DNA of 64,000 nt from an uncultured Gemmatimonadales bacterium (GTDB lineage: Bacteria > Gemmatimonadota > Gemmatimonadetes > Gemmatimonadales > GWC2-71-9), in the NCBI GenBank assembly GCA_963825065.1, contig CAWGRU010000016.1, positions 41,732 through 105,731 on the forward strand. The letters are read 5' to 3'. Below, in pieces: positions 1 through 64,000 of this stretch. The translations under genes and the position numbers were made by a program. Positions within the stretch are counted from its first letter, which is position 1; each line of letters opens with the position of its first letter. The notes beneath the pieces are model-generated. The model did no database searches. It was not told where the DNA came from and worked only from the letters and a program-made list of their open reading frames with translations.

Positions 1-600
1 GGCGGGCTGGTCTGGTATGGCGGATTCGTCGGAGGCTTCCTTGCCGTCATGCTCAACGGCTGGCGACTTAAGGTCCCCATCCGGTGGACATTCCACCTCT
101 GTGCGCCGGCGCTGGCAGCCGCCTACGCCCTCGGCAGAATCGGGTGCTTCATCGTCAACGACGACTACGGCCATCCGACCACCCTGCCCTGGGGTGTCAA
201 GTTCCCCCAGGGGCTGCCGCCGTCAACCGCCCAGAACCTCAAGGACCAGTTCGGAATCCCCATGCCGGCAGGTATCGACCCCGCAACCGTACTGGCGGTG
301 CACCCGACACAGCTGTACGAGGCGACCCTGATGCTGATCGCCTTCGCCGTGCTCTGGCGGTTGCGCTTGAAGGCCCATCCGGTGGGATGGCTCTTCGGTG
401 TCTACCTGATCTTCGCCGGTGTGGAGCGATTCCTGATCGAGATCGTGAGAGCCAAGGACGACAGGATCTTCGGGCCACTGACCATCGCCCAGGTCACCAG
501 CATCGCTCTGGTTGTCGGTGGGGTCGCGATGATGTCATGGCTGCGCGAGGGCGCAGATCTTCCACCGGGACCCTACCTCCTGCGAGCCTCGACTCGCTAG
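1..600 (+). CDS. lgt: Prolipoprotein diacylglyceryl transferase (5' truncated by window edge)
   Basis: Frame 1 is open from base 1: GGLVWYGG..., ALGRIGCF (R-x-G-C-F motif), HPTQLYE, R-F-x-x-E-x-x-R. These are hallmark Lgt motifs. Confidence 0.93.
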   Translation, partial: GGLVWYGGFVGGFLAVMLNGWRLKVPIRWTFHLCAPALAAAYALGRIGCFIVNDDYGHPTTLPWGVKFPQGLPPSTAQNLKDQFGIPMPAGIDPATVLAVHPTQLYEATLMLIAFAVLWRLRLKAHPVGWLFGVYLIFAGVERFLIEIVRAKDDRIFGPLTIAQVTSIALVVGGVAMMSWLREGADLPPGPYLLRASTR

Positions 601-629
601 ACACCCGCGGAATTGCTGCCGGAATCGTG

Positions 630-663
630 TGCCGGAACATGCTTCCTGTTCCGGCATTTTCTT
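630..663 (+). terminator. Intrinsic terminator after lgt
   Basis: 10-bp stem TGCCGGAACA (630-639) / TGTTCCGGCA (647-656) followed by TTTTCTT. Confidence 0.7.
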
Positions 664-797
664 GCCTATACTGTCTTCAGGCGACTTCTGCAGAGTGTCG
701 CGAACAATCGGCTTGGCTTGTAGGTGACTCGTGGCGCATAGACTGCTTTGCTGGTTAGAGAAGGGGCCGACTGGCGTTCCAAGAAAGTGGTAGAGCG

Positions 798-830
798 AAG
801 AAGAAAGGCCTGCCTTACCTGGCAGGCCTT
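798..830 (-). terminator. Intrinsic terminator after the FTR1 gene
   Basis: Perfect 10-bp stem AAGGCCTGCC (805-814) / GGCAGGCCTT (821-830). The minus strand continues TCTTCTT, 27 nt past the stop at 858. Confidence 0.75.
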
Positions 831-857
831 CATCGATTTCCCGCTGCAACTCCCTCC

Positions 858-3002
858 TCACCGCCGGCGCGGAGCCGTTCGCGTCAACATCGACTTCAGG
901 CGCTCAACCTCCGCGCGCAATGCGGCGAGGTCGGCGTCCATCCGATCGAGCGAACGCAGGAGATCGGCTTCCAGGCGCAGCGGGCGCTCCACCGGTACCG
1001 TCTGAGCGTTCGCGGACGCCGCCGAGTTCGTATCGGGGGACTCGGGCACGGGGTCCGGCACGAGGATACTGGTCACCGCCAGGCGACGCGGCTCGATCAC
1101 GAAGGTCCAGATCAGGCCGGCCAGGAACAATCCCAGCAGCACACACTGCAGGGCCAGGGACTCGGTTGTCGGGTAGATGCCGAGGGCGGGTATGCGGGGT
1201 GCCCAGGGAAGGACGGTCGTACCGACTATGCCACCCTCCTGCAGTTCCGCGATTCCCTTCCCGGCGAAGACGAACGCCATGTAGTAGAGGAAAGCGCTGG
1301 TGAAGCCGAAGAACGGCTTCAGCGGGATCTTCACGCCCCAGCGGTTGATCGCGTAGTACACCAGGGCCAGGGCGATGCCGCCGACGAGCATCCCGAAGAG
1401 TACGGGCAGAGCCGAGCCAGTACCGGCAAGAAACAGCGCCTTGTAGAACAGGACGGTCTCGAATCCCTCGCGGTAGACGGCCAGGAACGCGACCGAGGCC
1501 AGAGCCAGCGCCGATCCGCTGGACACCGCATCCTGCACGCGACCCTTCACGAAGCGATTCCACTTCGCCACTTCCATCTTCGACAGGAGCCAGTAGCTGA
1601 CGTAAAAGAGCATGGCGGTGGCCAGCAGCATGACCGCGCCTTCGAGCGCCTCCTGCCGGTTCCGGCTCACCTGGAACATGGTCTCAAGCAGGAGCGCAGT
1701 GAGCAGACTGGCGGCGATCGCCGCGCCGACGCCCACATGGATGTCCCGGCGCCGGTGCCCGGCCCCGGTCTTCACCAGGAAGGCCATCAGCGCGCCGACG
1801 ACGAGGATCGCCTCGAGACCCTCACGCAGCAGCAGAATGAATGACTGGAAGAAGAGATTGATGGGAGAGAGCTGGTCGCTGATGGTACGCTCGGCGTTTT
1901 CCAGCTCCCCGAGCAACTCCACGTGAATCTCCCGCAGCTCAGCGGCGGTGGCGCCACCCGCCGCACGGGTGCGGAGGGTGGCGAAGGCCGTTTCGAGCCG
2001 GTCGGCAAGGGCGGCATTCTTCGCGCGGACGCCCGCCTCAACCTGCTCGAAGGTCATGTAGGCGTTGAACGCAGTCGTGCTGGCCTGCTTGCCATCGCCC
2101 GTGGACGCCTGGGTGAGGGCGCTGTCCAGCTGGCTGCGTACCGCCGTGAAGACCCGGACCGCATCATCCGCCCGGGGCTCGGAGGTGCCGAAGACTCGGA
2201 CGGCGGCGACCCGGCCCCGCACATCGGGGGCTGCCGGATCCCCGCCGGACGCCACGACCGAGGTCAGCTCCAGGTCGGTCATGCGCGCCGTGGTCGCGAA
2301 CTCGCGCAGCGCCGGTGGCACCTCGCCGCGTGGCGCAGGGAGCCGCAGCGTGGTTGCGTAGACGGCCGCCGCCCAGCGCTCCTCCGTGGTGAGCCGGCCC
2401 TCGAACGCAGGCATCGCCGTGCCCGCAACACCGATAGTGACGCGCCGGTAGTAGTCGAGAGGGGTGACCTCCGCGAGCTTGCGGAAGTCGGTCAGGTCGG
2501 AAGGCGGGGGCGTGAGACCGACGCTCTTGGAGCCGTCGCCGCGACCGGCCGGCCCGTGGCAGCTGGCGCACTGCGTCTGATAGACCTCGGCCCCCTGAGC
2601 CAGCCGTGGCTGAGCTGCGGGAATCTCATCCAGTGAGATACCGAACCGCGTCGCTAGGGCAGTGGCGAGCGCGCGAGCCCGCAGCGCGACGGAATCCGGC
2701 GGCGCCGCACGGGTCATCAGCGCGACAATGGCATCGATTTCCCGCGTCGTCAGCTGGGCGTCCGCCGGCGGCAACAGGCCGGCAGTCCGACGGGCCTCGC
2801 CGAGGAAGAGCTTGGCCTCCTCCACTTCCGCCGGCGCGACCACGGTGCCCCGCTGCACGCCGACCCCATACTCCTGGGCGGCGAGGGCTGCTGTCGCCGC
2901 GATGCGGCGGACTGCCGGCCCCTGGTCGCCCTGGTCTGGCGCGGCCGCGGGACTCCCCGAGAGGAGGGCAGCGACGAGAGGCACCGCAAAAATGAGAAGC
3001 AT
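858..3002 (-). CDS. Cytochrome c-FTR1 family iron permease fusion (PbrT/EfeU-like)
   Basis: Signal peptide MLLIFAVPLVAALL, heme motif CASCH, two RExxE motifs (REGLE, REGFE) in a multi-TM C-terminal domain. The start at 3002 is preferred over the ORF-track start at 3641. Confidence 0.88.
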   Translation of the reverse strand: MLLIFAVPLVAALLSGSPAAAPDQGDQGPAVRRIAATAALAAQEYGVGVQRGTVVAPAEVEEAKLFLGEARRTAGLLPPADAQLTTREIDAIVALMTRAAPPDSVALRARALATALATRFGISLDEIPAAQPRLAQGAEVYQTQCASCHGPAGRGDGSKSVGLTPPPSDLTDFRKLAEVTPLDYYRRVTIGVAGTAMPAFEGRLTTEERWAAAVYATTLRLPAPRGEVPPALREFATTARMTDLELTSVVASGGDPAAPDVRGRVAAVRVFGTSEPRADDAVRVFTAVRSQLDSALTQASTGDGKQASTTAFNAYMTFEQVEAGVRAKNAALADRLETAFATLRTRAAGGATAAELREIHVELLGELENAERTISDQLSPINLFFQSFILLLREGLEAILVVGALMAFLVKTGAGHRRRDIHVGVGAAIAASLLTALLLETMFQVSRNRQEALEGAVMLLATAMLFYVSYWLLSKMEVAKWNRFVKGRVQDAVSSGSALALASVAFLAVYREGFETVLFYKALFLAGTGSALPVLFGMLVGGIALALVYYAINRWGVKIPLKPFFGFTSAFLYYMAFVFAGKGIAELQEGGIVGTTVLPWAPRIPALGIYPTTESLALQCVLLGLFLAGLIWTFVIEPRRLAVTSILVPDPVPESPDTNSAASANAQTVPVERPLRLEADLLRSLDRMDADLAALRAEVERLKSMLTRTAPRRR

Positions 3003-3007
3003 TCTCA
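2993..3007. promoter_or_regulatory. Fur-box-like 7-1-7 inverted repeat overlapping the FTR1 start codon
   Basis: TGAGAAG-C-ATTCTCA, compared with the 7-1-7 consensus TGATAAT-N-ATTATCA, sits on an iron-uptake gene. Confidence 0.6.
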
Positions 3008-3107
3008 ACCGATCTTGAAATGACGGAGATAAACTAGAGCGCGCACATCGGAATTGGAAGAGGCGGGCCGCAATCGGACTCACCGGCGGGGCTGCTACCT
3101 TTCCGCC

Positions 3108-4658
3108 ATGAAATCCATTCCCGCGATCGATCCCGCGACCGGTCTGGTGTTCGCGGAGACTGCCGCGACCCCCCTTTCGGATATTGCCGGCCTCGTTCAG
3201 GCGGGGCGAACCGTGCAGCCGGAGTGGGCTGCCCGGCCGATCGGGGCACGCCGGACAGTGATCCGACGGTTCCAGCGCCTGCTGTACGAGCGCCGTGCGG
3301 AGATGGCCGGGCTGATCACCCGGGAGAATGGCAAGCCGCTGGCCGAGTCGCTCCTGACCGATGTCGCGGTCACCCTGGATCTCGCACGCTACTACATCGA
3401 TCATGCAGAGGCGATGCTCCGCCCCCGCCCCATTCGTCATGGCAACATCGCCTTCCTGGGCAAGCGGGGCCGGCTGCACTTCGACCCCCTCGGCGTCATC
3501 GCGATCATCGCGCCCTGGAACTATCCGCTGCTGCTGCCTTTCGGGGAAATCCTCCCGGCCCTGCTCGCTGGCAATGCCGTCATCCTGAAGCCGAGCGAAT
3601 TCACCACCCGAACTGCCGTCCTTGGTGTCGAGCTGCTGCATGAGGCGGGCGTCCCACGGGCCGTCTGCCAGCTGGTGATCGGCGGAGGGGACGCCGGCGC
3701 CGGCCTGATCGCGGCGCAGCCGGACAAGCTCTTCTTCACCGGAAGCGCGCGCACCGGTCGAATCGTCTCGATGGCGGCGGCGGAACGACTGATCCCGGTG
3801 AACCTCGAGCTCGGGGGCAGCGACCCCTGCATCGTGCTGGCCGATGCCGACCTGGAACGCGCCGCGAGCGGCGCCACCTGGGCGAGATTCACGAACGGCG
3901 GCCAGACCTGTGTCGCGGCGAAGCGGGTCATCGTGGAGCAGAAGGTGTACGACCGCTTCGTCGACCTGCTGGTGGAGCAGGCGGCGCGGGTGCAGATCGG
4001 CCCCGGGGCGGAGCCGGGGGTGGACATGGGCCCGGTGATCCGGGAGACCCAGCTGGTGGAGCTCGAACGCCAGCTGGCTGCGGCCGTGGCTCGCGGAGCG
4101 GTCGTGCGCACCGGCGGACGACGCCGGCCGGACGTGGGGCCAACCTTCTTCGAACCGACCGTGGTCACGGGAGTGCCGCTCGATTCACCGCTGTGGCGCG
4201 AGGAAGTTTTTGGGCCGGTCCTCCCGGTCGTCGCCGCACGAGACACCGAAGACGCCCTGCGGATTGCGAACGACTCGCCCTACGGGCTCTCGGCGAGCAT
4301 CTGGACGGGCGAACGCGGCCGCGGCGAGGCGCTGGCCCGCCGGGTGCACGCCGGCGCCGTGCTGATCAACGACGCGACCTGCCATGTGGGGACCGCCGAG
4401 GTACCGCACGGCGGAGAAAAGGAATCGGGACTCGGCCGCACCCACGGCGAGCTGGGGCTGCTGGAGACCTGCCGCCCGCGGTACGTCGGGAGCGACCTGC
4501 TGGACTGGATCCGCAAGCCGTGGTGGTTCGGCTACCATGAGGGGAGTCAGGTCAATCGGGATGCGTTCCTGCGTTTCGCATTCGGACCCTCGTGGTGGAT
4601 CCGGCTTGCGGCCGCGCCGAAGGCGCTGGGACTGCTGTTCAACCGCCGCCCGATCTGA
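3108..4658 (+). CDS. NAD(P)-dependent aldehyde dehydrogenase
   Basis: APWNYP, LKPSE, FTGS, LELGG (catalytic Glu), GQTC (catalytic Cys), EEVFGP. ATG at 3108. Confidence 0.92.
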   Translation: MKSIPAIDPATGLVFAETAATPLSDIAGLVQAGRTVQPEWAARPIGARRTVIRRFQRLLYERRAEMAGLITRENGKPLAESLLTDVAVTLDLARYYIDHAEAMLRPRPIRHGNIAFLGKRGRLHFDPLGVIAIIAPWNYPLLLPFGEILPALLAGNAVILKPSEFTTRTAVLGVELLHEAGVPRAVCQLVIGGGDAGAGLIAAQPDKLFFTGSARTGRIVSMAAAERLIPVNLELGGSDPCIVLADADLERAASGATWARFTNGGQTCVAAKRVIVEQKVYDRFVDLLVEQAARVQIGPGAEPGVDMGPVIRETQLVELERQLAAAVARGAVVRTGGRRRPDVGPTFFEPTVVTGVPLDSPLWREEVFGPVLPVVAARDTEDALRIANDSPYGLSASIWTGERGRGEALARRVHAGAVLINDATCHVGTAEVPHGGEKESGLGRTHGELGLLETCRPRYVGSDLLDWIRKPWWFGYHEGSQVNRDAFLRFAFGPSWWIRLAAAPKALGLLFNRRPI

Positions 4659-5046
4659 CCGTCCCGCGGAGCAATACCGCCACCGCGCCCGCGGTGGCAT
4701 CGGAGTGCGAGAGCGACAGCTCGAATCGCAACGGCCCGTGTCGATCGATCAGGTTCCGGGCCAGACCGAACAGGGTGAGGAATGGCCGTCCCTCGCTCTC
4801 TCGTTCCACTTCGAGGTGATGCCAGCTGACCGCCTGCGCCCCCGGGAGCGACTGCAGCGCCTTGTAGGCGGCCTCCTTGGCGGCGATGCGGGCGGCGATG
4901 TGCATCGCGGGCCGGTGCCTTCCCACCACATAGGCCTGTTCGCGCTCGGTGAGAAAGCGGGTCAGCACCCGATCACCGTGACGGGCCAGCATGCGCTCGA
5001 CCCGCGCGATGTCGACCAGATCGATCCCGACCCCGATCAGTTCCAC
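4639..5046 (-). CDS. acpS: Holo-[acyl-carrier-protein] synthase
   Basis: GVGIDLV, FLTEREQ, RIAAKEAAYKA, LSLSHS motifs. GTG start at 5046. Confidence 0.9.
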   Translation of the reverse strand: MELIGVGIDLVDIARVERMLARHGDRVLTRFLTEREQAYVVGRHRPAMHIAARIAAKEAAYKALQSLPGAQAVSWHHLEVERESEGRPFLTLFGLARNLIDRHGPLRFELSLSHSDATAGAVAVLLRGTVRSGGG

Positions 5047-5795
5047 GCCGACCAGATTCTCTCGACCAGCGCGGTGAGGGGACCCGGCACGGGCAGGTAG
5101 CCGCCGAGTACCAGGCCACAGTACGCCGCGGTCCCGAAGAGCAGCACGCCGATCAGCAGCAGCGGCCAGAGCGGGCGGCGCCATGCCCGAACCTCCTCGA
5201 TCTCGACTTCCCACTCCCGCCATTCCACCAGCAGCGTCTCCTCCAGCGCGAGCCACGCCGCCTCGAGCCGGCGGGCGGCGGTGGCGAGCGCAGCCTGCCA
5301 CTCCTGCACCGCGGTCGCAGACGCACGCTCGCTGCGCGCGGCCGGCGCCAGGCGATCGAGGGTGGCCAGCGCCCGGCGCAGGTCGGCGCCGCCCTTGTCG
5401 AGGCGGGCCGCGAATGCCCGCACCTCGGCGGCATCGAGCGGCAGCAGCCGGGCGTGGCGGGCCGGCAGCCGGGACTCGCGCGCCGCCGCCAGGAGCCGGT
5501 CGCTCACGGTGGCGGTGGCGCGCTCGGCGACGGATTCCACCGCCCCTCCCCACGCGGTGTCCCAGGCGGCGCTGTTGAGAGTCGCGAGGGCGAGTTCACG
5601 GTCTCCCTCCTGGGCCCAGCGGCGGGCATCTCCCGCCAGTTCGAAGAGCTGGGAGACCAGGGCGATGCGAATGTCGTCGAGGGAAATCCACTGCCCCGGC
5701 GTGCCCGGTGCGGGGGGAGGGGGTGCGACCAGTCGTCCGAGCGAGGGACCAAGCTCCGGAATGACCAGCGGGGTCCGTGCGGCCGGTGCCGTCAT
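5037..5795 (-). CDS. Hypothetical helical protein with C-terminal membrane anchor
   Basis: ATG at 5795 overlaps the CYTH stop (ATGA). Ala/Arg/Glu-rich helices end in WRRPLW plus a hydrophobic segment. Confidence 0.7.
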   Translation of the reverse strand: MTAPAARTPLVIPELGPSLGRLVAPPPPAPGTPGQWISLDDIRIALVSQLFELAGDARRWAQEGDRELALATLNSAAWDTAWGGAVESVAERATATVSDRLLAAARESRLPARHARLLPLDAAEVRAFAARLDKGGADLRRALATLDRLAPAARSERASATAVQEWQAALATAARRLEAAWLALEETLLVEWREWEVEIEEVRAWRRPLWPLLLIGVLLFGTAAYCGLVLGGYLPVPGPLTALVERIWSAWN

Positions 5796-6388
5796 GCGGC
5801 GCTCCACGCCGGTGATTCGTCGACCAGGGCCGCCTCGGCCAGCACAGCGGGACGGCCGGTCCGGGCCTCGTAGCGGGCGGCGAACTGCACCAGCGCGTCC
5901 GACACGCAGCTGCTCCGGGGGAGCCCGGTCACCGCGATCAGCGCTTCGATGCCTTCGGCGCTGCCTTCGATTTCGACCAGCACATCCATGCGCGGGTACC
6001 ACTCCAACCGGGCGACCGTCCCGTTCAGAGAATAGACCTCCACGTACCGATCGATCGCGTGCGTCACGCGGTAGCCGAGGGCCTCGAGGACCTGCTGGGC
6101 GGCGATAGCGTCACCCGCCACGAATTCGATCTCTTCGCGATGCTTGTAGCCCCGCTCGCTGACCGACGTCGGGCCCTTCCATCCCAACTCGGCCCGCTCG
6201 GGGCCCTGGCGCGGAATCCAGCGGCGCAGCCGGAGCAACTGATCCCGCCGTTCGAGCTCGCCCTCGCGGTCGAGCCGACGGTCGCGGAGCATGCCGCGAA
6301 AGCTCTCCCGCGCGCCGGCGGAGCGGAGCGCGTCACGCACCGCCTCCGGATCGGGAACGACCGCCTTCAGCTCGAGCTCAATCGCCAA
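5792..6388 (-). CDS. CYTH-domain protein (class IV adenylate cyclase / triphosphate tunnel metalloenzyme)
   Basis: N-terminal ExExK (ELELK), LRLR, WKGP, REEIE, LVEIE. Start inferred at TTG 6388. Confidence 0.82.
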   Translation of the reverse strand: MAIELELKAVVPDPEAVRDALRSAGARESFRGMLRDRRLDREGELERRDQLLRLRRWIPRQGPERAELGWKGPTSVSERGYKHREEIEFVAGDAIAAQQVLEALGYRVTHAIDRYVEVYSLNGTVARLEWYPRMDVLVEIEGSAEGIEALIAVTGLPRSSCVSDALVQFAARYEARTGRPAVLAEAALVDESPAWSAA

Positions 6389-7082
6389 GGATCGCCTCGA
6401 GCACGCCGGCGGTGTCGCTGAGGTCGGCAAAGGCGGCGTGAGCACCGGCCTCGCGCAGCGAATCGAGCGGGTAGGCGCCGGTGGCAACACCGATGGCACG
6501 CGCCTCGATGCCGCGGCCGCAGGTGACATCGGCGGGGGTGTCGCCGATGATCACCACCTCCCGGCCCCGGGGCTCCCGGCCGAAGTGCGCCGCGGCGCGG
6601 CGCGCGGCAATGGCGGGCAGATCGGGTCGGTGGGCGGAGTCGGAGCCGTAGGCGCCAACCAGGAAGCGGGCCGGCTCGATGCCGGCGGCGGCCAGCTTGA
6701 GCCCGGCGCCTTCCCGCATGTTGCCGGTGAGCAGACCCAGGACGACCTCGGGTTCCCGTTCGAGGGAATCGAGGAGGTCGGTGATGCCGGGCATGACCGT
6801 GGTGGGCGAACGGGGATGGCGCAGCTCGTCGGCGAGCAGGGCGAGGTACCGTCGGCAGAGCGCTTCGATGAAGTCGGCGTTGGTCGCCCCGCTGTGCCCG
6901 GCAACCTCCAGCAGCTCGGCCACGATCTGAGGGTCGGTCTTTCCGTCGAAGCGCACCTGATTGAAGGCCTCACTCACTCCGACCTCGTCGGCCAGTGCGG
7001 CGGTCAGGGCGCGGCGTCCGGCTCCGGCGGTCAACAGGATCGTGCCGTCGATGTCGAACAGCACCAGCGTCCTCGGCGCCAC
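6378..7082 (-). CDS. HAD-superfamily hydrolase
   Basis: DIDGT (motif I), LLTGN (motif II), IGDTPAD (motif IV). The GTG start overlaps the upstream stop. Confidence 0.88.
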   Translation of the reverse strand: MAPRTLVLFDIDGTILLTAGAGRRALTAALADEVGVSEAFNQVRFDGKTDPQIVAELLEVAGHSGATNADFIEALCRRYLALLADELRHPRSPTTVMPGITDLLDSLEREPEVVLGLLTGNMREGAGLKLAAAGIEPARFLVGAYGSDSAHRPDLPAIAARRAAAHFGREPRGREVVIIGDTPADVTCGRGIEARAIGVATGAYPLDSLREAGAHAAFADLSDTAGVLEAILGD

Positions 7083-7868
7083 TACTCGACCCTCCGCACG
7101 GCGACGAGCTGGGTCCGGAGCATCATGGCGCGGCTGCCGGGGCCCCAGGATTCGAGGATGACACCGCCTCGTGCGACGGTCGAGTGCACCAGGGTGTCGC
7201 TGGGTCCGGCAAAGGCGACATGGCTGACCCGGCTTCCGCGCTCGGCAAAGAACAGCAGATCCCCCTGACGATGATCGCCAAGCGGTACCTCCTCGCCCTC
7301 CTCCGCCTGCTGGGCAGCGTCGCGCGGCAGGGTGATGCCGCGGGCGAGAAAGGTGGTCTGCACCAGCCCCGAGCAATCCACCCCCCACGGGGTGACGCCG
7401 CCCCACTGATAGGGGGTGCCCACGAAGGTGCGGAGCGCCCACAGATCGGGCGACACCGCGCCGGCCCGGGCGGCCACGCGCTGGCTGGGAGTGATGGCGC
7501 CGGCGATGACCGTTCCCTGGCGCCCGTCCGGGAGGTCCACCCGCGGGGCGGCGAAACCGACGTGCGCGCGCACCGGCAACCGGATGATCGCGCCGTCCTC
7601 GGCGCGGACCACGGCGCCTTCACTCCACGCGGTCGCGGTCTCCCGCCAGCCGCGGGCGATCTCGTGATCGGTCTCGAGGGCGTAGCCGATGTGCACCCAT
7701 CCTTCATAGCCGATCGGTGTCGAGCCGGACGCGACGCCAGTCGCCCTGGTGCTCGAGCACGCGGGCCGTCTCGCCGAGCACGAACTGGGTGAGCTGCTCG
7801 CTCTGCAGCCTGGGCTCGCGGCAGACCGGCGCGACACCGACCCGCGCGATCAACGAGGTCGTGGTCAC
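7082..7868 (-). pseudogene. SH3 + NlpC/P60 (C40) peptidase with one +1 frameshift near 7712 (possibly an assembly error)
   Basis: The N-terminal frame MTTTSLIARVGVAPV..SEQLTQFVLGE..WRRVRLDTD joins the second frame GYEGWVH...PYQWGG..GVDCSG..RDAAQQ..GDLLFF..HVA. One extra C in ACC GAT C GGC TAT. Confidence 0.8.
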
Positions 7869-8029
7869 TTGGCCTGGCACGCCTTGCATCGGGTCACCCC
7901 CTCGAAGGTGCAGACGATACAGATGAAGGTGCCGCACAGCTCGCAGGGATACCCCTCGGACGCCCGCTCCTCGCGACCACAGGCGCGACAGATCATGGCG
8001 TCCCGCTCCTTCAGATCTTCCTTCTTCAT
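7865..8029 (-). CDS. 54-aa cysteine-rich microprotein (4 x CxxC, putative zinc finger); not in the ORF track
   Basis: MKKEDLKERDAMICRACGREERASEGYPCELCGTFICIVCTFEGVTRCKACQAK. GGAGG SD upstream, GC3-rich codons, stop overlaps the next GTG (GTGA). Confidence 0.82.
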   Translation of the reverse strand: MKKEDLKERDAMICRACGREERASEGYPCELCGTFICIVCTFEGVTRCKACQAK

Positions 8030-8077
8030 GGCCGCCTCCGTGAAGTCCCCCGGTCCGGGCGCGGACCGGGAGACCGA

Positions 8078-9424
8078 TCAGACCGTGATCGCGTAGCGCT
8101 TGATCTTGTTGATCAGCGTCGCGCGCGAGATCCCGAGTTCCTGCGCGGCCCGGGTACGATTGCCCGCGTGGTGGCGCAGGGTGCGCTCGATGTGGGCCCG
8201 CTCCAGTTCGTCGAGCGACATCGGGGTGTGCCGCCGGTCGCCCGGGCCCGGCCGGTTGCGGAACTCGCCGGGGAGGTGCTCCAGGCCGACCAGCGACTGC
8301 CCCCGCGCGAGGATGAGCGCCCGTTCGAGCACGTTGCGCATCTCGCGCACGTTGCCCTGCCAGGGGTGCACCAGCAGCCGTTCCAGCGACTCCGGGCCGA
8401 TGGCCGGGGCCGCGCCGGATATCTCCTGCTGCAGCTCGTTCACCAGGGCGAGCAGCAGCGAAAGGCGGTCCTCCCGGGTGCGTTCGCGCAGAGCGGGCAC
8501 GGCGAGCGGCATCACGCTGAGACGGTAGGCCAGATCCTCCCGGAAAGTACCGGCATCCACCAGCGCCGTGAGATCCCGGGTGGTGGCCGCGATGATGCGG
8601 ACGTCGGCCACGAGGTCGCGCACTCCGCCGACGCGGCGGAAGGTGCGGGTCTCCAGCAGCCGCAGCAGCTTGGGCTGGAGTTCCTGCGGCAGGTCTCCGA
8701 TCTCCGGAATCATCAGCGACCCGCCCTCCGCCGTTTCCACCAGGCCGGGCCGCCGCTCGCGCGCTTCCTGCTCGCTGGCCCGCTCCTCGCCGAACAACTC
8801 GGCGTCGAGCGTGGCGGGCGACTTGCCCCAGACCTGCACCTCGACGAACGGCCCGGTGGCGCGCGGACTGAGTCCGTGAAGCACGCCGGCCATCCACCGT
8901 TTGCCGACCCCCGGCTCGCCCAGCAGCAGCACCGGGGTCCGTTCCGAGAGCGCGACCAGCCCGACCTGCCGGCCCAGTTCCCGCATGGCCGGCGAGTCGC
9001 CGAGCGATTCGAGGCTCTCGCCTGAGGTGCTGCGGAGGAGGAGGAGTTCGTTGAGCCGGCGGAGCCGCACCTTGTCGGCCACCCGGGCTACCGCGGCGAG
9101 CAGGTGGCCCATGTCGACCGGCTTGCTGAGGAAGTTCTCGGCGCCCCGCTGCATCGCCTCGACCGCGATCGAGACATCGCCATGCCCCGTCAGCAGGATG
9201 ACGGCGGCGTTCCGTTCCTTGAACCTGACCAGGGCATCGAGTCCGTTCATGCCGGGCAGATGCAGATCGAGCAGCACCACCTCCGGCCGCAGGCGGTCGT
9301 AGGCCGCCAGCCCGCTCTCGGCGGTGAGCTCGCGGGCGACCTCGTAGCCCGCCCGCTCGAACACCTGGCCGACCGTGCGCAGGACATCGACATCGTCATC
9401 GACCAGCAGTACGGAATCAGGCAT
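8078..9424 (-). CDS. NtrC/AtoC-family response regulator (REC-AAA-Fis HTH) with degenerate GAFTGA and Walker B
   Basis: REC (VDDD, LLDLHLP, KP), Walker A GEPGVGK, FREDLAYRL, WQGNVRE, HTH AAQELGISRATL. The GAFTGA position reads ASEQEA. Confidence 0.88.
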   Translation of the reverse strand: MPDSVLLVDDDVDVLRTVGQVFERAGYEVARELTAESGLAAYDRLRPEVVLLDLHLPGMNGLDALVRFKERNAAVILLTGHGDVSIAVEAMQRGAENFLSKPVDMGHLLAAVARVADKVRLRRLNELLLLRSTSGESLESLGDSPAMRELGRQVGLVALSERTPVLLLGEPGVGKRWMAGVLHGLSPRATGPFVEVQVWGKSPATLDAELFGEERASEQEARERRPGLVETAEGGSLMIPEIGDLPQELQPKLLRLLETRTFRRVGGVRDLVADVRIIAATTRDLTALVDAGTFREDLAYRLSVMPLAVPALRERTREDRLSLLLALVNELQQEISGAAPAIGPESLERLLVHPWQGNVREMRNVLERALILARGQSLVGLEHLPGEFRNRPGPGDRRHTPMSLDELERAHIERTLRHHAGNRTRAAQELGISRATLINKIKRYAITV

Positions 9425-11672
9425 GTCGGGTCCTCGTCGTCCGGGTCGGATCGCGCGGCAGCCGGAAGGTGAACCGCGCACCGCCCTCGGGGCGGTTTTC
9501 ACCGCGGATCTCGCCGCCGTGCGCACGGATGATCCCGTGAGAAATGGAGAGCCCAAGGCCGGTGCCCTGCCCCTGGGTCTTGGTCGTGAAGAAGGGCTCG
9601 AAGACGCGCGGCAGCGCCTCCGGCGGGAGCCCGGGGCCGTTGTCCAGGACCTCGAAACCGACCCACTCGCGGTCCGACCAGGTGCGGACGGTGGCCGCCG
9701 GATGCACGCCGTCGGCCATCGCGTGGGCGGCGTTGACGAGCAGGTTGGTGACCACCTGCCGGATCTGGTCGGGATCCCCGCTCACCGTCGGCAGGGTGGG
9801 GTCGAGCCCCAGTGTCCAGATCACGCCATGCTCGGCGAGACCCGGTGTGGCGGCGAAGGTCTCCCGGGTGATCGCGTTGAGATGGGTGTCCCGCCGGTCG
9901 AGCGGCCGCAGCCGCGCGAAGGTCAGCAGGCTGGTGACGATGCGCGCGGCGCGCATCGCTTCCTGCCGCATGGTCTCGACGCCCGAGGCCAGGTCGGTGG
10001 GCAGATCCCGCTCGATGAGCAGCGCCTGGGCCATGGCGGCGATGCCGGCAAGCGGATTGTTCAGCTCATGGGCGGCGCCTGACACAAGGCCGCCGAGGGC
10101 CGCCATCTTCTCCGAATGGGTGAGCCGCTCGCGCAGCTCTACCTCCTCGGTCACGTCCCGGACGATGGCGAGCACCGCGCCCAGGCCGCCGCGCTCCTCC
10201 ACGGGCACCACCACCGCATCCACCTGGCGGATGATCCCGTCCACCCGCCGGAGGTGAAACATGAATTGGCGGCTCTCCCCCCGAAAGCTCCGGTCGATTT
10301 CGGCATCCACCCGCGGCCAGTCGGGGGGCGTGACCACGGCAGCGAGGCTCAACCCCGTCTGCGGCGCCGTCAGCCCCGCGAGGCGGAAGCCGGCCCGGTT
10401 GACCGACAGGAACTCGCCGTCGCGATCGAGGGTCACGATGGCGAGCGGGGCCCGGTTGAACAGCGCGCGGAACCGGCGCTCGGAGCGGCGCAACGCCTCC
10501 GCCGCCAGCCGTTCGCGGGTGACGTCGCGGGCGACCGCCACCAGCCCGGTCGGGGTGCCGCGCTCCTCGAGCGGCGCGATGGAGACATCCGCGATGCGCA
10601 TCCCGTCCGCCCGACGGATCAGGGCGGCGTAGCGCCGGCGCTCGAGCGTGGCGGGCGCCCCGGCAATCCCCGACTCCTCGGGCAGGAGCACGGTCAGCAG
10701 CGCCCCGAGCAGGCGCGAGGGCGCCACCCCGAACAGCTCCGCCGCGGCAGGATTCGCGAACTGCACCCGGCCCTCCGCGTCGGCCAGCACGATGGCCTCG
10801 AGGGCCGTCTCGACCAGCCGGCTGTAGCGCGCCTCGAGGCGCACGTAGTGGGTGAGGTCGTCGAGGGCGACCACGAAGCCGCCGTCGGCCCGGGGTGTGG
10901 CGGTCAGCACCACGTGCTGTCCGCTCGGCGCATCGAGGAAGATGCTGACCCGGTGTCCCCGGAGTCTCGCCTGGTCCAGCGGATCCTGCTCGGGCGCCGG
11001 CCACCCCGTGAACACCTGCGGGAGCGGCAGCCCGGGCAACTCCGTCACGTTGATGCCGGCGAGTTCGGCCACGAAGCGGTTGGCCCGCTCGATCCGGCCC
11101 TCGGCGTCCACCAGCGCGAGGCCGTTGCCGGTGCCGTCGAAGGCCGTCTGCCATTCGGTCTTGACCCGGACCACCGTGTCCAGCAGACGGCGCATGCCGA
11201 TCGCGAGCGAGGCCTGGTCCGCAAACGCGCACGCGAGCACCCGCTCCTCCGGAGAGTACGCGCGCGGGGCATCGTGATAGAAGCCCAGCCACCCGATGAC
11301 GCGGCCACTGTAGCTCAGTGGCAGCGCCGCCACCCCGGCGAAGCCCTCGGCGAGCACCGAAGCGTGAATGGGGCTGGTGACGTCGAGCCGGGCGTCCTGC
11401 ACGAAGTACGGCTCGCCCCGAAGCACAGTGCTGGCCGCGTGAGCCTCGCGGAAGCGGCTGCGCACCGCGTCCACGTACGCCGGCGAGATCCCGACCGCCA
11501 CCGGCACCGTCACCTCGGTGCGGTGCTCATCGATCAGGAAGATCCCGGCGCGCTGCGCCCCGAAGACCCGCATCCCCTCCTCGGCCGCGGCGGCCATCGC
11601 GCCCGCGGCATCCGGCGCGGCGGCGAGCAGGTGAGCGACGCGTCCCAGCGCGGCAACGTGGGTCGACATCAT
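9417..11672 (-). CDS. Cytoplasmic sensor histidine kinase (GAF-PAS-PAS-PAS-HisKA-HATPase)
   Basis: H-box AHELNNPL, N-box NLLVNA, DNGPG, FFTTK, GTGLGL. No TM segment. Overlaps the regulator start. Confidence 0.9.
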   Translation of the reverse strand: MMSTHVAALGRVAHLLAAAPDAAGAMAAAAEEGMRVFGAQRAGIFLIDEHRTEVTVPVAVGISPAYVDAVRSRFREAHAASTVLRGEPYFVQDARLDVTSPIHASVLAEGFAGVAALPLSYSGRVIGWLGFYHDAPRAYSPEERVLACAFADQASLAIGMRRLLDTVVRVKTEWQTAFDGTGNGLALVDAEGRIERANRFVAELAGINVTELPGLPLPQVFTGWPAPEQDPLDQARLRGHRVSIFLDAPSGQHVVLTATPRADGGFVVALDDLTHYVRLEARYSRLVETALEAIVLADAEGRVQFANPAAAELFGVAPSRLLGALLTVLLPEESGIAGAPATLERRRYAALIRRADGMRIADVSIAPLEERGTPTGLVAVARDVTRERLAAEALRRSERRFRALFNRAPLAIVTLDRDGEFLSVNRAGFRLAGLTAPQTGLSLAAVVTPPDWPRVDAEIDRSFRGESRQFMFHLRRVDGIIRQVDAVVVPVEERGGLGAVLAIVRDVTEEVELRERLTHSEKMAALGGLVSGAAHELNNPLAGIAAMAQALLIERDLPTDLASGVETMRQEAMRAARIVTSLLTFARLRPLDRRDTHLNAITRETFAATPGLAEHGVIWTLGLDPTLPTVSGDPDQIRQVVTNLLVNAAHAMADGVHPAATVRTWSDREWVGFEVLDNGPGLPPEALPRVFEPFFTTKTQGQGTGLGLSISHGIIRAHGGEIRGENRPEGGARFTFRLPRDPTRTTRTRHA

Positions 11673-12577
11673 CGCGGCCGCTCGGGTGCCAGCACGTCGA
11701 TGGCGTGGGGCACGACTTCGGCGGTGAAGGGAGTGCTGCCGTGGGGCTCGCCATCGAGCTGCACCGGCTCGATGGTGTCGCTCCGCACCGTGATCACCCG
11801 CCCCTGCGCGTAGCCGACCAGGCCGGGCTCCGCTCCAATGGGGTGTCCGTCGCGGAGCAGCTCCCACACCGCGCGCAGGCTCTCGGCCAGATTGTCGGCG
11901 CGCATGACGACCAGGTCCAGCAGGCCGTCATCGGGGGCGATGCCGCTGCGCAGCTTCACGAACGGCGGAATCACCTCACCGCAGTTGGCCACGAGCACCA
12001 GCGACGCGCGCGCCTCGTACTCGACCTCATCGACCGTGATGACGTGATCGGTGCTCTTCAGCAGCGGCAGCAGCCGGAGCGTCGTCGCGACGTAGGCGGC
12101 GAAGCGCCAGCGGTGCTTGGCCTGGGTCGAAGTCCCCGCCATGACGCGGGCGTCGTACCCGGCGCCGCACGCCACCGCGAAGTAATGCGGCCCGTCGGCG
12201 CGCATCATGCGGCCGAGATCGAGCGGCACCCGGCTGGCAGCGAGCAGCGCCCGGGCCGCGCGGACCGGATTGGCAGGGACCCGCAGGTTCCCGGCGAGCA
12301 GGTTGCCCGTCCCGCCGGGAATCACGCCGAGCGACGTCTCCGAGCCGACCAGGGCGGCCGCGGCCTGCATCGTCGTGCCGTCCCCGCCGAAGACCGCCAC
12401 GACGTCCAGCCGGTCGGCGACGGCCTCGGCGGCGAAGCGGCGGGCATCGCCGGGACCGCCGGTGGCGCGCAGCTCGACCGTCCACCCACCGCGGCGCAGC
12501 GTCTCGAGCACGGCCTGCACCGAGGCTTCCTCGGTGCGGGCGGCCGCCGGATTGGTGATGAGCAGCGCGCGCGTCAC
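11669..12577 (-). CDS. Diacylglycerol kinase family lipid kinase (YegS/DagK-like)
   Basis: ITNPAA, GGDGT, IPGGTGN, VQLDGE motifs. Confidence 0.9.
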   Translation of the reverse strand: MTRALLITNPAAARTEEASVQAVLETLRRGGWTVELRATGGPGDARRFAAEAVADRLDVVAVFGGDGTTMQAAAALVGSETSLGVIPGGTGNLLAGNLRVPANPVRAARALLAASRVPLDLGRMMRADGPHYFAVACGAGYDARVMAGTSTQAKHRWRFAAYVATTLRLLPLLKSTDHVITVDEVEYEARASLVLVANCGEVIPPFVKLRSGIAPDDGLLDLVVMRADNLAESLRAVWELLRDGHPIGAEPGLVGYAQGRVITVRSDTIEPVQLDGEPHGSTPFTAEVVPHAIDVLAPERPR

Positions 12578-12579
12578 CG

Positions 12580-15500
12580 TCAGTACTCCCGTTCCCACAG
12601 CACGTCGAGACCCACCTGGTACTTGTTGGTGGACAGCGTCGGGTTGATCACCGCCGCCTGGCAACTGTACGCCGGCTCCACACTCGCCTTGAGGCGCAGG
12701 ACCCGGCTGATCCGGAATTCCGCGCTGGGATAGAACCGCTGGGCGTTGGTGCAGAGATCGGCCACCACCGTCACGAACCAGCGCCGGCCGATCTGCCAGC
12801 CCGCGGCGACCTGAGCCACCTGGGTGGAGCCGCTCTGCCCGGAGAGTCCCGAGGTGCTGCCGCCCCCGGTGCGGATGTCGATGAAGTCGATCGGCACGCC
12901 GAGGTCGCTGATGAGGGTCCGCTGGAGTTCGCTCGAGAGCGCGCTCGAGAGGTACGAGAGCCCCGCCTGAACCGCCGCGTACTGGCTGCTCTGATTGCCC
13001 TGGCCCTGCAGGCTGAAGGTCGGGCGGCGGAACATGAGGTAGGAGACCAGCTCGGTCTGCGACAGCGGGGGCCGCTGCGGCGTCGGGGTGCTGGTGAGCT
13101 CCAGCTTGGGCTGCAGCAGTGTGCCGGTGATCCTGGCGATCACCGGGATATCCTCGTTGCTCTCCACGTCGGTGACGACGTGCTTGGCTTCGATGTCGAG
13201 GTCGGCGTTCAGGTCTGGCGTGCCGAAGTAGCGCACCTGGCCGCGCTCGACCGTGAAGTCCACGGTAACGAATCCCCCGATCCGGAGCGAGTAGTTGCCG
13301 CGCACCGCGTTGAGCGTGCCGTCGTAGCGGTAGCGGTCCCGCACCTTGTTGACGGTGAGATTGCCGTCGAGCTGGATGTTGGCCTCGCTCGAGCGGAGCC
13401 AGAAGCTCTCGCCCATCGTCACCCCGAGATTGTCGATCGTCAGCGAATCGAGAAACCGGCTCTGGAAGTTGGCGCCGAGCTTCTCGGTGCGCACCAGATC
13501 AAGATCGATGAGGCCGGAATCCCCCGGATTCTCGAGATCCACGATCCGCTTGGTCAGCAGGTCGGCGAAGTGCAGGTTCCCGGCGTCCGCAGTCATGCGG
13601 CCACTCAGATGCGCCGCCCAGATGGGGCCGGTGAGCTGCACCGTGCCGGAGGCGTCCAGGGTCACGAACCGGCGCGAGTCGATGGCCCGGAACCGCGAGG
13701 CCCGGAGCGTGAGGTCGAAGAGCGGCCGGGTCAGCCGCTCCAGTCGCAATCCGCCGGTGACCCGCAGGCTCCCTTCGCCGCTCCTCGCGGTGAGGGTGTC
13801 GATCGTGATCGAATCGCCGGAGAGATGGGCCCGCGCGTTGATCGCCGTGTAGCTCACCCCCAGGCCGGGCACGTTCGCCGAGCCACCGCGAATCTCCACC
13901 GTGCCGCCGAGCAGCGGCCGGTCCCAGGTCCCGCCGATTTCGACGCTGGCCCGCAGAAAGCCGCGGACCTTGCGGAGGTTGCGGGTAAACGCCTCCACCA
14001 CCGCGAGGTCGGTGCTGTCGGCGGTGGCACGGACCGACAGCGGCCCGTCCACCTGCCGGCGGGGCACCCGCTGCAGCGCGAGATCGAGCGGCAGTCCGGC
14101 TTCGAGGCGGAGCACCGGCTGCCCCGTCTTCCAGAGCAGCAGGTTCACATCGAGGCGGCGATCGGCGTAATCCACGATGCCCTGCACGAAGGGCGAGCCG
14201 AGGTCGCCGAAGGCCAGGTCGGCGAGGGTGCCGGTGCCGCGAATCGTCGGTTTCGCGGCGGTGCCGCCGATGGTGAAGTCGACCTGAACGGTGCCGGCGA
14301 TGCCCGTGGTGTCGCGCTCGAGCAGCGCATACACATCCTGCAGATCGAGGCCGACCGCGCTCACGGTGAGCTTGCCCGGCGCACTTCGCGGAATGCTCCC
14401 CGTCAGCCGCACAGATCCGGAGCCGTCCACGGCATCGAATGCCACGGGCGAGAGGTCAATCAACCCTGCGTGCTGGGTCACAGTCACCGGGACCCGCAGC
14501 AGCCAGGTACGACGGGGCAGCGCCACCAGAATGCTGTCGAGCGTCAGGACAGTGAGGCTGTCGGGCGGCAGCCAGAGCCCCCCGGCTGCCGCGACATCGG
14601 CGCGACCCGCGAGGTTGCCGCTGCCGCTCCAGTGCAACGAATCCTGGTAACCACCCGCCACGAGGTTGAGGTCGCCGACCGCCCAGGTCCCTATCAGCAG
14701 CGAATCGGTCCGCAGGCCCATGCCGATTTCCGGGCGCGGCGCGCGCTTCCAGCCGAAGGCAAACGAGAGCGGCGCCGACCGAACCGAGCGCCACCGCAGA
14801 TCTTCGCCACGCGCCTGAACCAGCAGCCGGGTTTCCATCGCGGTTCCCGACACCTCGACCTCGCCGGTGACCCGCCCGTGCAGCGGCTCCACGGCGGCGC
14901 CGGTATCTGGCGCTGGTCCGGTGTATCGCTCGAGGAGCGCCTCGAACGGCGTGAGGCTGTCCGCCACGAACGACGCGTGCATACTGCCGCCTTCGGCGCC
15001 GCGCCATGGCAACGTGCCCTGACCCGCGAGCAGGCCGGCGGGCCACTCGGCCACCAGCGTATCCAGGAGGACGCGACCGTCGTGGCCCCGGACCCGGAGG
15101 TGCAGCGAGTCGAGCGAGAGCTCGCGCACGGTGCCCCGGCTCAGATCGAGTGCCAGCGTGCCCTCGGGGCCGGCGAGGGTATCGAGCGCGCCGTCGACGA
15201 GGAGGGCGCCGGTCAGCTGCGTACGCGGCCCGGTGCCGCGGAGCCGGGAGAGATCGACCCCGGCAAACCGCGCCGAGAGACTCTCCGCGCGGATCATCGT
15301 CGAGTCCTGGGCGATCGTCCCCTGCATCGCGAGGGCGCCCAGGTCGCCCTGGACCGCGGTGACCAGGTGGAATCGCGCGGTGGTGCCCTCGACCGCGATC
15401 AGCCCGCTGACCGCACCCTGCACCGGGATCCCGGGGTAGCCGGGGCGCACCCCGTCGAAGACCAGGGGGGCGACGTTCATCCGGGTGTTGAAATGGAGCG

Positions 15501-17007
15501 TGTCGGTACGGGTATCGAGCGTTGCCGTCCCCTCGGCGCGGCTCTCCGGCAGGTCGCCGTCACGGTGGCGAAGGGTGCCGTCGTAGGTCACGTTGCGCCA
15601 CGGTCCGCGCAGCACGCCCTCGAGTGCCACCCGGCCGCGCAGCTCGACACTCGGCGACACCAGGTGCACCGTGCGCAGGTCCACGTCGGCTGCCCGCACC
15701 ACCAGCGTGTCGAAGACCGTGCCCTCGTCGCCGCCCAGGACCAGCCGGCCACCGCCGGCGAAGTGGTTGGTGGCCCCACCTTCGACCACCCTGTCGCTGA
15801 AGGTCACGTCGGCGTCGAGGTCGAGCCCGTCCTTGAAACCGGCGCCGGAGACATGGCCGTCGAGCGTGCCATACAGCGGAATGGTGTCGAGGTACGGACG
15901 GGGGACGTCGAGATCGAGGGCGGTCAGGTCCAGCGCCATGTCCTCGACGCCGAGGCCGCGGTGGGTGTCCACCAGGGCAATCACATGACCGGTGATGCGC
16001 CCTTTCGGCCCCTGCATGACGAGGTCGCGCAGGGTGTACGCGTTGAGCTGCTCGGAGCGGGAATGCACCGTGATCAGCGCGTGACCGGTCATGGCCGGAA
16101 AGTCGGGCGACACCCAGTCGAGATCGCGGAGATCGAGCTGCGGTGCCGTCAGGCTGAAGTCGTACAGCACCGGCCCGCGGGGCCAGGTCACGACGCCACC
16201 ACCCGACATCCGGCTGTTGGGCATCGCGGCGCGATGCACGGTGAAGGCGAGGCTGTCGTCGTGGGTCCAGGCGTGTGCCGCGAGGTCCACCACCGTGATC
16301 GCCGGATCGCTGATGCGGGTGTTCAGCGAATCCACATCGAAGGTCAGCGGGGTGCGCTCGGGGGTGCTGATGCGGAGCAGCGGCAACCGGGCGTTCAGCG
16401 CGTTGAGTTCGGTGATGCGCCGGAGGCCGTCCGGAGTCTCGAGCACCACCCGGCCGGGCCGGGCCCGATCCGCCTCGAGCGCCGCCGCCACCTGCGCCGC
16501 CGTCCGGGCCGTGTCAGGCGGATTCCAGGGCAGCCGCAGCTCGATGTGGCCCTGACGGAGTCGCAGATCGCGCACCTCGATCAGCGGGGACGATCCTCCC
16601 GGCGGCCCCTCGCCGAGCCGGAAGATCTCCTGGTAGTTGAGCCGCCCGTTCTGCCGCTTGATCACCCGGATGTCGGGGGAATCGAGTTCGGCGTGGCTGA
16701 ACACGATGCGCCCGGCGAGCAGGTTCGGGAGCGCGTACACGACCAGGATCCTCGGCACCGTCGCGAACGGCTGGCCGAGCGAGTCGCGAATGACGACGTT
16801 TTCGAGCAGCAGGTTGCTGAAGAAGGTGCCGCTCACCCGGCTCAACTCGAATTGCCCGCGGAAGTGTCCCGAGAGCTCCTGGCTGGCGAGCCGGCCCAGC
16901 AGCCGGTTCCCGGCGCGGGTGTAGAGAATGGCGGAGGAGGTCCCCAACACCGCCGGAACCAGCGCGAGCAGCAGCGCCACCGTGAAGTGGCCGATACGGC
17001 GGCGCAT
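12580..17007 (-). CDS. tamB: Translocation/assembly module TamB/AsmA-like protein
   Basis: 1475 aa with an N-terminal TM anchor, beta-rich repeats and a C-terminal DUF490-like region. It follows a BamA/TamA-type gene with TGATG coupling. Confidence 0.8.
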   Translation of the reverse strand: MRRRIGHFTVALLLALVPAVLGTSSAILYTRAGNRLLGRLASQELSGHFRGQFELSRVSGTFFSNLLLENVVIRDSLGQPFATVPRILVVYALPNLLAGRIVFSHAELDSPDIRVIKRQNGRLNYQEIFRLGEGPPGGSSPLIEVRDLRLRQGHIELRLPWNPPDTARTAAQVAAALEADRARPGRVVLETPDGLRRITELNALNARLPLLRISTPERTPLTFDVDSLNTRISDPAITVVDLAAHAWTHDDSLAFTVHRAAMPNSRMSGGGVVTWPRGPVLYDFSLTAPQLDLRDLDWVSPDFPAMTGHALITVHSRSEQLNAYTLRDLVMQGPKGRITGHVIALVDTHRGLGVEDMALDLTALDLDVPRPYLDTIPLYGTLDGHVSGAGFKDGLDLDADVTFSDRVVEGGATNHFAGGGRLVLGGDEGTVFDTLVVRAADVDLRTVHLVSPSVELRGRVALEGVLRGPWRNVTYDGTLRHRDGDLPESRAEGTATLDTRTDTLHFNTRMNVAPLVFDGVRPGYPGIPVQGAVSGLIAVEGTTARFHLVTAVQGDLGALAMQGTIAQDSTMIRAESLSARFAGVDLSRLRGTGPRTQLTGALLVDGALDTLAGPEGTLALDLSRGTVRELSLDSLHLRVRGHDGRVLLDTLVAEWPAGLLAGQGTLPWRGAEGGSMHASFVADSLTPFEALLERYTGPAPDTGAAVEPLHGRVTGEVEVSGTAMETRLLVQARGEDLRWRSVRSAPLSFAFGWKRAPRPEIGMGLRTDSLLIGTWAVGDLNLVAGGYQDSLHWSGSGNLAGRADVAAAGGLWLPPDSLTVLTLDSILVALPRRTWLLRVPVTVTQHAGLIDLSPVAFDAVDGSGSVRLTGSIPRSAPGKLTVSAVGLDLQDVYALLERDTTGIAGTVQVDFTIGGTAAKPTIRGTGTLADLAFGDLGSPFVQGIVDYADRRLDVNLLLWKTGQPVLRLEAGLPLDLALQRVPRRQVDGPLSVRATADSTDLAVVEAFTRNLRKVRGFLRASVEIGGTWDRPLLGGTVEIRGGSANVPGLGVSYTAINARAHLSGDSITIDTLTARSGEGSLRVTGGLRLERLTRPLFDLTLRASRFRAIDSRRFVTLDASGTVQLTGPIWAAHLSGRMTADAGNLHFADLLTKRIVDLENPGDSGLIDLDLVRTEKLGANFQSRFLDSLTIDNLGVTMGESFWLRSSEANIQLDGNLTVNKVRDRYRYDGTLNAVRGNYSLRIGGFVTVDFTVERGQVRYFGTPDLNADLDIEAKHVVTDVESNEDIPVIARITGTLLQPKLELTSTPTPQRPPLSQTELVSYLMFRRPTFSLQGQGNQSSQYAAVQAGLSYLSSALSSELQRTLISDLGVPIDFIDIRTGGGSTSGLSGQSGSTQVAQVAAGWQIGRRWFVTVVADLCTNAQRFYPSAEFRISRVLRLKASVEPAYSCQAAVINPTLSTNKYQVGLDVLWEREY

Positions 17008-19130
17008 CAGAACGGCTGCCCGAAGCTGAAGTGGTAGGTCAGCCGGCTCTTCCGCTTCTGCACGAAGTCGGTCTGCGCCAGCGACAGCGTGCCGTCCAGC
17101 CGCTGCAGGTAGAGCGCCCCCGGGGGCTGGTCGTAGCCGTTGTAGGCCACGTCAAATCGGGCGGGGCCGAGGGGAGTGTTGAGCCGGAGACCGACGCCCG
17201 GCGTCACCCGCACCCGGATCGGGGAGAGATTGGTCTTGCCCCGTTCGTAGAGGGTGCCGGCATCCACGAAGAGCGCGAGCCGCATGCGGTCGCCAAGCAG
17301 CGGGGCGGGCACCCGCAGCTCGAGCTGCCCCACGGCGAGAGTGTTGCCGCCGGTGGCCGAGAAGCGGGGGCGGATCCGGCCGTCGTTCACCTGCGCCAGG
17401 GTGGAGTCACCGGTGGAATCGCCCGAGATCGCGTTGACCACGTACACCACCGGCCCCAGCTCGTTGCGATCGTAGCCCCGCACATCATTCGGGCCGCCGG
17501 CGTAGAAACGCTGCTCCGGCGGGATGAAGTTGCCGCTGGCACTGTCGAGCGACACCAGGGGCGCGAAGATCAACCCCCCGCGCAAGTGCCAGCTCAACAC
17601 CGTGCCGCCGTTGCCGATCGTCCGGTACCAGGCGACGTCCCCGGCAAGCCGGGTGAAGGTCTGCAGCGGCGCGGACCCGGTGACCCGGGAGCTGTGACTC
17701 ACGTCGAAGGCGTAGAGGTGGCCGCGGCTGGGGTCGAGCGGATTGTTCTGCCGCGGCCAGCTGGCGCCCGCGGTAACGATGCCGAGCAGCCGCTTCTCCC
17801 GGAGCCGGACCGCGTCCTCCGGCGAGCAGGCGTTGAAGAAGGCGCAGAAGGTCGCGGCCGAGGCTTCGGTGGCGCCGAAGGAGAGCCGGTACGACAGCGT
17901 AATGGGGATCCGTCGCGCGGTCTCCCGGGTCAGCGCGAGGGTCACGCCGATGTCCTCGCGGCGGTAGATCTCGAACTCGCTCCGCCGCTCGGCGAAGAGA
18001 CTGAACGTCCCGGTGATGGTCGGGGTGAAGAAGCGCGGCTGCCGCACCGCGGCGGTGATGTTGTAATTCGCCTTCGAGGAGCCGATCGTATCTCCCCGCA
18101 GGCTCTTGCAGAGCGAGTTGTCCAGCCCGAAATCAAAGGGGCGACCGACGCCTACCTTGGAGACCCGGGCCGAGAGGTTGAACAGCCGTCCGGTGTTGAG
18201 CAGGTTGCGGTGGGTCCAACTGGCGCCACCGCGGAAGCAGTCGTTGGTCGCGAATCCGAGACTGGTCCCGATCCGGTGCGCCCGCCCCTCCGACACCAGG
18301 ACGGCCATCGGCACCACGCCGCTCTCGGGCTGGTATTCGGTGGAGTCGATGGTCACCGTCGCCAGCCGGAACAGTTCCGTCTGGTACAGCTTGCGCTGGC
18401 TCTGGAAGATGTCCTGCTCGGAAAAGCGCTGGCCGGGATGGGTGGCGAGGAGTTGGCGGATGAAGGTCGTGTCGACGTGCGTCGCCCCCGAGACCCGGAT
18501 CGGCCCGAAGACCGCCGACGGCCCGGGTACCACATCGAGCGACAGCGTCGCCGAACGGGCGCTACGGTCCACCGCATAGTTCCGGAAGACCTCGGGCCCC
18601 GGGTAGCCGCGGTTGCGCAGCCGGGTGATGATCGAGTCCGCGCTGGCCTGGAAGAGGAACCGGTTGAACGGCGCCCCTTCCCTGAGCGGCAGGTCGGCGA
18701 CCACGTCCTCGTGCTTGGCCACCGAATCGAGCCCGGTCACCTTGATGTCCCGCACCACGATGGGGGGGCCCTCCGTGATCCGGAACCGGAGGTGCACATC
18801 CCGTCCCGAATAGCGGACCAGGGTGTCGACCTTCACCTCCATGAACCCGCTCTGGCGGTAGAACAGCGTCAGGCGCAGCACGTCCCGCCGGAACTCGATC
18901 GGATCGAAGTAGCGCTTCTCCCCGAGACCGAGCCAGCGCACGTACCACTTGCGGGCAAACCAGCTCGAATTGGTCGTCCCGATCGCGATGCTGAGGCTGT
19001 AGTCGTCGATCGCGTGGTTGCCGTCAAACGACAGACTGCGGACCACTCGCGCCGAATCCTGCGCGGCCGCGGGAACCGCCACGACCGCCAGCGCGAGCGC
19101 CGCAATTCCAGCGGAAAGTCTCCGCGTCAC
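17007..19130 (-). CDS. BamA/TamA (Omp85) family outer-membrane protein
   Basis: Signal peptide, POTRA-like repeats, RFYAGG..VRGY motif, C-terminal aromatic residue (GQPF). Confidence 0.88.
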   Translation of the reverse strand: MTRRLSAGIAALALAVVAVPAAAQDSARVVRSLSFDGNHAIDDYSLSIAIGTTNSSWFARKWYVRWLGLGEKRYFDPIEFRRDVLRLTLFYRQSGFMEVKVDTLVRYSGRDVHLRFRITEGPPIVVRDIKVTGLDSVAKHEDVVADLPLREGAPFNRFLFQASADSIITRLRNRGYPGPEVFRNYAVDRSARSATLSLDVVPGPSAVFGPIRVSGATHVDTTFIRQLLATHPGQRFSEQDIFQSQRKLYQTELFRLATVTIDSTEYQPESGVVPMAVLVSEGRAHRIGTSLGFATNDCFRGGASWTHRNLLNTGRLFNLSARVSKVGVGRPFDFGLDNSLCKSLRGDTIGSSKANYNITAAVRQPRFFTPTITGTFSLFAERRSEFEIYRREDIGVTLALTRETARRIPITLSYRLSFGATEASAATFCAFFNACSPEDAVRLREKRLLGIVTAGASWPRQNNPLDPSRGHLYAFDVSHSSRVTGSAPLQTFTRLAGDVAWYRTIGNGGTVLSWHLRGGLIFAPLVSLDSASGNFIPPEQRFYAGGPNDVRGYDRNELGPVVYVVNAISGDSTGDSTLAQVNDGRIRPRFSATGGNTLAVGQLELRVPAPLLGDRMRLALFVDAGTLYERGKTNLSPIRVRVTPGVGLRLNTPLGPARFDVAYNGYDQPPGALYLQRLDGTLSLAQTDFVQKRKSRLTYHFSFGQPF

Positions 19131-19175
19131 AAAATCAGACAGGGGTGTCAGCTCGGCGCCGGCCAGAGAGCGTGA

Positions 19176-19204
19176 TTGACGACGTGGTCCAAGTGCTGTA
19201 GGAT
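19176..19204 (+). promoter_or_regulatory. Sigma70-type promoter of dacB
   Basis: TTGACG (19176-81), 17-nt spacer, TAGGAT (19199-204). Confidence 0.55.
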
Positions 19205-19228
19205 GGCGGGGTTACATCACATAGTCAA
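19200..19228 (-). promoter_or_regulatory. Possible sigma70-type promoter of the bamA-tamB operon, overlapping the dacB promoter
   Basis: Minus strand: TTGACT (19228-23), 17-nt spacer, CATCCT (19205-00). Confidence 0.4.
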
Positions 19229-19249
19229 CGTTGCCAAAGCGGGGTCTCC

Positions 19250-20764
19250 TTGCGTCGTTCGATTGTAGCCATTTCGGTTCTCTCCCTGCTGGCAAGTCCG
19301 CTCGGTGCCCAGCTCCCCAGAGCGGCGACTCGGCAGCTCGATTCTCTGCTCGACGCCCCGCCGTTCAATCGCAATCTGTGGGGCGTGGCCCTGGTTGACG
19401 AGAAGGGCCGGCTGCTGTACGGCCGCAACGCCGACAAGCTGTTCATCCCCGCAAGCAACACGAAGCTGGTCGTTACCACCGTGGCGGCGGCGCTCCTTCC
19501 GCCCGACTGGAGCGTGGAGACCGGTGTCTACACCGCCGCCCCGGTGACCGATGGCGTGGTGCAGGGCGATCTGGTCCTGTACGGCCGGGGCGATCCGACG
19601 ATGGGACGCCGCTGCTTCGCCACCGACACCACGCTCGCCGGCGTCTGCGATCGCGATCCCTTCGCCCGGCTGGCTCAGCTGGCCGAGAGCCTGAAAACCC
19701 GCGGCATTCGGGTGATTCAGGGGGATCTCGTGGGTGACGGGAGCTGGTTCGATGGCGAGTTGATCCACCCCGACTGGGGCAGCTACGACCTCAACTGGTG
19801 GTATGCCGCGCCGGTGAGCGGGCTCGGCTTCAACGACAACAGCGTCGACATCACCTGGCGCCCCGGTCCCGCGGAAGGCACGCCCGCCGCGCTCACCATG
19901 GACCCCAACCTGGGCGACGTCGCCCTGGAAAACCGGACCCGGACGGTCGGCCCCGGCGGCGAGAGCGATATCGGGGACCGCATGTACCGCGAACCCGGCA
20001 CGCTTCAACTCTGGGCCGAGGGGACGGTCGCCCTCGACGGCCGGGGCGGAGTCGAGTACTTCGCGCTCCCGGACCCGAATCTGTACACCGCGCGCGCCTT
20101 CCGGCATGCTCTGGCGGAGGCGGGAATCAGCGTCCTGGGCACCACCCGCAGCACCTCGGATTCGACCAAGTACGCCGCGGCCCGGCAGACGCCGCCGCTC
20201 GCGGAAACCGCGAGCCGGCCGCTGCGCGACTGGATCTTTCCCATTCTGAACAGCAGTCAGAACTGGTACGCCGACATGCTCGTCAAGCAGCTGGGGCGGC
20301 AGTTCGGGAAGGGGGGAAGCTGGAGCGAAGGCATCGCCGTGGAGCGGCGCTTCCTGGTGGACTCCGCCGGCATCGACTCGACGCTCTTCGAGGTGACCGA
20401 CGGATCCGGACTGTCAGCCGCGAACCTGGTGGCCCCGCTGGCATTCACCGGCATGATCCGCTACATCCGGCGGCACCCGCACTTCGCCCAGAACTTCCTG
20501 CCCGGGCTCCCTCAGTCCGGCAGCCCCGGTTCGCTCAAGCACCGCTTCGTGGGGACGCCGCTCGAGGGCCGGGTGCACGCCAAGACCGGCAGCATCTCGC
20601 GGGTGAACACCCTGTCGGGCTACTTCGAGCTGGCCGATGGCCGGAGCTACACCTTCTCGGTGATGGCGAACCATCACACCCAGGGCGGCCGACGCATGCT
20701 GGCGGAGATCGACAGCATCGTGGTCGCGATGGCGGCGGCGGCCAGTAAGCAGAAGAAGAACTGA
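19250..20764 (+). CDS. dacB: D-alanyl-D-alanine carboxypeptidase/endopeptidase (PBP4, S13)
   Basis: PASNTK (SxxK), SQN (SxN), AKTGS (KTG), signal peptide. Confidence 0.92.
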   Translation: MRRSIVAISVLSLLASPLGAQLPRAATRQLDSLLDAPPFNRNLWGVALVDEKGRLLYGRNADKLFIPASNTKLVVTTVAAALLPPDWSVETGVYTAAPVTDGVVQGDLVLYGRGDPTMGRRCFATDTTLAGVCDRDPFARLAQLAESLKTRGIRVIQGDLVGDGSWFDGELIHPDWGSYDLNWWYAAPVSGLGFNDNSVDITWRPGPAEGTPAALTMDPNLGDVALENRTRTVGPGGESDIGDRMYREPGTLQLWAEGTVALDGRGGVEYFALPDPNLYTARAFRHALAEAGISVLGTTRSTSDSTKYAAARQTPPLAETASRPLRDWIFPILNSSQNWYADMLVKQLGRQFGKGGSWSEGIAVERRFLVDSAGIDSTLFEVTDGSGLSAANLVAPLAFTGMIRYIRRHPHFAQNFLPGLPQSGSPGSLKHRFVGTPLEGRVHAKTGSISRVNTLSGYFELADGRSYTFSVMANHHTQGGRRMLAEIDSIVVAMAAAASKQKKN

Positions 20765-20772
20765 GGCATCCC

Positions 20773-21258
20773 GTGCTGCTGCTCCTGATCCGTCATGCCG
20801 ATGCTGGCGACGCCGATGCCCGCCTGTGGCCCGACGACAGCCTCCGGCCGCTCACCGACAAGGGGCGGAAGCGGCATCGGAAGGTCGCCAGGCGCCTCGA
20901 GCGCCATGGGCTCACCCCCACCCTGCTGCTGGCGAGTCCGTGGTTGCGTGCCTGGCAGACGGCGCTCCTCACCGCGGAGGTGGCCGGCGGGCCCGCGCCG
21001 GTCGCCTGTCCTGCGCTGGCCAAGGCGCCCAACCTGCGCCCGCTCGCGGCGGCGCTCGGGCGGCCGGCGGAGGATGCCGTGGTGGCGCTGGTCGGGCATG
21101 AGCCGTGGATGGGACAGCTCGCTTCGCTCCTGCTCACTGGCGATGCCAGGCGTCTGAACATCCGCTTCGCCAAAAGCGGAGTGCTCGGCCTCGAGGCCGA
21201 CACCCTCGCCGCCGGCGCCGGCGTGCTGGACTTCCTCTGGCGCCCGAAGGGGAGCTAG
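20773..21258 (+). CDS. sixA: Phosphohistidine phosphatase SixA
   Basis: LIRHADA, RPLT..G, ASP..RA.QTA, LVGHEP motifs. Confidence 0.85.
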   Translation: MLLLLIRHADAGDADARLWPDDSLRPLTDKGRKRHRKVARRLERHGLTPTLLLASPWLRAWQTALLTAEVAGGPAPVACPALAKAPNLRPLAAALGRPAEDAVVALVGHEPWMGQLASLLLTGDARRLNIRFAKSGVLGLEADTLAAGAGVLDFLWRPKGS

Positions 21259-21320
21259 CCCATCCCGGTTCGGCGTCTCCCGCTGACTGCCGACTGCGCA
21301 CGGCTATATTGGGGGGCCCC

Positions 21321-22694
21321 ATGACTCCTCCCACGCTCCGCGTAGCGGTCATCGGCTCCGGCCCGTCGGGATTCTACGCTGCCGAACACCTGCTGAGGCA
21401 GTCACCGGGGATCGAGATCGATCTCTTCGACCGGTTGCCCACGCCCTTCGGGCTGGTCCGCGGCGGGGTCGCGCCGGACCATCAGAAGATCAAGTCGGTG
21501 ACCCGGGTCTACGAAAAGATCGCCGCCAATCCGAGGGTGCGCTTCTTCGGCAATGTGACTGCCGGGACCGACCTGCATCACGACGACATGCTCCGGCACT
21601 ACCACGCCGTGATCTACGCCGTCGGCGCCCAGAGCGACCGCGCCCTCGGCGTGCCGGGCGAGCAGCTCTCCGGCAGTCATGCGGCGACCGAGTTCGTCGG
21701 CTGGTACAACGGACATCCCGATTATCGCGACCACCACTTCGATCTCAACCGCACCAGCGCCGCGGTGATCGGCATGGGCAACGTGGCCATCGACGTGGTG
21801 CGCATCCTGGCGCGGACCCCGGAGGAGCTCTACGGTACCGATATCGCCGGCCATGCCCTGGAGGCGCTGCGCTACAGCCGGGTGCGGGACATCTACATGA
21901 TCGGGCGCCGCGGGCCGGTGCAGGCCGCCTTCACCAATCCGGAGCTCAAGGAGCTGGCAGAACTCGCGGGGGCAGACGTGGGTGTCCGGCCGGAGGAACT
22001 GGCGCTCGACCCGGCCAGCGCCGCAACGCTTGCCACCGGCGACGACAAGACGGCGAAGAAGAACCTCGAGACGCTTCGCGCGCTCGCCGCCAAGCCGAAG
22101 CGCGGCAAGGCGAAGACCGTCCACATCCGCTTCCTCCGCTCCCCGCTGGAACTGGGAGGTGACGGGCGGGTCGAGCGCATCGTCCTGGGGCGCAACCGGC
22201 TGGTGGCCGGGCCGAGCGGGGACGTCAAGGCCGAGGCCACCGACGAAACGGAGACGCTGGCCGTCGGACTGGTGTTCCGTTCGGTGGGTTACCTCGGCAC
22301 CGGCGTGCCCGGCGTGCCGTGCGACGCCCGCCGCGGGGTGATTCCGAACGAGAAGGGCCGAGTCCTCTCGGCGCCGGGGACGATCCTGCGGGGCACCTAC
22401 GCGGTCGGCTGGATCAAGCGGGGCCCGAGCGGCGTGATCGGCACCAACAAGCCCGATGCCGTCGAGAGCGCCGACCTGCTGCTGGAGGACGCGGCCGCCG
22501 GTGCGCTCAACGTGCCATCGGCGCCGTCGCGCGAAGCGGTCGAGGAGTTGCTCGCCAGCCGTGGGGTGCAGGTGGTCACCTGGACGGACTGGCAGCGGCT
22601 CGACCAACTGGAGAAGGCTCGCGGCTCGGCGCAGGGCCGGCCCCGGCTCAAGTTCACGCGGGTCGAGGAGATGCTGGCAGCGCTCAAGGCTTGA
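21321..22694 (+). CDS. Ferredoxin/adrenodoxin-NADP+ reductase (FprA-like)
   Basis: GSGPSG, PFGLVRGGVAPDH, GMGNVA, GRRGP, GWIKRGPSGVIGTN. Confidence 0.88.
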   Translation: MTPPTLRVAVIGSGPSGFYAAEHLLRQSPGIEIDLFDRLPTPFGLVRGGVAPDHQKIKSVTRVYEKIAANPRVRFFGNVTAGTDLHHDDMLRHYHAVIYAVGAQSDRALGVPGEQLSGSHAATEFVGWYNGHPDYRDHHFDLNRTSAAVIGMGNVAIDVVRILARTPEELYGTDIAGHALEALRYSRVRDIYMIGRRGPVQAAFTNPELKELAELAGADVGVRPEELALDPASAATLATGDDKTAKKNLETLRALAAKPKRGKAKTVHIRFLRSPLELGGDGRVERIVLGRNRLVAGPSGDVKAEATDETETLAVGLVFRSVGYLGTGVPGVPCDARRGVIPNEKGRVLSAPGTILRGTYAVGWIKRGPSGVIGTNKPDAVESADLLLEDAAAGALNVPSAPSREAVEELLASRGVQVVTWTDWQRLDQLEKARGSAQGRPRLKFTRVEEMLAALKA

Positions 22695-22719
22695 CGCACG
22701 ACTCCCCCACGAGGCGGTG

Positions 22720-23832
22720 ATGCGCACGCTCTACTCCACGACGGCCGCGGTGCTCCTCGCCGGACTCCTCGGTTGCGCCGCCATCGGCGGCGTCATCGAC
22801 GACCTCGCCACCGAGCGGCCACCCGGCCCGCTCGATGCGGCTACCGTCGCCAGCGACGCGCGCCTCGATTCGCTGGGTCGGGTGGCGGGCAGCTTCGTGG
22901 GCGAAGGCACCCGCCGGGAGGTCCATCTGCTCTCCACCGACACGGCGCTCATCGCGGATCTGGCCCGGCGCTACCGCCCCGCGCGTGATCGCCGGGGCGA
23001 CATCTGGCAGTGGCTGGCAACCAGACGCAGCTTCGTCGTCGACACGCCGGAACGGGTCCTCGGTGCACCTGGTCCTCAGCAGGGGATACTGGTCGGATCG
23101 CCCGACGGGCATACACCGGTCCGCCTGCGGTCGATCGTGCTGCACGGCTCTTCCTGCGGGTGGCGGGGCAGCCAGGCCGAATTCATCGTGGAACAGGTCA
23201 GCCGGGACGGACCGTGGCTCCGCGGCCCGGTTGTCGGCGCGTTCTTCGCACCCGAGGACTGGCTCAGCAGGACCGATAGTCATTACCGCGAAGCGGTGAC
23301 TGCGCCATCCGCGGCGCTCACCGACAGCCTGCTCGCGTGGACGTCCCGGGCGATGGACTCGCTCCTGGTGCGGGGCCTGCCGGCGCGCGATCGTCCCCTC
23401 ACCCACGTCGAGGGCGTACCGCACCTGCTCAACGGCCTCGGCGACGAGAACGCGGCCGATGTCCTCGCCTTCCGGCTCGATGATGGGCGGGTGCGCTACG
23501 CCGTCTCCCTGCGCGAGGGTCTGCGGACCGGGCGCGGGCAGGACGTGCAGGGGGCGATCGTCATGGTGTGGGATGCGTCCGGAAGCTGGCGGCAGGTGAT
23601 CTTCCGGCCCACCCTGCTCGAGTACCGCCGCAACCGGCTCGCTCGCGCCCACGGCGGGCTCACCCCGCCGCTGTTCTGGCGCCGGCTGGCGGCGGTGAGC
23701 GGCTTCGCGTTCGATCGCGACTATCTCTGGATGGAGCAGGTGAATGTCGAGGACGGCACCATCCTCTGGGTGATCCTCGAACCGCGCAGCAACACGGTCG
23801 TCGCGGCAGCCGAAATGGATGGACCATGCTGA
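22720..23832 (+). CDS. Hypothetical lipoprotein
   Basis: MRTLYSTTAAVLLAGLLG-C lipobox. Coupled to the downstream GNAT gene. Confidence 0.72.
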   Translation: MRTLYSTTAAVLLAGLLGCAAIGGVIDDLATERPPGPLDAATVASDARLDSLGRVAGSFVGEGTRREVHLLSTDTALIADLARRYRPARDRRGDIWQWLATRRSFVVDTPERVLGAPGPQQGILVGSPDGHTPVRLRSIVLHGSSCGWRGSQAEFIVEQVSRDGPWLRGPVVGAFFAPEDWLSRTDSHYREAVTAPSAALTDSLLAWTSRAMDSLLVRGLPARDRPLTHVEGVPHLLNGLGDENAADVLAFRLDDGRVRYAVSLREGLRTGRGQDVQGAIVMVWDASGSWRQVIFRPTLLEYRRNRLARAHGGLTPPLFWRRLAAVSGFAFDRDYLWMEQVNVEDGTILWVILEPRSNTVVAAAEMDGPC

Positions 23833-24350
23833 CACTCGCGACGCCCCGCCTCGAGCTCGTGCCCTTCGCGCCCGACGCGATCGACGCGCTCCTTGCCGGG
23901 AATGAACCAGGCCTCCGGTCGATCACCGGACTCAGCTTCCCGACGCCGCTGCGCCCCCCGCCGCTCATGGAGGAGGTGCTGCCGCTGGTCCGCGACCGGC
24001 TGCGCGCCGCTCCCGCCAGCGAAGGGTGGTGGCTCTGGCTGACCGTCGACCGGGCCACCTCGCAGGTGACCGGAGCGATCGGTTTCGGTGGCCCGCCGGA
24101 CGCGGAGGGGGCGGTGATGATCGGCTACGCCACCTACCCCGGCGCGGCACATCGCGGGTTCGCTACTGAAGCCACGGCGGCGCTGGTCACCTGGGCGCTG
24201 GCGCAACCCGGGGTGGTCCGGGTCTGCGCCAGCATCCCGCCGGACAACATCGCGGCGCGACGGGTGGCCGAGAAGGTCGGCATGCGGGTAGCCGGGACGG
24301 TCTGGGAGGAAGAGATCGACGACGTGCTGCTCTACGAGAAGCGGCGCTGA
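23826..24350 (+). CDS. GNAT family N-acetyltransferase (RimJ/RimL-like)
   Basis: TPRLELVP, IGY, HRGFATEA, N.AARRVAEKVG motifs. Confidence 0.87.
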   Translation: MLTLATPRLELVPFAPDAIDALLAGNEPGLRSITGLSFPTPLRPPPLMEEVLPLVRDRLRAAPASEGWWLWLTVDRATSQVTGAIGFGGPPDAEGAVMIGYATYPGAAHRGFATEATAALVTWALAQPGVVRVCASIPPDNIAARRVAEKVGMRVAGTVWEEEIDDVLLYEKRR

Positions 24351-24403
24351 CGGCGAGACCCGCTCCCGGAGCGCGGCGGGCGATCCGCGCTTACCTTTTT
24401 CAC

Positions 24404-24949
24404 ATGAAGATCTACACCAAGACCGGCGATGCCGGCGAGACGGGTCTGTTCGGCGGCGGGCGGGTACCCAAGGATCATTGCCGGGTCCAGGCCTACGGCG
24501 ACGTCGACGAGCTCAACTCCGCCCTGGGAATCGCGCGCGCGACCCAGCCGGTAGCCTTCTTCGACGACCTGCTCGAGACGATCCAGCGTGACCTCTTCGC
24601 GCTGGGCGGACAGCTCGCCACTCCCGATCCCGAGAAGGTTCGCAAGGCCCTCGAGAAGGCGGAACTCACCCCCGCGCGCATCGAGATCTTCGAGCGAGTC
24701 ATGGATGAGGCGGACGCAGAACTCCCGGAGCTCACCGCCTTCGTCCTCCCGGCCGGAACGCCCAAGGCTGCCGCACTGCACCTCGCCCGGACGGTGTGCC
24801 GGCGCGCCGAGCGCAACGTGGTCAGGCTCTCCCATGAGGCCGAAGTCGCCGACCTCTTCGTGATCTATCTCAATCGGCTCTCCGACCTGCTCTTCACCCT
24901 CGCGCGCCTCGCCAACCACCGCGACGGTGCGGGCGACGTGACCTGGTAA
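24404..24949 (+). CDS. pduO: ATP:cob(I)alamin adenosyltransferase, PduO type
   Basis: IYTKTGDAGET, YGDVDELNS, FVLPAG, RTVCRRAER, YLNRLSDLLF. Confidence 0.93.
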   Translation: MKIYTKTGDAGETGLFGGGRVPKDHCRVQAYGDVDELNSALGIARATQPVAFFDDLLETIQRDLFALGGQLATPDPEKVRKALEKAELTPARIEIFERVMDEADAELPELTAFVLPAGTPKAAALHLARTVCRRAERNVVRLSHEAEVADLFVIYLNRLSDLLFTLARLANHRDGAGDVTW

Positions 24950-26082
24950 TGGCCCTCATCCCGGTCCGCCATGCCCTGGGTCGATACGATGTCCACGTCG
25001 AGCCCGGGATCCTGCTCTCGCTCCCCGAGCTGCTCGGCACGACACTCGGCAAGCGGAAGCTGGTGCTGATCACCGATGACCTCGTCGGCCGCTACTACGA
25101 CGAGTGGACGCGAGCCACCGCCGAGGCGCGCGGCCTCGGGGCCCGCTCCAGCGATGCCGGCATCCGGCTCCGCTGTCATGCGCGGCTGACCTTTCCCGCC
25201 GGCGAGGAGAGCAAGTCGCGCGAGACCTGGATGCGACTCACCGACGAGATGCTGCTGCAGGGCCTCGACCGGGACACTGCAGTCGTGGCCCTCGGCGGCG
25301 GCGTGGTCGGCGACCTTGCGGGGTTTGTCGCGGCGACCTTCCTCCGTGGCGTCCCCTACGCCCAGGTTCCGACCACGCTCCTTGCGATGCTGGATGCTTC
25401 GGTCGGCGGCAAGGTCGGCGTCGACACCCCGCTCGGCAAGAATCTGGTCGGCGCATTCCATCCGCCCGCCATCGTGGTCGCGGATCCGCTCACGCTGCTC
25501 TCGCTGCCCGACCGCGTCTACCGCTCCGGCCTGGCCGAGGCGATCAAGCATGGCCTGATCGCGGACGCCGGCTATTTCGAATGGATCGAGAGCAACACCC
25601 GCAAGCTGCTGGCCCGGGATCTCGACAGCCTCACCCATCTGGTGCAGCGAAGCGTCGAGATCAAGGCGAAGGTCGTCGGCCAGGACGAGCGCGAGGGCGG
25701 ACTCCGCGCCATCCTGAATGCCGGACATACCGTCGCCCACGGCCTCGAGCAGGAGTCCCACTATCATCTCGCGCACGGCGAGGCGGTCGGGCTCGGCCTG
25801 ATCGCGGAGAGCCGGATCGCCGAACGTCTCGGCCTCGCCCCGCACGGGCTCGCCGATCGGGTGCTCGCGCTGCTGCGCGCACTCGGACTCCCGGTACGAA
25901 GCGGCCCGTCGATCCAGGTCGCCCAGGTTCTCGAGGCCATGCAGCTCGACAAGAAGAACCGCGAGGGCGAGATCCGACTGGCCCTGCCCACCGGGCTCGG
26001 CGCCATGCACCGCGGCGAGGGGCGGTGGACGGTCCCCGTCAGCCACGACGTGCTGGCCTCCGCGGTGGTGGGGCTCGCCTGA
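24949..26082 (+). CDS. aroB: 3-dehydroquinate synthase
   Basis: GEESKS, GGGVVGDLAGF, PTTLLAMLDASVGGK, GKNLVG, LNAGHTVAH, HGEAV. Confidence 0.93.
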   Translation: MALIPVRHALGRYDVHVEPGILLSLPELLGTTLGKRKLVLITDDLVGRYYDEWTRATAEARGLGARSSDAGIRLRCHARLTFPAGEESKSRETWMRLTDEMLLQGLDRDTAVVALGGGVVGDLAGFVAATFLRGVPYAQVPTTLLAMLDASVGGKVGVDTPLGKNLVGAFHPPAIVVADPLTLLSLPDRVYRSGLAEAIKHGLIADAGYFEWIESNTRKLLARDLDSLTHLVQRSVEIKAKVVGQDEREGGLRAILNAGHTVAHGLEQESHYHLAHGEAVGLGLIAESRIAERLGLAPHGLADRVLALLRALGLPVRSGPSIQVAQVLEAMQLDKKNREGEIRLALPTGLGAMHRGEGRWTVPVSHDVLASAVVGLA

Positions 26083-26264
26083 TCCCCTCGTCCAGAGGGT
26101 TTTCCGGCCGAATTCCTCCTATGAACAGGATGTAAACGTATACTGGACGGTCGCTTAGGATACACCTTCCAGAAGGTAGAGAGCCCTCGACCCGGTCCGT
26201 CGCGTGGACAAACGCCGCAAAGGGATGTGAATGAATGATTTGTGATGTGGAAAGTATTTTCTGC

Positions 26265-26293
26265 TTGACCGGTTTTTTGTCGCGTCCTATATT
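26265..26293 (+). promoter_or_regulatory. Sigma70-type promoter upstream of the sigma factor gene
   Basis: TTGACC (26265-70), 17-nt spacer, TATATT (26288-93), within an AT-rich intergenic region. Confidence 0.65.
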
Positions 26294-26371
26294 CGCACAC
26301 CTCTCGGCGGTCACCTCCTGCACGACCGCTCCTCATCAGACAACCAGTTGGGCAAGCCTCGCGGAGCATTC

Positions 26372-27265
26372 ATGGCAGCGTCGCATGAGAGCCGGGCCAG
26401 AGCGTTTTTCCGGCCCGTCGCCACTGGGTCTTTCGACCAGTACCTGCAGGACATCCAGAAGCTTCCGATGATTACCGATCCGGCCGAGGAGAAGCGGTTG
26501 GCCCGGCTGGCACTGAAGGGCGATGAGAAAGCGGCGGAACGCCTGGTGACGGCGAACCTCCGCTTCGTCATTTCATACGTCAAGAAATACCAGGGGCACG
26601 GGCTCGATCTCTCGGAGCTGGTCGCCATCGGCAACGAGGGGTTGCTCAAGGCGGTCCGCAAGTTCGACCCGGAGCACGGGGTGAAGTTCATCTCCTACGC
26701 CGTCTGGTGGGTGCGGCAGGCGGTGCTCAAGGCACTCGCCGAGCAGACCCGCAGCGTGCGGATCCCACTCAACCAGAATTCCGCGCTCATCAAGATGTCG
26801 CGCGCGGAGACTTTTCTCTCGCAGGAGCTCGGTCGGGAGCCGACCGACGAGGAGATCGCGACCGCGCTCAATGACTCGGTCGACAACATCCGCTCCGCCC
26901 GCCGGATGACCTCCGCCGAGCTGTCGCTGGATGCGCCGGTCGAACGGAGCGACAAGACCAGCGGCACCCTGGGCGAGCGCTTCGCCGGCACGCAGAGCGG
27001 CGAAATCGAGGAACGGACCGATGCGACGCTGATGCGCGAATTCATCGACCGCATCTTCGAGCGCTACCTCACGCCGCGGGAACGGAAGATCCTGTATCTG
27101 TACTACGGCCTCGAGGAGGGCAGCGAAGCCCTTACCCTCGAGAAGATTGGGGAACTGCTCGGCGTGACTCGCGAGCGCATCCGGCAGATTCGCGAGCGCG
27201 CCTTCGAGAAGCTGCGGGAATCCCCCGACGTGAAGGGGCTCAAGGGGTTCTGGGTGGCGGCGTAG
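26372..27265 (+). CDS. RNA polymerase sigma70 factor, RpoD/SigA family, short form lacking region 1.1
   Basis: Region 1.2 (QYLQDI), ANLRFV, GNEGLLKAV.KFD, YAVWWVRQA, region 4 TLEKIGELLGVTRERIRQI. 297 aa. Confidence 0.92.
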   Translation: MAASHESRARAFFRPVATGSFDQYLQDIQKLPMITDPAEEKRLARLALKGDEKAAERLVTANLRFVISYVKKYQGHGLDLSELVAIGNEGLLKAVRKFDPEHGVKFISYAVWWVRQAVLKALAEQTRSVRIPLNQNSALIKMSRAETFLSQELGREPTDEEIATALNDSVDNIRSARRMTSAELSLDAPVERSDKTSGTLGERFAGTQSGEIEERTDATLMREFIDRIFERYLTPRERKILYLYYGLEEGSEALTLEKIGELLGVTRERIRQIRERAFEKLRESPDVKGLKGFWVAA

Positions 27266-27312
27266 CAGCACTCGAACATTCCCCCGTCGCGGTTGGCGAC
27301 TGCTGACCGCAT

Positions 27313-27345
27313 GCGACCCTCCCTGCTACTCGCGGGGAGGGTCGC
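27313..27345 (+). terminator. Stem-loop after the sigma factor gene
   Basis: 11-bp stem GCGACCCTCCC / GGGAGGGTCGC. No strong U-tract. Confidence 0.5.
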
Positions 27346-27396
27346 GTTGCTGCAGAGCGGCTAACGGCCGGCGGCCGACGGCCTTAGTTTCCGTTC

Positions 27397-28053
27397 ATGC
27401 CCTCCCGCTTGCCGCTCTTCCCGCTCAATCTGGTTCTCTTCCCCGGCGAGCCGCTGCCGCTGCACATCTTCGAACCGCGCTACCGGCAGCTGCTTGCCGA
27501 CTGCCTCGCCGGCGACCGGCGCTTCGGCATCACCGCCGAGCCGCATCCCCGTCCCGGCACGCTGGGCTGTGTCGCACGGATCCACGCCACGCAGCCCCTC
27601 GAGGATGGGCGCTCGGCCATCGTGGTGGTCGGGCAGCGGCGCTTCGGTGTGCGGAGCCTGCTCGATGCCGGGACGCCGTACCTGTTGGCGGCGGTCGAAG
27701 AATTCGGCGATGCGCCGGGTACCGCGCCGCTCCCGCAGGAGCGGATGGAGCTCCGCCGCCTCGCCACGGAATTGCGGGATGCGTTGAACGTCGTGGCCGA
27801 TCGGCCGGCGGACCCGCCGCCCTGGTCGGAGGAGGCCGAGCTGTTCTCCTTCGAGGCGGCGGCACTGATCGATGGGGACGTCGAGACCCGCGGCCGCCTG
27901 CTCGCGCTCCGGTCAACCCGCGAGCGCACGACGGCGCTGCTGGCCCTCATGCCCGCGGCCGCGCACCAGGCGCAGGCCAACGCGGAAGTGCACGTGCGTG
28001 CCCGCTCGAACGGAAAGGGGCATCACGGACATGACATCGTGACCGACGGATGA
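27397..28053 (+). CDS. LON peptidase substrate-binding (LON_N/PUA-like) domain protein
   Basis: LPLFPLNLVLFPG..LPLHIFEPRY motif. No AAA or protease domain. Confidence 0.87.
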   Translation: MPSRLPLFPLNLVLFPGEPLPLHIFEPRYRQLLADCLAGDRRFGITAEPHPRPGTLGCVARIHATQPLEDGRSAIVVVGQRRFGVRSLLDAGTPYLLAAVEEFGDAPGTAPLPQERMELRRLATELRDALNVVADRPADPPPWSEEAELFSFEAAALIDGDVETRGRLLALRSTRERTTALLALMPAAAHQAQANAEVHVRARSNGKGHHGHDIVTDG

Positions 28054-29467
28054 GCGCCAGCCTGGTCGAGGCCCTCGGCCGGATCGTCGGGCCCCGCTGG
28101 GTCCGCCATCGTGCCGCCGAGCTGGCGACCTATGCGGCCGATGGCCTGCCTACCCACGAATCCCTGCCGGGCACAGTCGTCCTGCCGGGAGACAGGGAGG
28201 AGGTCGCGGCGGTGCTCCGGCTGCTGCATCTGCTGCAGATGCCGTTCGTCGCGCGGGGGGCGGGGACGGGACTGTCCGGCGGGGCCCTCGCCGAAGAGAC
28301 TGCGGTGCTCGTCACCCTGACACGGATGAACCGCATCCTCGCGATCCACCCGGCGGGGCGGCGGGCCATCGTCGAACCCGGCGTGATCAACGCCAAGCTC
28401 TCCGAGGCGGTCGCGCCGCACGGTCTGCACTACGTCCCCGACCCCTCCAGCCAGAGCGCCTGCACCATCGGCGGCAATGTCGCCGAGAATGCGGGCGGAC
28501 CCCACTGCCTCAAGTACGGCGTCACCACCAATCACGTCACCGCGCTCGAGGTGGTCCTGCCCGACGGGCGGTTCACCCGGCTCGGGTCCCCGCAGGGAGA
28601 GTCCTGGGGTCCCGACCTGGTCGGGCTGTTCGTGGGCAGCGAAGGGATGTTCGGAGTGGCGGTCGAGATCACGGTCCGGCTGGAACCGATTCCCCGGATG
28701 ATCCAGACGATCTTCGCCGACTTCATGGCGCTGCGTTCGGCCAGTGAGGCGGTCTCGGCGATCATCGCGTCGGGAATCGTCCCGGCGGCCCTGGAGATGA
28801 TGGACCAGTCGTGCGTGCGGGCGGTCGAGGCCTCGATCTACGCCACGGGCGCGCGCACCGATTCGGCGGCGGTCCTGCTGGTCGAACTCGACGGGTCCCC
28901 GGAGGCGGTCGCGGCGGACGGCGGCGGTCGTGGAGCGGCTGCTCCGCTCGCACGCCGCGCGCGAGGTGAAGAGCGCGACGAGCACCGCCGACCGCGCCCG
29001 GTTGTGGCAGGGTCGCAAGAAGGCGTTCGGCGCGCTGGGGCGGATCGCGCCGGATCTCGCGGTGCAGGATGCGGTCGTGCCCCGGTCGGTCCTTCCGGCG
29101 ATCCTCGATGCCATCGCCGCGATCCGCGACCGGCTGGGGCTCCAGATCAGCAACGTCTTCCACGCCGGCGATGGGAACCTGCACCCCTGCATCAGCTTCG
29201 ACCGGCGCGATCCCGGACCAGACCGCGCGGGTCCAGCAGGCGAGCCGGGAGATCATGGAAGCGTGCCTCGCCGCGGGCGGCAGCATCACCGGCGAGCATG
29301 GCGTCGGCAGCGACAAGATGGAATACATGCCCAGGGCGTTCGACGCACCCTCGCTCGACGTGATGTGCGAGGTACGCCGGGTCTTCGATCCCGACGCCCG
29401 GGCCAACCCGGGCAAGGTCTTCCCGCTGCACACCTGCCGCGAATGGCGGCATGGAGGGGTCGCATGA
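28050..29467 (+). pseudogene. glcD: Glycolate oxidase FAD subunit GlcD with two +1 frameshifts (~28920, ~29213; possibly assembly errors)
   Basis: RGAGTGLSGG, PDPSS..ACTIGGNVAENAGGPHCLKYG; FHAGDGNLHP in a second frame; ITGEHGVG and NPGK in a third frame. Confidence 0.85.
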
Positions 29468-30671
29468 GCGAGGCCGTCTTCGACCGGTTGCGCGACCTGC
29501 TGGGACCGGAGGGAGTCGAGCGGGATCTGCGGGGGCTGCCCCGGGCGGTTCCGGAGAGCGACGACGCCCTCGCGCTGGTCTGTCAGGCGGCGCAGCAGGA
29601 GGGCTGGCGCTTTCGCCTGGAGGGGGGCGGGAGCTGGCTGGCGCCGGATGCGCCGGCCGATTTCGCGCTGAGCACCCGGGGGATCCATCGCCTGGTGCAG
29701 GTCAGCCCGGACGATCTCGTGGCCACCGTGCAGGCCGGTATGCCGCTCGACGTCCTGCGGGCCGAACTGGGGAAGCACCGCCTCTGGCTGGCCCTCGACC
29801 CGCCGGGGCGTCCGGACCGGACGATCGGCTCGGTGGTCGCCACCGGGACGGCGGGACCACTCCGCCACGGTTACGGCCCGGTGCGCGATCATATTCTCGG
29901 ATGCACCGTGGCGACGGGCGAGGGACGGCTGGTGGATGCAGGCGGACGGGTCGTGAAGAACGTGGCGGGCTACGATCTCACCAAGCTGCACGTCGGGGGG
30001 TTCGGCGGTTTCGGCGTGCTCACCGAGCTGCACCTGCGGTTGCGGGCGCAACCGGAGGCGGATCTCACCCTGGTCACACGCGGCGGGCGACACGCGCTCA
30101 GCGCCGCCGGGCACCGAGCGGTCGAGGCCCAGGCGGGCGTCGTCGGCCTGGAGCTGCTGTCGCCCGCGCTCGCGGCGCTGCCCGAGTGGGCGCTGGCGGC
30201 ACGCATCGTCGGCACCGGGGAGGGAGTCGAGACCGAGGCCGCACGGCTGAATGCCGAGACCGGCGTCGAGTGGGAACGGCTCACAGCGGAGCGCGCCGCG
30301 GGATTCTGGAGCCTGGTCGCCCGTGCCCCGCTGGGGGGCTCGGTCACTCTCCGGCTGGGCGCGCTGCTCGACGGTCTCGACGACATGATCGATCTGGTGA
30401 GCGAGTTCCTCGATGACGGCCTGTTGTCGGCGGGTCTCGGCAGCGGCGGCCTACGCTGGGCCGGCGACGCTCCGGTCGAGGCGCTGCGCACGCTCCGCCG
30501 CCGCGCGGCGGAACGGGAAGTCCCGCTCACCCTGGAGCGGGCGCCCTGGGCGACACGGCGGGCGATCGGACACTTCGGCGCCTATCGCGAGGGGGTGGGC
30601 CTGCTGGTCGATCGGCTGCGGGAGACCTTCGATCCGAAGGGGCTGATCGCGGTGGCGCTGGAGGGGACCGA

Positions 30672-30675
<4 letters not shown>
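29464..30675 (+). CDS. glcE: Glycolate oxidase subunit GlcE (FAD-binding)
   Basis: TVQAG, TIGSVVATG, GGRVVKNVAGYDL motif, FDP at the C-terminus. Lies between glcD and glcF. Confidence 0.85.
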
Positions 30676-31922
<1,247 letters not shown>

Positions 31923-32018
31923 CGTGGATGGCGCTGCCGGCGGCGTGCCTGGGGTGGAGAATGCGGGGCTCTTGCCCGCTTCCGTATTCCCCCGTGGTTC
32001 CTGCTATCTTACTTCCAC

Positions 32019-32678
32019 ATGCCTCGCGCAATCCTGTTCGACTTCAACGGTGTGATCGTCAACGACGAGCCGCAGCACTGCGAAGCACTCATCGCCACCC
32101 TGGCGACCTACGGGTTCCCTCTCGAGCGCGAGGGCTACTACCGGGACTACCTCGGCTTCGACGATCGTGAGTGTTTTCGCTTCACCTTTCAGCGGATGGG
32201 ACGGCCGGCCGACGACGCGCTGATTCACGAGGCGATCGAACGCAAGGCGGTACTGTACGAGCGGGCCATCCGGGCGTCACTCGAGCTGGTACCGGGCTCC
32301 CCCGAGTTCATCCGCGCCGCGGCGGCCGAGGGCTATCGACTGGCGATCGTGTCGGGGGCACTGCGCCGGGAGATCGACCTGGTGCTGGGCGATTCCGGGC
32401 TCCGGCCGTACTTCGAGGTCCTGATCGCCGCCGAGGATGTCTCGGCATGCAAGCCCGACCCGGAAGGGTACCGGAGGGCGTACGAACGGCTGGGGCTGCC
32501 GGCCGCAGCCTGCATGGTCATCGAGGATTCGATTCCCGGGCTCCGCGCGGCCCGCGCCGCCGGGATCCGCTGTACCATGATCACGACCTCGCACCGGCCG
32601 GACGAGTTGACGGACGCCGACACGGTCTGGACCAACCTCAGCGGGCATCACCCCAGCGACCTGCCATGGACGTCATGA
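32019..32678 (+). CDS. HAD family phosphatase
   Basis: DFNGV, IVSG, KPDP, IEDS motifs. Confidence 0.87.
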   Translation: MPRAILFDFNGVIVNDEPQHCEALIATLATYGFPLEREGYYRDYLGFDDRECFRFTFQRMGRPADDALIHEAIERKAVLYERAIRASLELVPGSPEFIRAAAAEGYRLAIVSGALRREIDLVLGDSGLRPYFEVLIAAEDVSACKPDPEGYRRAYERLGLPAAACMVIEDSIPGLRAARAAGIRCTMITTSHRPDELTDADTVWTNLSGHHPSDLPWTS

Positions 32679-33667
32679 TGCTTTCCCCGATCGCGATCGA
32701 CAGCATCCGGCTGAGCCGGCTGCGCCACGGGGCCGTGATGGTGCGGGCCCCCGTGTCGATCATCGAAGTGCAGGGCCCAGGTGCCCTGGCCTGTCTGCAG
32801 GGCGTCCTCACCAACGACCTGGTCAAGCCGGGGGATGGCTCCTTCGTCTACAGCGCGACGCTCACCCCCAAGGGGATGATCATCGCCGACATGTGGGTCG
32901 TGCGGGTGAGTCCCCAACGGTTGCTGCTGCTCGGCGATCCCGCGGCCCATCAGTCCACCCTCGGCGTCCTTCGCCGCTCGATGCCAGCCCGGATGGCGCT
33001 CGTCAACGACCTGAGCGAGGGCCGGGAGGCGCTCTGGCTCTGCGGCGACCTCGCGATCGTCTCCCTCGCGGCCGCCGGGCTCGCGGTGCCCGATGGCGAC
33101 AGCCGCGCCATCATTGCGGGCCAGGGTGCCGAGGAATCGCTGCTTGCGCGCCCCCATGCGGCGGCTCCCTTCCGGGGGGTGCTGGTCGGAGCCTCCGGCC
33201 TCATCGATCGGGCCGAAATGACGCTGGGGAACGCGGGCGCGCTTCCCGGCGACCTCGACGACCTCGAAGCGGCGCGGATCCTTTCCGGCTGGCCACGTCT
33301 CGGCGCCGAGATCCAGGAAAAGACGCTGCCCCAGGAGGTCCGCTACGAGGACATCCAGGGACTCTCCTACACCAAGGGCTGCTACACCGGCCAGGAGATC
33401 GTGGCCCGACTGCACTTCCGCGGGCACACCAACCGCGAGCTGCGCGGCCTGGTCTGGTCCGGCGTGCCGGATCTCGTCGGCGACAGCGTACTGAATACGG
33501 GCGGGGAATCGGTGGGGACCATCGGATCGCTGCTGGTGCTGCCCCGGGTGACCGCGGGACTCGCGGTGCTCCGCCGGGAGATCGAGGTCGGGGATACGGT
33601 GACTGCCGCGGGCCATGAGGCCGTGGTCGTCCCGCTTCCCTTCGAGCCGGCGACCCTCCCGGGCTGA
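32675..33667 (+). CDS. ygfZ: Folate-binding YgfZ/GcvT family protein
   Basis: KGCYTGQE signature, LPQE, GVLTND. The ATGA overlap supports a start at 32675. Confidence 0.85.
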   Translation: MMLSPIAIDSIRLSRLRHGAVMVRAPVSIIEVQGPGALACLQGVLTNDLVKPGDGSFVYSATLTPKGMIIADMWVVRVSPQRLLLLGDPAAHQSTLGVLRRSMPARMALVNDLSEGREALWLCGDLAIVSLAAAGLAVPDGDSRAIIAGQGAEESLLARPHAAAPFRGVLVGASGLIDRAEMTLGNAGALPGDLDDLEAARILSGWPRLGAEIQEKTLPQEVRYEDIQGLSYTKGCYTGQEIVARLHFRGHTNRELRGLVWSGVPDLVGDSVLNTGGESVGTIGSLLVLPRVTAGLAVLRREIEVGDTVTAAGHEAVVVPLPFEPATLPG

Positions 33668-33698
33668 CGGACCCGCCGGGGACGGCAGGCGGGGGCAT

Positions 33699-33729
33699 GA
33701 AAGAGGGCCGCCGATTGGCGGCCCTTTTC
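33699..33729. terminator. Bidirectional terminator between convergent ygfZ and the small lipoprotein gene
   Basis: Stem AGGGCCGCC / GGCGGCCCT with a GATT loop, flanked by GAAAG and TTTCG. Confidence 0.65.
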
Positions 33730-33752
33730 GCACCCGTTCGGCGCACGCCGGA

Positions 33753-33920
33753 CTACATCTTGTGGGTGGTGTCGCGCGCCATCATGGAGTCGGTCATCGA
33801 CTTCATCGAATCGGCGGCGGCCGGAGCGGCCGCGGCGGAATCGGCAGCCGGAGTGGCCTCTTCCTTCTTGCCGCAGGCGGCAACGGCCAGAACCGCAGCC
33901 ACGACCAGATACTTCTTCAT
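33753..33920 (-). CDS. 55-aa small lipoprotein; not in the ORF track
   Basis: MKKYLVVAAVLAVAA-CGKKEEATPAADSAAAAPAAADSMKSMTDSMMARDTTHKM. AGGAG SD, lipobox VAAC, own promoter and terminator. Confidence 0.88.
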   Translation of the reverse strand: MKKYLVVAAVLAVAACGKKEEATPAADSAAAAPAAADSMKSMTDSMMARDTTHKM

Positions 33921-34002
33921 CGGAACTCCTCAGGACGGTGTGGTGGTAGACTCTCGAATCGGACTGGATGGGCCTTCGCCGAGACCCGAAAAAACCGCGC
34001 GC

Positions 34003-34030
34003 AAGTTAGCGGTACAGACCACGTTGTCAA
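34003..34030 (-). promoter_or_regulatory. Sigma70-type promoter of the small lipoprotein gene
   Basis: TTGACA (34030-25), 16-nt spacer, TAACTT (34008-03). Confidence 0.55.
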
Positions 34031-34344
34031 GCAGGAACCTGACTCGGAGCTCCATGGCGTCGGCGGCTGCGACCGCTCCCGGGGCAACTGGAACAACGCG
34101 CCGGCCGGCGCAGCAACGACTCACTCTCGATCACATTGCACCCCGGCTGCTGCTGCGCGGAACCGATGCCGGTGGCCGCCGCACGGTGCCGTGCCTCGGT
34201 GGAACTTGAACGACGGAGTAATGCGCGCGGAGCGGGGAACGGTCGAGGCTCCGCAGTGTAGCAATCTGCTGCCATTCGTGGGGGCGCGCGCGACTATTGT
34301 CGCGACTCCCTTTTCACCATCCAGCTCCCCTTCTATCCTCCAGC

Positions 34345-35814
34345 ATGACCAGCCTTCCGCAGACGTTCGGTGACCTCAAGCGCTCTCCCTGGGCCGAGCC
34401 GCCGCTGCGCGGCCGCTCGGTGCGTGATGAGCTGCGCAGCAACCTGCTCCGTGCGCTCGAGTCCGGCGCCGAGCTCTTTCCGGGCATCGTGGGCTACGAG
34501 GACAGCATCGTCCCGCAGCTTACCAACGCCCTGCTCGCCCGGCACCACTTCATCCTGCTGGGCCTGCGGGGACAGGCCAAGAGCCGCATCCTCCGCCAGC
34601 TCACCCGGTTTCTCGACGAGCGGATCCCCATCGTCGCCGGGAGCGAGGTGAACGACGACCCCTTTGCCCCGGTGTCCAAGTATGCCCGGGAGCGGCTCAC
34701 CGAGCTCGGCGACACGACCCCGATCGCGTGGCTGCCGCGAGAGCAGCGCTACGTCGAGAAGCTGGCGACGCCGGATGTGACCGTGGCGGACCTGATCGGC
34801 GACGTCGATCCGATCCGGGCGGCGCGCGGCGGGCACCTGCTCTCCGACGAACTCACCATGCACTTCGGCCTGCTGCCCCGGGCCAACCGGGGCATCTTCG
34901 CGATCAACGAGCTGCCCGACCTCTCCGGCAAGGTGCAGGTGGGGCTCTTCAACATCATGCAGGAAGGGGACGTCCAGATCAAAGGCTACCCGGTGCGGCT
35001 ACCGCTGGACGTGCTGCTCGCCTTTACCGCGAATCCGGAGGATTACACCGCACGCGGCAAGATCATCACGCCGCTCAAGGACCGGATCGGCTCGGAGATC
35101 AACACCCACTACCCCCGCACCGTCGAGCTGGGGATGGCGATCACCGCGCAGGAGGCGTGGACCGTACGTGGCGGCCTGCCGGTCGAGACGCCGGACTTCA
35201 TGCGGGAACTGATCGAGCGGGTGGCGTTCGAAGCGCGGGAGGACAAGCGGATCGACAAGCGTTCCGGGGTGAGCCAGCGACTTCCGATCAGTCTGCTGGA
35301 ACATGCCGTCTCCAACGCGGAGCGGCGCGCCCTCCGCAATCGCGAGGCGGTGGTCGTCGCCCGGGTCAGCGACATCTACGCGTCGCTCCCCTCCATCACC
35401 GGCAAGCTGGAGCTCGAGTACGAAGGAGAGTTGCAGGGAGGCGAAGCCATCGCGAAGGAGCTCATCCGCCGCGCCGCGGGCAACACCATCGACGAGCGCA
35501 TGGGGGAGGTTGGGCTCGAGACCATCGTCCGCTGGTTCGACGGCGGCGGCGCGCTCAAGATCCAGGGGGACGAGCGCAGCGACCTCTGCCTCAAGGGCTT
35601 CGGCCTGGTCCCCGGCCTGGTCGACGCCGCGGTCACGGGGGGCCTGGCCGAGCGGGGCGATGCGCCGGTGCTGGTGGCCGCGTGCGAACTGATCCTCGAA
35701 GCCCTGGCTGCGGAGAAGCGGATCAGCCGCTCGGAAGAGTCCGGCTATGCGCGCGCGAAGCCGGAGCGGAAGGACCCGATGGGCGGGTATGGGAAGGGGT
35801 TGAATCTCGGCTGA
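34345..35814 (+). CDS. AAA+ ATPase, Mg-chelatase/MoxR-like (Rv0958-like family)
   Basis: Walker A variant GLRGQAKS, RANRGIFAINELPDL, FTANPEDYT.RGKII. Confidence 0.82.
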   Translation: MTSLPQTFGDLKRSPWAEPPLRGRSVRDELRSNLLRALESGAELFPGIVGYEDSIVPQLTNALLARHHFILLGLRGQAKSRILRQLTRFLDERIPIVAGSEVNDDPFAPVSKYARERLTELGDTTPIAWLPREQRYVEKLATPDVTVADLIGDVDPIRAARGGHLLSDELTMHFGLLPRANRGIFAINELPDLSGKVQVGLFNIMQEGDVQIKGYPVRLPLDVLLAFTANPEDYTARGKIITPLKDRIGSEINTHYPRTVELGMAITAQEAWTVRGGLPVETPDFMRELIERVAFEAREDKRIDKRSGVSQRLPISLLEHAVSNAERRALRNREAVVVARVSDIYASLPSITGKLELEYEGELQGGEAIAKELIRRAAGNTIDERMGEVGLETIVRWFDGGGALKIQGDERSDLCLKGFGLVPGLVDAAVTGGLAERGDAPVLVAACELILEALAAEKRISRSEESGYARAKPERKDPMGGYGKGLNLG

Positions 35815-35829
35815 GCCCGGGTGCCCTGG

Positions 35830-36450
35830 TCACCACCCCATGCGCCGGGCCTGGGCGATGATGAGCTCGGTCGCGCCGTCGAGCCCGAGCAGCCCGGTAT
35901 TCAGCACCATGTGAAAGTGGGTCGGGTCGTCCCAGTCGCGGCCGTAGTGCTCGCGATGATAGCGGGCACGCTGGGCATCGGTCTGGTCCATCAACCGCTC
36001 CGCCGCGCGGACCTCGAGATGCTCCGCCTCCTGCGCCAGCCGGATCCGGAAGGCCCGCGGCGCGACCAGCTTCACGTGCAGCGCATGCATCGCGGTTCCG
36101 AGCACCGCGGGCGCGGCCCGTCCGACCAGCACCACCCTCCCCGCCGCCGCCACCTCCTGCACCACCAGCTCCGTCAGCCGCACCAGGTTCGGCTCCGCCG
36201 CACGGACCGCGACGCCCATCTCGGGAACCGCGTATTCCTGCGAGGAGGCGGCGAGCGCACGGGCCAGCCGCTCCACGAAGCCAGGAACCCGCTCGTCCTG
36301 CTCGGCCACGATCTCCGGCGTGAGACCCGCCCGCCGGGCGACCCGGTCGACGATCTCGTTGTCGACCACGCTCCACCCGAGGCGCTCGGCGACCAGCCGG
36401 GCGACTTCGGAGCCGCCGGCGCCGTACTGGCGGGAGATCGTGATGAGCAT
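35830..36450 (-). CDS. Cytidylate kinase-like family protein
   Basis: ITISRQYGAGG P-loop, VVLVGR, D..RARY, FHMVLNT. Confidence 0.85.
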   Translation of the reverse strand: MLITISRQYGAGGSEVARLVAERLGWSVVDNEIVDRVARRAGLTPEIVAEQDERVPGFVERLARALAASSQEYAVPEMGVAVRAAEPNLVRLTELVVQEVAAAGRVVLVGRAAPAVLGTAMHALHVKLVAPRAFRIRLAQEAEHLEVRAAERLMDQTDAQRARYHREHYGRDWDDPTHFHMVLNTGLLGLDGATELIIAQARRMGW

Positions 36451-36499
36451 GGCGACCTGGCGTTGAGGTTCCGGGCGCCGACGGGCGCCTGCGGTGATG

Positions 36500-37735
36500 T
36501 TACGGTGCGAGGACGTCCGCGGGCAAGGCGGCGGCCTCGCGTGGGCCGATGATCAGCACCGCCAGGGCGCACACCACGGCCCCGACGACGAAGCTGGTCT
36601 GCACCCCGAAGTGCTCCGAGACCCATCCGGCCTGCAGCGCCCCGAAGGGTGCGAGGCCGAGCACCACGAACGAGTAGAAGCCCATCACCCGGCCCCGCAG
36701 ATGATCGGGAGCATCGGTCTGTAGCAGGGTATTGGTGCTGATCGCGGCAAGCACTGCGCCGAACCCCGCGACCGCAAGCCCGCCGAGTGCCAGCAGATAG
36801 GAGCCATGGATGACGGAGCCGGCCATGCTGACCGAGAACAGCAGCGCCGCGCCGCGGATCAGCCGGCGCCGATTCACCCGGTGCCCGAAGGAGGCCATGG
36901 CGATGGCGCCGGAGGCCGCGCCGACGCCCACCGAGGCCATCAGGCCGCCATACCCGCCGGCCCCCAGCTCGAGCACCTGGCGCGCATAGACCGGGAGCAT
37001 GGCGAGCGCAGCGCCCAGTCCGAAGATGCTGAGGGTCGCGGCCAGCAGCAGCAGCGCGCGCGGCTCTGTCTCGCCCAACGCGTAGCGCATGCCGTCCCGA
37101 AAGGTGGGCTGCTCGTCGGGCCGCCGCTCGAGGGCGCCCGGGAACGGCGGTCGCATCCGCAGGAAGGCCCCGATGACGGCGAGGAAGCTCACGGTGTTCA
37201 TGGCGAAGCAGGCCGTGGTCCCGAAGCCTGCGATGAGTCCACCCGCGAGAACCGGACCCACAATCCGCGTCAGATTGAAGATGGATGAGTTGAGGGCGAT
37301 CGCATTGACCAGGTCCTCGCGCCCCACCATCTCCATCATGAAAGCCTGGCGGATCGGCACCTCGAAGGCGCTGCAGATCCCCAGCACCGGTGCGAGCAGC
37401 ATCACCCATCCCACGGTGATGTGATGCGTCGCCGTCAGCAGGGTCAGCGCCAGCGACTCGAGCAGCATCCCCGCCTGCAGGAACATGATCGCCCGGCGCT
37501 TGTCCACCCGGTCGGCCAGGACCCCTCCGTAGAGCGTGAACAGCAGGATGGGGAGGGATTCGAGCGCGGTCACCAGGCCGACGAGAAAGGCCGAATTGCT
37601 GAGGTCGAGTACCAGCCAGCCCTGCGCCACCACCTGCATCCAGGTGCCGGCCAGCGAAATGAACTGGCCAATGAAGAACAGCCGGAAGTTCCGGTGGCGG
37701 AGGGCGTGGAAGGGGTTCCGGGCGGCGGATGGCAC
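36500..37735 (-). CDS. MFS transporter
   Basis: ALRHRNFRLFF, GTWMQ, GGVLADRVDKRR motif A, about 12 TM segments. Confidence 0.88.
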   Translation of the reverse strand: MPSAARNPFHALRHRNFRLFFIGQFISLAGTWMQVVAQGWLVLDLSNSAFLVGLVTALESLPILLFTLYGGVLADRVDKRRAIMFLQAGMLLESLALTLLTATHHITVGWVMLLAPVLGICSAFEVPIRQAFMMEMVGREDLVNAIALNSSIFNLTRIVGPVLAGGLIAGFGTTACFAMNTVSFLAVIGAFLRMRPPFPGALERRPDEQPTFRDGMRYALGETEPRALLLLAATLSIFGLGAALAMLPVYARQVLELGAGGYGGLMASVGVGAASGAIAMASFGHRVNRRRLIRGAALLFSVSMAGSVIHGSYLLALGGLAVAGFGAVLAAISTNTLLQTDAPDHLRGRVMGFYSFVVLGLAPFGALQAGWVSEHFGVQTSFVVGAVVCALAVLIIGPREAAALPADVLAP

Positions 37736-37787
37736 TCGGGGAGGGTAACCGGTTGAACCCGGGCAGCAAACCCGGGTATGCTCCTGT

Positions 37788-39068
37788 ATGCGCTACACGA
37801 CCTATTCCAAGTTCGTCCCGGGGCTCGCGGAGTCGGTCAATCTGCAGGCGCTCCTCGACCAGCTCGGGGATTTCCTGCTGCAGTCGGGATTCGCCGGGGA
37901 GAACTGGTGGGGAGAGGATCAGGGGGGCGACCGCTCGCTCGAGTCGCTGCGCGAGGCAATCCTCAAGGCGCTGATGCAGTCGGGGCAGCTGACGCCGGAG
38001 ATGATGAAGCTGCTCCGTGGCGAATCCACCGGCGACGAGGTGAAGGATGCGGAGATCCAGCAGCAGCTGGCCGAACTGTTGGACCAGATCGTGGAGCGGC
38101 TGCGGGCGGAGGGCTTCCTGAACGTGCAGGAGGCGCCGCAGATGCCCGCCGGCTACACCTCCGTCTTCGGACCGGACGGGCAGGCGCGCTCGGCAGCCCA
38201 GCAGGTGCAATTCTCACTCACGGAAAAGGGCGCCGACTTCCTCGGCTTCAAGCTGCTGAAGCAGTTGCTCGGCAGTGTGGGCAAGGCCAGCGCGGGCGCC
38301 CACGATACCCCGCACCTCGCGACCGGGGTCGAGACGGAGGCGGCCAGCAAGCCCTACGAGTACGGCGACGCGATGAATCTCGACGTACCGGGCACCCTCA
38401 CCCGCGCCCTGGCGCGGGGCGGCCTCAAGGTGCCGCTGGAGCTCGACTACGGCGATCTCATGGTCAATCAGTCCGAGTACCGCTCATCGGCGGCCACGGT
38501 GCTGATGCTCGACTGCTCCCACTCGATGATCCTGTACGGAGAGGACCGGTTCACGCCGGCCAAGAAGGTCGCGCTGGCGCTGACCCACCTGATCCGCACC
38601 CAGTTCGCCGGCGACTCCATCCGTTGCGTCCTGTTCCACGACACCGCGGAGGAGATCCCGCTCGCGGCGCTGCCCGCGGTCCAGGTGGGGCCCTATCATA
38701 CCAATACCGCGGAGGGGCTCACCCTGGCGCGCCGGATCCTCACGGCACAGAAGAAGGACATGCGCCAGATCATCATGATCACCGACGGCAAGCCGTCGGC
38801 GATGACGCTGCCGGATGGTCAGGTTTACGTGAATTCGATCGGACTGGACCCGCGGATCCTGGAGGCGACCTACCGCGAGGTGGCGAACTGCCGGCGGGCG
38901 GGCATCATGATCAACACGTTCATGCTGGCGCGGGAACGGTCGCTGGTCGAGTTCGTCAAGAAGGTGTCGGAGATCTGCCGCGGCAAGGCCTACTTCACCA
39001 GCACGATGACGCTGGGTCAGTTCATCCTGATGGACTTCATGAAGCGCAAGACGCGGCGGGTCTCGTAG
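37788..39068 (+). CDS. von Willebrand factor A domain protein (Rv0959-like)
   Basis: [26 protein letters not shown]. Confidence 0.85.
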
Positions 39069-39071
39069 CCC

Positions 39072-40523
39072 TTACCGCGTGATGACACGCTTGGCCGATG
39101 CTCCCGCCGCAAGCTGGGCATTCCCGTCTGCCACACCGTTGATCAGCGCCAGGGTCTCGATCGGCACCACCGAGGGATACTGGCGGTTGAACTCGGCGAG
39201 CGTCATCGCCCGCGGAACCCGGGTGATCATCAGCCGGTTGGGCTTGATCCCCAGCGCCGCCGGATCGGTCAGTCGCCGGAAGCTGCCGATGAAACCGCGG
39301 AAGGCCGCGTCGTAGGCCTGCGCCGACTGGTTCGTCAGCCCGAGGAGCTGGTAGGTCGTGCCGTCGTAGCTGATGAAGGCGACCAGACCATTGAGCGTAC
39401 TGCCGTCCTGGTTCTGGGCGCTGAAGGGCGCCAGCGCCGCCGCGTTCCCGTTGATGGTGGTCTGGCTCGAGCGCCCGGCCTGGATACCCTCCTGCGCCAG
39501 AAACTGCTGCAGCACATCCGAAGGAGCACCCTTCCCCGCGAAACCGAGCGTGACCTGGGCGTCGCCCTGCGAACTCTGCCCCACCACGGCCGACGGCTGG
39601 TTCTGGGTCTTCCAGCCCGGGGGGAAGTCGATCTGGAAGGCGAGATCGGGGTGCAGGAACTGGGTCCCCTTGAAGTAGCCCTGCCGCGGGTTGTCACCGA
39701 ACACCATGCCGTCGATCACCCTCAGGAACTGGTCCCGGTTCACCTTCTTGCCGTCGAGCGGCACGGTCACCCGGGAGAGCCGCCCCTTGGTGGTCTCGAT
39801 CCGGTTCCCCGGGTCGGGGTGGGTCGATTGCCACTCGGGGATACGCTGGCCCGCCGTGGCGCTGATCCGCTGCAGAACGGCGAACATGTCCACCATCTTC
39901 CGGACGTCGTAGCCGTCGTTCAGGGCGTAGCGGAAGCCGAGGCCATCGGCCTGGGTCTCGTCGTCGCGGCTGTACTTCAGGAACAGGGCCCCGACGCCCT
40001 GGCTGATGATCCCCAGGTTCTTGGCGATCTTGTCGCTCGCGATCGCGCCCGCGACCATCCCGATCTGCGCGATCTGCTGGCGGGTCATCTGCTGGACGGA
40101 ATGCCGCGCCGTCACGTGTCCGATCTCGTGACCCACCACCGTGGCCAGCTCGGCCTCCGAATTCATGTGGGTCATGATGCCCCGCGTCACGAAGATGAAT
40201 CCCCCGGGCAGCGCAAAGGCGTTCACGGTGGGGTCGTCCATCACGGTAAAGGTCCACGGCAGTGCAGGCCGCTCGGTACCGGCGGCGAGTTCCTTGCCCA
40301 GCCGGTTGACGTAGACCTGGACGCCGGAATCGGGATAGGCCCCCATCTCCTGGGTGACCTGCCCCGCATACTCCCGGCCCATGGAGATCTCCTGGCTCTC
40401 GGAGACGAACGAGAGTTCCTTCTTGCCGGTGACCGGATTGGTGGCGCAGGTTGTGAGGGCGCCGACGAGCGACAGCGCGAGCGCGGCGCGCCAGCTGGTC
40501 CCGATGCGAGCAGCGATGGTCAC
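39072..40523 (-). CDS. M48 family metalloprotease lipoprotein with C-terminal LysM-like segment
   Basis: C-ATNPVTG lipoprotein N-terminus, NAFALPGG, HEIGH, YSRDDE..AD, STHP. Confidence 0.88.
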   Translation of the reverse strand: MTIAARIGTSWRAALALSLVGALTTCATNPVTGKKELSFVSESQEISMGREYAGQVTQEMGAYPDSGVQVYVNRLGKELAAGTERPALPWTFTVMDDPTVNAFALPGGFIFVTRGIMTHMNSEAELATVVGHEIGHVTARHSVQQMTRQQIAQIGMVAGAIASDKIAKNLGIISQGVGALFLKYSRDDETQADGLGFRYALNDGYDVRKMVDMFAVLQRISATAGQRIPEWQSTHPDPGNRIETTKGRLSRVTVPLDGKKVNRDQFLRVIDGMVFGDNPRQGYFKGTQFLHPDLAFQIDFPPGWKTQNQPSAVVGQSSQGDAQVTLGFAGKGAPSDVLQQFLAQEGIQAGRSSQTTINGNAAALAPFSAQNQDGSTLNGLVAFISYDGTTYQLLGLTNQSAQAYDAAFRGFIGSFRRLTDPAALGIKPNRLMITRVPRAMTLAEFNRQYPSVVPIETLALINGVADGNAQLAAGASAKRVITR

Positions 40524-40562
40524 GGAGACTTCCTCCCGGATCAGTGGAGTGCGTCCGGACCC

Positions 40563-43500
40563 TCAGGCCCCGAGGCGCTCGGTCGACAGCATGTCACGCA
40601 CCCGGTCAAGCAGCGCCGAGGGCGAAAATGGCTTCTGCAGATAGTCGGTCCCGTGGCCGAACCCGCCGGTGTCGAGGATCGCCTCGTTGGTGTACCCGGA
40701 CACGAACAGGACCCGGAGACCGGGGCGCATCCCGGCGAGCAGATCGGCCAGCTTCCGGCCGCCCATGCGGGGCATGATCACATCGGTGATCATGAGGTCG
40801 ATCTCCCCGGCCCATTCCCCGACCACCCGCAGGGCCGCTTCGCCGTGCTCGGCCACCAGCACCGTGTACCCGGCGCGGCGCAGGGTCCGGCAGACGAGGT
40901 CACGGACCATCTCCTCGTCTTCGACCACGAGGACGGTGCCGCTCGCCGGCGGCATCGCTGGCGGGGCGCCACTGCCCGGGTTGTCCGCCGGCCGCTCCCG
41001 CACCTCCGGCAGGTATACTCGCACGGTAGTGCCCAAACCGGGAGTGCTCTCAAGATGGATACCGCCCTCGCTCTGGCGGACGATACCGTAGACCGTGGAA
41101 AGCCCCAGTCCGGTCCCCTTGCCCTGTTCCTTGGTCGTGAAGAACGGATCGAAGGCACGACGCTGGACATCGGCCGCCATCCCGGCCCCGGTGTCGGCGA
41201 CCGTGAGGCAGACATGCGGGCCGGGCTGGATCTCGAGGAAGGTCCGCGCGAAGTTCTCGTCGAGCCGCACTGTCGCAGTGGAAATCGTGAGCGTCCCGCC
41301 GCCGGGCATGGCATCCCGGGCGTTGAGCACCAGGTTCAGCAGCACCTGCTCCAGCTGGCCCCGATCCACACGCACGAAGCACTCCGCGCCGGCGTGGTGG
41401 ATCACCAGGCGCACATCCTCGCCGATGAGGCGCCGGAGCATGCCTCCCATCTGGTCCACCACCCTGGGGAGATCGAGGACCTGCGGCGCCAGAATCTGCT
41501 GACGGCTGTAGGCGAGCAGCTGCCGGGTGAGGCTCGCCGCCCGCTCGGCCGCCCGGGTGATTTCCTCCGCATCCTCGTGCTGCTGGCCTCCGGGCGGCAG
41601 GGTCTCCCGGAGCGCCTCCGCGTAACCGGTGATCGCCGTGAGCAGGTTGTTGAAATCGTGCGCCACGCCCCCCGCCAGCTTGCCGACCGCCTCCATCTTC
41701 TGCGCCTGACGGAGCTGTTCCTCCAGTCGCTTCCGTTCGGTGATGTCGGCGACGGCACCGTCGTAGTACTGCACCGTGCCGTTGTGCCCGCGGACGCCGG
41801 TGCTGCTCAGCAGCGCCCAGAAGGGCGTGCCATCCTTGCGGACGAATCGCACCTCCTCGTTCGCGAAGCATCCGCGCTCGGCGATCACCCGCTCGAGTTC
41901 CTCGCGTCGCGCCGGGTCCTGAAACCGCATCGCCGACGGCACCCGGAGCATCGCCTCGGGTGACTCGTACCCGAACATGCGCGCGAAGGCGGCGTTGGCG
42001 TACACCAGGCCGCCGACCGGCGTGCTGCGGTAGAGCCCCTCGTTCACGTTGCGGTTGATGGACGCCAGCAGATCCTCGCGGCGCTCCCGCTCCAGCGCGA
42101 TCCCCGCGAGCGCCGCCGCTCGCTCCACCAGGGCGAGCTCCTGCGGCTCGGGCGCGCGGGGTTCGCGGTAGTAGACCGCGAAGGTGCCGAGAATCTCCCC
42201 CGAGGCGGCCCGGATCGGCACCGACCAGCAGGCGCGGAGGCCGTGGGGCAATGCGGCGGACCGGTAGTCCTCCCACAGCGGATCGGTGGCGATGTCCCTG
42301 ACAATCACCGTCCGGCCGGTGTAGGCCGCGGTGCCGCAGGAACCGGCCTTCGGGCCGATCTCCACCCCTTCGATCGCGGCGTTGTAGTCCGCCGGCAGGG
42401 AGGGCGCCGCGGCCACGTGCATCCGGGTCCCTTCGAGCAGCAGGATCGAACACAGCCCGTCTCCGGTCAGCCCCTCGATCCCGCGCACCGTGGCGTCCAG
42501 CACGTCGGCGATCGGCTGCCCGGTGGCCACCAGTTCCAGCACCCGCGCCTGCCAGGCCAGCATCGCCTCGGCCCGCTTGCGGTCGGTGATATCGCGGACA
42601 AGACCGAGGACTTCGCCATCCCCCAGCGGGAGGTAGCGCGCCTCACCCACCCGGGGGCGCCCCAGAGAGGACAGCACATACTCGATCGGCACCGGTGGCT
42701 TGCCCGCCAGCGCGGCGCGAATCAGGCGCTCCATCGCTTCCGCCTGGGCCGGCACGACGTCGCGCACGTGGCGGCCGATCAGCTCCTCTCGGGGCACGGT
42801 CGCGATGGCCCCGGGAGGGACATACATGTCGAGATAGGTCCCGTCCGCGCTCAACCGGTAGGTGATGTCGGGCAGAATCTGCTGAAAGGCGTTCCGCAGT
42901 GTGTCACTCTTGAGTCGGCCCGCGAGGGCCGTCTCCCGCTCGGCGATGAGCGCGCCGAACACCAGCGGCACCGCCACGAGCAGCACCTCGAAGCCCTGCA
43001 CCGCCTCGAGCCGCTGGTTCATCGGCACCAGGAGGAACGGTCCGAAGCCATGCGTCGTGGCGATGGCGACGACGAGCGCGGTCAGCGAGGCCGCCGACGC
43101 CGCACCCCGCGGCCCGAAACGCAGCGCGGCGTACAGCGCCAGGGGCAGGACCAGGCAGAGCAGCAGCACCGCCACGGCACCGGTCGCGAACAGCGTCATG
43201 GCGCCAGCCAGCAGCAGGCAGATCGCACCCCCGATCCCGACCGCCTGGAGCGTGGCGCGATCCCGGATCGGCGCGATCGGCGGGCCGATCCAGGTGCCGG
43301 CCAGCGGCAGCACCGTCAGGACCCCGAGCGCGTTCATCCGCCACCACCCTGCCCACCCCGCGTAGAAGGGCATGCCGGGATCGTGCCAGAAGTACCCCCG
43401 GGCCGCCCAGGAACAGAGCAGGCTCGCCAGCGGCGCCACGGCGGCCACCACGAACAGCGTCGCCACGTCCCGGAGTCGCTCGAGTGTGCCGCGATAGCCG

Positions 43501-43793
43501 AGCGAACGGAGAATCGTCACCCCCACGACGGCCTCCAGCGCACTTCCTGCGGCCGCCGGCAGCAGAACCGCCAGATCGTAGCCGAGCAGCAGGCGCTGCA
43601 GTACCGTGACGAGCGCGACCACCCACCAGGCCGACGGCCCGAGGAGCCATAGCCCGGCGATGGCCACCCCGGAAGGCAGCCAGATCACCGCCTGGCTGAT
43701 CGCCGGCGAGTCGGCCTCGCGCATGAGGGCCGACGCCGTCAGCACAAGCGCGAAGAGCAGGAGCCGCCTGGACCGGGGAAGAAGTCGTCCCAT
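40563..43793 (-). CDS. Hybrid sensor kinase (MASE1-PAS-GAF-PAS-HisKA-HATPase-REC)
   Basis: N-terminal multi-TM (IWLPSG, MASE1-like), SCGTAAY GAF, AHDFNNLL, GTGLGL, REC VEDE/TDVIMP. Start inferred at ATG 43793. Confidence 0.87.
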   Translation of the reverse strand: MGRLLPRSRRLLLFALVLTASALMREADSPAISQAVIWLPSGVAIAGLWLLGPSAWWVVALVTVLQRLLLGYDLAVLLPAAAGSALEAVVGVTILRSLGYRGTLERLRDVATLFVVAAVAPLASLLCSWAARGYFWHDPGMPFYAGWAGWWRMNALGVLTVLPLAGTWIGPPIAPIRDRATLQAVGIGGAICLLLAGAMTLFATGAVAVLLLCLVLPLALYAALRFGPRGAASAASLTALVVAIATTHGFGPFLLVPMNQRLEAVQGFEVLLVAVPLVFGALIAERETALAGRLKSDTLRNAFQQILPDITYRLSADGTYLDMYVPPGAIATVPREELIGRHVRDVVPAQAEAMERLIRAALAGKPPVPIEYVLSSLGRPRVGEARYLPLGDGEVLGLVRDITDRKRAEAMLAWQARVLELVATGQPIADVLDATVRGIEGLTGDGLCSILLLEGTRMHVAAAPSLPADYNAAIEGVEIGPKAGSCGTAAYTGRTVIVRDIATDPLWEDYRSAALPHGLRACWSVPIRAASGEILGTFAVYYREPRAPEPQELALVERAAALAGIALERERREDLLASINRNVNEGLYRSTPVGGLVYANAAFARMFGYESPEAMLRVPSAMRFQDPARREELERVIAERGCFANEEVRFVRKDGTPFWALLSSTGVRGHNGTVQYYDGAVADITERKRLEEQLRQAQKMEAVGKLAGGVAHDFNNLLTAITGYAEALRETLPPGGQQHEDAEEITRAAERAASLTRQLLAYSRQQILAPQVLDLPRVVDQMGGMLRRLIGEDVRLVIHHAGAECFVRVDRGQLEQVLLNLVLNARDAMPGGGTLTISTATVRLDENFARTFLEIQPGPHVCLTVADTGAGMAADVQRRAFDPFFTTKEQGKGTGLGLSTVYGIVRQSEGGIHLESTPGLGTTVRVYLPEVRERPADNPGSGAPPAMPPASGTVLVVEDEEMVRDLVCRTLRRAGYTVLVAEHGEAALRVVGEWAGEIDLMITDVIMPRMGGRKLADLLAGMRPGLRVLFVSGYTNEAILDTGGFGHGTDYLQKPFSPSALLDRVRDMLSTERLGA

Positions 43794-43899
43794 TCCCCAA
43801 GTTCTCGTCGGCGGACCCGGAATGCCATAGGGCGGGAAGTTCGAGCGGCCAGCCCGGAAATCCGGACTGGCCGCTTCGGATATCAGATGCCGCGCTCTC

Positions 43900-46026
43900 C
43901 TACATGGCGGGGCGGGCACCGTCTCGCGCCTCGAGCTCGTCGGCGAGCGCGTGCGCGTCGTACACCCGGCGCAGGGCATGGACGATCGCCCGCGAGTCGA
44001 CCCACACCGAGCGGGCGACCCGTTCGGTGAACAGGAAGCGGTTCGGCAGCATCTCGATGTTGCCGTCGAAGATCAGCCCGACCACCTCGGCGTCCCGGTT
44101 GATCACCGGGCTGCCGGAGTTGCCACCGATGATGTCGTTGGTCGACACCACATTGAACGGTGTGTCGGTGGTGAGCGAATCGCGCCGTTCCTGCCAGCGG
44201 GTGGGCAGATCGAAGGGCGGCTGCCCGCCGAAAGCCGCGGAACGCTCGTACAGCCCGTTGAAGGTGGTGTAGGGCGCGGCCACGCTTCCGTTCATCGGAT
44301 AGCGGCGGACTTCGCCGTCCGAGATGCGCAGGCTGAAGGTTGCATCGGGCGCGACCTGGTCGCCGTAGACCGCCAGCAGCGCACGGGCGACCTGCTCGTT
44401 GGCCTGCGCCTCCCGATCGTTCAGATCGGTGACCTCGCGGATCATGGCCCGTTCCAGCGGATCGATCACCCGGGCGAGCCGGATGAACGGGTCCGTGGAG
44501 GCGGCGAGGCCCGCCGCGCCCCCGTCGCTGAGGGCCTTGCGGGCCTCCGCGGTGGCAATCGTAACGGCATCGACCATGGCACTCGCCGCGGCGTCCGGCG
44601 TCCGTCCCTGCAGCGCCTGGCGGACCACCGGATCGGTCGCCGGCAGCTCGCGCTGCATCGCGGCGAGGTAGGCGGCGAGCAGGGCCTTCTCCTGGGTCAG
44701 GTCGATCGGCTGCTCGCTGAAGAGCACCCGCTCGATGTTCGCCTTGTTCGCCTCCTGGTACGCGGAGAGTCGGGCCGAGTCGGCCTTGGCGGTCTCGACC
44801 CGGTAGCGAATGATCCCCATCGCGAGTCCAAGGAGGCGTGCACCGTAGGCCCCGGTCGCGTAGTAACGGCGGCGCACGTCGATCTGCCGCCGGCGCGCCG
44901 AGACATCGGCGATCGTCAGCCAGGCCCTTCCGTACTTCGCCTTCAGCGCCGGGGTGGCCTCCACCTTGGCGCGGAAGGCCTTCTCCCACTCCTGCTTGTG
45001 CGCCATCAGCCTGGGATCCAGCAGTCCGGTCTGGTAGCCGCCGATCGCCTTCTGGGTGTTCTCGAGGCCGAAGATCGTATTCCGCAGCGCCTTGGCGCGA
45101 ACGGTGTCGGACTGGCCGAGGGCGTGGAAGGTCGCGATCTGCCGGCGCAGGGCGTCCAGCTGCGCGGGGTACTGCACGTCGCGGAGGAAGGTGAGCTGGG
45201 CCATCGTGTTCAGCCGTCCGGTGGATCCCGGGTTGCCGATCACGAAGGTGAGGTCGCCCTCCTTGGAGCCGTTCCGGCTCCAGCTGAAGTGCTGCGGGGT
45301 CTGCGCCGGCTTGCCATCCACGTAGGCCCGCACGAAGCTCATGTCCAGATCGAAGCGGGGGTAGGTGAAGTTGTCCGGATCGCCACCGAAGAACGCGGTC
45401 TGCTCCTCCGGCGCGAACACCAGCCGGATGTCCTTGTAGCGGTGGAACCGGTACAGCTTGTACTGTCCGCCGCGGTACATCGTCACCACCTGGCATGCCG
45501 CGTCCGGTTCGGTCCTGCCGCACTCTTCCTCGATCGCCTTGATCACCTTGGCCCGCTGCAGTGCCGCGGTCTTGGCGGCGGCGGTCGGCGAAGCGGACGA
45601 GCTCACCTTGTCGGTGACGTCGGTGATCTGCTGGAGCTGGTCGAGGAAGAGCCCCTGACAGGCCCGCTCATCTTCCCGCCGGGCCGCGTAGAAGCCGTTG
45701 CTGAGGAAGTCCTCTCCTTCCCTGGTGGTGGACTCGATGCAGGCGCGGGCGCAGTGGTGGTTGGACATCACCAGCCCATCGCCTGACACGAAGGACGCGG
45801 TGCACCCGTTGCCGTAGCGGAGCGCGGAGAGCCGCGCGTGCTCCAGCCACGCATCCGAGGGCGCAAAGTTGTAGCGCTTCGCCCAGTACTCGCGGGGCGG
45901 AGCATCGAAGGTCCACATCTTCCCGGTCTCGAGACCCGGGTATTCGCCCTCCAGCACATCCTGGGCACGGAGTGCCCCGGGAAGGACCAGAAGGAGCGGG
46001 AGCAGCAGAGTACGGAGGATACGCAT
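43900..46026 (-). CDS. S46 family dipeptidyl peptidase
   Basis: Signal peptide, GKMWT, GCTASFVS..GLVMSNHHC, DNFTYPR..LD, IIGGNSGSPVIN. Confidence 0.92.
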   Translation of the reverse strand: MRILRTLLLPLLLVLPGALRAQDVLEGEYPGLETGKMWTFDAPPREYWAKRYNFAPSDAWLEHARLSALRYGNGCTASFVSGDGLVMSNHHCARACIESTTREGEDFLSNGFYAARREDERACQGLFLDQLQQITDVTDKVSSSASPTAAAKTAALQRAKVIKAIEEECGRTEPDAACQVVTMYRGGQYKLYRFHRYKDIRLVFAPEEQTAFFGGDPDNFTYPRFDLDMSFVRAYVDGKPAQTPQHFSWSRNGSKEGDLTFVIGNPGSTGRLNTMAQLTFLRDVQYPAQLDALRRQIATFHALGQSDTVRAKALRNTIFGLENTQKAIGGYQTGLLDPRLMAHKQEWEKAFRAKVEATPALKAKYGRAWLTIADVSARRRQIDVRRRYYATGAYGARLLGLAMGIIRYRVETAKADSARLSAYQEANKANIERVLFSEQPIDLTQEKALLAAYLAAMQRELPATDPVVRQALQGRTPDAAASAMVDAVTIATAEARKALSDGGAAGLAASTDPFIRLARVIDPLERAMIREVTDLNDREAQANEQVARALLAVYGDQVAPDATFSLRISDGEVRRYPMNGSVAAPYTTFNGLYERSAAFGGQPPFDLPTRWQERRDSLTTDTPFNVVSTNDIIGGNSGSPVINRDAEVVGLIFDGNIEMLPNRFLFTERVARSVWVDSRAIVHALRRVYDAHALADELEARDGARPAM

Positions 46027-46071
46027 GGCGTGTTGGCGGTTCAGGGTGGATCGACCGGCGGAGACCCCGGA

Positions 46072-46103
46072 AAATAGACGGGCGCGCACCGAAGTGCGCG
46101 CCC
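46072..46103 (-). terminator. Intrinsic terminator (cUUCGg loop) after the membrane protein gene
   Basis: Stem GGGCGCGCAC / GTGCGCGCCC with TTCG loop on the minus strand, then GTCTATTTT. Confidence 0.65.
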
Positions 46104-46130
46104 TCGGAGATCAACGGGGCCGTCCGGCGA

Positions 46131-46694
46131 TCAGCCCCTCGGCCAGAGCCAGCCGAAGGCGCCCGCGGACACCAGCCCGTAGAGGAGGCTGTCGGCCACA
46201 TCCTTCCAGGTGGCGCTCCACGGCTTCCCCATCCAGATCGAGGATGGCACCTGGCCGCCGGCGTACGCGAGGAAGGTCACCGTGCCGACCACCTGGAACA
46301 CCTTCAGATAGTCGGTGCCGATGGGCAGCGTCCGGGAAGCGACGTAGGCCACGAACACGGCCATGATGATGTTGAAGACCGCCCACCGGCCGATCTGGGG
46401 ACCGATGCTGGGCGCACCGCTCTTCATCACATACATCAGGCCGACCGGTCCCTCCATCCACTTCTGCATGTTCTCCGGCTTCGCCATCTCCTTGTGATCG
46501 GTGCAGTGCGGGAAGATGTACTGCGCCGGCTCCGGGTTCCCGGCGCGCACAGCGGCGCGCACCTGGTCCTCGTTGGGCAGCTTGCGATAGTCGCTGTTGT
46601 GCCACTTGAGCACCATGTGGATGAGTGTGCTCGTCACGTGCACGAGCAGCGCGGCCAGAAGGATCGGGGCCCACAGCTGGGCGAGGGAAACCAT
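46131..46694 (-). CDS. Conserved hypothetical membrane protein
   Basis: GGAGG SD. One N-terminal TM, a soluble loop (WHNSDY, QYIFP, GPVG) and three further TM segments. Confidence 0.78.
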   Translation of the reverse strand: MVSLAQLWAPILLAALLVHVTSTLIHMVLKWHNSDYRKLPNEDQVRAAVRAGNPEPAQYIFPHCTDHKEMAKPENMQKWMEGPVGLMYVMKSGAPSIGPQIGRWAVFNIIMAVFVAYVASRTLPIGTDYLKVFQVVGTVTFLAYAGGQVPSSIWMGKPWSATWKDVADSLLYGLVSAGAFGWLWPRG

Positions 46695-46810
46695 GCAAGC
46701 CTCCACTTTGAGGGGAATGTCCTGGGCTCCGATCTACAGCCATCCGGAATGCCGTCAAGGGGGTTCGACTTTCGTGACACTGGAGGCGTCTGGGGGCGAG
46801 CCCCGTCACC

Positions 46811-47356
46811 CTACTCGGCCGGACGCGCCATCCGCAGGCAGAGCCAGCCGCCGAAGAGGAGGGAGGCGACGAGCACCAGGACGGCGGAGAGCCGGGTGAG
46901 GCCTGCCAGGCGGGTGTCGTAGGGCAGTGCGCCGAAGTGGCCGAGCAGCCAGGCCCAGTCGTGGACCGAGTTCTCGCCGAAGCCGACGAGGTCGAGATCC
47001 AGGGTGCGCGCGTCGCCGATGTAGCGGGCCAGGTCGAGCAGGCTCGAACTCAGCCAGGCGCCCGCTCCGGCAATGCCGAAGAAGTCGCGGTAGTGATAGA
47101 AGAGCAATCCGGTGGCGACGGGGATGAGGACCTGATTGAGACTCCCCCCCGCGACCGTCATGACCTCGCCGAAGAACCCGAAGAGCAGATGCCCGAACTC
47201 GTGGACCCCGAAGGTGATTCCGGCAAACAAGCCGCCGGCCTCGGGGTCCCGCAGGTGCCGCCCTGCATCCCAGGCCAGGAAGAGCAGCAGCGGGACCCGC
47301 CACTGCCACCACCTGCCGCGGGCCCAGTCGGCGGCATCGGTGAAGAACGCCGCCAT
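46811..47356 (-). CDS. Membrane protein with HExxH motif (M50-like putative zinc protease)
   Basis: HEFGH in a TM segment, then GGS..QVLIP, YIGDA, HDW. Confidence 0.72.
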   Translation of the reverse strand: MAAFFTDAADWARGRWWQWRVPLLLFLAWDAGRHLRDPEAGGLFAGITFGVHEFGHLLFGFFGEVMTVAGGSLNQVLIPVATGLLFYHYRDFFGIAGAGAWLSSSLLDLARYIGDARTLDLDLVGFGENSVHDWAWLLGHFGALPYDTRLAGLTRLSAVLVLVASLLFGGWLCLRMARPAE

Positions 47357-47463
47357 TATGCCACCGACAACCGCGTCATTGCGTGCACCTAGCGCCTCCC
47401 ACTTGCGACCGATAGGTTGAGGGCTCCAATGCAACTTTCCATCCCGTTGGCGTCGCACTTCGA

Positions 47464-48225
47464 GTGAGCGAAGTCGTGGGGGCCACCCTGCTTGCAGGTG
47501 AGCCGGGCCCGGTCGACCTGGTGAATGGCGGCGGCCGTTCGCCCTATCTGCTCATTTGCGAGCATGCGTCGAACCTGCTGCCGAAGGCGCTCGGTACCCT
47601 GGGGCTTGCCGAGCCCGACCTGCAGCGCCACATCGCCTGGGACATCGGGGCTGAACGGGTGGCTCGTCACCTGTCACAGCTGCTGGATGCGCCACTGCTG
47701 CTGCAACGATATTCGCGCCTCGCGTACGACTGCAACCGTCCGCCCGACTCGGCCGACGCCATGCCGGAGAGCAGCGAGACCACCCAGATTCCCGGCAACC
47801 GGAACCTCTCGCCGGCGGACAAGCTGGCCCGCACCCGTGAAATCTACCGGCCGTTCCACGCCGCCGTGGCCGAGATTCTCGACCGCAGGGCCGCGGAGGG
47901 GGTGGGCTCGAAGGTGGTCTCGATCCACAGCTTCACACCGGTCTACAGGGGCAAACCGCGCGACGTGGAGCTCGGCATCCTGCACGACCGGGACACCAGG
48001 CTGTCGGCGAAACTCATCGGGAGCTTTCCGGACGTGGATGCGCGCCTCAACGAACCGTACGGTCCGGAGGATGGCGTGCTCCACACGCTCAATCTGCATG
48101 CGGCACCGCGGGGGCTGCAGCATGCCATGATCGAGATCCGCAACAATTTCATCTCCGCCGAACAGGGACAGGGCGAGTGGGCGCGGCTGCTGTCCGTCCC
48201 GCTCCTTCTCGCCGCCACGACGTAA
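47464..48225 (+). CDS. N-formylglutamate amidohydrolase family protein
   Basis: LICEHASN, HIAWDIGA, YSRL..DCNRP, SIHSFTP, N.PY, IEIRN. Confidence 0.9.
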   Translation: MSEVVGATLLAGEPGPVDLVNGGGRSPYLLICEHASNLLPKALGTLGLAEPDLQRHIAWDIGAERVARHLSQLLDAPLLLQRYSRLAYDCNRPPDSADAMPESSETTQIPGNRNLSPADKLARTREIYRPFHAAVAEILDRRAAEGVGSKVVSIHSFTPVYRGKPRDVELGILHDRDTRLSAKLIGSFPDVDARLNEPYGPEDGVLHTLNLHAAPRGLQHAMIEIRNNFISAEQGQGEWARLLSVPLLLAATT

Positions 48226-48240
48226 CCAGGGAGAGCGCAG

Positions 48241-49617
48241 ATGGCCATCGGAATGTTGACGCTCGACGAGCTGAAACGGGAGATCGCCGCAGGCACGATC
48301 GACACGGTCGTCGCCGCCATGGTGGACATGCAGGGCCGGCTGATCGGCAAGCGCTTCCACGCACAGTTCTTTGCCGACGGCGCGTACCAGGAGACTCACG
48401 GCTGCAACTACCTGCTCGGCCTCGACATCGAGATGGAGCCGGTCCCCGGCTACAAGGCAACGGGCTGGGAGAAGGGCTACGGCGACTTCGTGCTGAAGCC
48501 CGACATGGCGACCCTGCGGCGCATTCCCTGGCTTCCCGGTACCGCCCTCGTGCTCTGCGATGTCCTCGATCATCACACCCATGAGGACGTGCCCCACTCG
48601 CCCCGCGCCATCCTGAAGCGCCAGGTGAAGCGCCTGGAGGCCATGAAGCTCAAGGCCTACATGGCATCCGAACTGGAGTTCTTCCTGTTTGACGACAGCT
48701 ACGACGTCGCCAACCAGAAGGGCTATCGCAATCTCAAGACTAGCGGATACTACATCGAGGACTACCATATCCTGCAGACGACCAAGGAAGAGGGCGTCAT
48801 GCGGGCGATCCGCAACGGGCTGCATGGCGCCGGCATACCGGTAGAAAATTCCAAGGGCGAATGGGGCCCGGGCCAGGAAGAGATCAACGTTCAGTATTCC
48901 GATGCGCTGGACATGGCGGACCGGCACGCCATCATCAAGAACGGCTGCAAGGAAATCGCCTACGGCCTCGGCAAGGCCATCACCTTCATGGCCAAGTGGG
49001 ACTACGGCATGGCCGGGAGTTCCTCACACATCCACCAGTCGCTCTGGTCGACCGACGGGAAGTCACCGCTGTTCTTCGACAAGGCGGCCGAGCATGGCAT
49101 GTCGGAGACGATGAAGCACTTTCTGGCGGGCCAGCTCGCACATGCCAGCGAGATCACCTACTTTCTCGCGCCGTACATCAACTCCTACAAGCGGTTCATG
49201 GCAGGCACCTTTGCGCCGACGCGCGCCATCTGGAGTCTCGACAACCGCACCGCGGGCTATCGTCTCTGCGGTGCGGACAGCAAGGCCATTCGCGTCGAAT
49301 GCCGCGTCGGTGGCGCCGACCTGAACCCCTACCTCGCCTTTGCCGCGCTGCTCGTCGCGGGCCTCGACGGAATCGAGAAGAAGATGCCGCTCGAGCCGGC
49401 GTTTTCGGGCGATGCCTATGATCCTTCCAAGAAGCTCCGTGAGATCCCCAAGACCCTGCGGGAAGCGTCCGCGCAGCTCGACAGTTCCAAGCTGCTGCGC
49501 GCGGCGATGGGCGACGACGTCGTCGACCACTATGTGCATACGGCCAAGTGGGAGCAGTTCGAATTCGACCGGCGCATCACCGATCTTGAACTGAAGCGCG
49601 GCTTCGAGCGCTATTGA
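48241..49617 (+). CDS. Glutamine synthetase-like gamma-glutamyl-amine ligase (PuuA/GlnA4-type)
   Basis: DMQGRLIGKR, SELEFFLF, KGEWGPGQEEIN, FMAK, HIHQS, NSYKR, DNRT, VECRVGGADLNPY. Confidence 0.9.
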   Translation: MAIGMLTLDELKREIAAGTIDTVVAAMVDMQGRLIGKRFHAQFFADGAYQETHGCNYLLGLDIEMEPVPGYKATGWEKGYGDFVLKPDMATLRRIPWLPGTALVLCDVLDHHTHEDVPHSPRAILKRQVKRLEAMKLKAYMASELEFFLFDDSYDVANQKGYRNLKTSGYYIEDYHILQTTKEEGVMRAIRNGLHGAGIPVENSKGEWGPGQEEINVQYSDALDMADRHAIIKNGCKEIAYGLGKAITFMAKWDYGMAGSSSHIHQSLWSTDGKSPLFFDKAAEHGMSETMKHFLAGQLAHASEITYFLAPYINSYKRFMAGTFAPTRAIWSLDNRTAGYRLCGADSKAIRVECRVGGADLNPYLAFAALLVAGLDGIEKKMPLEPAFSGDAYDPSKKLREIPKTLREASAQLDSSKLLRAAMGDDVVDHYVHTAKWEQFEFDRRITDLELKRGFERY

Positions 49618-49625
49618 GGCGAGCC

Positions 49626-51017
49626 ATGGCTGAATCCATCAAGTGCATCTCGCCGGTCGACGGCAGCGTCTACGCCAGCCGGCCGGTCGCCTCGAAGAAA
49701 CAGATCGCCGCCACCTTTGCGGTGGCCCATGCGGCACAGCACAGATGGAAGCGGGTACCCCTCGCCGAGCGCGCCGCCTGTTGCTCCGCCGCGGTGGACG
49801 CGATGCTCGCCATGAAGGACGAGATCGTGCCGGAGCTGGCGTGGCAGATGGGCCGGCCGGTGCGCCATGGCGCCGGCGAACTGCGCGGATTCGAGGAGCG
49901 GGCCCGCTACATGATCGGCATCGCCGGACAGGCGCTGGCGAACATCGATCCCGGTCCGAAGGATGGCTTCGTACGCTACATCAAGCGCGAGCCGCTTGGC
50001 GTGGTCCTTACCATCGCACCATGGAACTACCCGTACCTGACCGCCGTCAACTCGATCATCCCGGCGCTGATGACCGGCAATACGGTGGTGCTGAAGCATG
50101 CGGCCTCGACGCTGCTGGTGGCCGAGCGTTTCCAGAAGGCCTTCAACCGGGCCGGGCTGCCGAGGGGCGTCTTCCAGCATCTCGTGGTCAATCACCACCA
50201 GGCCGCCGAGATCATTTCCGGCGGCCTGGTCAACATGGTGTGCTTCACCGGATCGGTCGCCGGCGGCAAGGCAATGGAGCAGGCCTCGGCCGGTCGCTTC
50301 ATCAACGTGGGCCTGGAACTCGGCGGCAAGGATCCGGCCTATGTGCGGCCCGACGCCAACATGCCCCACGCCATCGAGAACCTGGTGGACGGGGCCTTCT
50401 TCAATTCCGGGCAGAGCTGCTGCGGCATCGAGCGCATCTATGTCCACAAGCAGGTGTGGAACGAGTTCATCGATGGCTTCGTCAGTCTCACGAAGCAGTA
50501 TGTGCTGGGCTCACCACTCGACGAGGCGACGACCCTCGGCCCCATGGTGAAGGCCGAGGCCGCGGACTTCGTCCGCAAGCAGATCAAGTCCGCCGTGCGT
50601 GCCGGCGCGAAGGCCCACATCGATCCCAGGTCCTTCGCGATGGACAAGGCGGGCACGCCCTACATGGCGCCGCAGGTGCTTACCTCCGTCACCCACAAGA
50701 TGAGCGTGATGGTCGAGGAAAGCTTCGGCCCCGTGGTGGGCATCATGAAGGTGTCCGATGACCATGAGGCGGTCCGCCTGATGAATGACTCGCCCTATGG
50801 CCTGACGGCGGCGATCTGGACCGAGGATGCCGGTGCCGCCGCGAAGCTCGGCGACGAGATCGCCACCGGCACCGTGTTCATGAACCGCTGCGACTATCTT
50901 GATCCGGCGCTGACCTGGACCGGTGTCAAGGACACCGGCCGCGGGGCCACGCTGTCAGTGCTCGGATACGACGCATTGACCCGCCCCAAGAGCTACCACT
51001 TCAGGACCAGGACATGA
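49626..51017 (+). CDS. Aldehyde dehydrogenase
   Basis: APWNYP, FTGS, LELGGKDP, GQSCC, EESFGP. Confidence 0.9.
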   Translation: MAESIKCISPVDGSVYASRPVASKKQIAATFAVAHAAQHRWKRVPLAERAACCSAAVDAMLAMKDEIVPELAWQMGRPVRHGAGELRGFEERARYMIGIAGQALANIDPGPKDGFVRYIKREPLGVVLTIAPWNYPYLTAVNSIIPALMTGNTVVLKHAASTLLVAERFQKAFNRAGLPRGVFQHLVVNHHQAAEIISGGLVNMVCFTGSVAGGKAMEQASAGRFINVGLELGGKDPAYVRPDANMPHAIENLVDGAFFNSGQSCCGIERIYVHKQVWNEFIDGFVSLTKQYVLGSPLDEATTLGPMVKAEAADFVRKQIKSAVRAGAKAHIDPRSFAMDKAGTPYMAPQVLTSVTHKMSVMVEESFGPVVGIMKVSDDHEAVRLMNDSPYGLTAAIWTEDAGAAAKLGDEIATGTVFMNRCDYLDPALTWTGVKDTGRGATLSVLGYDALTRPKSYHFRTRT

Positions 51018-52174
51018 CGATTCCGAACCGCAACCTGAACTACCCGACGGCCATCAAGTTCGGCGCGGGCCGCATCAGCGAACTCGCCGATCACTGCCGG
51101 GCCAATGGCATCGTCCGGCCGCTCTTCGTCACCGATCCGGGCCTCGCGGCCATGCCGATGGTCCAGGCGATCGTCGAGGAGGTGAGACGGGCCGGCCTCG
51201 ACATCAGGGTCTTCTCCGATGTGCGGCCCAATCCGGTCGAGGCCAATGTCATCGAGGGGGTCAAGGCCTTCAAGGCCGGCGATCACGATGGCGTGGTGGC
51301 CTTCGGCGGCGGCTCGGCGCTCGACATCGGCAAGATGGTCGCGCTGATGCACGGCCAGCAGATCTCCATCTTCGCGCTGGAGGACGTGGACGACTGGTGG
51401 ACCAGGGCGGACGCGTCGAAGATCTCACCCATCATCGCCGTACCCACCACGGCCGGCACGGGATCGGAGGTGGGCCGCGCCGGCGTCGTCACCCATCCGG
51501 TCACCCACGAGAAGAAGATCATCTTCCACCCGGCGATCATGCCCAAGGTGGCAATCCTCGATCCGGAACTTACCATCGGCCTGCCCGCGAAGTTGACGGC
51601 GTCGACCGGCATGGATGCAATGGCCCACAATCTCGAGGCCTATTGCGCACCCGCCTATCATCCCCTCTCCAAGGGCGTGGCGCTTGAAGGCATGCGGCTG
51701 ATCAAGGACAACCTCCCGCTGGCCGTCAAGGACGGCACGGATATCGATGCGCGCGGCAACATGCTGGTCGCCTCTGCCATGGGCGCCGTGGCCTTCCAGC
51801 GGGGGCTCGGTGCGATCCACGCCCTGTCGCACCCCTTCGGTGGACTGTATGACGCGCATCATGGCCTGCTCAACGGCATCGTCATGCCCTACGTGCTGAA
51901 GGCAAATCGGCGGGCGATCAAGCAGGACATCGAACGCGCCGCCGCCTATCTCGGGATCAAGGGCGGCTTCAACGGCTTTCTCAAGTGGGTTCTGGCACTG
52001 CGCCAGGAGATCGGGATCCCCCACACTCTTGCGGAGATCGGCATCGACACCGGGCGCCTCGACGCGGTGGCGGCGATGGCGATCAAGGACCCCACCGCCG
52101 GCAGCAACCCCATCGCCTTCACCAAGAGGCAGTACAAGGCGCTGGCGTTGAAGTGCGTGAACGGCGATCTCTGA
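51014..52174 (+). CDS. Iron-containing alcohol dehydrogenase
   Basis: GGGSALD, PTTAGTGSE, GMDAMAH, H.LSH, HHG metal ligands. Confidence 0.92.
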   Translation: MTIPNRNLNYPTAIKFGAGRISELADHCRANGIVRPLFVTDPGLAAMPMVQAIVEEVRRAGLDIRVFSDVRPNPVEANVIEGVKAFKAGDHDGVVAFGGGSALDIGKMVALMHGQQISIFALEDVDDWWTRADASKISPIIAVPTTAGTGSEVGRAGVVTHPVTHEKKIIFHPAIMPKVAILDPELTIGLPAKLTASTGMDAMAHNLEAYCAPAYHPLSKGVALEGMRLIKDNLPLAVKDGTDIDARGNMLVASAMGAVAFQRGLGAIHALSHPFGGLYDAHHGLLNGIVMPYVLKANRRAIKQDIERAAAYLGIKGGFNGFLKWVLALRQEIGIPHTLAEIGIDTGRLDAVAAMAIKDPTAGSNPIAFTKRQYKALALKCVNGDL

Positions 52175-52190
52175 GCCGGTCGCCGGGCGA

Positions 52191-54296
52191 ATGCCAGCCC
52201 GTCGCCTCCTGCCTCCGGCTGTCCCCGCCCCGCTGCGGCGACTGACAGGCATCGCCCTCGCCCTCCTGGTCCGGGCGGGAATGCTCACGGCCCAGGGCAT
52301 GCCCGGCCTGATGCCGCTCCCGGCGCATGTGGAGGTCGCCGACGGCCAGCTCCGGCTCGACAGCGCCTTCACCGTGTCGGCACCGCAATTCGCCAACGAC
52401 CGCCTTCGCGACGGGATCGCGCGCGCGCTCGCCCGCCTCTCCGCCCGTATCGGCCAGCCGCTCGGCCGGACCCTCCGCCGACAGGGCCCGGCCACACTCA
52501 CCGTGGGCGTCACCGCAGCGGGTGAGGCGATCCAGACGCCGGAGGAAATCGAGTCCTATACCCTGGACGTGGACTCAGTGGGCGTCGTCCTCAGCGCCCC
52601 GACGGTCGTCGGGGCGCTGCATGGGCTCGAGACGCTCGTGCAGCTGGTGAGCGGCGATTCGGCCGGCTTCCACCTTCCGGTGGTGCGGATCCGCGACCAG
52701 CCCCGGTTCAAGTGGCGCGGTTTGCTGATCGATGCCGGACGCCACTTCATGCCACCGGCGGTCATCCGGCGCACCCTCGACGGCATGGCGGTGGTCAAGC
52801 TGAACGTGCTGCACTGGCACCTCTCGGACGACCAGGGCTTCCGGGTCGAGAGCCGCCGCTATCCTCGGCTGCAGCAGCTCGGCTCCGACAGCCTCTACTA
52901 CACCCAGGACGAGATCCGCGAAATCGTCGCCTACGCGCGTGACCGCGGCATCCGGGTCGTTCCCGAGTTCGACATGCCGGGGCATTCCACCTCGTGGTTC
53001 GTCGGCTACCCCCAGTACGCGAGTGCCCCCGGGCCGTACCACCTCATCCGCGAATTCGGGGTGTTCCACGCCGCGTTCGATCCGACGCGGGAGGAGACCT
53101 ACCGGTTCATCGATCGATTCATCGGCGAGATGGCCACCCTCTTCCCGGACCCTTATTGGCATATCGGCGGCGACGAGGTGAGCCCGACCCAGTGGAACCA
53201 GAACCCGCACATCGTGCGGTTCAAGCGGCTGAAGGGCTTCAAGGACAACGCGGCACTCCAGGCGTACTTCAACCAGCGACTCTCGCAGATCCTCGCCCGC
53301 CACCACAGGCGGATGGTAGGCTGGGACGAGATTCTCCACCCCGACCTTCCGAAGACCGCGGTCATCCAGTCGTGGCGCGGCACCGAGTACCTGGGCCGCG
53401 CCGCGAGGCAGGGTTACAGCGGAATTCTCTCCGCGCCGTTCTACCTCGATCACATCGACCCCGCCGACCAGCACTACCTGGCCGATCCGCTCCCCGGCAC
53501 CGACTCGCTCGCGCCTGACGAGGCGGCGCGGGTCCTCGGCGGCGAGGCCTGCATGTGGGCCGAGCACATCGACCTGGAGACCATCGACTCCCGGATCTGG
53601 CCGCGGATGGCCGCCATCGCCGAGCGGTTCTGGTCGCCCGCCTCGGTGCGGGACGTGGACGACATGTACCGCCGACTCGCGCCCGTCAGCATCGAGCTGG
53701 AGCGCGCCGGAATCGGCCACGAGGAGCATACCGCCCGCATGCTCCGGCTGCTGACCGGCCTGCGGGGGGTTCAGCCGCTGCGGGAACTTCTCGCGGTGAC
53801 CATGCCGGTCACCTTCGGGCAGCGGTCCCGGCTGCAGGGGGCCACCCAGCGCACCGCCCTTACCCGCCTCGTCGACGCGGCGCGCCCCGATCCATGGGCC
53901 CGCTCACGGATGAATCGCCTGGCGCGGGAGGTTGTGATGGATCCCGGTGGCGCGGTGACCGCCCGAGACACTCTGCGCAGTCTGTTCGAGAGCTGGCGAC
54001 CGCTCAGGGCCCAGGTGACCGCGCTGAGCGACTCCCTGCCACTTGCAGGCGATGGAATACCCGCGGCGCAGGCCCTCGACTCACTCGCTGATCTCGGCAT
54101 CGCGTCGCTGGACCATCTGACGGAAGGCGGGGCGCCCGCGGGCTGGAAGGAGGGCGCGCTGACCGAACTCGACGACCTCGCCAGGCCGAAGGGGTTGCTG
54201 CGACTGGCGGGGGTGGACGCGGTGCGGTCCCTGGTGAAGGCAGTGCCGCCGAGCACCCCCGTCCCGGCAATTCGTCCTGATTCGAGCGTTCCTTAG
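52191..54296 (+). CDS. Beta-N-acetylhexosaminidase (GH20), exported
   Basis: D.PRFKWRGLLID.GRHF, HWHLSDDQGFR, PEFDMPGH, HIGGDE (catalytic DE), GGEACMWAE, WPR. Confidence 0.92.
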   Translation: MPARRLLPPAVPAPLRRLTGIALALLVRAGMLTAQGMPGLMPLPAHVEVADGQLRLDSAFTVSAPQFANDRLRDGIARALARLSARIGQPLGRTLRRQGPATLTVGVTAAGEAIQTPEEIESYTLDVDSVGVVLSAPTVVGALHGLETLVQLVSGDSAGFHLPVVRIRDQPRFKWRGLLIDAGRHFMPPAVIRRTLDGMAVVKLNVLHWHLSDDQGFRVESRRYPRLQQLGSDSLYYTQDEIREIVAYARDRGIRVVPEFDMPGHSTSWFVGYPQYASAPGPYHLIREFGVFHAAFDPTREETYRFIDRFIGEMATLFPDPYWHIGGDEVSPTQWNQNPHIVRFKRLKGFKDNAALQAYFNQRLSQILARHHRRMVGWDEILHPDLPKTAVIQSWRGTEYLGRAARQGYSGILSAPFYLDHIDPADQHYLADPLPGTDSLAPDEAARVLGGEACMWAEHIDLETIDSRIWPRMAAIAERFWSPASVRDVDDMYRRLAPVSIELERAGIGHEEHTARMLRLLTGLRGVQPLRELLAVTMPVTFGQRSRLQGATQRTALTRLVDAARPDPWARSRMNRLAREVVMDPGGAVTARDTLRSLFESWRPLRAQVTALSDSLPLAGDGIPAAQALDSLADLGIASLDHLTEGGAPAGWKEGALTELDDLARPKGLLRLAGVDAVRSLVKAVPPSTPVPAIRPDSSVP

Positions 54297-54919
54297 CGGC
54301 CCGTCATCAGCCGCAGCCCGAACAGCACCAGCATCGCCGCAAGCAGGAAGTTGATCGCCCGCGCCCACCGGCGGTACCCGAGCTGGACCGCTTCCGACGA
54401 GAAGCCCACCGCAAGCCCGCCATACCACAGAAAACAGAGCACCAGCACGCCGCCCGCCGCCGCGAAGCGCACCCAGAGCGGCACTGCCGGGGCGACGGTC
54501 ACGCCCAGGAGACTGAGGTAGAAGGGAAGGGTGTTGGGATTGGTGAGGCTGGTCAGCGCACCGGCCCGGAATGAGGACCCCTTCGGCGGGGGCAAACCGT
54601 CGATGCGAGTGAGCAGATCGCCCCCCTTGAGGGCCGCGCGCAACGCCCGGAATCCCATCCAGCCGAGATACAACCCGCCCACCACGCGGAGGACAACCGC
54701 GAATCCCGGCGCCCGTTCGAAGAGGTAGTGGGCGCCCCCCAGGGTCAGGGCCAGCCAGCAGAGATTCCCAGCCGTGACGCCCAGGACTGCAACCACGGCC
54801 GGCCGCCGCCCCTCGGTGAGCGCCAGCCTGGTGACGATGAAGGTGTTGGGGCCGGGACTGATCACCGCCGTCAGGTACACGGCGAAGATCGAGCCGAGCA
54901 GTGGGAATTCCCGGGTCAT
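54293..54919 (-). CDS. LysE/RhtB family translocator
   Basis: SPGPN, GGLYLGWMG, LTNP motifs, about 6 TM segments. Start at ATG 54919. Confidence 0.88.
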   Translation of the reverse strand: MTREFPLLGSIFAVYLTAVISPGPNTFIVTRLALTEGRRPAVVAVLGVTAGNLCWLALTLGGAHYLFERAPGFAVVLRVVGGLYLGWMGFRALRAALKGGDLLTRIDGLPPPKGSSFRAGALTSLTNPNTLPFYLSLLGVTVAPAVPLWVRFAAAGGVLVLCFLWYGGLAVGFSSEAVQLGYRRWARAINFLLAAMLVLFGLRLMTGR

Positions 54920-55131
54920 TGCACGGTCTGCCGGGGGCCGACCCGTCCTGCTGACTGATTCGGCGACGGCCGGCGCGGCGGGCGGGTGGGGAGGCGCGGC
55001 CGCAGGGCTCGGCAGGAGGGTTCCACGGGTATCGGTCGACGGAGATCGGGGGAGCCGGGCAGTGCGGGGAGGCGGCCCTTCCGCGTCCCCTGATTGTCCA
55101 GTAACTCTAAGCACCACATCATGCCCGGGCG

Positions 55132-55161
55132 ATAGCACGTGGAGCCGGAGGGTGCTAGAAT
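55132..55161 (+). promoter_or_regulatory. CIRCE-like inverted repeat overlapping an extended -10 (TGC-TAGAAT) upstream of the kinase
   Basis: ATAGCACGT-N9-GGGTGCTAG versus TTAGCACTC-N9-GAGTGCTAA. The core TAGCAC-N13-GTGCTA is exact. Confidence 0.45.
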
Positions 55162-55210
55162 CCCGCTCCGTGCTATTGTTGCTTACTGTTGCCTGTAGCC
55201 CAGCGTTCTG

Positions 55211-57166
55211 ATGACCGTGACGTCCGCCTGCGCACGCTGCCAGACCCCTCTCGACCCCGGCGCCCGGTTCTGCCAGGTGTGCGGGCTGAGTGCGTCCGGT
55301 GAGCAGACGGCGCCCCTGCCGACGCTGCTCCAGGTGCTGCGGCAGGGAACCCTCGGCGAATACGAGATCCTGCGGGAGATCGGCCAGGGCGGGATGGCCA
55401 CGGTCTTCCTGGCGCACGAGATCGCCCTGGATCGCAAGGTGGCCATCAAGGTGATGTCGCCCCAGTTCGTGCACGGGGTGGACATGATCGAGCGATTCAA
55501 GCGGGAGGCGCGCACCGCGGCGGGGCTCAACCACCCGCACATCATCCCGATCTACGCGGTCCGCGAATCGCAGCAGTTGTTGTTCTTCGTGATGAAGAAC
55601 ATCTCGGGCCGGTCCCTGGACGCAATCCTCCGCGACGTGGGTCCGCTGCCCTTCCCGATGGTCCGTTCCATCCTCTCCGACATCGGCTCCGCCCTCGACT
55701 ACGCCCATCGCCAGGGCGTGGTGCATCGCGACGTGAAGCCGGGCAACATCATGATCGACGAGGAGGGGTTCGCGGTCATCACCGACTTCGGCATCGCCCG
55801 CGCGGCCCAGAGCGACTCCCTGACGCGCAGCGGCACCACGGTCGGCACCCCGAGCTATCTCTCCCCCGAGGCCTGCTCCGGGGAGACCGTCGGCCCCGCC
55901 GCCGACCAGTATTCGCTCGGGATCGTCGGCTACGAGATGATCACCGGGCAGCTCCCCTTCAGCGCCGAGTCGAGCCTCGGCATGATGTACGCCCAGGTGC
56001 ATTCCCCGCCGCGGCCGAGCGACCAGCTCCGCCCCGATTGCCCGGCCGATCTCCGCGACGCGATCATGCGGATGCTGGAGAAGGCGCCGTCGGACCGGTT
56101 CGCGAATCTGAAGGAAGCGGTCCTGGCGATCAGCGGAGCCCGCGTCAGCGGAAGGAGCAGCGGTGGCAACGGGACCGACGGCGAGGACAGCGGCGTGCGG
56201 ACCCACATCGGACTGCTCGCGGTGCCCCGCCCCGGCCGGCCGGTTGGAGAGATTCGGACTCCGGCGAGCCCCGCGCCGCTCAGCCGGGTGCCGCCGAGCA
56301 GCCGGACCGCGGCCAGGCAGCGGCGGGTGCAGTTCGGCCGGGTGCTGGTGGGGTTGCTGCTCGCCGCGCTGGGCGCCGGCGCGACCTTCCTGACGATTCG
56401 GGCCCGGCAGGAGGCGATGCTGGCCCCCGATTCTGGTCCCGCCGCCCCCGCGCCGGCCGACACCAAGGCGGACAGCACCCTGCTGGTAGCGCGGGGCGCG
56501 GCAGAGTATGCCCGCGAACGAGCGGTGACCTCCGGCGCTACGCTGCTCTCCCTCTCGCAGGGCGACTCGCTCCGCGCTGCCGCGGAATCGGCGGCCGCCC
56601 TCGGGCAGAAGACCGATGCCGCCCTGCTGCTGACCCGGGCCACTGGCATCTACAGCAACGCCGAACGCCCGACCCAGGCCGTCCAGGCCCCCGAGACTGC
56701 CCGCGCGGTCCGCCCATCGGTCCCCCCTGGCGGGGGGCCCGTCGTGAGCCCGTTGCCGGTCTCGCCGGGCAGCGGGGTGCAGCCGACCACCACCCCAACC
56801 GACCCATCGCAGAGCCAGCTTCCCGACTCGGTGGCGGTCGTCCGGTTCTACGTGGAGCTGCAGCGCGCGATTGCGGCCCGCCAGCTCGGCGAGGTCCGCC
56901 GCCTGGTACAAAACCTCACCGACGCCGACGAGCAGGAGTTCCGCAAGGTCTTCGAGGACGACGACATCGCCACCGTGCAGCCGGTGTACACGGTGGAGAC
57001 TGTCACCCGGCGCGAGGATGTGGTCTACGCGCGGGTCCACGAGGAAATGACGGTGGTCGATCGCAAGGGCAAGGTGAGCAAGAAGCGGGACAACATCCTG
57101 TTCACCCGCCTGACGCTCGGGCCGCAGGGCTGGCGACAGATCCGGTCCGAGAAGGGAAAGAAGTGA
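55211..57166 (+). CDS. Hanks-type Ser/Thr protein kinase (zinc ribbon-kinase-TM-extracytoplasmic domain)
   Basis: [41 protein letters not shown], one TM segment. Confidence 0.93.
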
Positions 57167-57579
57167 CCCCGCCCTTCCACCTGGCCTTTCCGGTGCACGA
57201 CCTCGCCCTCGCCCGGGGCTTCTACGGCGGGCTGCTGGGGTGCACCGAGGGGCGGAGTTCCGACCAGTGGGTCGACTTCGACTTCTACGGCCACCAGGTG
57301 GTCGCCCATCTTTCGCCGGAGGAGGTGCGCGCGGCGCGGGCTAATCAGGTCGACGGCAAGAACGTGCCGGTCCGCCACTTCGGCGTGATTCTCGGCTGGG
57401 AGGAATGGCACGCCCTGGCCGACCGCCTGCGCAAGGCGGGCGTCCGGTTCATCATCGAGCCGGGCATCCGGTTTGCCGGTCAGGTCGGGGAGCAGGCGAC
57501 GATGTTCTTCCTCGATCCCTCCGGCAACGCGCTCGAGTTCAAGTCCTTCCGCGACATGAGCCGCATCTTCGCCCGCTAG
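57163..57579 (+). CDS. VOC/glyoxalase family protein
   Basis: [37 protein letters not shown] overlap with the kinase stop. Confidence 0.88.
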
Positions 57580-57592
57580 CGCGGCGCGATCC

Positions 57593-58030
57593 TCACTTCC
57601 CCCCCGTCGACCCGCCACCGCCGCCCGATCCGAAGACCCCGGGTCCACCTAACAATCGATACAGCAGATACAGCCCGCCGCCCACCCCGGCGCCGAGCAG
57701 AACCGTGCCCCCGGTCGAGAGCCGCCGCTGGCTGACGAAGGCGAGGCGCATCCGCGGAAACGGGACCTCTTCCCCGCGCCAGCTCGTGGGGATCCCGCGG
57801 ACACTGCTCACTGAGGCGATCGAGAGCCGGAGCGTGTCCGGCGTGGCCGCCACGACCTGGCCCGAGACCTCGGCGACCTCGGGGCCCAGGACGGGAACCA
57901 TGGCCGTCGTGCCATCCTGGGTGAGACCGGCGTTGATGTGCGCACCGGCGGCGGGACCCGGCGCCGTGACCGGTGCATAGGTGTAGCAGGCTGAACAGCA
58001 GAGCAACGTCAGACCCAGCGTGCGATGCAT
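57593..58030 (-). CDS. Hypothetical lipoprotein
   Basis: MHRTLGLTLLCCSA-CYTYAPV lipobox, C-terminal hydrophobic segment and Gly-rich tail. Confidence 0.72.
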   Translation of the reverse strand: MHRTLGLTLLCCSACYTYAPVTAPGPAAGAHINAGLTQDGTTAMVPVLGPEVAEVSGQVVAATPDTLRLSIASVSSVRGIPTSWRGEEVPFPRMRLAFVSQRRLSTGGTVLLGAGVGGGLYLLYRLLGGPGVFGSGGGGGSTGGK

Positions 58031-58121
58031 GGAGCGCTCCCTGGCCAAGGCCGCGGTGGGGCACCGGACACCGGATCCCCGGTCCTCGGGTACCCGGTGC
58101 CCGGCGCGTGAAGCGGTGCGG

Positions 58122-59678
58122 TCAGTTCCCCAGCGGAGTGGAGCCGGTATAGTCGAGCACCGGGCAGGCGTTGGGGTCGTTCGGGTTGCGGCCGTTCGGC
58201 GCGACCACGGGCATGTTCGGATTGGTGTTGGTCTCGGTCAGCCCGTAGGGCATCCGTCCCGGCACCGGCGTCGTTCCCGGCACGTTGCTTCCCCCCGGCG
58301 GTGCCGGGGCCAGCGCGGGGAGACAGGTACGCTTGTAGTCGTTCCACACCTCGAGATTGAGAAAAAGGGAGAGGTACTTCTCCTCCATGATGTTCTGGAG
58401 CGTGGCCGGGACCGGCGCCAGCGGTGGAAAGGTGACCACCTGCCCGCTCTGGGACCCGTACACCCGGGTGGCGCGTACCGCATCCAGATAGGGTTGTGCG
58501 ACGCCCTGGCCACCAGTCTGGAAGGCAGCCTCCGCCCCGATGAGTTGGGTCTCCGTCCAGGTGATGATCGGGTGCCGGAAGTCCCCCGGCGCCCCGAAGA
58601 CGAAGGGGTCGATGAACGTGAACCCGGCGTAGTTGCCGCCGGGCGCGGTGCCGTTGTAGACACCGGACGCGGTGAGCAGGTCGATGGCCCCGCCGGGCCG
58701 GAAGCCGAAGAAGTCGGCCGGCGTCGTCCCGCCGTTGCCTGACAGGAAGTAGAAGTTGAGCCGGGCATCGTCCTCGAGCCCCGCGTTGATCCGGCGCTTG
58801 AGGATCTCGATGATCGCCGCCCCCGGGGCGATGTCGCCCCGGGTCGCCTGGAACTGCCACCAGACGCTCTGACCAGTCGGCGACTGGTCGTGGAACCAGA
58901 GCATGTCGTTCGCGGGCGAACTGATCCCGAGCGGTACCTCCGCCAGCGCCCGGGCGTAGTTGGTCGGGTCAACCTCGGCGAGGTGCATGTAGAACCGCGC
59001 CTTGAGCGAGTGCGCCACCTCCGTGTACACCTGGGCGAGCTGCGCCGCGTTCAGGCCCGCGTAGATGACTTCCGCACCGTCTCTCGGCGGTCCGGTGTTG
59101 GTGCCGCCCGGCTGGGCCGCGAGATACACGGTGATTGCCGAATCGAGCTGGGCCAGCACGTCCTGGTAGATCTGGAGCTGGGGATCGAAGTTCGGGGTGC
59201 GGATGTTCGAGTCCGCCGCCTCCCGGTAGGGGATGTCGCCCCAGATGTCGGCCGCGGTCCCCATGACGAGCGCTTCCCACACCTTGGCGATCCCGAGATA
59301 GAGGGAATCTTCAGGCGCGGGCCAGCTGCTGGGTCTTGCGGATGTCGAGCAGGCCGCCACCGCCGGTCAGGGTGCGGGCGGAGCCGTAGACCGCGTTGAA
59401 GTAGGTGTCCAGATCCGCGGGCGCGCTGTTGCCGCGGTCGTACCCGATCTGCTGCCGCCCTCGCCCGCGATCTGCTGCATGTACATGGGGCGTTCCGGGC
59501 CAGCTGACCTTCGAACTGCACCGACTGCAGCGCCTCGATCGCGGTGAGCAGCGGCCCGGGGCTTGGACAATTCAGTGGTTGTTGGGATCTGGTCGATGCC
59601 GTGCCCGGTGAGGAAGTTGCAGCCGCGGCGGACGAGGATCGTCCGGCCGCGCAAGACCAGCGACGTAGCGCGTGTCAT
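58122..59678 (-). pseudogene. susD: SusD/RagB family outer-membrane lipoprotein; 5' third broken by several indels
   Basis: WGDIPYREA, ARFYMHL, TETQLIGAEA, IMEEKYLSLF..EVWNDYKRT, PGRMPY. The N-terminus (start 59678, GCNF) is split over several frames. Confidence 0.75.
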
Positions 59679-59686
59679 GGCTCACC

Positions 59687-62600
59687 TCACCGGTTCAGGG
59701 TGAGTGAGAAGATGAACGACCGCGTCTGCGGGTTGTTGAAGTAATCGATCCCCGCGCAGCGCGACGCCGACCAAGCAACGGAGGTCTCGGGATCGATGCC
59801 GGTGTACTCGTCCAGGTGTGCAGGTTCCGCCGGCCACCCGCATCTCGATGTGTTGAATCCGAGGCCGGCCATCACCCAGGGCTCGTCGAGGAGTATCCGA
59901 CGGAGATCTCGCGGAGCTTGACGAAGCTCGCGTCCTCGAGGAACTGGGACAGTTGCCCGTTGAACATGCCGCCCGCTCCGGTGAACCATGCCTCGTCGAG
60001 CGGTACCGCCATGCCGGCGCCGGGACCGGCGACCTTCTGTCTCTTGAAGTAGTCGGTGCCGAAGATGTAGTTGCCGCCGTCGCGCAGCACTGCGATTCCT
60101 TCGAGGTGCCGAAGTGCAGCAGCGCACCGCGGGTGCCGTTGTACGCACTGCCGCCATGGCGGATGTCCAGCAGGCCGCCGAGGTGAGCTTCTTCCAGCGG
60201 AACGACGGCCGGATCGAGCCGGTCCAGCGGGGTTCGGATCGCCGATCATGTAGTTGCTTCGACGTCGTCCTTCATCGGATAGCCGTGCAGCCGATGTACA
60301 GCGCACCCTCGGGGGCGCCCTGACACTGGCCCGCGACGTTGTCGATGTCGACGTAGTTGAGCTGCACTCCGCGGCCGCAGCGCACGAAGTCGGTCCTACA
60401 GAACACCCCCAGCGGCTGCCCCTTGATGGCGACCGCCTGGATGCCGGTGAGCCCGTTGGTGCCTCCCGGAGAATGGCAGCGGCGCGAACGTCACCCCGGC
60501 GAGGTCCAGCACCTTGCTGCGGTTGCGGGCCCACTGCAGACCCAGATCGACGCTGACGTCCCGGCTGCTGAGGGGACGGATGTTGAACGCGACCTCCCAG
60601 CCGAAGATTGCGGAGGCTCGCCGCGTTGGTGGGCTTCTCGGTGTAGCCGGTGCTGCCAGCAACCGGCAGGTTGAGGATCACGTCGGAGGAGAAGGAGCGG
60701 TAATGGGTGAGGCTCAGATCCGCCTTGTCACGCCACAGTCCGACGTCGAATCCCCTCTCGAACTCCTTGACCCGCTCCGGCCCGAGTTCCTTGGTAGGCA
60801 GGTTGAAGCTGGTGATCAGACCGCCGGAGCCATTCTGGCCGCTGCCGATCGCGGGGCCCCAGCCGCCGTCATTGCCGTCGACCGCGATGAACACGCTGGG
60901 CAGCAGGTATGGCGCCGGCTGGGTACCGCTCTGGCCGTAGGCCGCGCGCAGCTTGCCGTAGGTGAGCAGCCGGTCTTCGCCGACCGCGCCCCGGTAGAAC
61001 GTCCACGCCGCCGTGGCATTGGGATACCATGCCCGACGCTTGGCCGCGCCGAACGTCGACCCGCCGTCGTTGCGGATGCCCGCCTTCAGGAACAGCTGGT
61101 CGCTGATGTCGGCGGTGACCTGCGCGAAGTACGACTCCAGCCGCACCGTCGAGCGGAAGTCGTAGGGGCCCTGCCGGGCCGCGGTGTTGGTCAGGTTGAA
61201 CGGCTTGGGCGCGATCAGCCCCACGCCGACCACCTGGCGGCTCTGGTAGTCCTGCACGTTGAGGTTCTGCCCATCAGCGTCACCGAGCCGGCCAGCCGGG
61301 AAGCCAGCCGGAACTTGGCGGTCGCGAGCAGGTTGTGGTCGAGCTGCGAGGTCTTGATGTACCCGGCGTTGACTCCCCCGATGCCGGTGACGCCGGCGAT
61401 CGTGGTGTTCGACGTGCTCCAGGGATACCCCTGCAGGCGTTCGTCGTTGGCGTAGTCGTACCCCAGGGTGTGGCTGAAGCTGAGCCACGGCGTCGCGGTG
61501 AAGTCGGTGGTGACACCGCCGAGCACCCGGCCGACGTTGGTCGTCGAGGGTGCCTCGTTGGCCACGAAGAACGGATTGTCGTAGCGGCGGCCGGTCTGTT
61601 CCGACCCGACACCGGGGTTGGGGAAGCGGTAGCTGCGCTGCAGGCCGGTCGCCGGATCGAGATACGGGTGATTGTTGAACGTGGGCGGTGTGCGCCAGGC
61701 GCCGAGCAGGAGGCCGTCGGTGCTGTTGCGGCTGACGACGGCGCCGCCCTGGCCGTCGATGTAGGCCATGTTGGCGCTGAGCTTCAGGTTGTCGAAGACC
61801 CGGTGGCTCCCGTTGAACCGCACCGAGATGCGCCGGTAGCTGTTGTTGGGGCCGGTGATGATGCCCCGGTCGTTGCTGTACTCGCCGGAGAGATAGAACG
61901 TCGTCCGCTCGGTGCCGCCGGAGATCGTCAGGGCATTGTCGAGGGTGTAGCCGTCCTGGAACATCTCCCCCGCGTGGTCGTAGGTCGGCGTCCCGCTGGC
62001 CAGCAGCGGTCCCCAGCTTCCCGCCTGCCCGAATCCCACCGCGCAGTTGGTGGGGCCGCCGGGCACGCAGGCCGGCGACACGCCGCCCGTGCCCAGCCCG
62101 TACTTCCGCTGCAGATCGGGCAGCTTGGCGTGGGCATCCACCGAGACGGAGGATCGCAGCGAGTAGCGCGTGGCCCCGGGCCGCCCTCGCTTGGTGGTGA
62201 TGAGGATGACGCCCTGCCCCGCCCGTGAACCGTAGATGCTGCCCGAGGCGGCGCCCTTCAGAATCTCCACGTTCTCGATGTCGTTCGGGTTGATGTCGAT
62301 GGCACGGTTGGGCGGGGCCGAGCTGCTATTGAGCGACCCCGACGCCGGGTTGTTGTAGGAGATCGAGTTGTCGACCGGTATGCCGTCCACCACCAGCAGC
62401 GGCTGCCCGTCCTGCGCGCTGATCGTGGTGAGCCCGCGGATCTGAATGAACGACGAGGCGCCCGGATCGCCCGAGGTCGAGGTGACCACGACCCCCGGCG
62501 CCTTGGCCGAGAGCGCGGTCGAGAAGTTCTGCTCGCCGCTGTTGATCACCGTGCTCGAATCCACGTAGCTCCGCACGGTGCCGAGCTTCTCGACCTCGGA

Positions 62601-62976
62601 GACGGTCCCCGCTCCGGTGACGACGATTTCGCCGAGTTGCAGGGGATTGGCCGCGAGGGAAAAATCCCGGGCTGATGTCACCGGCCACGAGGGTGATCGT
62701 CGTGACCTGCGGCTTGTACCCGATCAGCCGCGCCATGAGAGTGACGGTATCACCGGTGAGGCGAGCCGCCGGCAGCAGGATGGTGTACCGCCCGTCGCCC
62801 CGGGTCACCGAACCGACCCCGAGCCGCGCGATGATCACGGTCGCCTGCGCGAGCGGCTCGCCGTCCTGCGAGGTGACTCGGCCCGAGATGGCGGCCTGCT
62901 GCTGGGCCTGGAGCCCGGCGCCCCATCCGAGCCCCATGATCGCCATGGTCACACACCAACGACGTTCTGGTCGCAT
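59687..62976 (-). pseudogene. susC: SusC/RagA family TonB-dependent receptor with multiple frameshifts
   Basis: AGGAG SD, signal peptide, CarboxypepD-like N-terminus, DIENVEILKGAASGSIYGSRAGQGVILITTK signature, C-terminal ..IDYFNNPQTRSFIFSLTLNR. At least seven frame changes (~62665, ~61272, and several between 59870 and 60630). Confidence 0.82.
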
Positions 62977-63008
62977 AGCTCCTCCTGGGTGGTGAGAGGG
63001 GGCGGGGG

Positions 63009-63644
63009 TCACCCGCCCCGTGGATCGAAGCGATAGCCGAGATAGTGCGAGGTCCGGATGTGGCGCGGGCGGGCGGGATCGTCCTCCAGCTTCCGCCGGA
63101 GCCGGGCGATGTGAGTATCGATGGCCCGCGACCGCAGTCGCACCTCCGGGCCCCACACCTCCGCCGCGAGGTCGGCGCGGCTCACGATCACCCCCGGCTG
63201 GCGGATGAGCGCGTACAGCAGGCGGAACTCCGTCCGGGTCACCTGCACCCGCACGCCGCCGCGGCGGATGATTTGCGTGGTCAGCTCCACTTCGACGCTG
63301 CCGAAGCGCGCCACGCTCTCCCGTTGTGCCGGCTCCGACCGCCTGCGCAGCCACGTCACCACTTCTTCCAGTCGACGGACCAGCTCCCCGAGTTCACCCG
63401 GGTCGGTCGCACTCGGCCCTCCCTCGGGCAGGGCGGGCGCGGGATCGGGTCGAATCAGTCGGAACGAAGGGGCGAGCAGCGCGGCGGTGCCGTTCGTCTG
63501 GAAATCCAAGGCGAACCTCCGTCGAGTGCCGAGGTCACGGTATCGCGGAGCGGGGGGAGCGGTGAACGACTTGGGGACGACCTGCATCGCTGGAGGGACG
63601 AACCGCACGAATTCGAGGCTCTGAGTCGCGCCCTCGGTCGGCAC
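63009..63644 (-). CDS. OmpR/PhoB-type winged-helix DNA-binding protein without a recognisable receiver domain (start uncertain)
   Basis: TRTEFRLL..L, VSRADL..EVWG, RAIDTHIARLRRKLE, IRT...GYRF. Confidence 0.78.
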   Translation of the reverse strand: MPTEGATQSLEFVRFVPPAMQVVPKSFTAPPAPRYRDLGTRRRFALDFQTNGTAALLAPSFRLIRPDPAPALPEGGPSATDPGELGELVRRLEEVVTWLRRRSEPAQRESVARFGSVEVELTTQIIRRGGVRVQVTRTEFRLLYALIRQPGVIVSRADLAAEVWGPEVRLRSRAIDTHIARLRRKLEDDPARPRHIRTSHYLGYRFDPRGG

Positions 63645-63772
63645 CGGGGCGCACGCGGTTCGCCCCTGCGGGAACGCGGTTCATCCCGCATCCGTTGGCG
63701 AGCGGGCGCCGCCTTCCAATGATGGCCCTGCCGGCGAGATGACCGGCACGAACTCATCGATGGGAGGACCGT

Positions 63773-64000
63773 ATGTCTGCGCTGAGACTCGCCCGCTGGA
63801 GCACGCCCCTTCTGCTGGCCGGCAGCACCGCCTGCGCGCTGGCCCGGCCGGAGCGGACCTACCTCGACCACGTACGCGCCCCGGGCCCGCTGCCGGCGCG
63901 CCTCGATGCCGCGGTCCGCGATTTCGCCCGCCAGGGCTTCGCGGGCACGGTGCTCGTCGCGCGCGGTAACCGGGTGCTGCTCTACCAGGGGTACGGAGAC
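63773..64000 (+). CDS. Serine hydrolase / beta-lactamase-like lipoprotein (3' truncated by window edge); not in the ORF track
   Basis: GGAGG SD. MSALRLARWSTPLLLAGSTA-C lipobox, then LDAAVRDFARQGFAGTVLVARGNRVLLYQGYG, a typical N-terminus of this family. Confidence 0.72.
   Translation, partial: MSALRLARWSTPLLLAGSTACALARPERTYLDHVRAPGPLPARLDAAVRDFARQGFAGTVLVARGNRVLLYQGYGD

Follow-up and report, generated by a model that had tools for sequence, protein, structure and literature searches.

The locus at positions 12580-20764 of the window (the whole 64-kb stretch of DNA that was analysed, from an uncultured Gemmatimonadales bacterium) carries genes for a TamB-like protein, a BamA-like protein and a carboxypeptidase of the DacB type. 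The first-pass annotation had described the exported proteins as loaded with the sequon of Bacteroidota O-glycosylation. This sequon was counted as D-[ST]-[AILMTV], and the expected number was calculated from each protein's own composition. Genes were predicted with our own gene caller and compartments assigned with a heuristic signal-peptide/lipobox classifier; the topology calls are heuristic as well. The proteins concerned are listed below with their sequon positions in the locus.

12580..17007, minus strand: TamB-like protein, 1475 aa, signal anchor/SP (Pfam TamB, 160 bits); sequons at aa 75, 165, 226, 251, 374, 433, 502, 568, 609, 633, 649, 683, 768, 789, 816, 824, 899, 997, 1065, 1070 and 1187
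17007..19130, minus strand: BamA-like Omp85/POTRA protein, 707 aa (Pfam Omp85 and POTRA); sequons at aa 25, 102, 135, 165, 220, 262 and 347 in the periplasmic N-terminal/POTRA part and at aa 529, 571 and 575 in barrel loops
19250..20764, plus strand: DacB/PBP4-type D-Ala-D-Ala carboxypeptidase, 504 aa, SPI (Pfam Peptidase_S13, 290 bits); sequons at aa 31, 126, 304, 371, 376 and 488
22720..23832, plus strand: lipoprotein, 370 aa, lipobox LLGC (no Pfam family matched)
33753..33920, minus strand: lipoprotein, 55 aa, mature part 39 aa (no Pfam family matched)
39072-40523, minus strand: exported M48 peptidase
43900-46026, minus strand: exported S46 peptidase
52191..54296, plus strand: GH20 beta-N-acetylhexosaminidase, 701 aa, SPI (Pfam Glyco_hydro_20, 322 bits)
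55211..57166, plus strand: single-TM Ser/Thr protein kinase, helix at aa 378-396 (Pfam Pkinase, aa 51-298)

A multi-TM protein is encoded between the M48 and the S46 peptidase (39072..46026, minus strand). The names given to the proteins were confirmed with Pfam.

For the TamB, BamA and DacB genes together 37 sequons were found versus 10.5 expected (Poisson P=1.7e-10). The TamB-like protein contains 21 (6.5 expected; P(shuffle)=0 in 2000), 12 of which are DS[LI]. Ten sequons, including the tandem GDSTGDST at aa 569-577, were counted in the BamA-like protein versus 2.2 expected; E. coli BamA, examined for comparison, has 4 versus 3.3 expected. In the AF2 model of the BamA-like protein (pLDDT 82) no sequon is located within the barrel strands, and several are found at helix N-termini or in loops. 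DacB has 6 sequons (1.8 expected), GH20 8 (2.0 expected, P=0.001), the lipoprotein at 22720 4 (1.3 expected) and the 55-aa lipoprotein 4 within its mature part (DSA, DSM, DSM and DTT; 0.4 expected). The hand counts given earlier for the TamB-like protein, the BamA-like protein, DacB, GH20 and the 22720 lipoprotein were accurate. For the kinase three sequons had been noted behind the TM helix. These are located at aa 421, 452 and 539 in the extracytoplasmic part, and one more lies before the helix at aa 202 in the cytoplasmic kinase part (4 versus 2.0 expected). The cytoplasmic ALDH, FNR, GS, AAA and vWA proteins contain 0-2 sequons each, as had been stated, with about one expected. The loading does not extend to all exported proteins, exceptions being the M48 peptidase (0 versus 1.3 expected) and the S46 peptidase (3 versus 2.0). 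In the window the eight signal-peptide proteins contain 56 sequons (17.4 expected) and the 32 cytoplasmic proteins 22 (20.3 expected).

The genome-wide count with shuffled controls, which the first-pass annotation had suggested as a check, agreed with the window. In 704 signal-peptide proteins 1571 sequons were found versus 712±25 in whole-protein shuffles (z=34); shuffling within windows of 15 aa and 8 aa yielded 737±23 and 776±27, respectively (z=29-36 over all three types of shuffle). For 1891 cytoplasmic proteins 1297 sequons were counted versus 1273±30 in shuffles (z<1). The ratios of observed to expected number (O/E) are 2.22 and 1.03. An excess was measured for both signal types (SPI 2.15, SPII 2.38), in every size class, with both Ser codon families and with both Asp codons, and it was still 1.97 when the top 5% of proteins were left out. 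With the same test no excess was detected for exported proteins of E. coli (1.11) and of a Ralstonia megaplasmid with 67% GC (1.16). In the exported proteins of this soil bacterium the sequon excess, 2-4 times above chance expectation, is real and strong. Single-pass membrane proteins showed a ratio of 2.53 on the periplasmic and 1.47 on the cytoplasmic side. For strict Tat candidates (n=16) it was 1.21, compared to 2.22 for Sec-type signals (P=0.002). The excess is restricted to the periplasmic side and to proteins with Sec-type signals, and its absence in Tat substrates is a mechanistic hint at modification before folding.

The residue specificity was investigated by an unbiased tripeptide scan of exported proteins, in which DSL, DSA, DST and DSV rank top (z=15-23), followed by DTL and DSI. 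Among tripeptides of the form x-[ST]-[AILMTV] enrichment at position 1 is confined to Asp (2.22), with 0.77-1.14 for the other residues and 0.77 for Glu. At position 2 Ser is preferred over Thr (DS-x 3.0, DT-x 1.5). For position 3 of DS-x an O/E of 2.2-3.6 was found with A, I, L, M, T and V, 1.55 with S and at most 1.2 with the rest. The control motifs E-[ST]-x, the N variant, the reversed motif and D-[AG]-x were flat in exported proteins. No extended motif was detected in the flanks of the sequon, which show only a mild avoidance of acidic residues. The same residue preferences are known from glycoproteomics of Bacteroidota (PMC12871550), and the enriched motif matches the Bacteroidota O-glycosylation sequon at all three positions.

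The excess is conserved among relatives. For 18 of them 537 sequons were counted versus 162 expected (3.31), and another genome of the same order (G088) showed a ratio of 2.40. The TamB orthologues within the order have a 3-4 fold excess; 17 orthologues, down to 27% identity, contain 17-28 sequons each versus 5.4-7.9 expected, and the motif, scored as a unit, is conserved at 0.66 on average. A valid sequon is present at the BamA sites 102, 165 and 571 in 15-16 of 18 orthologues, through swaps of S/T and of L/V/I/A/M/T. For DacB (11 orthologues) the motif conservation is 0.89; site 304 varies between DST, DSM and DSL, and site 371 between DSA, DSV, DSM and DSL. In the wider phylum the excess is weaker (other orders 2.06, other classes 1.81) and uneven in strength; family f11 shows none (0.75-1.13, small sample). 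A Delongbacteria genome gave 1.70.

Bacteroidota, the phylum with the proven system, were examined as positive control. Pooled signal-peptide proteins of three Bacteroidota (580 kb) contain 129 sequons versus 158 expected, which is no excess (range 0.66-1.15), in contrast to the 2.2-3.3 fold pooled excess found here. The large outer-membrane and surface proteins, loaded here, are depleted there (0.23-0.46 for proteins above 700 aa of the same three Bacteroidota). TamB of four Bacteroidota showed a 1.8 fold excess (pooled, 39 versus 21.3, P=4e-4), compared to 0.98 for E. coli TamB. The footprint is much stronger here than in the Bacteroidota. Since the positive control shows no pooled excess, the excess is not validated as a hallmark of the known system, and the support for a Bacteroidota-type system rests on the identity of the motif and on shared enzymes.

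As the first-pass annotation had noted, no oligosaccharyltransferase is visible in the window; candidates of the GT-C type are encoded elsewhere in the genome. Two GT-C families that are shared with Bacteroidota, a YfhO-like and a TMEM260-like one, are near-universal in the phylum, each being present in 120 of 121 genomes. The homology of the YfhO-like protein to YfhO of Bacteroidota spans the full length, with 20-21% identity between the phyla. YfhO was proposed as the Bacteroidota oligosaccharyltransferase by in-silico prediction only (bioRxiv 10.64898/2026.07.27.740950, preprint). The genes around the YfhO-like gene in relatives encode a Dpm1-like GT2 of the polyprenyl-phosphate-sugar synthase type, whose gene is the direct neighbour, a GT4, a GT2 and an LPG_synthase_TM-like protein. 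This group lies next to the lpt-rpoN cluster and, as a difference from the Bacteroidota system, not at luxS/sahH or the dcw cluster. The gene is missing from the assembly of the genome investigated here. Its housekeeping neighbours over about 20 kb (kdsA, rpoN, dapF, surE, plsY, gpsA and der) are missing as well, hence it presumably lies in an assembly gap. The genome contains two TMEM260-like genes, both matching PF11028 (cut-off 24 bits):

C4:210788-213142: TMEM260-like copy 1, 784 aa, 11 TM (138 bits)
C4:260238-262502: TMEM260-like copy 2, 754 aa, 11 TM (149 bits)

The 754-aa copy matches the structure of human TMEM260 (9rql, E=1.7e-19). Among 14 control genomes a TMEM260-like match was found only in B. 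thetaiotaomicron. The family is present in six of six free-living Bacteroidota and was not found in E. coli, the Ralstonia replicon and Karelsulcia. The bacterial TMEM260-like proteins are candidates for mannose transfer to protein Ser/Thr, for which the one support is a phyletic pattern following the sequon signal.

Different explanations of the excess were considered. It might be a by-product of composition, of Asx/ST turns and helix N-caps, of a few repeated domain families, or an artefact of gene calling and classification. The helix N-terminal and loop positions of several BamA sequons would fit this, as would the use of a home-made gene caller and signal-peptide classifier. The excess outlasts the whole-protein and the 8-15-aa window shuffles, neither the control motifs nor the cytoplasmic proteins of the same genome nor the exported proteins of E. 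coli and Ralstonia show it, and it does not depend on size class, signal type or the top 5% of proteins. Proteins verified by Pfam show it too, as do the orthologues of these proteins, and misclassification is expected to dilute a signal, not to create one. A by-product is already largely refuted and extremely improbable.

If the tripeptide is read, the reader could also be an extracytoplasmic machinery other than a glycosyltransferase. It might, for example, modify Ser/Thr in a different way, act in the periplasm as a chaperone or in quality control, or use the tripeptide for sorting or for protection against proteases; the resemblance to the sequon of Bacteroidota would then be coincidental. 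The evidence from enrichment, compartment and conservation is statistical and shows that the motif is read, not what is attached; moreover, Bacteroidota glycosylate the motif, yet lack such a pooled excess. To our knowledge, no non-glycan system uses D-S/T-hydrophobic. The enriched set equals the experimentally defined motif at all three positions, including the odd Thr at the third and the exclusion of Glu at the first (PMC12871550), and the two GT-C families, universal in the phylum, are shared among the controls almost only with Bacteroidota. A non-glycan reader is unlikely on this evidence. O-glycosylation of the motif by a convergent, non-homologous system, e.g. with an enzyme of the PglL/Wzy_C or PMT type, would agree with the heavier motif usage here and the low identity of the YfhO-like proteins, and homology of the machinery is beyond proof as long as the Bacteroidota oligosaccharyltransferase lacks identification. 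It would demand that the same three-residue specificity arose twice, which is unlikely. Furthermore, both candidate GT-C families are common to the phyla, and the Delongbacteria signal is consistent with vertical inheritance in the FCB group. Convergence seems quite improbable.

The sequence tests all speak for exported proteins being under selection for a modification that reads the motif. The first-pass annotation had taken the compartment-specific excess as a sign of selection for the same modification as in Bacteroidota, and motif match, compartment, controls and conservation support this. We consider it likely that Sec-exported proteins are O-glycosylated at D-(S/T)-(A/I/L/M/T/V) by a system homologous to the general O-glycosylation of Bacteroidota. 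There, too, Ser is (slightly) preferred in the sequon and Glu not accepted. Modification in that system is confined to what lies outside the cytoplasm, the periplasmic sides of membrane proteins included, and it covers a large share of the exported proteins. YfhO-like and TMEM260-like GT-C genes occur in both phyla. The Bacteroidota O-glycan has a mannose-linked core with deoxyhexose and hexuronic acid, and the LFG-type locus for its outer glycan consists of metG, a wzx flippase, variable GTs and two conserved terminal GTs.

In the proposed mechanism most periplasmic proteins, lipoproteins and outer-membrane proteins would have gained and kept multiple sequons through selection. The motif would be read on the periplasmic face, on chains still unfolded, by a membrane GT-C glycosyltransferase; the two TMEM260-like homologues of protein O-mannosyltransferases and the YfhO-like protein are the candidate readers. 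A first O-mannosylation from a polyprenyl-phosphate-mannose donor with subsequent elongation is plausible, because in Bacteroidota it is mannose that is bound to Ser/Thr; en-bloc transfer would be the alternative to this stepwise build-up. Tentatively, and with less than even confidence in the whole, the D-S/T-x system may be ancestral to much of the FCB superphylum (Bacteroidota, Gemmatimonadota, Delongbacteria). As parts of this same reading, one of the two shared GT-C families would be the sequon reader, with TMEM260-like as the most attractive and YfhO as the alternative, and the enzyme would add the linking mannose from a polyprenyl-phosphate donor to Sec-translocated, unfolded chains. 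Gemmatimonadota, with sequons in about three quarters of the exported proteins, would depend on the modification more than any known bacterium.

O-glycosylation of Bacteroidota is described as unique to this phylum, and its oligosaccharyltransferase has escaped identification for more than 15 years (PMC12871550). In the literature no glycan, mass-spectrometry or lectin evidence was found for any Gemmatimonadota protein, and no publication reporting the sequon or O-glycosylation for the phylum. The system probably works in this second phylum. If so, it is older and wider than thought, and comparative genomics narrows the enzyme search to the shared YfhO-like and TMEM260-like families, of which TMEM260-like has a human homologue proven to be a protein O-mannosyltransferase. 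In cultured, non-host-associated Gemmatimonas most envelope proteins, including BamA, TamB and PBP4, would be predicted targets, and the function of the glycan in folding, protease protection or envelope integrity could be studied.

Other known systems resemble the proposed one in part. PglL/PilO-type systems (Neisseria, Burkholderia, Acinetobacter) are likewise general and oligosaccharyltransferase-dependent, with many periplasmic and membrane proteins modified. Their oligosaccharyltransferase carries a Wzy_C domain and uses no strict sequon but Ser in low-complexity Ala/Pro-rich stretches, whereas Asp at -1 is strictly required here. Judged by the acceptor motif, the footprint does not fit a PglL/Wzy_C-type system, as a strict tripeptide with obligatory Asp was found and no flank preference beyond the acidic avoidance. 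The eukaryotic GT-C O-mannosyltransferases (TMEM260, PMT1-4/POMT, TMTC1-4), to which the two putative homologues are related by their PF11028 matches (138-149 bits), use a polyprenol-type phosphate donor and attach its mannose to Ser/Thr on the side of the membrane that faces away from the cytoplasm. Unlike the system proposed here, they recognise folds or Ser/Thr-rich regions and no D-S/T-x sequon. The three-component extracytoplasmic glycosylation of Firmicutes (CsbB/GtrB-like GT2, flippase and YfhO GT-C) modifies teichoic acids, an acceptor that the diderm Gemmatimonadota do not have. As in relatives of the genome investigated here, its YfhO-family GT-C adjoins a GT2 of the polyprenyl-phosphate-sugar-synthase type, but the sequence identity is low, and Pfam YfhO is matched with 39 bits, mostly at the C-terminal end.

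The first-pass annotation had proposed O-glycosylation because exported proteins were loaded with the sequon D-[ST]-[AILMTV], the acceptor motif of the general O-glycosylation of Bacteroidota. On recount its hand counts were exact, and its protein names were borne out by Pfam. Expected numbers were calculated from each protein's own composition, and observed/expected ratios are given as O/E. The following proteins of the window were counted:

12580-17007, minus strand: TamB (Pfam), 21 sequons vs 6.5 expected
17007-19130, minus strand: BamA-like Omp85/POTRA protein (Pfam), 10 vs 2.2
19250-20764, plus strand: DacB/PBP4 (Pfam Peptidase_S13), 6 vs 1.8
22720: lipoprotein, 4 vs 1.3
52191-54296: GH20 protein (Pfam), 8 vs 2.0
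55211-57166: Ser/Thr kinase with one TM helix (Pfam), 4 vs 2.0

For TamB, the BamA-like protein and DacB together, 37 sequons were found vs 10.5 expected (P=1.7e-10). The eight signal-peptide proteins of the window carry 56 sequons vs 17.4 expected, the 32 cytoplasmic proteins 22 vs 20.3. Five cytoplasmic comparators hold zero to two each, as the annotation had said, with about one expected.

The window is C16:41732-105731 of an assembly whose sequencing run is recorded as soil metagenome. For the whole assembly (4.35 Mb, 69% GC, 21 contigs, 90% complete), 3954 genes (86% coding) were predicted with a purpose-written codon-model caller. Proteins were classified heuristically by SPI signals, lipoboxes and TM helices; errors of this classifier should dilute a contrast between classes, not create one. 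The 704 signal-peptide proteins contain 1571 sequons vs 706 expected (O/E 2.22), the 1891 cytoplasmic proteins 1297 vs 1264 (O/E 1.03). The compartment-specific excess suspected from the window withstood composition shuffling. Shuffling of signal-peptide proteins over their whole length gave 712±25 sequons, and shuffling within windows of 15 and 8 aa gave 737±23 and 776±27, respectively; z was 29-36 in this class and below 1 in the cytoplasmic class. The O/E was 2.15 for SPI signals and 2.38 for lipoproteins. The excess was present across every protein size class, and O/E was still 1.97 after removal of the top 5% of proteins. Among exported proteins that are 150 aa or longer, 76% have one or more sequons, vs 48% of the cytoplasmic proteins. 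No protein of the genome is more enriched in sequons than a 438-aa lipoprotein (locus L268, C4:254215-255531), which combines Big_5 and CarboxypepD_reg-like domains and has 15 sequons vs 1.8 expected.

In an unbiased scan of all tripeptides DSL, DSA, DST and DSV took ranks 1-4 (z=15-23); DTL and DSI followed closely. The control patterns E-[ST]-x, N-[ST]-x, D-[AG]-x, the reversed motif and two permuted orders were flat in both classes. For D-S-x the O/E was 2.2-3.6 with A, I, L, M, T or V as third residue, 1.55 with S, 1.2 with G and below 1 with all others; in x-[ST]-[AILMTV], D alone departs from 1 at the first position. This pattern agrees with the motif defined by experiment in Bacteroidota, where Asp is obligatory, Glu is not tolerated, Ser is slightly preferred and roughly 90% of the sites have L/I/V/T/A/S/M in third position (PMC12871550). 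An extended motif around the sequon was not found; only a mild avoidance of D/E was seen.

In predicted single-pass membrane proteins the O/E was 2.53 on the periplasmic side (123/48.7) vs 1.47 on the cytoplasmic side (86/58.5), and 3.04 vs 1.11 under a stricter charge rule. The kinase of the window, with one sequon inside the kinase domain and three past the TM helix, agrees with this periplasmic-side excess. For Tat candidates a first, loose regular expression was dropped, since it caught mostly Sec signals with RR. The strict rule RRxF[LIVMA] selected 16 proteins with 20 sequons vs 16.5 expected; their O/E of 1.21 is significantly under the 2.22 of the Sec-type proteins (P=0.002). Therefore, the selection concerns proteins crossing the membrane unfolded. 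A 'Bacteroidetes Q-rule' (Gln as first residue behind the signal-peptide cleavage site) was also considered and rejected, as AxA-Q is no commoner than in E. coli or Ralstonia.

The neighbourhoods of BamA, TamB and DacB were compared in 18 genomes from seven genera of the order (62-76% GC). Pooled, their signal-peptide proteins carry 537 sequons vs 162 expected (3.31), and the cytoplasmic O/E is 1.22. All 17 TamB orthologues are loaded, with 17-28 sequons each vs 5.4-7.9 expected, down to 27% identity. Individual sites are maintained with changing residues. At BamA sites 102 (DTL/DTV/DTT/DTA), 165 (DSI/DTI/DSL) and 571 (DTI/DTL/DSL/DTA/DSM/DSV) a valid sequon is kept in 15-16 of 18 orthologues, and DacB sites 304 and 371 have a valid but varying sequon in 11 of 11. 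Asp and Ser/Thr of the sequons are more conserved than Asp and Ser/Thr elsewhere in TamB and DacB; in BamA, Asp alone shows this difference.

For the same order, the single-contig genome G088 (4,636,964 bp) gave an O/E of 2.40 vs 1.13. Pooled values were 2.06 for other orders of the class and 1.81 for other classes. The strength is uneven among the families, here numbered: clear in f4, f5 and f10, weak in f6, f7 and f12, and with no sequon excess in the small samples of f11. The comparison genome G123 reached 1.29, and 0.88 for large proteins.

To place the sequons, the BamA-like protein was modelled with AlphaFold2 from 16 orthologues (mean pLDDT 82). The annotation had expected surface loops. 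In the barrel, three sequons are predicted in loops and none in strands. The seven sequons of the periplasmic N-terminal/POTRA part are modelled in loops and at helix starts, with one in a helix and one at a strand edge.

With the same pipeline, 400 kb of E. coli K-12 gave O/E of 1.11 (signal-peptide) and 0.93 (cytoplasmic), and 400 kb of a Ralstonia megaplasmid (67% GC) 1.16 and 1.03. Sequon tripeptides were absent from the top tripeptides of both samples. As positive control Chryseobacterium sp. E1 was discarded because of a frameshift-riddled assembly (mean ORF 185 aa, YfhO frame just 209 aa). In a Bacteroidaceae MAG, Flagellimonas and Myroides (580 kb in all), the pooled signal-peptide O/E was 0.76, 1.15 and 0.66, respectively, which is no pooled excess. 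The pooled value thus fails as a hallmark of the known system, and TamB was compared instead. Four Bacteroidota TamB proteins carry 39 sequons vs 21.3 expected (1.8 fold, P=4e-4), with 0.98 in E. coli. Thus, the footprint of the known system is weaker and more heterogeneous than that in the genome under study. In the sampled Bacteroidota (loci L145-L154 and L186-L204), a small number of periplasmic proteins carry a heavy load (6-9 vs 1-2), e.g. an FtsI-like PBP adjoining YfhO. Exported proteins above 700 aa are sequon-depleted (O/E 0.23-0.46) and include SusC/D-like proteins, fimbrial or adhesin-like proteins and probable T9SS cargo, which suggests that Bacteroidota avoid glycosylation of surface proteins.

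The oligosaccharyltransferase (OTase) is absent from the window, as the first reading had stated. According to a 2025 review the Bacteroidota OTase is still undiscovered; a 2026 preprint of the Comstock laboratory predicts YfhO (PF09586) in this role (bioRxiv 10.64898/2026.07.27.740950). Across the phylum, 120 of the 121 sampled genomes (75/75 genera) encode a YfhO-like GT-C protein, which has about 800 aa and 11-13 TM helices. Its alignment with Bacteroidota YfhO spans the full length (20-21% identity, E=1e-15 to 1e-26), and its score exceeds the Pfam cut-off; a phmmer search of the PDB gave no meaningful match. YfhO was also found in the tested genomes of Porphyromonas uenonis and Bacteroides caecigallinarum.

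The sole one of the 121 without it is the genome under study, where a search with the Pfam model gave no match, nor did tblastn and phmmer when queried with the proteins of Bacteroidota and of Gemmatimonadota. In the same-genus genome G066 (locus L185, G066:C1:634001-654000) the order is kdsA, kdsC, lpt genes, rpoN, GT2, GT4, a 7-TM membrane protein, YfhO-like, Dpm1-like GT2, dapF, surE, gpsA, plsY and der. None of the housekeeping genes of this region, contiguous there over at least 20 kb, has an orthologue in our assembly. Since these neighbours are missing too, the YfhO-like locus probably lies in an assembly gap; a missing region is preferred to gene loss as the explanation, and absences from this MAG are not readable as gene loss.

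In Gemmatimonadota the YfhO-like gene is flanked by a Dpm1/GtrB-like GT2, a multi-TM membrane protein, and a GT4 with a GT2 or deacetylase-like gene (L185:6169-12296, plus strand; L183:3468-8926, minus strand). This group of genes follows immediately downstream of lpt-rpoN. The membrane protein at the equivalent position of genome G012 matches LPG_synthase_TM, and its G066 counterpart has no Pfam family. This is the layout of a putative lipid-phosphate-monosaccharide-dependent extracytoplasmic glycosylation module. A Dpm1-like GT2 adjoining YfhO was absent in three Bacteroidota examined. In G011 and G012, the YfhO-like proteins share about 31-33% identity with those of other same-genus genomes and 53-54% with those of another genus (g10), which suggests two divergent YfhO-like lineages or horizontal replacement.

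The second candidate GT-C family, TMEM260-like (PF11028), is present in 21/21 relatives and, over the phylum, in 120/121 genomes, mostly as two copies. Of the 14 control genomes, B. thetaiotaomicron was the only one with a match. It was found in 6/6 free-living Bacteroidota tested and in none of E. coli, the Ralstonia replicon and the endosymbiont Karelsulcia. The genome under study has two copies (C4:210788-213142 and C4:260238-262502; PF11028, 138-149 bits), both homologous to a Bacteroidaceae protein over both halves. For the second copy, the solved structure of human TMEM260, a protein O-mannosyltransferase, was a match (E=1.7e-19). Near both genes only housekeeping genes, and none for glycan synthesis, were found. 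A 'Candidatus Delongbacteria' chromosome (OY760505.1, loci L220-L224), which came in by chance because it matched the 16S signature chosen to find Bacteroidota, encodes a YfhO-like frame of 802 aa and a TMEM260-like frame of 964 aa. Its exported proteins carry 79 sequons vs 46 expected (1.70) with DSL as top tripeptide; TamB (PF04357) was not detected there. Since the tested Porphyromonas uenonis and Bacteroides caecigallinarum genomes have YfhO as well, the two families are not separable by distribution here.

A general O-glycosylation system homologous to that of Bacteroidota is probably the best explanation, because the sequon coincides exactly and the GT-C enzymes are shared. The data point to a reader on the periplasmic side that recognises D-S/T-[AILMTV] in Sec substrates that are still unfolded, and to selection that multiplies and maintains the motif. 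The identity of the sequon-reading enzyme is a matter of inference, as is the choice between transfer of one mannose and transfer of a glycan assembled beforehand. The main caveat is the mismatch with the pooled Bacteroidota values. A non-glycan reader of the same motif is an unlikely alternative beside the exact coincidence and the shared enzymes, and a glycosylation system that arose by convergence seems slightly less probable still. An artefact is very improbable; one at the DNA level was rejected, as both Asp codons and both Ser codon families are enriched. The motif is used unusually heavily here. In our literature search, no paper linking Gemmatimonadota to O-glycosylation was found.

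Furthermore, the window encodes a 55-aa lipoprotein (33753-33920, minus strand) for which no Pfam family was found. Its 39-residue Ala/Pro/Met-rich mature part has four sequons (DSA, DSM, DSM, DTT) and would suit as a compact natural glycosylation reporter. On the minus strand, the ORF 58122-59282 starts within an apparent SusD/RagB-type sequence, and the stretch to 62681 consists of overlapping and broken long ORFs split by the gene caller (59872-61488, 61215-62681). One possible reading of the region 58122-62681 is a SusC/SusD-like pair, interrupted by frameshifts or called from wrong starts.
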